From: Eledone cirrhosa
Lineage: Eukaryota
Length of the DNA: 64,000 nucleotides
Assembly (NCBI GenBank): GCA_964016885.1
Contig: OZ024751.1
Span: 8,618,001 to 8,682,000, forward strand
Direction of reading: 5' to 3'
The notes under the pieces are model-generated. The model saw nothing but the letters and a program-made list of their open reading frames with translations, was not told the origin of the DNA and did not search any database. The position numbers and the translations under genes are program-made. Shown piece after piece: positions 1-64,000 of this stretch (positions are counted from its first letter, which is position 1; each line of letters opens with the position of its first letter).

Positions 1-632
1 CGATATTTTATGAGCATGCTATTAAAAAAATTGAAGAGATATGTAGACACTATGTAAAATAAAATCCTCTTGTCCGGCGTCCAATTTATTTGCACACAAT
101 TATAGGCTTATTTGTTACGTACGTATTTGTAGTCTGACAAATTTTCTGGAATACAATATTTTCCTGAGTAGATATATTTAATAATTTTTATAATGATTTG
201 TATTGCGATATTTTCTTACTTTATAGTTTATATAAATCATAACACTTGTTATTTTTTATCGTAAATTTCAACACTGACTGTGGAGACCTGTAATAAAATT
301 TGGTCGCATCCAACCTCCTCTATGCTGTGTATTTAGGAAGATATTGGTTCATATTATTCACGTTTTATGAAGGTAGGTAAATTAACTGCTAGTTCTAGTA
401 AGTCAATACATTATCTAAATTTGTCTCTTGTTTGCTAATTTCCGTGGTATTACCTATTTAATTATTTCCATGTTACTTCTTGTGGTGTTGTCATCTACTA
501 AACATCCGCCTTATTAATTTGAGGAATTGAAGATAATTCTGTCTTCAAAACAAAAGCCATCACCATTTTCTTAACATCCATTTATCATCGAACTTTCACT
601 GATCATTTCACATTAATACTTACAACACAAAT

Positions 633-940
633 ACACATTTGTCTCTAGACTTATCAGTGGTATATATAATCATTTATTGATTTAGAATGTTCGTACATGT
701 ACTCATATCATTTTCTGGGGGGGGGGGAGGGAAATATTGTATGATTCGATAGAATTTGACTTCTGTTTCTAGCAAAAATGTTTGTTTTTTTATCTCTACA
801 CATTTGTCTCTAGACTTATCAGTATTATGTGTAATTTATTTATTCATTTGGAATGTTCGTACATGTGCTCGTCATTTTCTGGAGGGCAAGACAGTGTTAT
901 TTGATGGAATTTGACTTCTGTTTCTAGCAAGCATTTTGCT
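633..940 (+). repeat. Diverged tandem duplication, about 165-bp unit x2
   Basis: acacatttgtctctagacttatcagt...gaatttgacttctgtttctagcaa occurs at about 633 and about 798. Confidence 0.8.
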
Positions 941-1289
941 TTTTATTAGGTGATTCCCTTGCCAATGTAAGTGTCAAAATACATTAACGGTAGTTCTACA
1001 GGCTCTAAATATATTGCTCAACGTCAAACAACCCACACCACTTTTTACGGAACCATTTCCACCAACAAATTTTAAATCAATACTTAAATAATTAAAGGTA
1101 AGGGTAAAGACCCACTTCAGTCATAAATGACTATAAGATTTGTACTTAAAATGTGTCCTTTCCAAAGGTATGTTTGTGGAAGACCAGCATTTGCACATGC
1201 AGCCCATGTATACTGGTCTCCCATCTATCTGCCACTGATAGTGTCCAAGGAAAAAAAAAGCAATGACCAATACATATTGGCATCCCTGA

Positions 1290-1438
1290 CGTCGCAACTT
1301 ATTTCTACAGCAGCGGGAACTAGAGCAATGAGAAATAAAATGTCCTGCTCAAGAAATCAACACACTGCGCGGTTCGGGAATCGAACGCACAACCTCTCAA
1401 TTGTGAATTCAACGATCTAACCACTAAGCCACGTGCCT
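1290..1438 (-). mobile_element. tRNA-derived SINE, 5' part
   Basis: Reverse strand has an A-box (tggcttagtgg), a B-box (gttcgattcc) and then cttgagcaggacattttatttc. Confidence 0.75.
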
Positions 1439-2084
1439 AAGTATACGTTTACTAATTCCCCATCAGTAGAAGTTGCTTTTAATAGTCTTTCCACCATATA
1501 ATGTAAAAAAATATATATATATTCAACAGTGGTGATATTTAGAATTTAAAGTAACTGCTTTGATTCAAAATATCATAAGACAATACATGAAAGGAATTCT
1601 CATTCTAAACTATTTCAAATATAGTTTATTTTTAATGTTAAACATTTGATTTGAAAAAGAATAAATGCAATCTTCCCCAAAGCAAATCATATAGCAATAA
1701 GGCCATAACAACAGATTATAAATAAATATTTTCTGGAAACTACTGCTGTCGTAATGAAAACATTATATATTTACTATATTTTACTGACAGCATTTGACTT
1801 TAATCTTGGCAAAAATATATGGTGTAGAATGTTTAGAGATAAAATATTTATGATCTATATCATTTAGACTGATAAAATACATGATGTTATTTAGAGATGT
1901 AACATCTAACTTGAGTGGGAAAAAATTGAAGATATTCAGAATAAAAGTAAACCAACGCTACCTAATATGTTGTATACCGACTAGAGAGGTATAACTAGAG
2001 TAATTTATATGATGATATCGGATTCAACATTTGAGCCCGAAAGCAGTAATGATGGTCCACGTCAGATTCACAAAGTGGGCGCCA

Positions 2085-2380
2085 CTGACACCCCGGGGCT
2101 GTTGAGAATGCCCAGGGGGCACTGGGTAATACAGGGGTGGTAGAGATGAAATAATAGTATATCAAATGGCATACATATATGAATATATCAAATAATAAAT
2201 ACATATTATTTATTCACACAAGTTATATATGATTTATTGTATATAAAATAACGATTTTATTTATTATATATTATTTAAAATTTCCGTGTAGGAAGGGTTC
2301 TCTTGAAAGAGGGATGGGGCGCTGAAGGTATTACGTGGCCGTGAGTGAGCAGGTAACCCCAAAGGTTTGAGAACCTCTGG
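2085..2380. mobile_element. Decayed hAT-like MITE
   Basis: Terminal aaggtttgagaacctctg resembles an hAT TIR; GC-rich subterminal segments; partner TIR not clear. Confidence 0.35.
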
Positions 2381-2974
2381 TCTACGTCATTGCATATGCC
2401 ATATAAACAATGTGGAAGTGGGTAAATAATTTTGCTGTGAAATAATGGTTAAATTCTAACATTTTGTGAAGAACCCTTCGTAATGTTCCTCTCCTAAATG
2501 TTAGCCATTTCCCTTACTCGTGGTAAAATAATGTATTCCGTTATTTTTTTATACTATAGCATTAGGCAAGAACTTTAGAAATCTATGTAATAATGTTATT
2601 CTTAGATTGTTATTGATTCTTTAATCATTTATATTGTTTTATTCCTTCCCAAATTATGGTAATTTGTTAAATGGCTACCGATAAATTTGTCTTGTCAAAT
2701 ATCTCTAGAATTATAGACGAGGAATATAAAGAATTGTTTATGATTTTCTCAAGAGCTTTAATGGCGTAATGAAATATCTTTATATATTCGAGACCATCAA
2801 GTTCTGTTGAGCTAGTGTTCAATATACATTAGCCTCTATACCTCTGTTTAAGTAGTAAAGGGGCAAATATATTTTGTTACTCGTGTTAATTGTAATAAAT
2901 ATATACTGGTTATTCATTTTCCAGAAGTTTAAACATAATTATTTAGTTGTAGTATGTTGTGGGATCAAGGATGT

Positions 2975-3180
2975 TGGATTAGCAGTATCGTTAGAGCATC
3001 GGACAATGTGTTTCGTAGCATTTATTAATGGCTACTAACGCTCTGCTTTCGAATACTGCCGAGATTTACATTAGCTTTTATCCATCTGAGGGCCATAAAA
3101 TCAAGTATTCGAGGCGATTTAATCGGTTTTCCCTTCCCCAACTCGATGCCCGTTCACATAAATTAGAGAATATTATGTTA
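2975..3180 (+). mobile_element. Decayed SINE, same family as 12230 and 33140
   Basis: ttcgaatactgccgagatttacattagcttttatccatc...ataaaatcaagta resembles the gttcaaatcccgccgag...tttgcctttcatcc core. Confidence 0.6.
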
Positions 3181-4346
3181 GAAGTGTCATAGGTGTATGA
3201 AACAATACGTCTACATAGAATATTTGGATATGTAAAATAAATGTTTATATTATGTGAACACGATATAATATTTCCTTAATATTGTAAACTAAAAAACGCA
3301 TGTTTTTATGCGTTTGCGCATATTTCAGTTTAGTCTAATAGTGCCTATATGAAAGACTAAGGTACTATACATTGTTGCACCTTCCACCTCCTTACTAAAT
3401 GGCATTTATGTTCTTTGTGGTGCTCGATAAGTTGTAGGTTTTCATATTTATAACCTTTTTATGCCGTTTTCATTAAATAATGTCCATTACTTTATGTTGC
3501 TGCCTATAAGAGGTATATTAACAAATTTAGATCACATAATCTGCTTACTCGTGTTTATGTATACTACAAGTCTATAATCTAAGAACCCTGTAACGCCTCT
3601 TAGGGGGTGATATAAGAAGTAAACGTGATTTCCCAAAATCAGAATGCTCAAATATATTACAACAAATAAACTATTGGGAATTGTTCATCATATTACAAAT
3701 TTGGGCTTGATATGAACGCCTTTCAGAACTAATTGCATGAGAACTACTATAGTAAATAGTAACTAGATTGCACTATGTTACATAGAATGTGTGCAGTATT
3801 GTACATGCCCTTCAGCTTTAGAGAATATCGTCATGCGATGAAGTAGAACTTTTAAAAAATTACGTTCTTTGAGAAACTATTTACTTGCAATTTATTATTT
3901 AAATTGTATTTTAAATATTAGATAGCCAATATACAAAAATGAATGTTGAATGTATGTCAAATCTTTGGAAACTTGAAATTCAATTCACAAATTTAACGTG
4001 AGATATAGTAGTGTAACTAGCTTAAAATGTCATTTATATATACAAAACAAAACACTAATTATACAGCAGTGAAATTAAAAATGTTTCAGTTTTGGATAAG
4101 ATGATCCTTAAATATGAATTAATTTTATGAATATCAAGAACATAGCAAATCTTTTGGGATCATTTAAAATTCCCTTTGAATGGAGGGTTTGATTGTGAAA
4201 CTCATATCTTCCACACATGTTTTACTGCTCTATATCATTAGAATAATCGTTAAGCAGCATCTAGATATGTACCTTGCTTCCAGTATATACATAGATTAAA
4301 ATGTATTCTTCGAAACTTACAAAATAAGCACTCAGATGTGCACATT

Positions 4347-4600
<254 letters not shown>

Positions 4601-5069
4601 ACGGTAAATTGTGTTGTCGTCGTAGGCGCGCGATAAGGATATACGGCGTTTCCGGCCATTGTAAACCTGGTGAAGACAATAACTCTCCATGTCTGAACAG
4701 AAGTGATTACTTCCATAGAAGCAATATTAATAGATAGCAAGTGTGAAAGAGATATATAGAAATAATCCACACCAATACTCGAACTCGAAATGAATAGCTA
4801 AATTAATCCCGTTGATGTTTGATCTCCGGGTAAAGGGTGGCGAATCAAACTGCAAAACATCTTATACGACATCAATATGCTACCCTGTTGTATAAATGTA
4901 TGAGCCCGTAACTCCTGATAGAGTTGTAGGGGCGCCTTATTGACATAAGGCGTTTCTCGGCATTTTAACTCTGGCGGAGCCAATCTTTCTCAAGGCAATT
5001 CTTTTCCAGAAAAATAGAAAGTGAGAGGAAATGAGAAAGATTTATAGAGGAAGAATGGATCCAAGTGCT

Positions 5070-5212
5070 AGACTGGAACCTTTTTTATCGACCTCGAAAG
5101 AATGAAAGGTAACGTTGATCTTGGCGGGATTGGAACTCAGAGAGCAGAGAGCCATAACGAATACCATTAAGCATTCTATCCGACGTTCTAACGCCTCTGT
5201 CAATTCGCTGCC
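5070..5212 (-). mobile_element. SINE
   Basis: ttttatcgacctcgaaagaatgaaaggtaacgttgatcttggcgggattggaactcag is the reverse complement of the SINE core. Confidence 0.7.
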
Positions 5213-5639
5213 CGTTAATTATATACCGCATACATAAACTGAATAAATTACCTGGGATATATCGTCGTGGGTCATATATATTTTTGAATTGTTTTAATCG
5301 GGTTTATTATATGTCGCACTGTGTTTTTGTATTTTGTAAATATTTCATCCTATCAGCTTCATTCCAGCTACCTGCTGGGAGTCTTAACCTGACATTCTTC
5401 ATGAAAGTATGTGTGTGTAAACACGCCAATCCTAGAAAGTTTTCACCTGCCACAAGCTTATCTTTATAGAGACAATTGATAGGTTGATACAACACTGATA
5501 TTTAGGTATTTTTTCTGAACAAGAAATTGTTATGGAAAACTACCACGAAATATTTTAAAGAAAATATAGCAAAATAATTATCCACAAATTATAAAACGTA
5601 ATTACAACCAAATTATAGAGATCTATTTGTCTCTGTCTC

Positions 5640-5902
5640 AAGCCTTGAAGCTCGTCAGGCCGTTGCTTATCCGGGTTTCGTGACGTGAAGCAGCAGAGAC
5701 TATGAGTCCGCTCTGCACAAGACGCCTGTTCATGGTAAGATTAAACCCCCAACTATTGCTGCTACTAAATTTCAGCTAGTATATTGGAGCAACGTAAATT
5801 AAAGTATTTTTGTAAAGAACATGGCAGATAAGCCAGAGAAGGAATCGAATCCACACCATTATGATCGTAAGTCAAACACACTTACCACTATGGCACGCGC
5901 CT
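5640..5902 (-). mobile_element. tRNA-derived SINE with central domain
   Basis: tRNA-like head at 5830-5902 (aggcgcgtgccatagtggtaag...ttcgattcc on the reverse strand); same head type as 1290-1438 and 56470. Confidence 0.7.
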
Positions 5903-6693
5903 CAACACAAAATTATAGAGGATACTATATAAAAAATAGTAGATAATAGAAATTGTATGAAATACCATAAATTATAAGAGATACATGAATTGTAGAAGGT
6001 ACTATAAATCATAGAAGATACTATACATTATATAGAAGATATACTAAAAACATCAAATAATGATCTAGAAATAACGAAGTATTACTTTTTCTAACATAAC
6101 AATATTCTACAACATATTAAAAATATTTTTCTCATTCACATCAATGTATTTGTCAGTAAAATCTCTTTGAGTAAAAAAAAACAATTGGACAAAAAACATT
6201 GAAATATATAAAGATAACAATGCAACATTTGTAAATTCTAAACAAGAGCTAAACTTCTACATAAATGAAAGAATATAACTGTAAAAATAACATTTGATGA
6301 ATTAAACTTCAAATACAAACTATGCAGTATTCACAAGAGTGTGCTCGTTTGCCGTTACACGCAACAATATATGGATGTATATGCGTGTGTGTGTGTGTTA
6401 TATATTATAACACACATTATAAAGAGTTGGGACCCGACGGCTGAGCCCCTGCCGTTTCAACTGATAGTTTATGATTATTTATAATATAACCATACTATAC
6501 TACCCCACGTATCAACTACAATGTTGAATAATAGTTTAACCAGTTTCAAACTGGTTCCGTCCGGACTCATATGTATATATATATATATATATGTAAATAT
6601 GATAATAATGGAGCTGCGGCGTTGCAAATGGGTTACATATGAAAAAGTAAGTCCTTCATCAGTGGCCCTCCAACCGTCCTAGGCATTTCATCG

Positions 6694-6809
<116 letters not shown>

Positions 6810-7082
6810 GTATATAGACAGTCGACGACCCGACAACAGGACCACCAACAAGACCCGTATGCGGAGCTAATATAGCTAGCAACTACAGGATCTCCTACTT
6901 CCTCTCAATGGTTATACGCCCCATAATCAAGATGTCCCCAGATGTATGTGAAAGTACAGAGGACCTCCTCAGCAGAATCAGTGAGTGCAACAAAAACAGG
7001 AGCCTATCCAACTGCATAATAGGCAGCATGGATGTGGTGTCACTGTACCCATCCATTAACATTGATTTTGCTGTGAAAAGAT

Positions 7083-8699
7083 GTGGAGATGATCATTGAG
7101 AGTGAGGTGGAGTTCTGCGACGTCGACACAGACGAACTGGGCCTCCTACTTAGACTTACCTACGACACTGACTACCTAGACAGCCATGACCTTAGATGTT
7201 TCTGCCCTAGTAGACCTATAAGAGGTAGACCCCCCACCATAACCTCAATGGCTAAAAAGACTCCCATAGGAAGGTGGATTGGGTGGACCAAAGCTATACG
7301 GACCCCCCAAAACACTGATCAGGTAAGAAAAATGGTCGCACATGCAATAGGGGCTAGTATCAAAACTACCCTAAAGGGCCACATATTTAAGTTCAATGAG
7401 AAAATCTACACCCAAAATGAGGGAGCAGCCATCGGCGTCAGCATAGCTGGTGATGTTGCCAACCTTTTCATGGTATGGTGGGAAAGGAGACTTAAAGATC
7501 TCCTTAATGAAAGCTCCATAGACCTCATCATGTACTCTCGTTATGTAGACGATATCAATATAGTTATAAGAACACCCCCACTAGAGAGCACTAACAAGTT
7601 TGATTTAGAACGTAGCACGATGGAAAGCATCCAGCAGATAGCTAATTCCATACACCAGAGTATAACTGTAACTATAGACTTCCCTTCCAAACACCCTAAC
7701 AATAGACTACCTGTATTAGACACAGAACTCTGGATTAACACTATAGACGAGAGAGCCCAAATTCTCCACTCACACTATGCTAAACCCATGGCCTCCAAAT
7801 ACCTGATACTCAAAAACTCAGCAATGTCCAGTAGTGCTAAGTTTAATATTCTGATCGCAGATTTGGTACGAGTGATGAAGAATGTGTCCAGCATGTGCGA
7901 CCCAACAGAAATGGAAGGACACATCCAACACTTCATCAACCGCATGCAGTTCTCTGGCTACAACCAAAGAGACAGAGTCAGAGTATACGAAGGAGCCATG
8001 GAAAAGTATAAGACCCTCATAGAACTGGACATGAAAGGAATTTGCCCACTATACAGGAGCAAATCATGGAATAGCTTAGATAGGGCTAGACATAAGATAG
8101 GGAAGGCCACATCATGGTACGACAACCAGAGATATCAGAGTGTCATGTTTGTGGACGCCACCCCTGGAGGGAAATTAGCTAACCAGTGTAGAAAGGCCCT
8201 GAGAAAGACCCACTTAAAAATAAAGGTGGTAGAAAAGCCAGGAACCACCATAAAATCCCTGATCAGCAAAACCTACCCTTTTAAGAAAACCCACTGTACC
8301 AATAGGAAATGTATCATATGTAAGGTGAACCCCCGGATAAACTGTAAAACTAGAAACGTAGTCTATAGCATAAGATGTACAGAGGGTACTTGCAGAAACA
8401 CGACAACAACATACATAGGTGAGACAGCTCGTAGCATAGGTGAAAGGATAGACCAACACTGGGGGGAACTAAAAGGACGAAAAAACGGGTCAGTACTATA
8501 CGAACATGCTAGACAACAACATGACGGTAACATAGACAACATAGAAATTAGAATAATATCTAAACATAGGAATGACCCAGCAGATAGGCAAATCAGAGAG
8601 GCCAGTGAAATAGAAATTAGAAGACCAAAGCTAAACAGAAAGAATGAGTGGAACAACAACAACACCCAAACAAACAACACTGACCTAAGAGAAGTATAA
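7083..8699 (+). CDS. PLE reverse transcriptase + Cys linker + GIY-YIG endonuclease; truncated; upstream part 6817-7082 is frameshifted
   Basis: SMDVVSLYPSI in the upstream frame, GAAIG, RYVDD, Cys linker, VVYSIRC..YIGETAR..ERIDQH..E..LN; 2-bp deletion near 7083 relative to copy 2. Confidence 0.9.
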   Translation: MEMIIESEVEFCDVDTDELGLLLRLTYDTDYLDSHDLRCFCPSRPIRGRPPTITSMAKKTPIGRWIGWTKAIRTPQNTDQVRKMVAHAIGASIKTTLKGHIFKFNEKIYTQNEGAAIGVSIAGDVANLFMVWWERRLKDLLNESSIDLIMYSRYVDDINIVIRTPPLESTNKFDLERSTMESIQQIANSIHQSITVTIDFPSKHPNNRLPVLDTELWINTIDERAQILHSHYAKPMASKYLILKNSAMSSSAKFNILIADLVRVMKNVSSMCDPTEMEGHIQHFINRMQFSGYNQRDRVRVYEGAMEKYKTLIELDMKGICPLYRSKSWNSLDRARHKIGKATSWYDNQRYQSVMFVDATPGGKLANQCRKALRKTHLKIKVVEKPGTTIKSLISKTYPFKKTHCTNRKCIICKVNPRINCKTRNVVYSIRCTEGTCRNTTTTYIGETARSIGERIDQHWGELKGRKNGSVLYEHARQQHDGNIDNIEIRIISKHRNDPADRQIREASEIEIRRPKLNRKNEWNNNNTQTNNTDLREV

Positions 8700-8965
8700 A
8701 TAAATAAGTAAATTTAATAAAATAAAATAAGATAAATAAATACATACACAAGCACATAAACACACACTAGTCACCCAGCAGACACAACACTATACACACT
8801 AGTCACACATCACACATAACACTATACACACACGCAAACGCATGCGCAAAGAAGACAAAATAAAATAAGATAAACAAACAAGCAAATAAATAAATAAATA
8901 TATAGACAGACTGAACAAAAAAAATGGCGTAGACATACAACACAACAGGAGGAACAATGAATATA

Positions 8966-9010
8966 ACACCACTGACGATGTTGCAGATGTGCAACGAAAG
9001 ATTTATGTAA
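8966..9010 (+). ncRNA. Hammerhead-like motif in A1 3' region (weak helix I); second copy 22259-22296 (-)
   Basis: ca-CTGACGA-t-GTTGCA gatg TGCAAC-GAAA-gatt-TA-tg. Confidence 0.55.
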
Positions 9011-9284
9011 ATTATGTAAACTATATATATATGTGTTTGTCTATATTGTATCTGTATTATTTTTGACCGCCGGTCAGTCAATGGCAACATTGAGGACCGA
9101 GTAAGTTAGATCGCACATATATATATATAAAAGACAGCGAGAAGCGAAAACCAACCAAACAGTGAGTGTGTTCTGTTATTAATTCTGGCAATATTACGCA
9201 AATATGACCCTCCCCAAGTATAACAATATCTGTTTCGACACACGATTTCATATAAAAAACCTCGCAAAACAAATTCATCGCCGC

Positions 9285-9316
<32 letters not shown>

Positions 9317-9326
9317 TACATATATG

Positions 9327-9358
<32 letters not shown>

Positions 9359-9404
9359 TACATGTATATATATATATGTATATATAGATATATGTACATA
9401 TATG

Positions 9405-9436
<32 letters not shown>

Positions 9437-9450
9437 TATGTACATATATG

Positions 9451-9540
<90 letters not shown>
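9285..9540. repeat. (TA)n microsatellite; similar tracts recur throughout, the largest within 35000-37870, 51950-52445, 54284-55590, 58630-60636 and 62997-64000
   Basis: Read directly. Confidence 0.97.
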
Positions 9541-9541
<1 letters not shown>

Positions 9542-9764
9542 CTTATACATCAAATATTGTATTTTATCTGATGAAAGTATACTTGAAATATATATAATTG
9601 TTTCTACTGTTGGCACAAGGCCAGCAATTACCCAGTTTTATTACTGGTACTTGAAATATATATAATGAAATGAATTATGATGCTATAGTGATATATTTTC
9701 CATTTATTTCTATCATTATATATATATTTATATATATATATGAGTATATACATATATATATATA

Positions 9765-10628
9765 TACTAGCAGTAAAGCCCGGCGCTGCTCGGGGCTTCG
9801 CAGTAGCTGTGTTAAGTTCCTTTCTCGGCTAAACAACTGTAGAGTCTACAGTGTAGACTTTCATGTGGTACTTTTCATTAATATTCCCACAACCAACAGT
9901 ATGCCTTATGAAGTTAATAAAACATAACCATAACCCGAATATTAAAACAAAATAGGATGTTGGGCATCAAAATTGCACTGGTAATCTATAAAGAAAAATC
10001 GAAAATTTAAACTGCAACACTTATCTCAAAGAAAAACATCAGCGTGACCAAACTATCAGTTGTTTTTAAAAAAAGAAATTGGATGGACATGAAAAAAAAA
10101 AAATACGTTATCTGTCTGTCTCGTTTAAAATCATTGCTTCTAAATGAAAATCTCATAAGCCTTTATTCGAGAATCAATGCTTTTTTTACAAAATATTTGC
10201 TTGTTTTACGGTGTATTCAAATTGGTTTGTTTTCAAGTAAAAACATTGTTTTAAAATACTTTTTAATGGAAATGAAGCAAAATGGAAGCTCAATGTTGAA
10301 ATTTCGAACTCATGAATTTTGCAGGTTAAAATGTTGCTGGCCCGAAAGTTGTTCGTGTATTTTTGTACTTTTGCACGCATCAGAATGACGCCAAAAAAAG
10401 GGAAATAATTCGTTTCTTATCTCTATTTTTACGTTTGAACTGAAAAATCAATTCATTACAAATTTGATTTTTGCACTTGGCGTGGGTCTATTTGAACATT
10501 TTTGTGACCGATGTCTCCGCCGGACCTTCATCTATAAGTGTAGCAATTTGACCGAAATTTGAACGTACGGTTTATGAGGAGATGTGTGCCGACCGATTTA
10601 GTAGACAGGCAGACAGACAACCTCAGTT

Positions 10629-10633
<5 letters not shown>
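9765..10633 (-). mobile_element. Non-autonomous Helitron/Helentron-type element
   Basis: Reverse strand ends in hairpin cccgagcagcgccggg followed by CTAGT; agacaggcagacagac microsatellite near the other end. Confidence 0.6.
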
Positions 10634-10693
<60 letters not shown>

Positions 10694-11046
10694 ACACATA
10701 TATAATAGGAATAATATATATGGAGGCTTATATTACAGATTTGTGGTTTATACACAAGAATCTCGCTATGACTATTATAAGCTAGGATCTTGTCGCAGTT
10801 ATTTAAGGAGCCGTTAGAGAATGCTCGGCATATGCTTCTGGATGTGTATCTTTCATTAGTGACACTTACCCATTCGGTACTGAGACAAGAATAAGCTTAT
10901 AGCTCCCTGGCCTTTTGCGTATGGAACATCAGCCGAGGATGTTCATTTGCATATAGCGAGAACTTGACTGAAATGGAATTATTAGGAGTACGAGTAATAT
11001 AAAGTTGTTGTAATCGATATGTGTATGAAGTCATATATGATATTGT

Positions 11047-11304
11047 TATCTATATATATATAAACGAAAATGTCTGTCTGCATGTATGTATGTAGGCGAT
11101 GCAATTCCACAGTTCAAATTTGTTCAAATTTGATACATAGGTTACTTAGCTCCCTTAGCATGTCAAATTGTAGTTTAAATCATGCTTATCTCATAAAATA
11201 GCAGAGTTCTGGGGCTATTTAAAGACGACCATGTTGAGGTCAGAGGGCGTTTTTATTTAGAGTGGCTAAAGGTGTGCCCGGCAACAACGGGCTCTTTTGC
11301 TAGT
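11047..11304 (+). mobile_element. Non-autonomous Helitron/Helentron-type element
   Basis: Starts atctatatatatataaa, then tgtctgtctg; ends gcccggcaacaacgggc...gCTAGT. Confidence 0.7.
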
Positions 11305-12224
11305 GTATAATAAAGACGCATGAGTCTCGGTAACAAGATTGTAAGATGTGATCATGCCGTAACTATATCAGTAGACGTATGCGAATGTTAGACACGTGTT
11401 TCTTCTCATTCGCATTCACTATATCTGAATGAGCATATCCAACCGATGTTGCATTTGCTCTATATGTAAATTAGCAAGGCTAACCTATAAATACAATCAC
11501 CCAACATACGTTTATATACAGACAATGGGTTGGCTCTATTCTATTCTGCCACCACACATATATAGAAGATTATCCTCAGCTGTTCAAGCCGCATGCACAA
11601 AAAGAATGAAAAGATCACTTTTACAATATTAATCAGATCAATATTCTCGTAAAACACGAGACTTGTTTATATTCTATATTTACATCGACTTTTATTCGCT
11701 TTTTCCCTTAGGTATTTCTGAAATATAAACATTTAGTATCTTTCAAATTCTAGACATCAATCCGCGATGTTTCATGCACACGTATACCCCCCCCCCCCCC
11801 CACACACGTACACACACATACACACGCACATATATATATAACTACACACACACACAAGCATATATATATATAAGTGTGTGTGCGTGAGTAAGAGTGGATG
11901 TGTGTGTGGAGGGGGCGTTTCCATCAAAATCGATTATGATCGTACTCTCAATTGCGATATATTCCTGACTTTACTTCTCAAAAATTATATCAGTAACGAC
12001 AACGCAGCCACGCGAATGACCGCTTATACTGCACACTTTGTATACTCACATGAGACATGACATTACGGACGTTGTGGTCTTTCTTCTTCGTATACTTGTC
12101 TGACATGGCAACGACAACACGTTCTTCTCCAATACACGAGAATTATGATCCATATTGAAACATAAGTCACTTGCACTATGACAATGTCTAGTTGTATTGA
12201 ACGTCTGCATTTCCCAGTAGTGAA

Positions 12225-12405
12225 TTGGCAGTATCGGTAGAGGGTTGGACGCCATGCTTCCTAGCATAGTTACGTCCCTTTACAGCCTGAGTTCAAATCC
12301 CGCCGAGATTAACTTTGCCTTTCATCCTTACGAGGTCCATAAAATAAAGTACCAGTAATGTACCGGGTAATTGCTGGCCTTGTGCCTAAAGTAGAAACAA
12401 TTATC
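12225..12405 (+). mobile_element. SINE
   Basis: gagttcaaatcccgccgagattaactttgcctttcatcc...aaaataaagtaccagt; highly similar to 33140-33285. Confidence 0.8.
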
Positions 12406-13299
12406 TTAAATAGAGTGGCAAAAGTCATTTCAAATGACTGGTACCTTTTCACATATACAGGAGAGTGCCTGAAAAGCAGCCATAACGGTGCTGGTCCCTT
12501 CACCTTTATCTTTCAGGATTCCCATACAAAACAACAAAACGTGGCTGAGAGGTCACCGATACCTATGTTATTGTGGCATAGCTGTCCATCTTTTAGACAA
12601 CTGTTATGATTTGATTTAAGACACTACAACTCACAAAGACTTTTTACAGCCCATTACTGTACCATTCCCAGTACTTTTATAATCCGGCTCACAAACACAC
12701 ACATACACACGCATTCGCTCGCACATACGTATTCTTCCGTGCATAACATATGTGTATATATATAGATGCTCACAACACAGACATATGTAAACACCCTAGC
12801 ATGAATATTTATACCTATTTTTTTATATGTATTTGTAAGTATTTATCTATGTCTGTATGTAAAAATCATTATTATAACTGCGTGTATGCGAACGAGTGTT
12901 TGTATGTGAATGTTCGCATTTTTATCTGCGTATTTTGATCTTTGTCTGGTTAGATTTAATCTTGTCATGAAATGAATATAAATTTCCTAACTTATAATAT
13001 ATTTTATTTCCATATGAATCATCCATTGTCTGACTGCGTATTAGGATTAAATAAGATAGATTAAAGAGAGGAAAATAATGACTATCCTGTCACAATATTA
13101 CGCTACATTTTCTGAAAGGATTTGTAACCTCTACAATTAGCTTAAATATTTTTGCTGTTGATATTTTATTTGTTTCTTTGTTTCTTTTTGTTTTGTTTTT
13201 TTGGCTAGACTAATCTATTCAAAACGATATATAAATATATACAGTGTGCCAAATTTTAGACTTGTGATTAGTTGCGCCACTGAGCAAATCTCATTTTAT

Positions 13300-14500
13300 A
13301 TATGAATCACAAATTTTATGATTTCAAATATGCATCAAAATACGCAATGTTCCATAAAGCAAGTGAATGTTTGGTTGCCGTTTCCATTGGTACAATCTCT
13401 TTAGATGTAAAAACAGACATTGATCGGCAGAATAAACTGACTGATGAGGGTAGTTGTTGTACGTTAGATTTCATGCCATATGAACAAAACTGGGGAGGAA
13501 TGAACTACAAGAAGCTATGTTTTTGGTCTATATATCATGCATGGAAGTGAAACCATTGTTAACCAAATAGTTTCTAGATTGACTAACATCAAAATCTATC
13601 AGGAATCTACTCGAGATCAGCCACATGCTGGCTTGATTTACACGAAGGAATAGCTACCATGACGCCCTTAAATAAATTACTAACATCGTAAGAATGAAAA
13701 TATTAAGCAATGATTGTGAAATGGCGATGACTTGAATGACTCTGCTTATACATTAGATCGAAAAGAAATTACATTGGTGTGAAACAAAAAAAAACACCAA
13801 TAATAAGAAGGAATAAAGTCAAATATATAACCCACTGTACACTGAATAAACATAAGCAGAACAAATATGTTGCCTCATATTTATTACAGGATCATTTATA
13901 GAGCAAATATCTGATGTACAGCTGAATTCGCAAATAGCGTTTTATCAACCTCTTGTACAACTGCTAATGGAATATACGAGAATCAACCATATTTTACTTC
14001 CACTGCAATACATAAAGATGACATTTAATTGATAAGCAACAGACCCAGAAACGGTATACTTAACTATTCTTTGTATTTGTTCATGGAACATATGGACATA
14101 TTTCCATTTATAAGGGAATTAGTAATAACAGCTAATAAAAATGTATGGATATATATTTACAAGAGAAAGTGACTAAACCAAATCTATATGTCAGCAAGAC
14201 GAGCACAACTGCATTAACAACAGTCAATCTGCTTTATATGAAAATCTGGGAGATACAACACATAGAAAGCGAATCAGGTAGCAATAAACATGGTTATGTA
14301 TTTGTATATATATATATCAATAATTTTTTAAGTTGTTTACCAATGGGTTCAACTGGTGGTTCAGGCTGGAAATCTATAATGCAACAAATTGATTAAAGCA
14401 CTCAACCTTATGCAAATCCTCCATGGTAGATATGGTATCCTGTGGCTGGTGCAGAAACGGAGTTAAGTATTCATTAAAACAACAACAACTGGAAAATTCA
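13300..14500 (+). pseudogene. Possible heavily decayed DNA-transposon ORF (Academ-like C-terminus)
   Basis: Colinear fragments RESTIFYFHC, ATDPETVYL, GWK and LCKSSMVDMVSCGWC loosely match EEADTR..LH / DTDV / GW / CxC motifs; many stops. Confidence 0.25.
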
Positions 14501-16261
14501 CTTTAGAATTTTAATTCCGCGAAATCACTATACATATTTTGATACCCTAACTCCATCATCCGATTATGTTGCAAGACAAGGTGTCATCTGCAGAATTATG
14601 TAACAAGATCACGTTGAAACCAAACATATATAGGAAGATAGGGTTTAGAGAAAATTTAATTCGAGGACAGCCTGCAAATATGGTGTTATACCGAAAAGAG
14701 ACAAAGCCGGTGACGATATTTAAGTCTATACTGAGTAAATCATGATTTAAAAACCGTTTCCACAGCATTTGCTTCCTCCAAGATAAGTTGCCACAATGTT
14801 TGAAGACGGCAACGTATGATACTACACAATATATTAGGTTTACATATTCTTTACACCTGCGATTAGATTATCCCTACTACTCACACAAAGAAGGCCACTT
14901 CCATAATAAAAGATATTCATAGCTATCAATCCAACAAGAATTTAAATTAATATTGCAGTCCACATCAATCATCAATTGGCTATACATTTGTTGAATACAA
15001 GGAGAAAAAGCCTTCATGATTTCTTTGAAAGCAGGTTAAATCTTAACGGTTAGGGAAATGTCTAAAGTATAAAATATACAAACAAAATATTTTCAATTTC
15101 AGCAGAGCTGTAATATAACGATTGAAAACACAATTGCCTTGTCAGAGGAATACGAGATAGCACAAAGCGATATTCAGTGATGTGCATTAAGAGGTAAAGT
15201 CTAGATTTCATAGCTGAAAAAGCGTAGCAAGTTCGTGGATCCGTAACTTAGCGACGTATTAATAAAAACAATTTAATTATTATATTATCGTAAATTCAAG
15301 AGTTTTCACTAACGTAGCGGTCTCTATTCGATGGAGCAATCCAGCGATCTTTTAGATATAAATGCAAGATTGAAAATCTACTTATTTAATAATATGTTTC
15401 AGATCAGAAACCTATTTCTATCGCGGGGGAATCTAATGAATACACACATTTATGACAGTCAAAGATTTTTTTTACGATCAAGGAGAAAATCGAAAAATAT
15501 TATATAATTTACTTCAGCATTGAAATGTTGTTCATACTACAAGTATTATATAATGACCGCTCCAGTGGTGATTTCCACGTGAAGCTGATAAAAGCTGAAT
15601 TATTCCCTATAAAAGAAGAGTTGTGAAGGCTTACAGAATTAAGTATCATGCACAATAAACAGCAGGGAACAACATTGACTATTCTGCATTCAAACCTCAT
15701 CAGTGCTCGGAAATGGTTTCTTATATTCGACAATTCATATATTGCGTGTATCAATTATGGTATCTTAAATAAAGAAATTTCAGTATAATATTTTTTATGT
15801 TTGTTTGAATAGATTGTGCTTAGCGAATATTACATAATTGAAGGGGGATTTAGAAATTATATTCATATGTCCACCACCTCCACTTGTAACCCCTATTTCA
15901 TTTGAGAGCCTGATGTTACAATACCAATTGTAACAATAAACTATTTAATTCATTTTAAACTAAATTTGTTCAGAGAACCACCATATGCAGCTAATATTGG
16001 CTCAATGGTTAGAAAGTCAGATAGAATGGTTTGGAGTATTACCTCCGAGATCAAGTTTGCATATCCTCCTTTTGAAGTGGATAAAAGTGTATCAGTCCAG
16101 TACCAGTACTAAGGTAGATTCGTTTTCTTTCTAAATCTCTTTCTCACTTCATCTCTATCTATCTCTATTTCTTTCTGGAAGAAATCACATGTGTTCAGGT
16201 GTGGATAGGGTTCGGCTGCCTCTGGTTCAAAATGTCCATGAAACGTCGTGTGTCACGATAG

Positions 16262-16321
<60 letters not shown>

Positions 16322-16322
<1 letters not shown>

Positions 16323-16655
16323 GTGGGATCCTTTCTTGCTCACACCTCACTCGCGTCGTACGGTCTGTTGTCTCTCGCCCATCAAATCCACACATATTAA
16401 GCCGATCGGATTCCATGTGCTTGTTTCTTCCTATCTTTGCGCTGCTATCCTTCTATGTTTGTTTACTTGTCTCGCTCGCTTTACGCGATTTACTTGTCCC
16501 AATAGCTTTATTTAGCTATTGCTCGCACCAACTGGAGGTATATGATTTTTAAAGCGATGAAATACCAATGATGGCTGGAAAATCACTGATGAAGGACTAT
16601 GTTTATCATATGTAACCCATGTGCAACCACGCAGTATTCATTTCTTCTCATGTTT
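16322..16655 (+). mobile_element. Diverged monomer of family F, inside TA
   Basis: tgtttacttgtctcgctcgctttacgcg...aaatcactgatgaaggac...ccatgtgcaac matches the 37877-39087 units. Confidence 0.75.
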
Positions 16656-17324
16656 TTTTTATATATATATGAGTGAGAGATATAATAACAGAAACAACAA
16701 ACTATTAAATATACATCGTATTACATGTAGAACAGATAACTATATATTATTCTGTACTTAATGATTCAGATTATCAATACATTGCGCACTCCATCAGTGA
16801 AAGCCGGATTGTAGTTGGAAGGTAAGATGTTTGCTAATGGGACCAGTGATTACGATTATTCAAGAGACTCCTTACTCTATCAATAATTTATTATGTCCTT
16901 ATTTGTACTGATATCAACCACTTCTAACATACTTCTATATACGTAAGCACTAGCTCACATTAAACTTGATATTTCCTTTCATAACCATAGTGATTTTCTA
17001 TACTGATGAGTAATTTCAGCAGTCATTGAAATATAACATAGAGAAATAAATATTTTCTTCTTAGGATTACAGTTATTGCTGTTGTTATCGTTGCTGTCAT
17101 TGTTGTTCTTGTTGTTTATGTAGCTCCTGTTGTTTACGATGTTGGTGTTGGTGAAGGTTTTGGATGTTAAGGTGGTGGTGTCTAAATAACTGGTCTTATC
17201 CAAAGAGAGCCAGCACCACCCTTGTTATGTCAATTCTAAAGACAATTATATTTAGTTATATTGAGAGATATATGCAGTGAATAGTTTATGAAATGACGAG
17301 CGTGATTCCTAAATTGCATCGAGC

Positions 17325-17985
17325 CTTGTAATATAGCTGGTGATACATCTTGTCTTGTAGATTATATTGTAGCTCGTCTTTTGGCTTGTGTTGTAGCTTG
17401 TGATATAGATTGTGTTTTAGTTTGTGTGTTGTAGCTGGTATAATAACACGTGATATCGCTTGTGTCATAGCTTGTCTTGTAGATTGTCTTGTAGTGTGTG
17501 CTGTACTTTGTGTTGTAGTTTGTGTGTTGTAGCTGGTATAATAACACGTGATATCGCTTGTGTCATAGCTTGTCTTGTAGATTTTCTTGTAGTGTTTGCT
17601 CTACTTTGTGTTGTAGTTTGTGTGTTGTAGCTGGTATAATAACATGTGATATCGCTTGTGTCATAGCTTGTCTTGTAGATTTTCTTGTAGTGTGTGCTGT
17701 AATTTGTATTGTAGTTTGCATGTTGTAGCTGGTATAATAACATGTGATATCGCTTGCGTTGTAGCTTGTCTTGTGGATTGTCTTGTAGCTTGCGATGTAG
17801 TTTGTGATGCAGTCTGTGTTGTAGTCTGTGTGTTGTATGGCATCTTATGGCTTGTAGTATTGTTGTTATCCTCGTTATAGTTGTTATCCTCGTTATAGTT
17901 GTTATCCTCATGTAATATGGCGTGTGATATCAGCTTGTAATATAGCTTGTGCTATAGGAGGTGATATAGCTTGTGTTATAGTTAT
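17325..17985. repeat. 98-bp minisatellite (4 units) built from 12-bp tgtagcttgtct-like subunits, plus an 18-bp repeat x3
   Basis: gtagctggtataataac at 17431, 17529, 17627 and 17725; ttgttatcctc x3 at 17863-17909. Confidence 0.9.
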
Positions 17986-18826
17986 TATTGGGGGAATATT
18001 GATTTGTTAGTTCGTTGTATTGTGTGCAAATTTTGGATCCCAAAGCCAACTCTTAATTTTGTTTTGGGAGTCTTGGTGGATATAGTCATTTCATGTGTAT
18101 GTGAGAGCTTATGTGCCGAAACATTCAGAATCATGGGATTTGAAATACATTGATATTCTTGTAAATGTAGGTTTATAATAAGGCAGGGATTTTACAATAG
18201 CTCAGTTAATATTGTTAACACGAAGGATGTATTAGTCTATTTTCAAAGTGTATCTTTGTGGAACTTCGGAAGCGCTTCGTGTTTTCATCTTCTGCTCTTA
18301 TTTTCTACCTTGTTTAGACTATATACACACTGGTTTATTACAAAGGATTATCTTGATCCGAGGGCGACGTTTGTAAAACGTTTAAGAAAGGCAAAAATAT
18401 ATAAAGCAGAGTGATGACGATTCGACCAGGCATAAAGATACGTAAGCAGATACGTTGCCAGTAGAAATGCTAAACTTGGTAAATTGGTATTTCCTTGATA
18501 AATGTAAATATCTCAAGTTTGTTTCATAACGGCAAGATTGAAGTTAACTTTTTGTAGTAACTTCACCGAATCCTTGCTAAACACACACACACACACACAT
18601 ACACACACACACACACACACGCACACGCAACGCACACACACACACACACACACACACACGCGCGCGCAATCACAACAAACACACACACACACATGTATAT
18701 AAATCTCTGTCGTATATATATATACAGATAGATATAGATATATATATAGTTATATAAAAAGGTCGGGTTGGCCATAAATCTGGGGAGTATTCTATACATG
18801 GATATATATATATATATATACACACA

Positions 18827-21309
18827 CAGTGGGTCCTCGGTATACGGTAGTTCTTTATCCGGTAAATTCACAGATACGGTTTTCGGTAATTACTACCATC
18901 AATTCTATTTACGGTAAAAAAAAATTCACAGATACGGTTTTTGGTGGTGTTTTGTTTATATTGTACCGTAGCGCCACCTGTAGTAAGCAATAACTTCCTC
19001 CTTGAATTCGTGGAAACTTACTGCAATTCGAATTCTAGGAAAATTGTGTTACTACAGCTACTGTACTGACTGGCCTTACAGAGAAATTGGTCAATCACGA
19101 GCGAGTTCAGATATCGATCGATGACGTCATAACTCTTAACTGATCACTTCAGTTCGCAAACTAGCGTGTCCTCTCAGTGAGATAATTTTTGCCGAACTAA
19201 AGTGATCAGTTAAGAGTTATGACGCCATTCAATGTAAGAGAAAACCCGACGGCGTGTTTTTGGAGCATAATTATCACGGCATATCTTATAACCCCATATC
19301 TCATGGCCCCAACATTTCCTACGAATATTGTTGATGCAGATGGAAAGGCCAAACGCATGAGGAAGAGCCACACTTTGGAGATAAAGCTGGACATTTTGAA
19401 AAGGAAGGAACAGGGGCATGGTACGTCCGCCATAAGTCGTAACTTAGGTCTAGGCCAGTCTACAGTCAGGACTGTTTAAAAAAATAGTGAGGCTGTTAAA
19501 AAAGCTGGGGAGAATGCTATGAATCTACAGTGTAAATTGTTGACCAAACAGCGTGAGCCGATTATGGATAGGACGGAAAGGTTGCTCAAAATTTGGATAA
19601 ACGACCAAAATCGTCAAAATATGCCTCTGTCTTTAAATGTAATCAGTGAGAAAGCGTTGTCCATTATTGACAGGCTCAAGTCTGAAATAGGGTGGAGGAC
19701 TTTGTATTCAGGGCAAGCAAAGGCTGGTTTGATAAGTTCAAACGACGTTCGAGTCTTCACAACATAAATATTACACGTGAGGCTGCCAGTTCCGACAAAG
19801 AGAGTGCTGAAAAATTCAAGGCAGAGTTAGAGAAATGCATTGCAGAGAAGGGGTACAGCAAAAAAACAGGTTAATAATTATGATGAAACAGGACTTTATT
19901 GGAAAAATATGACCAGTAATACTTATATTGACAAGGAGGAGAAAAGTGCGAAGGGGTTCAAAGCCTCAAAGGACCGCGTTACTCTGTTACTTGGAGGGAA
20001 TGCAGAAGCATATTTAAAGCTAAAGCCACTCATTATCTACCATTCTGAAACTTCAAGAGCACTCAAGGAGTTACTTAAGCAATACCTACCAGTGATATGG
20101 AAGTCTAATAAGAAGGCATGGCTGATCACTTAAATTCACCAGGATTTTTTCACCTCATATCTGTCACCAACCCTTAATGAATATGCATTAGCTAACAACA
20201 TTGCCAACCGTTTTCTGCTCATAGCGGACAACGACCCCAGCTACCACGGGCAATGGAAGACTGGTCAGAAAATACTGAGGTTTTGTTTATCCCCCCAAAC
20301 ACCACAGATCCGATGGATCAAACAGTCATCAAAACATTCAAGGCATGCTACCAGCGGAGAACCATGCAAATGCTGATAAAGGGCACAGATGGGCCTGATA
20401 AGCCCACGATCAGGGAAAGGTGGAAATTGTGCAACATCAAGAACGGCTTAGACAACATCAAGGCATCTTGGGAAGAAGTGAAGCAGTCTACCATGAACTT
20501 GGCCTGGAAGAATTTATGACCAGCATGTGTGAATAACTTTCATGGCTTTGCTGAGGACATTGGTGCGATAAAAAAAGATATTGTAAATCTCTGCCATAGA
20601 GCTCGCTCTGATGGTATTAATGATGATGATATGAAAGACCTTTTAGAAAGCCACGCTGAAACCACTCTCCAAAGCCACGCTGAAACCACTCTCATAGAAC
20701 TAGACAAGGCGATACAGGAGACAGAAAAAGAAGAAGAGGAAGAAGAACCTGTGCGTGGCTTGTACATAAACACTCTAAGAGAATGTCTCGGGAGAATCGA
20801 AACAATCTCAGAAACCCTGAAGGAGCGTGACCCCAACCCTGCTGGGACTCAAGACGTCGAGAAAAGCGTCAAGATTTACCAAGAAATGTATGAGGTCAAA
20901 AGGAACACAGCCAAACAATCCTCCATCTATTGTTTCTTCAAGCCAGTCACACCTGCCAACCGTGCTACAGTTGGCCCTTCAACATCCACTGCAGTCAAAG
21001 AGTTTGTTGGTTTTAAGCCTCCCACGTCACCCTCATCCTCCCCTGCCAACTCAGCCCAAGATGAGTAAGGGCTGAAACCCATACTGGCCCTTAGCCTCGG
21101 GAGGGACAAATGAATAGGCACAATAATCTGTAATGTGTAAGGTACAGTAAATTAAAAAAAACATTATTTCTTTTCTGTAGGAATGACTTTTTCGATGTGC
21201 TGGAACGCGTCGCTATCTATTTCATGTTATAATGGGTTCTTTATACGGTAATTCGATATACGGTAAGGGTTTGAGGAATGCATATATACCGTATATCGAG
21301 GACCCACTG
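18827..21309 (+). mobile_element. Tigger/pogo DNA transposon, full length, decayed
   Basis: 23-bp TIRs cagtgggtcctcggtatacggta / taccgtatatcgaggacccactg (1 mismatch); TA on the right; subterminal atacggt repeats. Confidence 0.95.
19303..21068 (+). pseudogene. Tigger transposase (psq HTH, CENP-B HTH, DDE), broken by stops and frameshifts
   Basis: RKSHTLEIKLDIL, ERLLKIWINDQ, FRASKGWFDKFKRR, NYDETGLYWK, KDRVTLLLGGNA, FIPPNTT.PMDQ.VIKTFKA. Confidence 0.93.
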
Positions 21310-21319
21310 TATATATATA

Positions 21320-22018
21320 GTGGTAGAACACTGGATGGTCATATCTGTAGTGGTAGAGCACTCAGTCCATGGGACGAGTTTGGTAGAAGTGGTTACACAA
21401 CAGTTAGTTCACCATACCGAGAACAATTGTTTCATCTTAGCGGATCCTCAGCTCGTAATGGACATGGTTATACGGAACAGGGAGGACAACCGTACGAACG
21501 CGCATCCGCAGAAACGGTCACTTCCCTCAGGCAATACTAAATTTCGTGCGAGAGGTGTAAGGGAGATAACTGAGAAAGACCGAAAGTTTCTAGTTGATAA
21601 GAAATTTAGGATGTTGTTGTAATTAAATCCGGAGCTTTGTAGTTATGTAAGAGGTTTTTCTAGACGTGTGGACAACCTGTGAAGAATTCATATCTTCAGT
21701 TTAGGCAATCGTTATTGCGCAATCTCTTTAGAATATTTATTCGTTCATCAATACATAGTCCACACGACGGAATGCCCTTGCGTATGGCTTGGACTTAGTG
21801 ATGGCTTTCCATTGAATGGAGTAGTCTATACTTGAGTCCTGATGGACCATACGTGACTGGCGAGTTTCGTGGTTGAACGTTTGTCCGCGTACCTAAAGGA
21901 CAACTGGTGGTTCAGGAAGCGTTCCTTAGATCGGCCCTCCGCCATTCGCACATAGGATTTGACCTGCTGTAGTTGATTTGATCGGTTGGAAGTGACCACA
22001 GCTTCATAAACTACACAC
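21320..22018 (-). mobile_element. PLE 3' fragment (family P): GIY-YIG remnant plus 3' region, inside TA
   Basis: VVYEAVVT...SYVRMAEG..KERFLNHQLSF...TKLASHVWSI at 21826-22020; same endonuclease type as 60933-61435. Confidence 0.85.
21418..21455 (-). ncRNA. Minimal hammerhead ribozyme motif (family P)
   Basis: cgag-CTGAGGA-tccgctaagat-GAAA-caattg-TT-ctcg; helix II is weak. Confidence 0.7.
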
Positions 22019-22047
22019 ACAGATATATATAAATATATATATATATA

Positions 22048-24576
22048 TTGTTATATTTGGGGAGGGTCATATTTTCGTAATATTGCCAGAATTAATAACA
22101 GAACACACTCACTGTTTGGTTGGTTTTCGCTTCTCGCTGTCTTTTATATCTGCGATCTAACTTATTCGGTCCTCAATGTTGCCATTGACTGACCGGCGGT
22201 CAAAGTTGATACAGATACAATATAGACACAAACACATATATATAGTTTACATAATTTACATAAATCTTTCGTTGCACATCTGCAACATCGTCAGTGGTGT
22301 TATATTCATTGTTCCTCCTGTTGTGTTGTATGTCTACGCCATTTTTTTTTTGTTCAGTCTGTCTATATATTTATTTGTTTATTTGCTGGTTTGTTTATCT
22401 TATTTTATTTTGTCTTCTTTGCGCATGCGTTTGCGTGTGTGTATAGTGTTATGTGTGATGTGTGACTAGTGTGTATAGTGTTGTGTCTGCTGGGTGACTA
22501 GTGTGTGTTTATGTGCTTGTTGTTATTGTGCTTGTGTATGTATTTATTTATCTTATTTTATTTTATTTTATTTACTTATTTATACTTCTCTTAGGTCAGT
22601 GTTGTTTGTTTGGGTGTTGTTGTTGTTCCACTCATTCTTTCTGTTTAGCTTTGGTCTTCTAATTTCTATTTCACTGGCCTCTCTGATTTGCCTATCTGCT
22701 GGGTCATTCCTATGTTTAGATATTATTCTAATTTCTATGTTAGTCTATGTTACCGTCATGTTGTTGTCTAGCATGTTCGTATAGTACTGACCCGTTTTTT
22801 CTTCCTTTTAGTTCCCCCCAGTGTTGGTCTATCCTTTCACCTATGCTACTAGCTGTCTCACCTATGTATGTTGTTGTCATGTTTCTGCAAGTACCCTCTG
22901 TACATCTTATGCTATAGACTACGTTTCTAGTTTTACAGTTTATCCGGGGGTTCACCTTACATATGATACATTTCCTATTGGTACAGTGGGTTTTCTTAAA
23001 AGGGTAGGTTTTGCTGATCAGGGATTTTATGGTGGTTCCTGGCTTTTCTACCACCTTTATTTTTAAGTGGGTCTTTCTCAGGGCCTTTCTACACTGGTTA
23101 GCTAATTTCCCTCCAGGGGTGGCGTCCACAAACATGACACTCTGATATCTCTGGTTGTCGTACCATGATGTGGCCTTCCCTATCTTATGTCTAGCCCTAT
23201 CTAAGCTATTCCATGATTTGCTCCTGTATAGTGGGCAAATTCCTTTCATGTCCAGTTCTATGAGGGTCTTATACTTTTCCATGGCTCCTTCGTATACTCT
23301 GACTCTGTCTCTTTGGTTGTAGCCAGAGAACTGCATGCGGTTGATGAAGTGTTGGATGTGTCCTTCCATTTCTGTTGGGTCGCACATGCTGGACACATTC
23401 TTCATCACTCGTACCAAATCTGCGATCAGAATATTAAACTTAGCACTACTGGACATTGCTGAGATTTTGAGTATCAAGTATTTGGAGGCCATGGGTTTAG
23501 CATAGTGTGAGTGGAGAATTTGGGCTCTCTCGTCTATAGTGTTAATCCAGAGTTCTGTGTCTAATACAGGTAGTCTATTGTTAGGGTGTTTGGAAGGGAA
23601 GTCTATAGTTACAGTTATACTCTGGTGTATGGAATTAGCTATCTGCTGGATGCTTTCCATCGTGCTACGTTCTAAATCAAACTTGTTAGTGCTCTCTAGT
23701 GGGGGTGTTCTTATAACTATATTGATGTCGTCTACATAACGAAAGTACATGATGAGGTCTATGGAGCTTTCATTAAGGAGATCTTTAAGTCTCCTTTCCC
23801 ACCATACCATGAAAAGGTTGGCAACATCACCAGCTATGCTGACGCCGATGGCTGCTCCCTCATTTTGGGTGTAGATTTTCTCATTGAACTTAAATATGTG
23901 GCCCTTTAGGGTAGTTTTGATACTAGCCCCTATTGCATGTGCGACCATTTTTCTTACCTGATCAGTGTTTTGGGGGGTCCGTATAGCTTTGGTCCACCCA
24001 ATACACCTTCCTATGGGAGTCTTTTTAGCCATTGAGGTTATGGTGGAGGTCTACCTCTTATAGGTCTACTAGGGCAGAAACATCTAAGGTCATGGCTGTC
24101 TAGGTAGTCAGTGTCGTAGGTAAGTCTAAGTAGGAGGCCCAGTTCGTCTGTGTCGACGTCGCAGAACTCCACCTCACTCTCAATGATCATCTCCACACAT
24201 CTTTCCACAGCAAAATCAATGTTAATGGATGGGTACAGTGACACCACATCCATGCTGCCTATTATGCAGTTGGATAGGCTCCTGTTTTTGTTGCACTCAC
24301 TGATTCTGCTGAGGAGGTCCTCTGTACTTTCACATACATCTGGGGACATCTTGATTATGGGGCGTATAACCATTGAGAGGAAGTAGGAGATCCTGTAGTT
24401 GCTAGCTATATTAGCTCCACATACGGGTCTTGTTGGTGGTCCTGTTGTCGGGTCGTCGACTGTCTTGTTATTAATTCTGGCAATATTACGCAAATATGAC
24501 CCTCCCCAAATATATCAATATCTGTTTCGACACACGATTTCATATAAAAAACCTCGCAAAACTAATTCATCGCCGC
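22048..24576 (-). mobile_element. PLE family A1 copy 2 with inverted terminal segment (24466-24576, +)
   Basis: Near-identical to 6816-9226; inverted 3' terminus joined at the 5' truncation; (TA)n flanks. Confidence 0.95.
22581..24465 (-). pseudogene. PLE RT-GIY-YIG, frameshifted (ORF pieces 24038-24465 and 22740-24032)
   Basis: Same motifs as 7083-8699; 1-bp deletion near 24045 and 1-bp insertion near 22742. Confidence 0.9.
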
Positions 24577-24614
24577 TATATATATATATATAGCAATATA
24601 TATATATATATATA

Positions 24615-26905
24615 GCAGTAAGTTATAGTTCACTTGAAGCATTGTGTAATGAGGTATAAACGTCTGTATTTGTAAAGCCAAAACAATGTAGGTGTGAATA
24701 TGTTGACAATTAGTCTTTTACCTTAAATTTATTTAAATATCCTTAATTTTCGAGACAATATCTCTTCTTCAGAGGGAAGTAAAGTGGTTATACCAGCGTT
24801 CTAAATAGCTTGCCAAGTCATGCTGACAGGAAATTGTATAGAGAATATGTTCTATCTCTAATGTCAACGAGTGAAAGTTAGGTGGATAAGAAGTAGTCTC
24901 CCTTTAAAAGTGGTTTTGTACATGTATGTTTAAGTGTGTGGGAGAATACATGAAGGTGTAAGTATGTCTGTGTATGTGTGAGTTTGAGAAGATATGTCTA
25001 TACGTAAATGTGGGGGATAGATGCTCTATCGTGTTAAAACTGGTCTTTGTGTGTGTATGTATGTGTGAGAGAGAACAAGTGGAGGTGTAAGCGTGGGCGT
25101 ATGTGCGTGTGTGATTGCGTGTGCGTGTGCATGAGAGGGGGTGTAAGTATGTGGCTAGGTGCTCTAGCAAGTTATAAATTGGGTGTTGAGTTCTAGTCTA
25201 TTATTGATTAGTGGTTGTGTTTTGTGTATAATCATTGCTTCTTTAATTCTAAGATTACCGAAGTTTCTTTCCTTAGTTTCTATCCTAACTGTTACGTTTT
25301 TGTCGGTGTTTTTGCATTTCACTAGGTGTTTCTTAAATGAGGAAGCGTTAGTATTGAGGTGTTTTTTATTCTTATGTGAAGTGGTCTGGTGGTGCTACCT
25401 AGGTATAAGTTGCAGCATTTGTCGCACTCTAATCTGTATACGACGTAAGCCTGGTGGCATAGGTCGGTGTTGTTGATGGGGCAGTTGGATAGCTGTGCAG
25501 CGGCTGTCATGTCTGGTGGAGTCTCTTTTGTTTAGACGCCTGCGCTAAGAAGGTCCTGAGTGGGCTAGTTGGATACCTAGTCCCTCTCGTCTGATAGCTC
25601 TGCGGATAGCTGTTGTTGTTTCCTCACTGAAGTGTGGGAGCTTCAGGAAGCAGGTGTTAGTGCCTCGAGTGTGGTGTCCTCTATTCTTTATAGCACGGTT
25701 CGTGGTGGACGTCGGGTATCCGTTCAGTTTGAGTACTTCCAGGAAATGTGTGGTGCATTTGTCTCGGTCTCTAGCGTCGGTGCATTTGTTCCGGATACGT
25801 GTCAGTTCGTTCCTTATGTATCCGAACTTAGCGCCGGATGGGAGGGCGATCTGGAATGTACAAACAGGTCCCTGCTGGCGGCTTTTTTATAGAAGCAGGT
25901 GTGGATGTTGCCTTCCTCTGTTACCCTGAGTTGGAAGTCCAGTAGGGATAGGGATCCGCGGTCATCGGGGTGTTCCATGTTGAACTTCATACTGGCGTCC
26001 ATGCTGGAGAATGTCGTGTATAGTTTATCCGCCACCTCACGGGATGATGTAAGGATGAGTATGTCATCTACATATCGGGTAAATGAGGTATGGGAATGGC
26101 AGGTGTTGAGGGCTCGGCATTCTAGCTGGTTCATATAGGTGAGGGGCAGCAGGCCCGATAGGCTGCATCCCATGGGTAATCCTGTTGTCTGTCTGCATGT
26201 GTGGTGATGGAAGGTGAAGTACGTATTGTCCACTGTAAAGGACAAAAGCTGGTGTATGTCCGTCGGATGGAGGCCGTAGCAGTGGATGTCCTCTGCAACC
26301 ACGCAATCCGTCAATAAATCGACAGTTGGATGAGCGGGGACTGTAGTGTAGAGTGAGACAACGTCGAGGCTAAAGGCGTATCTATTTAGTTTAAGTTGTT
26401 CTGGCTGGAGTTGGTGTAGCCTACGTATGTCTTCGTCGGAGCTACTGACATGCCCGGGTCATGGAGAATAGAAGCTTGAGGACCTGGGAGAGGAGCCAGG
26501 AGATTTTCTATAGGGGTCCTTCTATGGTAGAGACGATGGGTCTTATTTGTGTCTTAGTACTATTCTTGTGGGTCCTGATGGGGTGGTAGAAAGTGGGCAG
26601 TCTGCTATTTCTAGTGGTGTAGTTGATCTTAACTTTATTTGGGAGTTGTCTTCTCCTACAGATGTCGAACCAGATGGAATTGGCCTGTTTTTTATCTGGG
26701 CTGCAGTCATGTCCGAGATCTCTGTATATAGTTCATTGTCGCTTAAGTGTTCAAAGGCTATGCTGTTGTATGTGGCTTGAGAGATGACACAAATCTCTTT
26801 ATCTTTGTCGGATGGGAAGTATATAAGTTCCCTATTCCGTAGGTTCTTCAGGGCGAGTTGTTGTGTCCTGGAGAGGTTTGGGTCTATCTTCTTCTGTTTC
26901 CACCT
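24615..26905 (-). mobile_element. PLE family B, 5'-truncated pseudogenised copy
   Basis: PSDK, FSLDVVSLYT, GLPMG, RYVDDI, LSLLD, VVYRLECDKC..YLGSTTRPLHIRI; terminal repeat at 24615-24900. Confidence 0.92.
24741..24775 (-). ncRNA. Minimal HHR of family B (CCGAAGA variants at about 27011 and 29286-29320, +)
   Basis: cct-CTGAAGA-a-gagat att gtctc-GAAA-at-TA-agg. Confidence 0.65.
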
Positions 26906-29427
26906 AACCTTCACTCTTTGACATTACAGATAGAACAGATTATCTATACCATTTCCTGTCAGCATGACTTGGCAAGCTATTTAGAACGCTGGTTTAACCA
27001 CTTTACTTCCCTCCGAAGAAGAGATATTATCTCGAAAATAAATAAATTTAAGGTAAAAGACTAATTGTCAACAACTTTTGCATTTGCATTTATATTCTTT
27101 ATCCTTACCTGCATTGTTTTGGCTTTACAAATACAAACGTTTATGCCTCATTTCACAATGCTTCAAGTGAACTATAACTTCCTCCCTTCCTTACGCCTGA
27201 GCCAGGCCCAGTTCACAATTGTAAAGATACTCTTCCAGCTATCTAAAAAGCGCGCCAAAGCGGGCTGCCAAATAAACTTCCTCAAACGTTGCCTGAATAA
27301 CAACACCATCCCAAAAACTATCAAAAGGTTACACCTACCAACATGCTTCATATCACCAGGCCTCAAATGAACACTTAGCTACATACAAAGATTCTGCCTA
27401 AGAAAACTCATACAACACCTACACCGCACGCTACAACAACACATACGGACTATTTCCAGCCTTGTACCACAACTCACTGAAACCCCAGAACCTCTTCCAA
27501 GAGTTATCTCCGCCGCTATAGACAGGTCATACCACTATCGACGAGACTACGAGGAATTACGCCTAACGCCAACATTTCTCAAACCTACGGAATAGGGAAC
27601 TTATATACTTCCCATCCGACAAAGGTAAAGAGTTTTGTATCATCTCTCAAGCCACATACAACAACATAGCCTTTGAACACGTAAGCGACAATGAACTATA
27701 TACAGCTGTAGATTTATTGACGGACTGCGTGGTTGCAGACGACATCCACTGCTACGGCCTGCATCCGACGGACATACACCAGCTTGTGTTCTTCACAGTG
27801 GACAACACGTACTTCACCTTCCACCACCTCACATACAGACAGACAACAGGATTACCCATGGGATGCAACCTATCGGGCCTGCTGGCCATCAGCTACATGA
27901 ACCAGCTAGAATGCCGAGCCCTCAGCACCTGCCATTCCCATACCTTCTTCACCCGATATGTATATGACATACTCGTCCTTACATAATCCCGTGAGGAGGT
28001 GGATAAAATATACACAACATTCTCCAGCATGGACGCCAGTATAAAGTTCAGCATGGAACACCCCGATGACCGCGGATCCCTATCCCTACGGGACTTCCAA
28101 CTCAGGGTAACAGAGGAAGGCAACATCCACACCTGTTTCTATAAAAAAGCCGCCAGCAGGACCTGTTTGTACATTTCAGATCGGATTTCCTAGCCGACGC
28201 TAAGTTCGGATACATATGGAACGAACTAACACGTATCCGGTACAAATGCACTGACGCTAGAGACCGAGACGCACACACCACACATTTCCTGGAAGTACTC
28301 AAACTGAACGGATATCCGACGTCCACCACGAACCGTGCCAGAAAGAACAGAGGACACCGCACCCGAGGCACTATCACCTGCTTCCTGAAGCTCCCACACT
28401 TTAGTGAGGAAACAACAACAGCCATCCGCAGAGCTCTCAGACGAGAGGGACTAGATATCCAACTAGCCCACTCAGGACCTTCTTAACGCAGACAGCTAAA
28501 GAAAAGACACTCCACCAGATATGACAGCCGCTGCAGGCTATCCAACTGCCCCATCAACGACACAGACCTTGCCACCAGCCTTACGTCGTATACAGATTAG
28601 AGTGCGAAAAATGCAGCAACTTATACGTAGGTAGCACCACCAGGCCACGTCACATAAGAATAAAAAACACCTCAATACTAACGCTTCCTCATTTAAAAGA
28701 CACCTAGTGAAATGCAAAAACACCGACAAAGACATAACAGTTAGGATAGAAACTAAGGAAAGAAACCTCGGCAATCTTAGAATTAAGGAAGCATTGATTA
28801 TAGACAAAACACAACCACCAATCAATAACAGACTATAACTCAACACCCAATGTATAACTTGATAGAGCACCTAGACCCATACTTACACCACCACCCTCTC
28901 ACACACACGCACACGCATTCACACACGCATACACACACACATACACACACGCTTACACCTCCACTTATTCTCTCTCACACACACACATACACACACAAAG
29001 ACCAGTTTTAACACGATAGAGCATCTATCCCCCACATTTACGTATAGACATATCTTCTCACACTCACACACACACACCCACACACACACACACACATACT
29101 TACACCTTCACGTATTCTCCCACACACTTAAACATACATTTACAAAACCCCTTTTAAAGGGAGACTACTCGTTATCCACCTAACCTTCACTCTTTAACAT
29201 TAGAGATAGAACATATTCTCTATACCATTTCCTGTCAGCATGACTTGGCAAGCTATTTTGAACGCTGGTATAACCACTTTACTGCCCTCCGAAGAAGAGA
29301 TATTATCTCGAAATTTAAGGATATTTAAATAAATTTAAGGTAAAAGAGTAATTGTCAACAATTATTTTGAAATTGCATTTATATTTTATATCCATACCTG
29401 CATTGTTTTGGCTTTACAAATACAGAC

Positions 29428-29431
<4 letters not shown>
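26899..29431 (+). mobile_element. PLE family B copy with 5' and 3' direct terminal repeats (pLTR), internally deleted
   Basis: 26899-27140 is repeated at 29176-29431; ORF start MLQVNYNF at 27158; FLKRCL, PSDKG, GLPMG and GIY-YIG pieces; deletion near 27705. Confidence 0.92.
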
Positions 29432-29486
<55 letters not shown>

Positions 29487-30218
29487 TGCAGTAGTTTGGA
29501 CAAGCTAGGCGTCTACTTTGGTAGATTGGTAGGCAGATAGCAATGTAGAACATTTAGATTTCAATCCTCTGGTTAAATTCACGGTAGAGATATTTGGTCA
29601 CCACAAGAACAATCTTTCTATTTCTCTTCAGTTAATTGGATAAAAGGATAAATAGACCAGGCAACTAACGTATTTGTAACTCATTTGAGACAAACGTATT
29701 TAGTAATTATGTCTAAATCAGAAGAGTTATCTTACGTGCAGGAAAGAAATGCTCCCCAAAGAATATTGTTGAAGAAAGAATAATCATAAACATCTGTTAC
29801 TTTGCGACACACCAAGGATAATGATCATATAATTATTTCTGGCATTTGGAGTCAAAATACATTTATATATATAAAGTGTGAAATCTCTGCAGTTAACTGA
29901 AACTTATTTAAATCGTAAACATTTTAAATAACATTCTAAACCAAAAATATAGTGAATGACAAACGTTTAGTGAATCGCTTCTGTAATCACAACTATTTTC
30001 AAATACACCCCTTCTCCTTCTCTTTCTTTCGGGGCCTCCTAATAATGTTTCCTATATCTCACGTTTTCCTCTCACGTATGGCTTTTATAGGGCTTTCCTC
30101 TACTCACCGATACACCCAGACCTGCCCTTTTTACCCCTTAACGCTTTTTTTCATTACTTAATTTTGTTTTTCATATTTACATTATGATATAACCTTTTCT
30201 TCCGTTTATGTATAACAG

Positions 30219-30281
<63 letters not shown>

Positions 30282-30283
<2 letters not shown>

Positions 30284-30666
30284 GATAACAAGTTATTGTT
30301 ATAGGTAATCCAGCTAGAGGTTGTGAGCACTCTGTATTGTGGATAGTTTTAATGTACGGCGTTATTTGACTCAACAACATGTTTCCATAGTTAGGCAGCG
30401 AGTTCGCGGGAATTCCTATGCAGGTTATTCTTGGAGTAATAATAGTGAAAGATTGAAGAATAATATGGTCGGCTGTACAAAAAGGGGTTTATTTCAGGAA
30501 TCAACAATTGTTTCATTGATCAGGTGAATCTAAAGCCCATTAATCACTCGATGTTGCGTCACTCGACCTTAAATACAGTGTTTACCTCTGATCAAATCAT
30601 CGGAATTCCGATGAATACCTGAAATAAAACCCTTTTTGTACAGCCGACCATGTTATTCTTCAATCT

Positions 30667-30672
<6 letters not shown>
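30282..30672. mobile_element. Non-autonomous fold-back element J inside (TA)n
   Basis: Inverted arms 30442-30500 / 30614-30672; about 160-nt extra tail on the left. Confidence 0.85.
30497..30609 (-). ncRNA. HHR motif with long helix II (family J)
   Basis: ggaatt-CCGATGA-t-ttgatcag...ctgatcaa-t-GAAA-caattg-TT-gattcc. Confidence 0.7.
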
Positions 30673-30699
<27 letters not shown>

Positions 30700-30702
<3 letters not shown>

Positions 30703-31046
30703 GTGTACCTCCGGCATTCACGACTCCGGTTATTCGCGAAATGTTCCTAACGAACTAAATAATAATTGTTCGCGGAATCTATCGCATATTCACCGAATCG
30801 TAAATATCTTCCACGATGTTATTTATGAATTATATAATTTATTTTAACGCTAAATTATTAACAATGTACCATATTTGCCGGCCTATTGAAGGCTTCTTCG
30901 CATAAAATGCTCCGTTTTTTTAAATTATATTTTACGTTATATTTTGAAGTGTATAGGCATTTTAATATACCACGGCCAGTTTACAGTTTTACAATTTTTC
31001 GCGGGCGGTCTAAGAACGCAACTCCTGCGAATACCGCTGGAAATCT
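30700..31046. mobile_element. Tigger-type MITE, decayed
   Basis: tagtgtacctccggcattcacg ... gcgaataccgctggaaatctg, imperfect TIRs with internal ttcgcg repeats. Confidence 0.55.
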
Positions 31047-31416
31047 GCATACATATATATATATACATAATATATATATATGTGGGTGTGTGTGTGTGTT
31101 ATATCAGCATTATATCTAGCCATATATAGACAGACATGAACAAGATGAGCACTCAGTACATGTATGTAGAGTGCACGTGTACATTAAAATGTGTGCGTGT
31201 TACAGAGCATGTGTATTTGTCTCTGAACATTGGGTAGCTGTACCTTTCACATGACTGTACAAAAGGTTTATATATATATAAAATTATATATAAATGTGAA
31301 TGTATATATATATTTCTTACTCCAAAAATGTGTTGAGTGCTTTATATCAGTTATAAAAATATTTGCTTGTTGTATCCCAACAAATTAAATATAACTTCTA
31401 CACACACACACATATA

Positions 31417-31570
31417 TATCTCTTGCTTCACACTCTACGTGTATATATATATATATATGTATGTAAATATATATACTTGCATGCTTGTATCAATGTTATC
31501 TATGTATATATGCATGCCTGTAAGTATATATGCATATGTGTATATACATACATATATACGCACGTGCACA

Positions 31571-31628
<58 letters not shown>

Positions 31629-31707
31629 TATACACATATGCATATATACTCACAGGCATGCATATATACATAGATAACATAGATAAAAGCATGCAAGTAT
31701 ATATATT

Positions 31708-31749
<42 letters not shown>

Positions 31750-31770
31750 TAGAGTGTGAAGCAAGAGATA
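31417..31770. repeat. Fold-back with about 135-bp inverted arms around (TA)n
   Basis: tatctcttgcttcacactctac...gcatgcctgtaagtat / atactcacaggcatgc...gtagagtgtgaagcaagagata. Confidence 0.9.
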
Positions 31771-33139
31771 CAACGAAAGGCTATGATAGATATTAATTAT
31801 TACAAGTTAGTTATATAGGAATATGTATTGAAATATTTCATTGTGTTATCTTAAAGTAATATTTCCTTTTACTTTTATCACAACCTATCTGCTCTATCAT
31901 ACATAAAATATCTTAATAGTTTTTTTTTCTTGCATTGAATACAACCTAGTTTTTAAAGAAACAAAATATGTTCCTAATGTGCGTTACTACAATAACATAC
32001 ATTGATTTGATTAAATTAAAACTACCACGATAAATATTTTATTTAATGTTTCAATTAAAATATTCATATTGATTTGTTTCAGGTGTGGCAAATGCTAAAG
32101 GGATAAAGCAAACATTTCACATTATTTCTATTAATTTAGATTTTTTTTTTTTTTTTCTGTTTGCAATAATCTCCATTAGTTTGCACACCGGTTAATGAGA
32201 CTAATTTGGTGAGTCACCTAATTTATTTAACTTTTCTGTCCAAACTAGGAGCATAGTCATGATACAAGTGCAGCTAGTTTCGATCTGACCAATGGCGTCA
32301 TCAGGCAAATGTATTTAGATTATTCAGGTCATGTTTTGAACTTTCCATATGACAAAAGCAATCACAGTTTACGAAAGCCCAATTAGTATTGATATCGCTT
32401 TATTTTTTTTATTTTTACATTTTGTTTTAAAACATAATTCGTCTTTCTATCGATTTTATGCGAAACCGTGTGTTGGAACAGCTAAAACTATATGCATAGG
32501 TTGAATTTTACTTCAGCTCTTATAAATTAGGTAAAAATTTCATTCATTGGTAGGTTTTGAAGCTAAATGGTTATGTAATTTTCGAAGTTTCAGTGTTGTC
32601 TCACTGGCTCCAGTGCAGGGGTGATCATTTATGTCAAGTGGTTAGTATTCTCAGAATTCTGTATTTACTGGATACTTTTTGCCATTGTTGTAATTGCTAT
32701 TGGTACACCTCCATCTCTAATAGCAATACAATGAGTAGTTAGTGTTGTACTTAGTAAGAGTTGTAATAGTGATACAGTGGTTAGTAAGCATTGTCATTAG
32801 TGATAATGGAGAGGAGCACAAATCATTGATGACATTCCCCTGAAATGCCACGTCATTCTAATTGAACATATCAAAATAGATTTGACAGGTTTATTTTCAG
32901 TTAAACCTACGAATTACTTTTATTTACCAAAGTAACAATATAAAGAAGAGAAGCTCACACGAGCTTATGTTTATATTTGCAGCATGGCCCACACAACTTA
33001 TAACTTCCGAAGTGAATCACTCCCCATGCACCCACACACACACACTGTACTCTGTTATCGCTAGAAGAAAGGATGGCGATTGCCATCTATAAATCATTGC
33101 GCAATGAGGCTGTTTGCTTACAAACGAATCGAATATCAT

Positions 33140-33285
33140 TAGCATAGGTACGTTCCTTTACGATCTGAGTTCAAATCCCGCCGAGGTTGACTTTGCCTTT
33201 CATTCTTGCGGGGTCGATAAAATAAAGTACCAGTAATGCACTGGTTAATTGCTGGCCGTGTGCCTAAAGTAGAAACACTTATTAT
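33140..33285 (+). mobile_element. SINE
   Basis: gagttcaaatcccgccgaggttgactttgcctttcatt...gggtcgataaaataaagtaccagt. Confidence 0.8.
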
Positions 33286-33363
33286 TTTCGATATAAATCT
33301 CACGAATTCATAGATTAAAGATGGCATGTCTGAGAATATCAGAATCAAGCGCCATGCCACCTG

Positions 33364-33405
<42 letters not shown>

Positions 33406-33954
33406 GGGACAAAACATAGTTTCATTCAAGACTATTAGTATACAGAGAGCACCAGTGACAAGAGGCATTTACTTAGCAAGCGTTGGAAGTGTCAGATCGA
33501 AACAAAAGCCACGTGCTAGCGAATGAAACACCATAGCCACTCAGCCAAACCTGTATATAACCTTTGATTGATGTCTAACCAAATAACGTCGAGAAAAGTT
33601 TTAATTTTAATAAGTGTTGGATCAATAACCTGAGTAGTGTGCTTATAATGTTGTCAATTCGATATACGATGATGTATATTTTATCTGATTTATGTATCTA
33701 TTATGTATGAGTTTCACTATTATCATTTGTTTTATCTGCGAAACCAATATCAAAATATAATTTTATACTATAACTTTCCGAAAGCAATAGTTAGATAGTA
33801 AAATGAACTTAGTAAACAGATAATAAATATGGTGTTTAGTTGTCTAAACACTCCAAAAGTTTAATGCAGAATATCCATCGCTTGCCAGTTAGGTATTTAC
33901 TAAAATTGCAATTACTGTTATATTTTGTATCTGTATACATATTTCTATACATAC

Positions 33955-34058
<104 letters not shown>

Positions 34059-34078
34059 ACATATATATATATATATAT

Positions 34079-34266
34079 ATAAGAGGGTCCGGGGAAACTT
34101 TCATAGGTTGACTAAGAAGCTATGTAGCTAGAGCTGTGAAACTTGTATGCATTAATTTTAACTCTTCTTGTTTCTTCCCAGAGTCTATGTTAAAATGTAA
34201 ACCTACATTTATCATTCCATTTGAGTATCTGCGTCAGCTTCTGAACTTTTCATCCGACCCTCGTAT
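34079..34266. mobile_element. Mariner-type MITE
   Basis: Imperfect TIRs taagagggtccggggaaa / tttcatccgaccctcgta, flanked by TA. Confidence 0.6.
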
Positions 34267-34659
34267 ATAAAATTACAAAATTTGAGGAAATAATAAACAG
34301 AAATATAGCTATTTTTATTCAAACTCCCGACTACAGATACGCCGATCCGTGTGCAACTTTATGCAATATAAAAATGTATCATCGTTATGAGGAAATCGGC
34401 TTTTCATAAGGTACCTCAGGAAAAAGGACTGTTTCTTTGACACGTTTGTTGCAAGTGAGAAAATCTCTATTAGGCGGATTAAAGGAATTAATACGTAATA
34501 CATCGGTAAAAAAAGGGTTTGTTTCTTTTGTAGCAAGGGAAATATCTCAAGAGGTGGAGGGATAAAGTACCGTGGACAGGGAGTGAATCATATATTTGCT
34601 AGAAAAAAGCAGTTGGTTCACGCACGGGTTAACTCGACGATAGGGGAGTATCAGACAAT

Positions 34660-35003
34660 ATAATAATTGTTTATACTTTTGGTGCAAGGCCAGCAAATTA
34701 CCCAGTGCATTAATGGTACTTTATTTTAGAGTTAACCTCGGCGGTATTTGAACTCAGAATGGCAAGGACCGTAACTCTATGCGTCAAGGTATGGCGTCCG
34801 ACCCTCTACCGATACTGCCAATCAACTTATAATAATTGTTTCTACTTTAAGCACAATGCCAGCAAATTACCCAGTGTATTACTGATACTTTATTTTATCG
34901 ACCCCGTAAGGATGAAAGGCAAAGTTAACCACGGCGGGATTTAAACTCAGAATAGCAAGGGCCATAACTCTAAGCGTCAAAGCATGGCGTCCGACTCTCT
35001 ACC
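34660..35003 (-). mobile_element. Two tandem SINE copies
   Basis: gccagcaaattacccagtg...gttaacc.cggcgg.attt.aactcagaat.gcaagg...atggcgtccgac.ctctacc occurs twice. Confidence 0.8.
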
Positions 35004-35038
35004 CATACAGCTGAAAATTAATACATGAAATAATATAT

Positions 35039-35143
<105 letters not shown>

Positions 35144-35156
35144 TATATATATATTA

Positions 35157-35256
35157 TACACTGGTCTGTTGGAGATGCAGGATATGGCAGCGATAATGAG
35201 GGACAGAGACCGCTGGAGAGAACTCGTCCATGGATCTCGGGAATTTTACCCGCCTT

Positions 35257-35258
<2 letters not shown>
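35157..35258 (+). mobile_element. RTE-like LINE 3' tip inside (TA)n
   Basis: Translates [32 protein letters not shown], matching the RTE C-terminal DR..WR..V motif. Confidence 0.6.
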
Positions 35259-35296
<38 letters not shown>

Positions 35297-35390
35297 TAAC
35301 TCATGTCTATAGAATCAATCAGATATTAAAATATATACTATTTCTTCTTCTATTCGATTTAATTTTATTTTATTTTATGTATGTGATAAC

Positions 35391-35481
<91 letters not shown>

Positions 35482-35823
35482 AATATATATATAAATATAT
35501 ATATATATATAAATATATATATATAAATATAAATATATAAATATATAAATATTTATATATATATATATAAATATATATATATAAATATATATATATATAA
35601 ATATATATATAAATATATATATATATAAATATATATATATAAATATATATATAAATATATATATATATAAATATATATATAAATATATATGTAAAGTTAT
35701 ATTTAAAATTGTTGGGTTACAACTAGTAAATATTTATAAATATTTATATATATATAAATATATATATAAATATATATATATATAAATATATATATAAATA
35801 TATATATATAAATATATATATAA

Positions 35824-35857
<34 letters not shown>

Positions 35858-35859
<2 letters not shown>

Positions 35860-36500
35860 AAATTGGCGCTCTAAAATAGCGATATATATATGTATGTATA
35901 TATAGTGTATTTTACAATACACTGTATGCTTAATTAAAAGCATTTCGAAGACCTTACACTATGGCTTTAGAGTAGTAACAGTCTCACTTAGTTTAAATTT
36001 TCAGCAAACAAGGGAGATATAGCTGACAGAGCTATGTTTCGTACTGATTGGTACTTATCAAAGCCAAGTACTCCACCTGTTAGCTGAAAATCATGAATGT
36101 TTGATTCTTATAGAAATCTAGTAATAATCAGGAACTGATTATACAGGGCCGTTGACGGTCAAGCAGAAATTGAAAATTAGAATTGGCGCTCTGAAATAGC
36201 GATATATATATGTGAATGTATATATAGTTCATTTTGCAATGCACTGTATGCTTAATTAAAAGCATTTCAAAGACCTTACGCTATTGTTTTAGAGTAGTGA
36301 CAGTCTCACTTACATTAAATTTTCAGCAAAGAAGGGAGATAAAGGTGACAGAGCTCTGTTTCGTACTTTTCTCCCTTGTTTGCTGAAAATTTAAAGTAAG
36401 TGAGACTATCACTACTCTAAAACAATAGCGTAAGGTCTTCGAAATGCTTTTAGTCAAGCATAGAGTGTATTGCAAAATACACTATATATACATTCATATA
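35858..36500. mobile_element. Family G1: 320-bp ORF-less tandem unit (about 1.6x) plus inverted arm, inside (TA)n
   Basis: aattggcgctct at 35861 and 36181; inverted arm 36370-36500. Confidence 0.9.
36021..36065 (-). ncRNA. HHR, U3:A8 core variant (G1)
   Basis: ggct-TTGATAA-gtac caatca gtac-GAAA-catagctctg-TC-agct; the second unit has the perfect palindrome acagagctctgt. Confidence 0.8.
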
Positions 36501-36634
36501 TATATTTATATATATAAATATGTATATATATATCTGTATATATAGTTATATATATATATGTGTGTATATATATATATGTGTATATATATATATATATGTG
36601 TATATATATATATATATATGTGTATATATATATA

Positions 36635-36735
<101 letters not shown>

Positions 36736-36856
36736 ATATATATATATTTATATAAATATATATATATATATATATTTATATATATTTATGTATATATATA
36801 TATATATATTTATTTATATATATTTATATATATATATATATTTATTTATATATATT

Positions 36857-36926
<70 letters not shown>

Positions 36927-36962
36927 TATATATACATATATATATATTTATATATATATATT

Positions 36963-37043
<81 letters not shown>

Positions 37044-37146
37044 ATAATAATAATAATAATATTAATAATAATATTATATATATATATATATATCTATTTA
37101 TATATATAAATATATATATGTATATAAATATATATAAATATATATA

Positions 37147-37212
<66 letters not shown>

Positions 37213-37220
37213 CATATATA

Positions 37221-37261
<41 letters not shown>

Positions 37262-37263
<2 letters not shown>

Positions 37264-37568
37264 CTCATAACAACAATACGGCAACATTATTTCACCTCAA
37301 TCGGCCCTGCTCTCTTCAACATCACACCAGGACACGTCAAAACAGAAACTGACCACACAAAATTCAAGAAGTCTTTGGACAAATTCCTCGAAGTAATCCC
37401 GGACAAACCACCCACACCCGGATATGTCTCCGCAAACAGTAATTCTCTTCTCGAATGGGCCATGGTGCCCAAATCCTGAATTGAAAGACTTCGCCAGGTG
37501 GTGCTATTAAGTTAGACATGGCCCGGGCCAATACTGGCCAAAACATTTCAAAGTTATTCAAAGTTATA
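37262..37568 (+). mobile_element. LINE (CR1/L2-group-like) 3' end inside (TA)n
   Basis: Translates [13 protein letters not shown]...[20 protein letters not shown]...NSLLEW; tail caaagttat x2. Confidence 0.8.
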
Positions 37569-37574
37569 TATATA

Positions 37575-37672
<98 letters not shown>

Positions 37673-37744
37673 AATATATATATATATATACATATTTATA
37701 TATTTATATATATATATAAGTATATATATAAAAATCTATATATA

Positions 37745-37836
<92 letters not shown>

Positions 37837-37876
37837 AATATATATATTTATATATATATATATATTTATATAAATA

Positions 37877-39087
37877 TAACTTAATTTAGTTATTATTGCA
37901 CCAACGTGAGGTATATGATTTTTAATGCAATGAAATATCTATGAACGTTGGCAAATCACTGATGAAGGACTCATTTTATAACATGTTATCCATGTGCAAC
38001 CTGCAGTATTCTTCTCCCCATTTTTTCACATATATTTACCTAAACTGCGATTCTGTTTTTTTCTCTCTCTCTTACTGCTCCCTCGTTCTCTCTGTTTCTC
38101 CTACTTTCTTTCGCCCCCTCTGTCATGTCAGTTAACACTTTCTCTCTACTGACCTCTTCCTCACACTTCCACTCACTCACTCACTGTTTCTCCCCTTCTC
38201 ACTTCACTCCGTTCGCGACGAATACAATTTCCTTCTTTCTTACATTTGGATTCATCTCGAAAGGTCTTTTTTCTACGCGCTCATATATTCACCCATCTTA
38301 TGCTGACAGAATAACTATGTAGCTTGTTCTCTTCCTATCTACGGTTAGCTTTCCTCTTTGTTGTTTACTTGTCTCACTCGCTTTACGCGTTTTAATTGTC
38401 CTAATAACTTAATTTAGTTATTATTGCACCAACGTGAGGTATATGATTTTTAATGCAATGAAATATCTATGAACGTTGGCAAATCACTGATGAGGGACTC
38501 ATTTTATAACATGTTATCCATGTGCAACCTGCAGTATTCTTCTCCCCATTTGTTCACATATATTTACCTAAACTGCGATTCTGTTTTTCTCACTCTCTCT
38601 CTTACTGCTCCATCGTTCTCTCTGTTTCTCCTACTTTCTTTCGTCCCCTCTGTCATGTCAGTTAACACTTTCTCTCTAGTGACCTCTTCCTCACACTTCC
38701 ACTCACTCACTCACTGTTTCTCCCCTTCTCACTTCACCCCGTTTGCGACGAATACAATTTCCTTCTTTCTTACATTTGGATTCATCTCGAAAGGTCTTTT
38801 TTCTACGCGCTCATATATTCACCCAGCTTATGCTGACAGAATAACTATGTAGCTTGTTCCCTTCCTATCTACGGTTAGCTTTCCTCTTTGTTGTTTACTT
38901 GTCTCACTCGCTTTACGCGTTTTAATTGTCCTAATAACTTAATTTAGTTATTATTGCACCAACGTGAGGTATATGATTTTTAATACAATGAAATATCTAT
39001 GATCGTTGGCAAATCACTGATGAGGGACTTATTTTATAACATGTTATCCCTGTGCAAACTGCAGTATTCTTCTCCCCATTTTTTCAT
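37877..39087 (+). repeat. Family F: 528-530-bp ORF-less tandem unit x2.3 inside (TA)n
   Basis: taacttaatttagttatt at 37877, 38405 and 38935. Confidence 0.95.
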
Positions 39088-39131
39088 ATATATATATATA
39101 TATGTATATAAATATATGTATATATATATAA

Positions 39132-39200
<69 letters not shown>

Positions 39201-39215
39201 TATATATATATAAAT

Positions 39216-39248
<33 letters not shown>

Positions 39249-39313
39249 AATATATATATATATAAATTAATATATATATATATTTATATATATATATATA
39301 TTTATATATATAT

Positions 39314-39362
<49 letters not shown>

Positions 39363-39365
<3 letters not shown>

Positions 39366-40215
39366 TATTTTCCGTTGTGTTGTAATATAAATATTACACA
39401 CAGTAGATTATCAGCTCACGTAGAGTTTGCTCGACGGTTCCAGTTGTAGTTCCAAAAGTAATCCGGAGAAAAATAGAAAAATTTGAATGGATACAGTTTA
39501 GTTGAAAGGAATTTATTGACACGTGTTTCTATAACAGTTACATAACCTAAAACAGCTATCTACAAACTTTTAGTTATGCAGACATTCAATATTTCAATGT
39601 TATTATTTACTGTCATTTCATCAGAATAATATTACTGAGGACCTATTTAGTTTTTATAGAGAATATTAGGAGGGAGGGGTGAAGTTGTTAGAAGAATAGT
39701 TGAAGGAGTGGTTTTTCGATAGCAGTGAGAATTCTTGGTGGCAGTGAGTAATTATATTCCCATCTGTTGTTTTGACATTTTTTATAGAATATATTATTGG
39801 TTATTTTTCTAAATCTATAGAAGGATTAGAGATAGTGAAGATATGCGTGGTTGGTTTTGTGTTTGCACTTAATTAACATTCAGACTTAAATTTTTCTTTC
39901 AAGTGTACGTATCCTTTCACCCACGCATTCACACACAAATATATTTGCACACCTCTACAAAATACATATACACACAATTCACATATTCATACTTACATAT
40001 ACATACACATGCATACACATATATATACACACATGTATTCATGTACATACATACGCGCTCATGTGTATACATTTTCATACTCAACTTATCTTTATATACA
40101 CACGTATAGACACACACATATATACATACATACTCTAGTCCATGTGTACACACATTCACATACATACACATCCATATACACATATATACATACACATATA
40201 TACATACATATATAC

Positions 40216-40272
<57 letters not shown>

Positions 40273-40714
40273 CATACACAAACATACATATACACACATA
40301 CACATATATATATATATATATAAGCACTTTAATACATGAATACACTTACATCGAACTATACACATTAAACATATATATATATTTACTTATTTATATACAT
40401 TTTCACATATATATACATACTTATGGACGTTTTTAGACACATTCATTATCGCATATTTGTACCTATTCTCATCAGCATATCTTTTCATTATTAGTATGGT
40501 AATTTAAGGTTATTAATATATGTTGAGAAGAGATTGTTTTTATATTTTTCCTCAGTAATATTATTCTGATGAAATGACAGTAAATAATAACATTGAAATA
40601 TTGAATGTCTGCATAACTAAAAGTTTGTAGATAGCTGTTTTAGGTTATGTAACTGTTATAGAAACACGTGTCAATAAATTCCTTTCAACTAAACTGTATC
40701 CATTCAAATCTTTC

Positions 40715-40715
<1 letters not shown>
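39363..40715. mobile_element. Non-autonomous PLE-type element K with about 165-bp inverted arms
   Basis: 39474-39641 is the reverse complement of 40549-40715; about 110-nt extra tail on the left; (TA)n flanks. Confidence 0.9.
40561..40677 (+). ncRNA. HHR with branched, extended helix II (K); inverted copy 39513-39629 (-)
   Basis: ttatt-CTGATGA-a-atgacagt...actgttat-a-GAAA-cacgtg-TC-aataa. Confidence 0.85.
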
Positions 40716-40787
<72 letters not shown>

Positions 40788-40909
40788 TAGAGATATATTT
40801 ATATATATATATATATTTTTTTTTATATATATATTTATATATATATATATATATAAATGTATAAATATATTTATATATATATATATATAAATATATATAT
40901 ATATGTAAA

Positions 40910-41004
<95 letters not shown>

Positions 41005-41005
41005 C

Positions 41006-41076
<71 letters not shown>

Positions 41077-41100
41077 AATATATATATATATATTTATATA

Positions 41101-41576
41101 TAAGTTGTAAAATGAAAACGAAATTTCATTTCTCACTCTTAGTACGGCACTTGTACTTCTGTATACATATATGTATGTACGTATACATATATACTTGCAT
41201 TTAAGTAAGTGCCGTACTAAGAGTGAGAAATGAAATTTCGTTTTCATTCTATTATAACTTATCGTTTTCGGTGCGCCTGGCCGACTGAACTCACTCGATA
41301 TACAAATTAGGCTGCTCAGCCGTTAATTTTCATAAGGAAAGTATATACCTTCGAACGTTCAACTATCTGGCAGAAGGGTATACGGTGCTGACGATAGCTA
41401 ACAAGCTTGAAACTAGTACATCGTTCCTGTGTCAGTGTTGAACAAAAAGGTGACGTGGTTTCCTTAACACCGTACGGCATAAATCAGGCTGTCCGTTTGT
41501 TTACAAACGAACAAAGCGGCATTATAATAAATGTTCGCTAAACTGATACGTACATATATATATGTGTGCCTGTATG

Positions 41577-41609
<33 letters not shown>

Positions 41610-41722
41610 ACATGCTACTGTACTTCTGTATACATATATGTATGTACGTATACATACATACTTGCATTTAAGTAAGTGCCGTTCTAAGAGTGAGAAATGA
41701 AATTTCGTTTCATTCTATTCTA
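41101..41722. mobile_element. Family D1: about 467-bp ORF-less unit (1.2x) plus short inverted arm
   Basis: tgtacttctgtatacata at 41152 and 41619; 41101-41152 is inverted relative to 41207-41261. Confidence 0.85.
41383..41423 (+). ncRNA. Minimal HHR (D); also 47786-47826 (+) and 47378-47418 (-)
   Basis: cggtg-CTGACGA-t-agct aaca agct-t-GAAA-ctag-TA-catcg. Confidence 0.8.
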
Positions 41723-42080
41723 TCTATTTATATATATATATGTTTATATATATATATATGTATATATATATATTTTTCGTTTCTGAATTTGTTTAGCAAG
41801 ATTCTTTATCTGAAATCGTGTGTTGAAACCGATATTGTTATACTTTGGGAGGGTCATGTTGCCAATAAGAAACACACGCACCAGTTTAGACAAATTACAG
41901 AGGCAATAAACATAAAAGAATTACAACCAAAATTGAATAGAAAATATGAGTGGAACAGCAACATAACAACTTACAATTAAGGACAAAATGAAAACACACA
42001 CACACATAGAACAAACAACCAACCAATAACATGTAAATAAATAAACAAATAGATAAATGAACACAAACACACACAGACAC

Positions 42081-42137
42081 CCGGATGTGGCGCATGCGCA
42101 AACTGACACACAACACACACACAGAAACAAAATGGCG
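42081..42137 (+). promoter_or_regulatory. ETS + NRF1 + YY1 motif cluster upstream of the HHR in the A2 terminal repeat
   Basis: ccggatgt 42081, gcgcatgcgca 42090, aaaatggcg 42129; the NRF1 and YY1 motifs are also in A1 (8838, 8921). Confidence 0.5.
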
Positions 42138-42183
42138 TAGGACAGAAGAAAGGAAAGGCACAGAAACAAAGAAAGGAATCCCC

Positions 42184-42228
42184 AGTCACTGAAGAGGTCA
42201 CAGAGTGTGTGACGAAAGGACTATGACT
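42184..42228 (+). ncRNA. Minimal HHR (A2); degenerate copies at about 54029-54073 (+) and 52596-52640 (-)
   Basis: agtca-CTGAAGA-g-gtcaca gagtg tgtgac-GAAA-ggac-TA-tgact. Confidence 0.8.
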
Positions 42229-42419
42229 ATATATAAACAACTATCTGGTTGTGGAACCTACCAATCAGAAATTTATAAATTTGTAGATTTGTAAATTTAT
42301 AAATTTATAAATATATAATAAATTGAAGTGAAAGCAACTGGTGCGTGTGTTTCTTATTGGCAACATGACCCTCCCAAAGTATAACAATATATATATATAA
42401 TTATATATATATATATTAT

Positions 42420-42474
<55 letters not shown>

Positions 42475-42505
42475 ATATATTTATTTTTATATATATATTT
42501 ATATA

Positions 42506-42660
42506 GTATTAGTTATACTATTTATGGTTATGTAAATACAAAACCTTATGCAGTTATAAGTATTTTACACACACCCTAAATAGTGGTAGGCAGTAATGTA
42601 TTACTACCTTATTACCAGTAAGTTAAGTAGCTCAATGGTTCTTTGATTCTTATATATTTC
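42506..42660. mobile_element. Family C mini-insertion made of its two termini only
   Basis: Long terminus (-) 42506-42638 fused to short terminus (+) gttctttgattcttatatatttc. Confidence 0.8.
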
Positions 42661-42690
42661 ATATATTTATATATATATATTTATATATAT

Positions 42691-44603
42691 GAAATATATG
42701 AAATATATGAATCAAAGAACTGTTCAAAACATTATTGTGCTTACAGCTGTTTCCTCCAAACCGAGGTTTGGATTCTTCGGAGCAATTTATTAATGCATGG
42801 ACAGTTATATGACCTCCTTTTCAGCCGAGAGACATACCAACACATATTCAAACATTGATACATATTCAAACATTGTGGGTCAACATTCATTTAAGCCCCA
42901 TATATAGCAATGTCGGACTGGAACCTAACACCACATCTAGCATCAAACACCAGAGACACACCCTATACTACATACCCAACACTAGCTGATCCATTATAAC
43001 ACAAACAACGACATCCCTCTGGAACCCTTCGCAGGGAAAATACCCATTTATACCTCTACGGCAGGTGTGACAACATCCACCCACCTGGACGGCACTACGC
43101 CGCTCTAAGGGTAATTTGAGCATCAATTGATCGGTTGGATGGTGTTGGGCAGAGGAAACACCTTCCTTAGACAGATGTAAAATGATTTAATCGAGTAGCG
43201 CTGTTGACCAGTAGGACCAGGCCGCTGAGCGCAGTGAGTGAATGCAATGCAACTGCCGTGCGGGTTGTACGTATATGGATGATCTGACGGTCAGAGAGGG
43301 GTCGCGAGGACTGCGACTTGACCTTTGGCCTGCCTGGGGATGATTATCTTTCGACATCCAATGTAGCAAGCGATGACCCGGATCTTACCAGAGATCATTG
43401 GGTCCTGAAGCAATCCTGCAATCACCGCGCCTGGTCATATGAGCAGACTACAACCATAGAGATCATTAATTTAGAATCCTCGCTCATCATCTATAATTTC
43501 CATTTGTAGCACCTTGAGATGGGTTAATCCACCCTAATAATAATATGATCACCTTCAGCATAATTTAGTTAAACTACTCTATAGTTAGTACACTTTATGC
43601 TTTAAAAGTCTCTCTTGGAAGGTGCACCTCACCATAGAATTTAGGGTCTATATTGAGACACATTTTAATGGCTAGATATGGAAACCCCAGAGTTACCTCC
43701 CCGCATGCATTAACTCCCCTTAGCCACACACACACTTCCGGTATTCAATGGCGTCTCTCGAAACGTAACAACCACCTGTATCGAACTAAAGAGCACCAGA
43801 CTACGATCTCTAACTGGATTGTCGTGGATTATGTGAAAGGCATATAATCGAAATATACACTCCCTTGACCATGAAAATACCGAAGTACATGAATTACTTG
43901 ACATCCCTGCGCTGTGCATCTCCAATACTTATAACACTTTTAATGCTTGCACTATCTTTAATGCTTATAATATTTCTCCACACACAGACTACATCAATCA
44001 TATAAAGACTTTGCCACCAGATCTACCAACCTAACACTCTTATTTACCTACCTAAGTGCCTCTACCACACATATCTCTCTGCCACACTATATAAACAAGA
44101 CGCACATGCGTGCCACACATATAACATTTGCACTATATAACCACTTATCTTCATGTTGTACTTTAACCTATATCTTTGATTTTTTTGATTGTACCTATTA
44201 ATATAAATGTAATCTCGAAGTGTGTACTGCCACTCTAAATTCTGTAATGAATGTTGACCCACAATGTTTGAATATGTATCAATGTTTGAATATGTGTTGG
44301 TATGTCTCTCGGCTGAAAAGGAGGTCATATAACTGTCCATGCATTAATAAATTGCTCCGAAGAATCCAAACCTCGGTTTGGAGGAAACAGCTGTAAGCAC
44401 AATAATGTTTTGAACAGTTCTTTGATTCATATATTTCATATAACTGCTCTGTAAATCATCTGATGTTTTTACATTGAGCTACTTAACTTACTGGTAATAA
44501 GGTAGTAATACATTACTGCCTACCACTATTTAGGGTGTGTGTAAAATACTTACAACTGCTTAAGGTTTTGTGTTTACATAACCATAAATAGTATAACTAA
44601 TAC
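42691..44603 (+). mobile_element. PLE family C copy 1: non-coding 3' part with inverted arm
   Basis: Arm 42691-42890 is the reverse complement of 44247-44440; the body matches 61418-62966. Confidence 0.92.
44353..44399 (+). ncRNA. HHR with CCGAAGA core (C); also 62882-62928 (+), 42738-42784 (-), 60832-60878 (-)
   Basis: tgct-CCGAAGA-a-tccaaac ctcg gtttgga-g-GAAA-cagctg-TA-agca. Confidence 0.85.
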
Positions 44604-44623
44604 TATATTTATATATATATATT

Positions 44624-44760
<137 letters not shown>

Positions 44761-44763
44761 ATT

Positions 44764-44812
<49 letters not shown>

Positions 44813-44897
44813 ATATTTATATCTCTCTCTATATATATATATATTTATATATATATTTATATCTATATCTATATATATTTATATATATATATATATA

Positions 44898-45166
44898 TTA
44901 TTATTATGTAATAAACAACATAAGGCAATTATTCCATTTACCAGTGGTTTCTTAAAAGCAAAAGGTTTTGCTTTCAATCCTCAGAATGAAAAATCCTGGT
45001 TTTTTTCATTCTGAGGATTGAAAGCAAAACCTTTTGCTTTTAAGAAACCACTGGTAAATGGAATAATTGCCTTATGTTGTTTATTACATAATAATAATAA
45101 TTAAGCTCTGTTGCTTACATAGAGCACTCTTTTTTCCTGGACTTTTCCGATGGAATTACTTCATTC
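44898..45166. mobile_element. Family L: perfect fold-back with about 95-bp arms plus a tail on the right
   Basis: 44898-44993 is the reverse complement of 45002-45097; (TA)n flanks. Confidence 0.92.
45005..45062 (+). ncRNA. HHR (L); mirror copy 44933-44990 (-)
   Basis: ttcatt-CTGAGGA-ttgaaagcaaaa cc ttttgcttttaa-GAAA-ccactgg-TA-aatgga. Confidence 0.85.
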
Positions 45167-45260
45167 ATACATATATATATATATATATATTTATATCTAT
45201 ATATATATTTATATATATATATTTATATCTATATATATATATATATGTATATATATATTT

Positions 45261-46500
45261 AACAATTAAGTTAAAGTGTACATCTATATATGTATACGGA
45301 AGTATTAGTATGCATATAAATACACATATGTATACATATGTACATGTACCGAGCTTTTCACTAGACACTTTACAGTGAGTGTCCAGCTAGTCTGTATGTA
45401 AACAGACGAACCGGGTTTTAAAGTCATACGAGTTTTCAAGGAAACACATTTCCTCTATTCCCCAGAGAGCCAGACAGGAATATTGGACTAGTTTCGATGT
45501 CATTACATCTCATCAGTAATATATACCCTGATTCCGGCTTCTCTGGAGAATTGTAAAAGCACATATCGTTATATACTTTTTCTATGAAAATCAGTAGTGG
45601 GCAGACTAATTTGCATAGAACGTGAGTCATTGTACGCACCTGTTCAGCGGAAACGATAAAAACAAATAACGAAACGAAATTAAGTTTCGTTTCGCTTCTA
45701 ACTCACTTTTGTATGACTGACGCTTGAACAATTAAGTTAAAGTGTACATCTATATATGTATACGGAAGTATTAGTATGCATATAAATACACATATGTATA
45801 CATATGTACATGTACTGATCTTTTCACTAGACACTTTACAGTGAGTGTCCAGCTAGTCTGTATGTAAACAGACGAACCGGGTTTTAAAGTCATACGAGTT
45901 TTCAAGGAAACACATTTCCTCTATTCCCCAGAGAGCCAGACAGGAATATTGGACTAGTTTCTATGTTATTACATCTCATCAGCAATATATACCTATCTTT
46001 CCGGCTTCTCTGGAGAATTGTAAAAGCACATATCGTTATATGCTTTTTCTATGAAAATCAGTAGTGGGTAGACTAATTTGCATAGAACGTGAGTCATTGT
46101 ACGCACCGGTTCAGCGGAAACGATAAAAACGAATAACGAAACGAAATTAAATTTCCTTTCGCTTCTAACTCACTTTTGTATGACTGACGCTTGAACAATT
46201 AAGTTAAAGTGTACATCTATATATGTATACGGAAGTATTATTATGGATATAAATACACATATTTATACATATGTACATGTACCGAGCTTTTCACTAGACA
46301 CTTTACAGTGAGTGTCCAGCTAGTCTGTATGTAAACAGACGAACCGGGTTTTAAAGTCATACGAGTTTTCAAGGAAACACATTTCCTCTATTCTCCAGAG
46401 AGCCAGAGAGGAATATTGGACTAGTTTCGATGTTATTACATCTCATCAGCAATATATACCTATCTTTCCGGCTTCTCTGGAGAATTGTAAAAGCACATAT
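45261..46500 (-). repeat. Family E: 466-467-bp ORF-less tandem unit x2.65 with one HHR per unit (retrozyme-like)
   Basis: aacaattaagttaaag at 45261, 45727 and 46194. Confidence 0.95.
46413..46455 (-). ncRNA. Canonical minimal HHR (E); also 45480-45522 and 45946-45988
   Basis: atattg-CTGATGA-gatg taataa catc-GAAA-ctag-TC-caatat. Confidence 0.9.
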
Positions 46501-46870
46501 TTGTATGATGATTATTATTATTCATCTGTTACCTCAGCTGCCTCTCATTTTTCACCTCCTCACTATTTCTCTCTCCCATATCTCTCTCTATCTCTCTCTG
46601 TTTTTCTTTACATACATTTATTCCTTCTCTACGTCTTTCTTTCTAACTGTGCTTAACACTAAATATTTACAAACATTTCACTACCAAACCAACTTTTTTA
46701 AATGGAAGTTGATCAATATTTCATGGTACGTCAAATTTATTTATAAAACTGCTTATATATTGTATTTTATCTGAAGAAGGCATGCCATATTTTTAATATG
46801 GTATCCCTGAAATATGTATAATGAAATAAATATGGTTTTATAAATATAGTTTCCATTTGTTTAATATCGT
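46501..46870 (+). mobile_element. Family I: PLE-type 3' terminal fragment fused to the E array
   Basis: CT-rich stretch, then an HHR, then (TA)n. Confidence 0.7.
46763..46828 (+). ncRNA. HHR (I)
   Basis: tattttat-CTGAAGA-aggcatgccatatt ttt aatatggtatccct-GAAA-tatgta-TA-atgaaata; 8-bp helix I. Confidence 0.85.
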
Positions 46871-46911
46871 ATATATATATATATATATTTATATCTGTAT
46901 ATATATATATT

Positions 46912-46943
<32 letters not shown>

Positions 46944-47091
46944 TGTTTATATATATATATATTTATATATATAAGATCAAAAGATGGTTAAATGAGTTCC
47001 ATGTATTTTATTATGCGCATTTCAAAAACAAATATCATCATGCAATATATTTATATATATATATATTTATATATATATATATATTTATATC

Positions 47092-47122
<31 letters not shown>

Positions 47123-47139
47123 ATATATATATTTATATC

Positions 47140-47170
<31 letters not shown>

Positions 47171-47171
<1 letters not shown>

Positions 47172-48099
47172 AGTATGTATGTATACATACATATATTTAT
47201 ACAGACGTACATTAGTATGCATATATATATACATACATGTACACCAATATATATATACGTATCGGATTTCCGAACATTTATTATAATGTTCGGTTTGATT
47301 GTAAACCAACAGCCTGAATTAAGCCGTCCAGTTTTCAGCAACCATCGTTGCCATTTTGTTCAACACTGACAAAGGAACGATGTACTAGTTTCAAGTTTAA
47401 TAGTTATCGTCAGCATCGTGTCCCTTCCTGCAAGTTGATGAACGTCTGAAAGTATATACTTTCCTTATGCATATTACCGGCTGAGCAGTTATATTAAATG
47501 TTCGGTAAACCGATACGTACATAAATATATGTGTACATGCATGTACATACATACTACTGTACGTCTGTATACATATATGTATGTACGTATACATACATAC
47601 TTACATTTAAGTAACTGCCATACTAAGAGTCAGAAACGAAATTTCGTTTCATTTTTTCCATTTATCGTTTTCGGGGTGCACGGCCGACTAAACTCACTCG
47701 ATATGCAAATTGAGCTGCTCAGCCATTAATATCCATAAGTAAAGTATATACTTTCAGATGTTCAATCATCGGGCAGGAAGGTATACGATGCTGACGATAG
47801 CTAATAAGTTTGAAACTAGTACATCGTTTCTATGTCAGTGTTGAACAAAGGGCAACGATGGTTGCTAAAAACTGAACGCCTTAATTCGGGCTGTTTGTTT
47901 ACAAACAAACCGAACATTATAATAAATGTTCGGTAAACCGATACGTAGATATATAAATATGTGTATATGTATGTATATATATATACATACTACTGTACGT
48001 CTGTATACATATATGTATGTACTTATACATACATACTTACATTTAAGTAACTGCCGTGCGAAGAGTGAAAAATGAAATTTCGTTTCATTTTTTCCATGT
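47171..48099. mobile_element. Family D2: inverted arm (47171-47488) plus about 428-bp unit x1.4
   Basis: ttcggtaaaccgatacgta at 47501 and 47929; homologous to D1. Confidence 0.85.
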
Positions 48100-48114
48100 A
48101 TATATATATATATA

Positions 48115-49691
48115 ACGAAGGAGATGTGGTAAGGAACCAGGTGGATCATAACGCACCAAAGTACTCAATACTTAGGGTAGTAGAGTGGGTAATAGGAACG
48201 TGTAGGACCCCGACGGCTGAGCTCAAGCCGTTTCGACGGCTAATTCTGGACTAAATGAAAATTTGTATCCTGGTATATGAATAGTCGAGCTTCTCAGGGG
48301 GTAATTCCATATATGATAAAAGTTATTGTCACAAGGATTGATCAAAAGTTTGTTGTTGAGACACATAATTCTATCATGGCAATTTGTGGAAGGAAGTGTT
48401 AGCTGAATGCAAACACAGATTGCGTAGGACTTTCCTCGCTCTCAAACCCCATAATGACCCGGGGGGGGGGGGATACTAGGGCTGTAACACACCCCACTTG
48501 TCGAATTTGTAATGGGTAACTCCTGCTTGCAAAGGTAGACGTAAGATCTTCTTTTATATCTTTTTATCGTTTCCTCTATATCTCCTTCTTCCCCCATCCC
48601 TACCTAGTCCTTCCTCCCCAGTCCTCCTTCTTTGTCGTCGTCCTTTTCATTTTCTCGCCCACGGGAGGCAGCCCCTCAGTCCTTTGTAGCCTCAGTACCC
48701 ACCCCCATCCCCTATTCTATGATAGAATTGACCGACTCCGCTTTTTATAGCAGATGTGATAGACCCCAGATACTTGCTTTCTTATCCGATGGCTGCCCCA
48801 TTTCTGTGCTTTCTACATTTCTTAGTGGTATCTCTGCTTTAATTTCTCGTATATCAGTAATTATTTTTTTTTTTGATTCTGAATTAATTTTCCGTATCAA
48901 ATTGTTCTTATACCTCGTACGAGCATTATGCAGTTTGCACTAGAATTTTTGTATCGTAGCGGCACCCTTAGAGATAGTATTAGTATTCTTTTTCGGGATT
49001 CTGAATAATTATTTCGTATTAGTTTATTTTTGGCACTGGGTGGTTGTTGACTTCTGCCTGGGTAGAAACATTTACTTCGTATTAGTTTCGGGACTCTGAA
49101 TTATTATTTCGTGGTAGTTTCTTTAGTATTTTTGCCCCCACTTGTTGACGTGTCACCGTAAGATATAAATCGGTTGATTAATACTGACTCTTAAAATGGG
49201 CTCAGTAGAATTCCGTCTCACCTAGTAAACTTTTCTAAAGTTTAGCTGTACCAGTGAGAGATTTGATAATTGTGGAAGGGGAATAGTAACCAGAAATTGT
49301 GTTTTTTTATATTTTTTATATTTTTCTATATATTTACTCCATATAGATTTACTTATTGTTTCGACTCCCCCCCCCCTAGTATACTTGCTTGACCTCCTGC
49401 CCTGCTGTAGTTGGCACTATCAACGCACGGCTGGGTTTCCCCCATTCCCTCTCCCTCTCCCTCTTTCTTCTACTGGCAGATTCAGCTACCCCTTCCTTCC
49501 ACAAATTGCCATGATAGAATTATGTGTCTCAACAACAAACTTTTGATCAATCCTTGTGACAATAACTTTTATCATATATGGAATTACCCCCTGAGAAGCT
49601 CGGCTATTCATATACCAGGATAAAAATGTTCATTTAGTCCAGAATTAGCTCTCGAAACGGCTTGAGCTCAGCCGTCGGGGTCCTACTCGTT

Positions 49692-49694
<3 letters not shown>
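48115..49694. mobile_element. Family M: non-autonomous element with about 215-bp inverted arms inside (TA)n
   Basis: 48192-48408 is the reverse complement of 49478-49694; about 77-nt left tail; HHR-like cccc-CTGAGAA...GAAA-cggcttgagctcagccg-TC-gggg at 49587-49680; related terminus at 6428-6460. Confidence 0.85.
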
Positions 49695-49783
<89 letters not shown>

Positions 49784-49785
49784 TA

Positions 49786-49983
49786 AAGAGAGAAAGAGAT
49801 GAAATCGAAAATGCAGCTGGAGTCTTATTTTTTTTTTTTTTTTAAATATATATATTTATTTGGTTCCTTTACCGGTTTCGCAGTTCTTCTGCTTTTCCAA
49901 AGTAGAGTTGAGATGGAGGACTGTGGTTTTTCTCACATAAGTGAGAAAAACCACAAACCCTCCATCTCAACTCTACTTTTGAA
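49786..49983. mobile_element. Family N mini fold-back with HHR remnant (49867-49902, -)
   Basis: Hairpin 49899-49979; ctt-T(G/T)GAAAA-gcag aagaa ctgc-GAAA-ccgg-TA-aag. Confidence 0.7.
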
Positions 49984-50004
49984 TATATATATATATTTAT
50001 ATAC

Positions 50005-50236
<232 letters not shown>

Positions 50237-50280
50237 ATTTATATATATATATTTATATATATGTATATTTATATATATAT

Positions 50281-50725
50281 TAGAATTGGAGCTCTGAAAT
50301 AGCAATATATATATATGAATGTATATATAATGTATTTTGCAATACACTTTATGCTTAATTAAAAGCATTTTCAAGACCGTATGTTATTGTGTTAGAGTAG
50401 TGACAAACTCACTTACTTTAATATCAGCAAACAAGGGGAGATAAGCCGACAAGGCCTTGTTTCGCATTTATTGATGCTTATCAAGGCTAACTACTCCCTC
50501 CTGTCTACTGAGATCATTGATGTTATATTTTTATAGAATTCTAGTAAATAATCAGGAACTGGTTATACAGAGCGGTTGCCGGTCAGGCAGAAATTAAAAA
50601 TTAGAATTGTTTGCTGAGATTAAAGTAAGTGAGTTTGTCACTACTCAAAAACAATAGCATACGGTCTTCAAAATGCTTTTAATTAAGCATAAAGTGAATT
50701 GCAAAATACATTATATATACATTTA
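50281..50725. mobile_element. Family G2: one unit of about 321 bp plus inverted arm
   Basis: Homologous to G1; arm 50608-50725. Confidence 0.9.
50444..50488 (-). ncRNA. HHR, U3:A8 variant (G2)
   Basis: agcc-TTGATAA-gcat caataa atgc-GAAA-caaggccttg-TC-ggct. Confidence 0.88.
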
Positions 50726-50736
50726 TATATATATAA

Positions 50737-50771
<35 letters not shown>

Positions 50772-50829
50772 TTAATTTATATATATATATATATTTATAT
50801 ATATTAATTTATATATATTTATATGATTA

Positions 50830-50885
<56 letters not shown>

Positions 50886-50912
50886 TAATTTATATATATA
50901 TATATATATATA

Positions 50913-51064
50913 TTGTTATACTTGAGGAGGGCTATATGTTTCTAATATTGCCAGAATTAATAATTCTGGCAATATTACACAAATATGACCCTCCCCAAGT
51001 ATAACAATATTTGTTTCGACACACGATTTCGTATAAAAAGCCTCGCAAAACTAATTCGTCGCCG
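50913..51064. mobile_element. Family A1 mini-insertion (two termini only)
   Basis: Short terminus (-) 50913-50960 plus long terminus (+) ending ttcgtcgccg. Confidence 0.88.
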
Positions 51065-51092
51065 ATATATTTATATATATTTATATATATTA

Positions 51093-51127
<35 letters not shown>

Positions 51128-51130
<3 letters not shown>

Positions 51131-51947
51131 ATTTTTGAAATTTAAATTTGTCTAAACACCATGGCCATTTGCCAATACTGTTTGTTTGTGTTGATTTAAT
51201 ATTTTAAATCGATGTAGGCAGGCTGTAATATTATAATTAGTATATTTCCTTCTAGCTAACTTAATTCATTTTGCAATATAATCAAAGATATGTTGGTATC
51301 TATGTTTCATCATATATATTGATTTATATTTATTACACAGCTTAGAAATATTCTTTTCTTTGAGCTATTTTCATTGTAAAGGAATGCTTGAGATTTGAAC
51401 TCATTACACTTAATAAAATTGCTCCTTAGGTTGAGCTGATAGTAGCCCCATATATACGGCTGTTATTTCTAGCAGTACGCGTATGAGGCTGGCTAGAAAC
51501 TGTAAAACCATGTGCGTTAAACAGTCTTTTAAAATATTTGGAAGTGAAGCATATCAATTTGTTCTGGGTGTTTACTGAAGAGAGCGGGACATGATATCTT
51601 TACACTTATTTATCTCGAAACATATTTGGAATTTAAAGTTTAAACTTATCTACGGAACAGGTTTGATTTTGAAATTTAAATTTGTCTGAACACCATGGCC
51701 ATTTGCCAATACTGTTTGTTTGTGTTGATTTATTATTTTAAATCGATGTAGGCAGGCTGTAATATTAAAATTAGTATATTTCCTTCTAGCTAACTTAATT
51801 CATTTTGCAATATGAACAAAGATATGTTGGTATCTGTGTTTCATCATATATATTGATTTATATTTATTACACGGCTTAGAAATATTCTTTTCTTTGAGCT
51901 ATTTTCATTGTAAAGGAATGCTTGAGATTTGAACTCATTACACTTAA
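51128..51947 (+). repeat. Family H: 535-bp unit x1.5 inside (TA)n, degenerate HHR at 51571-51631
   Basis: ttgattttgaaatttaaatttgtct at about 51128 and 51663; CTGAAGA-gag...ctc-GAAA-catat. Confidence 0.85.
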
Positions 51948-51996
51948 TATATATATATATATTTATATATATATACATTGTTTTATATATATATTT

Positions 51997-52029
<33 letters not shown>

Positions 52030-52167
52030 ATATATTTTTATATATATATATTTTTATATATATAATTTTTATATATATATATTTATATATATTTATATAT
52101 TTATATATATATATGTTTTTATATATATATATTTATATATATATATATTTAAATATATATATATATT

Positions 52168-52202
<35 letters not shown>

Positions 52203-52223
52203 AAATATATATTTATATATATA

Positions 52224-52327
<104 letters not shown>

Positions 52328-52445
52328 TATATATATATATTTATATATATATATTTATATATATATATATATTTATATACATATATTTTTTTTTTAATAT
52401 ATATATTTATATATATATATATATTCATATATATATATTTATATA

Positions 52446-54283
52446 TTGTTATACTTTGGGAGGGTCATGTTGCCAATAAGAAACACACGCACAAGTAGCT
52501 TTCACTTCAATTTATTATAATAAATTTATAAATTCAGGATTTTATGAATTTCCGGTTGGTTGGTTGGTTCCACAACCAGATTGTTGTTTATATATTGTCA
52601 AAGTTCTTTCGTCACACATTATTGGACCTCTTCAGTGACTGGGGATTCTTTTCTTTGTTTTTGTGCCTCTCCTTTGTTCTGTCCTACGCCATTTTGTTTC
52701 TGTGTGAGTGTTGTGTGCTCAGTCTGCGCATGCGCCACATCCCCACTAGAGAACAGTCAGGAATTAGAGATGGAAAGCATCCAGCAAATAGCTAACTCCA
52801 TCCACCAGAGCATTAGAGTTACTATAGACGACCCAAGTAAACACCCCAACCATCGATTACCTGTACTAGACACAGAGCTCTGGTTAGATACAATTAATAA
52901 CAAACAACAAATCATCCATTCCCATTATGCCACACCCATGACTTCCAAATATCTGATTCACCGAAACTCAGCTGTTTCGGACCATACCAAAATTAACATA
53001 CTGATTAGGGATTTGGTATGGGTGATGAGAAACGTGTCCCGCATGTGCAAGCCCGAAGAACTAGAGAGACACATACAAAACTTCATCCACCGTATGCAGT
53101 TCTCTGGTTACAATCAGAGAGATAAAATCAGAGTGTATAGTAGAGCCAGAACCAAATGGGAAAAAATGGTAAATAATGACACAAATGGGTCCTGCCCCTT
53201 GTATAGGAGCAAATTTTTGAATAGAATAGAAAGAACTTGGAATAAGGCTAATAGAATAAACTCATGGTATGATAGCAATAAATACCAGAGTGTAATGTTC
53301 ATCGATACAACCCCTAGAGGTGAATTAGCTTACAAGTTTAGAAGGGCCCTAGATAAACAAAAACTCAATATTAAGATAGTAGAAAGACCAGGTACCTCCG
53401 TAAAAACACTTATTAGCAAGACATACCCTTTTCAAAAACCTCCCTATATAGATAAGAAATGTATAACCTTTAAATTAAGCCCACATATTAACTGTAAAAC
53501 TAGAAATGTAGTATATAGCATAAGATGTACTGAAGAACAATGTAGAAACAAAAATATAGTGTACATAGGTGAGACAGCTTGTAGTGTAGGGGTACGGATA
53601 AATGAACACTGGCGAGAACTACAAGATAGTAAAGAATCATCTGTAATCTACCAACATTCTAAAATAGAACATAAGGGTAAATTTGAGAACATAGAAATAA
53701 ATACAGAATCTACACACAGAAAAGACGCAATGTTTAGACAAATCACAGAGGCAATAAACATAAAAGAATTACAACCAAAATTAAATAGAAAACATGAGTG
53801 GAACAGCAACATCGCAACTTACAATTAAGGACAAAATGAAAACACACACGCACATAGAACAAACAACCAACCTGTAACATGTAAATAAACAAACAAATAA
53901 ACGAATATAAACACACACAGAGACCCGGATGTGGCGCATGCGCAGACTCAGCACACAACACACACACAGAAACAAAATAGCGTAGGACAGAACAAAGGAG
54001 AGGCACAAAAACAAAGAAAAGAATCCCCAGTCACTGAAGAGGTCACAGAATGCGTGACGAAAGAACTTTGTCAATATATAAACAACTATCTGGTTGTGGA
54101 ACCAACCAACCAACCGGAAATTAATAAATTCCTAAATTTATAAATTTATTATAATAAATTGAAGTGAAAGCTGGTGGTGCGTGTGTTTCTTATTGGCAAC
54201 ATGACCCTCCTAAAGTATAACAATATCGGTTTCAACGCACGTTTTCAGATAAAGAATCTTGCTAAACAAATTCAGAAACGAAA
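52446..54283 (+). mobile_element. PLE family A2, 5'-truncated, with inverted terminal repeat (52446-52741)
   Basis: Arm is the reverse complement of 53927-54223; 60-nt extra tail on the right; (TA)n flanks. Confidence 0.95.
52742..53828 (+). CDS. PLE RT thumb + GIY-YIG fragment (A2); residues called from 52560-52741 come from the inverted arm
   Basis: LPVLDTELW, RMQFSGY, VVYSIRC..VYIGETA; clear paralogue of A1. Confidence 0.88.
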
Positions 54284-54347
54284 TATATTTATATATATAT
54301 ATATATATATATTTTCATATATATATATTTATATATATATATATATT

Positions 54348-54393
<46 letters not shown>

Positions 54394-54563
54394 TATATAT
54401 ATTTATATTTATATATATATATATATTTTTATATATATATATTTATATATATATATATATATATCATATATATATATATATATAATATTTATATATATAT
54501 ATATACTATTTATATATATATATATATATTATATATATATATATATACATATATATATTAATT

Positions 54564-54597
<34 letters not shown>

Positions 54598-54726
54598 TAT
54601 ATATATATAATATTTTTTATATATATTTATATATATATATATTTTATATATATATATTTATATATATATATATATATTTATATATATTTATATATTTATA
54701 TATATGTATATATATTTATATATATA

Positions 54727-54771
<45 letters not shown>

Positions 54772-54797
54772 ATATATTTATATATATAATATATATT

Positions 54798-54828
<31 letters not shown>

Positions 54829-54855
54829 GTATATTTTAATATATATATATTTATA

Positions 54856-54939
<84 letters not shown>

Positions 54940-55129
54940 TATATATATATATTTTTATATATATATATATTTTTATATATATATATTTTTATATATATAT
55001 ATTTATATATATGTATATATATATTTATATATATATATATTTATATATATATATATTTATATATATATATATTTTTATATATATATATTTATATATATAT
55101 ATATTTTTTTATATATATATATTTATATA

Positions 55130-55253
<124 letters not shown>

Positions 55254-55273
55254 TATATATATATATATATATA

Positions 55274-55338
<65 letters not shown>

Positions 55339-55527
55339 GTATATATATATTTATATATATATTTATATATATCTACATCTATATATCTATATATATAAGT
55401 ATATATATATATGTATGTGTGTGTGTATATATATATTTATATATATATATATTTATATATATCTACATCTATATATCTATATACATAAGTATATATATAT
55501 ATGTATGTGTGTGTGTATATATATATG

Positions 55528-55558
<31 letters not shown>

Positions 55559-56454
55559 GTGTGTGTATATATATACATACATATATAGACCCTCACCAAA
55601 TATAAAAATATATATATATTATTTCCTGTACAAATATCCATAAAAATGTTCAAATATTAATTTGATGATGTCTTGATGTATTCGAGTTTCATTCGTCGTA
55701 CATAAATGTAACCATGGCTTCGAAGTTTCGACAGTGAGCCTTCTTCAAATATTTTTTGTTTTATTGACATCATGTCGTTGTGGGTGGTGATATGTTTCAT
55801 TATTTTGAAAGCTTTTAACTTCTTGATAAAAAGAGGTGAAGTGTAACTTTTGTAACTATAACAATTCTTACCGCCCTACTTGCAATTAAAGACAGAAATA
55901 TTTCTGAATATTACAGCAAATAACCAGTTCAAAATAATCATACAGCCACATTTGCAACCATATAATATATATATATATATACGCTTCTTCCTTGTTCCAC
56001 CCTAAATGTTGTAGTCATCCTCGTGCACGGCCATATGCAGAGATATTAAAAGAGTTATTTTTGCGCTGTCCCATAATTTGAATTCTCTTGACATCAAGGG
56101 TTAAAATAAGTTCGATATACATGACTATAAAACTTTCCTAACTTTAGTGATTATATTACACAAAATATGTTGAATATTCATCTTCCTATACATTCGTCTG
56201 TTTGTCCATAATCTTTGTAATCTATTATTACTGGAAGATATTCGTTTACTCGAATTGCAATTACGAAAAAGAAGACTAATAATACACACAGGCGCCATAG
56301 GCGTTCATTTTATAAATATGGACTTTAAGCTGAAGGCTTCCTTACCACTAGAAATAAAATATAAAGTACATCATCCTTTATATTAAAAGTATAGATCGAC
56401 TTTCGTCAAATCGGAACGAAGAAACAATGTCTCCATTGGTCTTTCCAATTGCTA

Positions 56455-56603
56455 GTACTATCTATCGGTCGCAACTCCAGGTAGCAGGAGAAACGTGGAA
56501 TAAAGTGTCTTGCTGAAAGACATAACGCATCGCCCGGTCCAGGAATCTAACTCACAATCTCATGATTGCGAATCCAATTCTCTAACCCTCAGCCACACGC
56601 CTT
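56455..56603 (-). mobile_element. tRNA-derived SINE, 5' part
   Basis: Reverse strand reads aaggcgtgtggctgagggttag...ttagattcctggaccggg...cagcaagacactttattccacg. Confidence 0.75.
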
Positions 56604-57258
56604 CACTTTTTTTCATTAACTACATGTAAAAAGATATATCCCGATGCACGCGTATATATATGTACATACAAACACACACACACGCACATACAAATATAAA
56701 TGGGGATGTATTTTTTACATATAATTAATATAAAGGATGATGTACTCATTCGCAGAGACACTATAAAATAGTTTATAAATTGGTGAGAAGACACTCAAGA
56801 GACGGAATACAAGTTGGCCTCTGCCGCTATAAGGAAGTAGACCCTATATCACCCAGATACCGGCTAGGTGCATTGATCAAATAAGCTAAGGGACTGTGAC
56901 ATAACTTCACCGTAAATGTGTATAATAGAAATGTGAATACTTTCAGATCTCAGTACACAAACAGACACACATTCATAAAGAAGTTACTATAGAGCTCTTT
57001 TAAGCCCTATAAATATCGGAGTTAATATGAAATATATGCTTATGTGCAAAGATGGTATAAAAAAGCTTCTAAAATAGGATGAGCACCGTATTTTAAGTGA
57101 GTGTGTGTAGTGCACGACTGAAACCGCGGGTAACCACAGTTACAAAGTACTCAATGCATTAGTAGTGTAAACCTCATATTTAATATAGAAATGACATCTA
57201 CCTGACAAGAAGTATTTCATTCGTAGGAATGAAACAGTTCCAATCATCTAAAAGCCAG

Positions 57259-57343
<85 letters not shown>

Positions 57344-57358
57344 TGTATCTGAGTTAGG

Positions 57359-57391
<33 letters not shown>

Positions 57392-57559
57392 CTCAAACTC
57401 ATATACACCCAGATATACATATTTATGTATGTTTGTAAACGTACGGGCGTATGCGTATGCATGTATGATAATGTGTGGACGTTTGCTGCGACATCTTTAT
57501 GTTAACGTATAAGTGAGATTAGCATTGTATGTATATTATTGCATGTACTTTCCTAGAAA

Positions 57560-58200
57560 CAGATATTAAATGACCGAGCCACACGACCTTCTTGTTTTTA
57601 AAAACATAATCAATGCAGTAATATATGGGAAGACACCACTGTCAGACGCACTGTTTACTGATATGTAAACGCGGATATTTACTCATCTATGATCGATCGT
57701 AAGTAAGACAGCAGTTAAAAGATGAGGAAGTTTGCAATGTCTGAATGCTTGGATACGAGGATTGCAAAATGCATCCATCTTGTTTGTATATCCGAAATAT
57801 ATTTCTACAATTTATCATTACACAACAAATATAGAACGATGTTATTCCTGTAATATATCTCAGTTTCTGATAGCCACGTAGCTTTTGTTTTTCATTTCAA
57901 TAATGATTTTAATATTTTACCTTTTACGTCTGAATGAAATCAAATTTTCCGATCATTGTATGGGTTTCCTATCCGCAGTCGTTTGATAGCGTTTCATTTT
58001 TGTAAATTCTGGAGTAAGATTGCACGAAACCCATGGGTGTGATCGAGCCAATGTGGCATTTGATCATTCATGAATGTGGGACAAACGATTCTACAGGAAC
58101 TATCCTGTGGAAACATCCAAGCATATTTGACAGTAAATATTTAAAAAAATGCCGCTTCTTTCGACTCGTTTTAATAATGGATAAGTGTAAGAAGCACGAC
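57560..58200 (-). pseudogene. Decayed, internally deleted mariner transposase
   Basis: Reverse strand gives WVSCNLTPE (WVPHEL-like) near 58010-58036 and a degraded HPPYSPDLA..F.IF-like stretch near 57715-57770. Confidence 0.5.
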
Positions 58201-58680
58201 ATAATTAATTAGAAACAAAAGGTATATGTAAACGACATTGTTCGCTGCATATGTACAGCTAGAAACACATAATATAAAGTACATTGCTTCTGGTGAGGAA
58301 TTAACATAGGCGGTGACTTAGAGAAATGCATTGCGGCAAACTTGAAGAGAGGAAAACTAATTAAAACATTGAAACACTAATTTCCTGTCAGATAAAGAAA
58401 GGCAAATGAGAGAATTAGACCAAATACAACCTTATAAATATTTAGAAATTAATGAACTTGACAGAGTAAAACACACAAAAATGAAGAAGAAGATTAGGGA
58501 GTAACAAAAACTATAAACACAGATCAATACAGAAAACAGAACTAGATGCCAAAAAGAAGGAAGTAATATTGTAATCTTCTAGTAATATATTATAATTATA
58601 TTATTCTCAACTGCTGTATAAGTGAATTGGCAGGATATATGTATATATATTTATACATATATATATACACATATATATAA

Positions 58681-58774
<94 letters not shown>

Positions 58775-58950
58775 TTATATATATATATATATACTTATAT
58801 ATATATTTTACATATATATATATACATATATATATATTCATATATATATATAAATATATACATATATATATATATTCATATATACATATATATATATACA
58901 CACACATATATATATATATATATATTCATATATATATATATATATACCTA

Positions 58951-58984
<34 letters not shown>

Positions 58985-59021
58985 CATATATATAAATTAT
59001 ATTTTCATATATATATATATA

Positions 59022-59104
<83 letters not shown>

Positions 59105-59130
59105 GTATATATTTATATATATATATATAC

Positions 59131-59165
<35 letters not shown>

Positions 59166-59198
59166 AATATATGTATATATATATATATATATATAAAT

Positions 59199-59229
<31 letters not shown>

Positions 59230-59242
59230 CATATATATATTC

Positions 59243-59296
<54 letters not shown>

Positions 59297-59322
59297 TCAT
59301 ATATATAAATATATAAATATGT

Positions 59323-59400
<78 letters not shown>

Positions 59401-59449
59401 TCACATATATATATATATATATATATAAATATATATATATATTCTTATA

Positions 59450-59672
<223 letters not shown>

Positions 59673-59675
59673 TCT

Positions 59676-59732
<57 letters not shown>

Positions 59733-59793
59733 ATATATTCATATATATATATATATTCATATATATATATATATATATATTCATGTATATATA

Positions 59794-59838
59794 TTTCGTT
59801 TCCATTATTGGCAACATGACCCTCCCAAAGTATAACAA
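59794..59838. mobile_element. 45-bp A2 micro-insertion with 12-bp target duplication
   Basis: tttcgtttc (long end, -) + ttattggcaacatgaccctcccaaagtataacaa (short end, +); catgtatatata on both sides. Confidence 0.85.
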
Positions 59839-59854
59839 CATGTATATATATATA

Positions 59855-59934
<80 letters not shown>

Positions 59935-60413
59935 TATATATATATATTCATATATATATGTATATATATATATATATTCATATATATATGTATATATATA
60001 TATTCATATATATGTGTATATATATATATTCATATATATATGTATATATATATATATTCATATATATATATGTATATATATATATTCATATATATATGTA
60101 TATATATATATTCATATATATATTTATATATATATATATTCATATATATATTCATATATATATATATATATTCATATATATATGTATATATATATTTATA
60201 TTCATATATATGTGTATATATATATATTCATATATTTATGTATATATATATTCATATATATATGTATATATATATATATATTCATATATATATGTATATA
60301 TATATATATTCATATATATATGTATATATATATATTTTCATATATATATGTATATATATATATATTCATATATAAATGTATATATATGTATGTATATATA
60401 TATTCATATATAA

Positions 60414-60452
<39 letters not shown>

Positions 60453-60504
60453 TATATAAATGTATATATATGTATATATATATATATATATATTCATATA
60501 TAAA

Positions 60505-60537
<33 letters not shown>

Positions 60538-60553
60538 TCATATATATATATAA

Positions 60554-60587
<34 letters not shown>

Positions 60588-60636
60588 TCATATATATAAA
60601 TATATAAATATGTATATATATATATAAATATATATA

Positions 60637-62996
60637 GTATTAGTTATACTATTTATGGTTATGTAAATACAAAACCTTAAGCAGTTGTAAGTATTTTACA
60701 CACACTCTAAATAGTGGTAGGCAGTATTGTATTACTACCGTATTACCAGTAAGTTAAGTAGCTCAATGTAGATGATTTACAGAGCAGTTATATGAAATAT
60801 AAGAATCAAAGAACTGTTCAAAACATTATTGTGCTTACAGCTGTTTCCTCCAAACCGAGGTTTGGATTCTTCGGAGCAATTTATTAATGCATGGACAGTT
60901 ATATGACCTCCTTTTCAGCCGAGAGACATACCAATACCAAAATCCTATATCTACCACACAGACTTCCGCATTGCATTATAACCAGCGGACTAACGCACAG
61001 GATAATTGTAACTGTAGAGCTAATAGAACTTGCCCTTTACATAAAAAATGCCTAACCAAGGATGTCATATACTCATGCACCGTCACGACTAATAACTCTT
61101 CAGAAACCTGTGTAGGCTCCACTTCTAACTGCTTCAAAATCAGATATAATTCGCACATCCACTCGTTCAAAAAGCACAGCCTAGCCAACTCCACCTCACT
61201 TTCTAGCTACATACACTATCTAAAATCTAAAAATAAACCATACACACTCAAATGGGAAGTGATAGGAAGCGCGACCTCGTACAAACCACCTAATACATTC
61301 TGTAACCTCTGTATACTAGAGACACACAATATTATCTTCTCCAACCGTAACCTACTTAACAAAAAATCTGAGGTGTTTGCAACTTGCCAGCACCGCCTCA
61401 GACATTCCTTCCAAAACTTTAAGCCCAATATATAGCAATGTCGGACTGGAACCTAACACCACATCTAGCATCATACACCAGAGACATACCTTATACTACA
61501 TACCCAACACTAACTGATCCGTTATAACACAAACAATGACATCCCTCTGGAACCCTTCGCAGGGAGAATACCCATTTATACCTCTACGGCAGGTGTGACA
61601 ATATCCACGCACTTGAAAGGCACTACATCGCTCTAAGGGTAATTTGAGCATGAATTGTTCGGTTGGATAGTGTGGTGCAGAGGAAACACCTTCCTTAGAC
61701 AGATGTAACATGATTTAATCGAGTAGCGCTGTTGACCAGTAGGACCGGACTGCTGAGCGCAGTGAGTGAATGCATTCCAACTGCCGTGCGGGTTGTACGT
61801 ATATGGATGCTCTGACGGTCAGAGAGGGGTCGCGAGGACTGCGGATGGACCTTTGGCCGGCCTGGGGATAATTATCTTTCGACATCAAATGTAGCAAGCG
61901 ATGACCCAGATCTAACCAGAGATCATTGGGTCCTGAAGCAAGCCTGCAATCACCGCGCCTGGTCATATGAGCAGACTACAACCACAGAGATCATTAATTT
62001 AGAATCCTCGCTCATCATCTATAATTTCCATTTGTGGCACCTTAAGATGGGTTAATCAACCATAATAATATGATCACCTTCAGCATAACTTAATTAAACT
62101 ACTCTATAGTTAATACACTTTATGCTTTAAAAATCTCTCTTGGAAGATGCGCATCACCATGGAATTTAGGGTCTATATTGGGACACATTTTTATGGCTAG
62201 ATATAGAAACCCCAGAGTTACCTCCCCGCACGCATTAACTCCCCTTAGCCACACACACACTTCCGGGCGGTATTCAATGGCGTTTCTCGAAACGTAACAA
62301 CCTCCTGTATCGAACTAAAGAACACCAGACAACGATCTCTAACTGGATTGTCGTGGATTATGTGAAAGGCATATAATCGAAATATACACTCCCTTGACCA
62401 TGAAAATGCCGAAGTACATGAATTACTTGACATCCCTGCGCTGTGCATCTCCAATACTTATAACACTTTTAATGCTTGCACTATCTTTAATGCTTATAAT
62501 ATTTCTCCACACACAGACTATATCAATCATATAAAGAATTTGCCACCAGATCTACCAACCTAACACTCTTATTTACCTACCTAAGTGCCTCTACCACATA
62601 TCTCTCTGCCACACTATATAAACAAGACGCACATGCGTGCCACACATATAACATTTGCACTATATAACCGCTTATCTTCATGTTGTATTTTAACCTATAT
62701 TTATTTTTGATTTTTGATTGTACCTATTAATATAAATGTAATCTCGAAGTGTGTACTGCCACTCTAAATTCTGTAATGAATGTTGACCCACAATGTTTGT
62801 ATATATATCAATGTTTGAATATGTATTGGTATGTCTCTCGGCTGAAAAGGAGGTCATATAACTGTCCATGCATTAATAAATTGCTCCGAAGAATCCAAAC
62901 CTTGGTTTGGAGGAAACAGCTGTAAGCACAATAATGTTTTGAACAGTTCTTTGATTCTTATATTTCATATATTTCATATATTTCATATATTTCATA
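60637..62996 (+). mobile_element. PLE family C copy 2 with inverted long terminus (60637-60933)
   Basis: Inverted arm, GIY-YIG remnant, 1.5-kb 3' region, HHR, (TA)n flanks. Confidence 0.93.
60934..61435 (+). CDS. PLE GIY-YIG endonuclease domain, 5'-truncated (Nematis-like Cys pattern)
   Basis: CNCR...CPL..KCL..DVIYSCTV...VGST..FKIRYNSH...CNLCILE...LLNKKSE...CQH. Confidence 0.85.
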
Positions 62997-63001
62997 TAAA
63001 T

Positions 63002-63035
<34 letters not shown>

Positions 63036-63036
63036 T

Positions 63037-63078
<42 letters not shown>

Positions 63079-63090
63079 TATATATATATT

Positions 63091-63139
<49 letters not shown>

Positions 63140-63140
63140 T

Positions 63141-63173
<33 letters not shown>

Positions 63174-63898
63174 ATTTATATATATATATATATTCATATA
63201 TATATATATATTCATGTATATATATATATTCATATATATATATATATATATATATTCATATATATATATATTCATATATATATGTATATATATATATATT
63301 CATATATATATGTATATATATATATTTATATATGTATATATATATATTCATATATATGTGTATATATATATTCATATATATATGTATATATATATATATT
63401 CATATATATATGTATATATATATATTCATATATATATGTATATATATATATTCATATATATATTTATATATATATATATTCATATATATATTCATATATA
63501 TATATTCATATATATATGTATATATATATATTCATATATATGTGTATATATATATATTCATATATATGTGTATATATATATTCATATATATATGTATATA
63601 TATATATATTCATATATATATGTATATATATATATATATATTCATATATATATGTATATATATATATATATATTCATATATATATGTATATATATATATA
63701 TTCATATATATATGTATATATATATATATTCATATATATATGTATATATATATATATTCATATAAATATGTATATATATATATATTCATATATATATGTA
63801 TATATATATATATATTCATATATATATGTATATATATATATATTCATATATAAATGTATATATATGTATGTATATATATATTCATATATAAATGTATA

Positions 63899-63929
<31 letters not shown>

Positions 63930-63939
63930 TCATATATAA

Positions 63940-64000
<61 letters not shown>

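What the first reader, a model, noticed from the sequence alone, without database searches (positions are those of the whole stretch)
59782..59850. 45-bp insertion with both termini and a readable 12-bp target duplication
Seen: catgtatatata | tttcgtttc-ca-ttattggcaacatgaccctcccaaagtataacaa | catgtatatata. This is 9 nt of the A2 long end on - and 34 nt of the short end on +. A variant base in the microsatellite makes the duplication visible, which pure (TA)n would hide. Inference: a stagger of about 12 nt and a minimal two-ended integration product.
Basis: seen in the sequence. Interest (0 to 1): 0.7.

Follow-up and report, generated by a model that had tools for sequence, protein, structure and literature searches.

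The report
Tiny retrotransposon insertion reveals target duplication
A 45-base scrap of a Penelope-like jumping gene sits inside a TA repeat and, thanks to two rare variant letters and an unfilled sister copy of the same spot nearby, shows that the element duplicated about 12 bases when it inserted, a number that such repeats usually hide.

Summary
'A2' is a (TA)n-targeting Penelope-like retroelement (RT, C-terminal GIY-YIG, hammerhead core; Neptune/Nematis-type linker in its sister family A1). The insert joins the tail-bearing end (minus strand) to the tail-less end (plus strand). New evidence: the tract at 62995-64000 is a sister copy of the host tract, and its matching site (63211-63232) is empty, carries CATG once and is exactly 57 bp (45+12) shorter. 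A second A2 copy also shows a variant-marked 12 bp; the third allows up to 12. Corrections: this site alone bounds the duplication only at 4-13 bp; the arms share a 5-nt microhomology, so only 4 nt are unique to the long end; and the 45 bp may be a deletion remnant of a longer copy rather than a primary product. Across families 6 of 10 informative insertions match at 12-14 bp and 4 do not. Inverted arms, one-sided tails and 8-10-bp duplications are already described for this class. Real, well supported, modestly new: a measurable stagger for a microsatellite-targeting family.

The parts
59782..59793 (+). Left copy of the 12-bp target duplication (CATG + four TA pairs); may extend to 59794
59794..59802 (-). 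Last 9 nt of the tail-bearing (long) A2 end, pointing left; only 59794-59797 are unique to it
   Evidence: matches 54275-54283 and 41775-41783
59798..59802 (.). 5-nt microhomology shared by the long arm and the sequence upstream of the short arm
   Evidence: 14 of 5830 possible truncation pairs (0.24%) have 5 nt or more
59803..59804 (.). Two extra bases (CA) found in neither arm: filler, later insertion or consensus error
   Evidence: 2-nt gap against 41835-41873
59805..59838 (+). Last 34 nt of the A2 pseudo-LTR up to the tail-less (short) end
59839..59850 (+). Right copy of the target duplication; starts with CAT where the element template continues TAT
58635..60636 (.). Host imperfect (TA)n tract
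62995..64000 (.). Sister copy of the host tract (tandem duplicate or unmerged haplotype); runs off the window
   Evidence: 47 of 69 aligned variant words match, score 100.6 against shuffle maximum 46.3 (200 shuffles) and 12.4-16.4 for 7 control tracts
63211..63232 (+). Empty counterpart of the insertion site: CATG once, then six TA pairs
   Evidence: 57 bp shorter than the filled site
52446..54283 (.). Longer A2 copy: inverted short arm left, 5'-truncated ORF, long end right; flanks 52434-52445 and 54284-54295 form a variant-marked 12-bp repeat
   Evidence: (fits only k=4 and k=12)
41773..42387 (.). Third A2 copy, long end left, short end right; flanks allow up to 12 bp but carry no marker; 3-nt junction microhomology
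52740..53828 (+). A2 ORF remnant: RT thumb region, degenerate zinc-finger linker, C-terminal GIY-YIG
   Evidence: (GIY-YIG E=0.0028, below curated cut-off)
54034..54062 (+). Hammerhead-core-like motif in the A2 pseudo-LTR (also at 42189-42217 + and 52607-52635 -)
   Evidence: pattern recalled; central stem formed; no Rfam hit
7077..8699 (+). A1 sister-family ORF (540 aa, 60% identical to A2) used to classify the family

Best explanation
The 45 bp are an insertion of a (TA)n-targeting Penelope-like retrotransposon, made by priming reverse transcription from both cut strands. SHOWN: the insert carries the two alternative 3' ends of family A2 pointing outward; the site gained exactly 57 bp against its empty sister; CATG was duplicated. 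INFERRED: (1) the GIY-YIG nuclease nicked the top strand after 59793/59794 and the bottom strand opposite 59782, leaving about 12-nt 3' overhangs; (2) the top-strand end primed cDNA at the long end and the bottom-strand end primed at the internal short site 60 nt upstream, pairing with the RNA's UAU (here through a terminal rU:dG wobble, which is why the target C survives); (3) both cDNAs stopped early, aligned on the 5-nt microhomology and were joined with two extra bases; (4) fill-in duplicated the overhang. I put about 0.9 on 'PLE insertion with a real target duplication', about 0.75 on its length being 12-13, and 0.55-0.6 on the 45 bp being the primary product.
For: Exact repeat with two variant bases, chance 0.4-1.2%. 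Empty sister site with CATG once and six TA pairs, as on the right of the filled site; net gain 57. A2 52446-54283 fits only k=4 or 12; B copy 42506-42661 fits only 4 or 12. 16 of 17 two-armed insertions have one long and one short end (p=1.4e-4 if each end chose at random with p=0.5). The template continues TAT after the short end in 8 of 10 families and TA in the other 2. Other short two-armed inserts exist (152 and 156 bp). In vitro, an anole PLE cuts and extends both strands and starts at two sites that delimit the tail (PMC11167929).
Against: 4 of 10 informative insertions do not fit 12-14 bp: A1 50913-51064 (max 5), A1 6817-9284 (max 6), C 35858-36482 (max 10), D 41103-41728 (max 8). B 42690-44603 lies in a 14-bp periodic stretch, so 0, 14 or 28 all fit. 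For B 60637-62994 the sister tract has three AA variants, as many as both flanks together, which does not favour a duplication. With the focal site, these two B copies and the C copy that needs a slid boundary left out, 2 of 6 match (p=0.04-0.14). The CA needs an extra event. The anole study reports initiation at a site not homologous to the cut DNA, unlike step 2. TA run lengths differ between the sister tracts at 8 of 12 other positions, so equality of the six-pair run is not guaranteed to be ancestral.
Confidence: 0.58

Rival explanations
1. Deletion remnant: a longer long-left/short-right A2 copy (like 41773-42387) inserted with the same 12-bp duplication and later lost its interior by microhomology-mediated end joining between the two GTTTC copies, with a 2-nt insertion. 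The duplication is real; 'minimal integration product' is not.
For: 5-nt microhomology exactly at the junction (0.24% of truncation pairs) plus a small insertion; other junctions here show only 0-3 nt (4 examined); microhomology-mediated deletions are reported to disable many Penelope copies (PMC3846280 Discussion); long inverted arms are deletion-prone (recalled).
Against: Two other short two-armed inserts (152, 156 bp) suggest a continuum of early-terminated products; microhomology at inversion junctions is also expected from cDNA annealing (PMC2912911); the 34-nt arm has no substitution against the 41773-42387 copy, leaving little time, though 34 nt is a weak clock.
Confidence: 0.27
2. One-ended insertion: a 39-nt short-end cDNA with a later CA insertion, plus a 4-nt filler that resembles the long end by chance.
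For: GTTTC belongs equally to the short arm; T-rich variant words such as TTTTCA occur in the tract; the 9-mer occurs exactly 10 times in the window, 7 of them in other repeat families.
Against: The 4 unique bases abut the duplication exactly where the long end is expected and in the right orientation; 16 of 17 two-armed insertions have this arrangement and the other 2 of 2 A2 copies are two-ended.
Confidence: 0.06
3. No true duplication: the CATG unit had already been duplicated by microsatellite slippage and the element entered bluntly at the unit boundary.
For: The host tract is full of locally duplicated variant words (for example 5 TTCT against 2 in the sister tract); 4 of 10 informative insertions show no 12-14-bp match.
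Against: The sister site has CATG once; chance 0.4-1.2%; the second CATG begins precisely at the short-end boundary used by every other A copy (5 of 5); an independent A2 copy gives the same 12.
Confidence: 0.05
4. Assembly or consensus artefact in a long low-complexity tract.
For: The site lies in 2 kb of TA repeat; the sister tract could be an unmerged haplotype; no reads could be checked.
Against: Errors do not produce 34 nt of perfect element sequence ending at the canonical short end. An unmerged haplotype would make the sister site a true empty allele and strengthen the case. The CA and run lengths are the parts most open to error.
Confidence: 0.04

Closest known systems
Endonuclease-containing Penelope-like elements, Neptune/Nematis type
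   Same: RT with C-terminal GIY-YIG; CX4CxxC linker before the nuclease in A1; inverted 5'-truncated arm; tail at one end only; hammerhead-like core; microsatellite insertion bias, which PMC8557442 and its preprint link to the linker.
   Different: Tails here are 58-60 nt in A and 44-165 nt in other families against the 30-40 bp described; the preprint says duplications often could not be discerned in microsatellite-targeting Naiad and Chlamys elements, whereas here one is readable and checked against an empty site. Clade not tested by phylogeny.
Penelope elements of Adineta vaga (PMC3846280)
   Same: Inverted pseudo-LTR arrangement, optional tail on one arm, target duplication verified by an empty allelic site (8 bp).
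   Different: Duplications of 8, 9 and 10 bp in non-microsatellite targets; kilobase-size inserts; head-to-head inversions there are attributed to self-priming on an antisense template, not to priming from both target strands.
Poseidon of Anolis carolinensis in vitro (PMC11167929)
   Same: Cuts and extends both strands; two initiation sites delimit the tail; AT-rich targets.
   Different: Penelope/Poseidon clade; initiation reported at a site not homologous to the cut DNA and with no strand difference in start site, while here the short site is followed by TAT or TA in 10 of 10 families and ends come as one long plus one short; no duplication length in the parts read.
LINE-1 twin priming (as described in PMC2912911)
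   Same: One end primes at the RNA 3' end, the other internally; microhomologies at the primed ends and at the inversion junction; target duplication (peak 14-16 bp for L1).
   Different: Different element class and nuclease (AP endonuclease, poly(A) priming; recalled); L1's internal priming site is variable, here it is one fixed site per family.

Membership tests
EN+ Penelope-like elements | Reverse transcriptase domain | tested here: met
   A1 ORF: Pfam RVT_1 E=0.0012, 19 bits, below the 29.6 cut-off; YVDD motif present; Atlas clusters with RVT_1 and GIY-YIG at 0.93-0.94. The A2 copies are truncated past the RT core; A2 is 60% identical to A1 over the shared part.
EN+ Penelope-like elements | GIY-YIG endonuclease in the same ORF | tested here: met
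   A2 ORF residues 321-410, Pfam GIY-YIG E=0.0028, below the 22.6 cut-off; motif visible and conserved in the alignment.
EN+ Penelope-like elements | CCHH motif with two cysteines between the GIY and YIG halves | tested here: met
   Two cysteines between the motif halves and downstream histidines in A1 and A2 (read by eye); definition.
EN+ Penelope-like elements | Pseudo-LTR with inverted 5'-truncated copy and a tail at one end | tested here: met
   3 of 3 A2 copies.
EN+ Penelope-like elements | Hammerhead ribozyme in the pseudo-LTR | tested here: inconclusive
   A recalled core pattern gives 22 matches against 1.05 expected, including 3 in A2 and 2 in A1 arms; stem II folds but z-scores are -0.3 to -0.5, and Rfam gave no match.
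EN+ Penelope-like elements | Target-site duplication | tested here: met
   Focal site and A2 52446-54283.
Neptune/Nematis clades | CX2-5CxxC linker upstream of a C-terminal GIY-YIG | tested here: met
   CX4CxxC in A1; two of the three cysteines are substituted in the decayed A2 copy.
Neptune/Nematis clades | Placement in the RT phylogeny (Neptune versus Nematis) | not tested
   No clade-labelled reference proteins came back.
Naiad/Chlamys | N-terminal endonuclease | tested here: not met
   Nuclease is C-terminal.
Penelope/Poseidon clade | Zinc-finger linker absent | tested here: not met
   Linker present in A1 (definition).
Hydra clade | CCHH motif absent | tested here: not met
   Cysteine pair present (definition).
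MITE / TIR DNA transposon | Terminal inverted repeats of one sequence at both ends | tested here: not met
   The two ends of the 45-bp insert are different sequences lying 60 nt apart on one template.
Twin-primed integration (works like, not membership) | Both target strands prime cDNA on element RNA in vivo | not testable with these tools
   Inferred from orientation, microhomologies and the duplication; needs biochemistry.

The most novel reading that the evidence does not exclude
(TA)n-targeting Penelope-like elements integrate by a concerted double priming reaction: a near-fixed 12-14-nt 3'-overhang cut, one strand always primed at the tail end and the other always at a fixed internal site chosen by 2-4-nt pairing between the TA overhang and UAU in the RNA. 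The 45-bp insert would be the smallest footprint of that reaction, and imperfect TA tracts would record the stagger genome-wide. This would explain the one-sided tail and the inverted arm in a single step and would differ from the variable second-nick and homology-free initiation described so far.
Probability: 0.4. Interest if true: 0.65.

Novelty: new member of a known kind. Interest (0 to 1): 0.42.

Why it matters
How Penelope-like elements make inverted arms and one-sided tails is stated as unresolved in the papers read, and microsatellite targets usually hide the duplication. This site gives a measured value checked against an empty counterpart and a method that scales: use variant bases in TA tracts, with one boundary convention, to read the stagger for thousands of copies. 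It yields concrete predictions for in vitro work (nick spacing of about 12 nt, one long plus one short start, dependence on UAU pairing). The locus itself has no evident host function.

Tried and rejected
Rfam found nothing in the window at gathering thresholds and only a chance snoRNA match at E=4.7 over the A2 3' end. Folding the 104 nt around the two A2 ends gave no stable structure (z=+1.07), so no stem-loop initiation signal like the anole one was shown. PDB sequence search gave two weak bacterial RT hits (E=0.035, 0.11), uninformative. A boundary-free scan of islands between 101 TA tracts recovered the focal repeat but returned many matches that are simply tract periodicity; I did not count it as evidence. 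Family G was mis-bounded and redone (no marker, up to 20). An origin of the 9-mer from repeat family D was considered (4 of its 10 exact matches) and rejected because there it lies inside the element, not at an end. The B 60637-62994 duplication (14 bp) was first counted as support and then downgraded after comparison with the sister tract. Family C 50281-50711 matches at 12-14 only after sliding the boundary through templated TA-rich sequence, so it is weak. Direct-tandem copies (51129-51946, 45262-46500, 37876-39085) were left out of the long/short count. The genome-contig scan was not used because it is prokaryotic; no eukaryotic DNA collection or raw reads were available, so copies outside the window stayed unchecked. 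PMC138580 (Drosophila Penelope insertions) was not held. No supplementary files were read; those of PMC8557442 and PMC11167929 may hold duplication lengths or clade references.

Full report
Observation. It lies in a 2-kb imperfect TA tract, 58635-60636. The repeat holds two non-TA bases, C and G. On the + strand the 12-mer occurs at 2 places in that tract, the two flanks, and at 5 in the window. A null in which an element enters bluntly at any site of 17 TA tracts gives a 12-14-bp match with two variant bases at 35 of 7862 sites, and an 8-16-bp match at 93 of 7862 (22 of 1853 in the host tract).

What A2 is. A 21-nt probe from the insert hits 9 places in the window against 0 expected. Self-comparison resolves two related families, A1 and A2, about 71% identical in the coding region. 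The A1 ORF at 7077-8699 has a weak RVT_1 match and the A2 ORF remnant a weak GIY-YIG match at its C-terminus, both under the curated cut-offs. The best homologue of 185 found is an Octopus vulgaris hypothetical protein at 66% identity, so the window is probably from a cephalopod (inference; not determined). [quoted passage not shown] A recalled hammerhead core pattern matches 22 times against 1.05 expected, including the A1 and A2 arms, although Rfam reports nothing. A2 is thus a microsatellite-targeting Penelope-like element; the exact clade was not tested.

Anatomy of the insert. A2 has two 3' ends 60 nt apart on one template: a short end and a long end that adds the tail. The insert has 9 nt of the long end on the minus strand, CA, and 34 nt of the short end on the plus strand, so both 3' ends face outward. 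The last five of the nine bases also match the template just upstream of the 34-nt arm; 14 of 5830 possible truncation pairs have such a microhomology. Only 4 nt are therefore unique to the long end. Four other junctions examined show 3, 3, 0 and 0 nt (read by eye).

An empty site in the window. Writing the tracts as ordered variant words shows that 62995-64000 repeats the host tract from about 59340 onward. The word alignment scores 100.6 with 47 of 69 columns matched; 200 shuffles reach at most 46.3 and 7 control tracts 12.4-16.4; the block of rare words leading to the site was matched by 0 of 2000 shuffles. At the homologous position, 63211-63232, CATG occurs once, followed by six TA pairs. 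The filled site has CATG, four pairs, the insert, CATG, six pairs. The distance to the next variant word is 75 against 18, a gain of 57 = 45 + 12. This is direct evidence that CATG was duplicated. The caveat is that run lengths differ between the sister tracts at 8 of 12 other positions. Whether the sister is a tandem duplicate or an unmerged haplotype cannot be told here; either serves as an empty site.

How long is the stagger? The markers pin only the first four bases. On the short side the template continues TAT while the genome reads CAT, so the C is target-derived and that boundary is tight, unless a T-to-C change occurred later. On the long side the TA pairs could have been copied from RNA, which gives strict bounds of 4-13. 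In A2 52446-54283 the marker lies six bases from the long end and only k=4 or 12 fit; if the stagger is constant this narrows it to about 8-13, and equal values under one convention make 12 the simplest reading (inference). The third A2 copy allows up to 12.

Other families. Of 18 insertions examined, 10 have a marker close enough to test. Six match at 12-14: the focal site (12), A2 52446 (12), B 42506 (12), B 42690 (14, but periodic, so 0 or 28 also fit), B 60637 (14, not favoured by the sister tract, which has as many AA variants as both flanks together) and C 50281 (only after sliding the boundary). Four do not: A1 50913 (max 5; its arms are only 38 of 44 identical, so it is old), A1 6817 (max 6; one-armed), C 35858 (max 10) and D 41103 (max 8; unclear ends). 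Eight carry no marker; seven have upper bounds of 12, 12, 14, 16, 17, 18 and 20 and one has none below 27. Leaving out C 50281, 5 of 9 has p=7e-5 to 2e-3 under per-site null rates of 0.058 and 0.115; without the focal site 4 of 8 has p=7e-4 to 8e-3; without the focal site and the two doubtful B copies 2 of 6 has p=0.04 to 0.14. The 12-14 window was chosen after seeing the data, so the looser rate is the fairer one. The cross-family claim is suggestive, the A2 claim good.

Two regularities. Of 17 inverted two-armed insertions, 16 have one long and one short end and 1 (D 41103) is unresolved (13, 4). After the short end the template continues TAT in A1, A2, B, C, E, G and H (C is ambiguous because its template is TA-rich) and in the family at 30282-30670, and TA in two more (read by eye). 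I placed the boundaries before the TA, but an arm ending at an arbitrary point would not be followed by TAT in the template. This points to a short primer-template pairing at the internal start.

Mechanism. Inferred: staggered nicks about 12 nt apart leave 3' overhangs; one primes at the long end, the other at the short site by pairing with UAU; the two cDNAs align on a microhomology and are joined; fill-in duplicates the overhang. This works like L1 twin priming as described in PMC2912911 (passages) and agrees with the two-strand cutting and two start sites shown for an anole Poseidon protein (PMC11167929, parts 1-2 of 4 read), though that paper reports homology-free initiation. The main rival leaves the duplication intact but makes the 45 bp a microhomology-mediated deletion remnant of a longer copy, a process reported for rotifer Penelopes (PMC3846280, passages and Discussion). 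Sequence alone cannot separate the two.

What is known. Inverted arms and a tail often at one end only are described as typical (PMC8557442, passages and Introduction; PMC8969392 passages; PMC2377424 passages). Duplications of 8, 9 and 10 bp, one verified by an empty allele, are reported in Adineta. PMC8557442 calls the duplication length variable, and its preprint says it often could not be discerned in microsatellite targets (passages). An Octopus vulgaris repeat annotation lists recently active Penelope-like families and has no occurrence of 'target site' in its main text (PMC13282606, passages). A retrozyme preprint added nothing on this point (passages). In the listings of searches I saw no paper giving a duplication length for (TA)n-targeting Neptune-type elements or proposing twin priming for this class; the library is open-access only, most listed papers were seen as listings, supplements were not read, and repeat databases could not be checked.

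Verdict. Real feature, correctly spotted, now backed by an empty-site control. It is a small instance of a known architecture in a known class. Its value is the measured stagger and a scalable way to test the integration mechanism. Interest 0.42; new member of a known kind.

Noticed in passing
window 59230-60525 and 60525-64000 (interrupted by 60637-62994): The TA tract is duplicated as a unit of roughly 1.3 kb; one unit holds the A2 micro-insert, the other a 2.4-kb family B element, so each is the other's empty site. Tandem duplication or unmerged haplotype.
   Followed up: partly
window 42506-42661: A second miniature two-ended insert (family B, 156 bp: long arm left, short arm right) with a variant-marked 12-bp flanking repeat, 28 bp from another B copy.
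   Followed up: yes
window 42690-42711 and 62962-62994: The short ends of two family B copies carry two to three extra tandem copies of a 9-mer that ends at the priming site, as if the RT re-primed repeatedly, reminiscent of telomerase-type reiteration. Microsatellite-like slippage is the alternative.
   Followed up: partly
window 24593-24596: A 3-4-nt stub matching the start of the adjacent family H long end sits about 20 bp upstream in the TA flank; possibly an aborted first priming event.
   Followed up: no
window 6817 and 24463: Two A1 copies, 97% identical and in opposite orientation 15 kb apart, share the same 5' truncation point; one may derive from the other, or both from a truncated master copy.
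   Followed up: partly
window-wide, e.g. 24748, 39592/40566, 41388, 44948/45011, 45492, 47389/47791: At least ten repeat families with hammerhead-core-like motifs and/or long/short ends are inserted in TA tracts, often a few dozen bases apart (41103-44603 holds four in a row). Rfam detects none.
   Followed up: partly
window 24615-29430, 60803-61435: Further Penelope-like coding remnants: RT fragments in family H (Pfam RVT_1 E=1.1e-12) and a GIY-YIG-like C-terminus in family B (no Pfam match; read by eye).
   Followed up: no
window 20520-21068: A 182-aa open frame with no significant Pfam match; by recall it resembles the C-terminus of pogo/Tigger-type transposases. Not tested.
   Followed up: no
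window 52446-52742 against 53927-54223: Arm-to-arm identity within an insertion (281 of 297 here; 159 of 159 and 182 of 182 in others; 38 of 44 in A1 50913) can serve as an age clock like LTR-LTR divergence.
   Followed up: partly
window 17349-17981 and 45261-46500: A 98-bp minisatellite (4.2 copies) and a 467-bp tandem repeat (2.7 copies, each with a hammerhead-core-like motif), the latter retrozyme-like.
   Followed up: no
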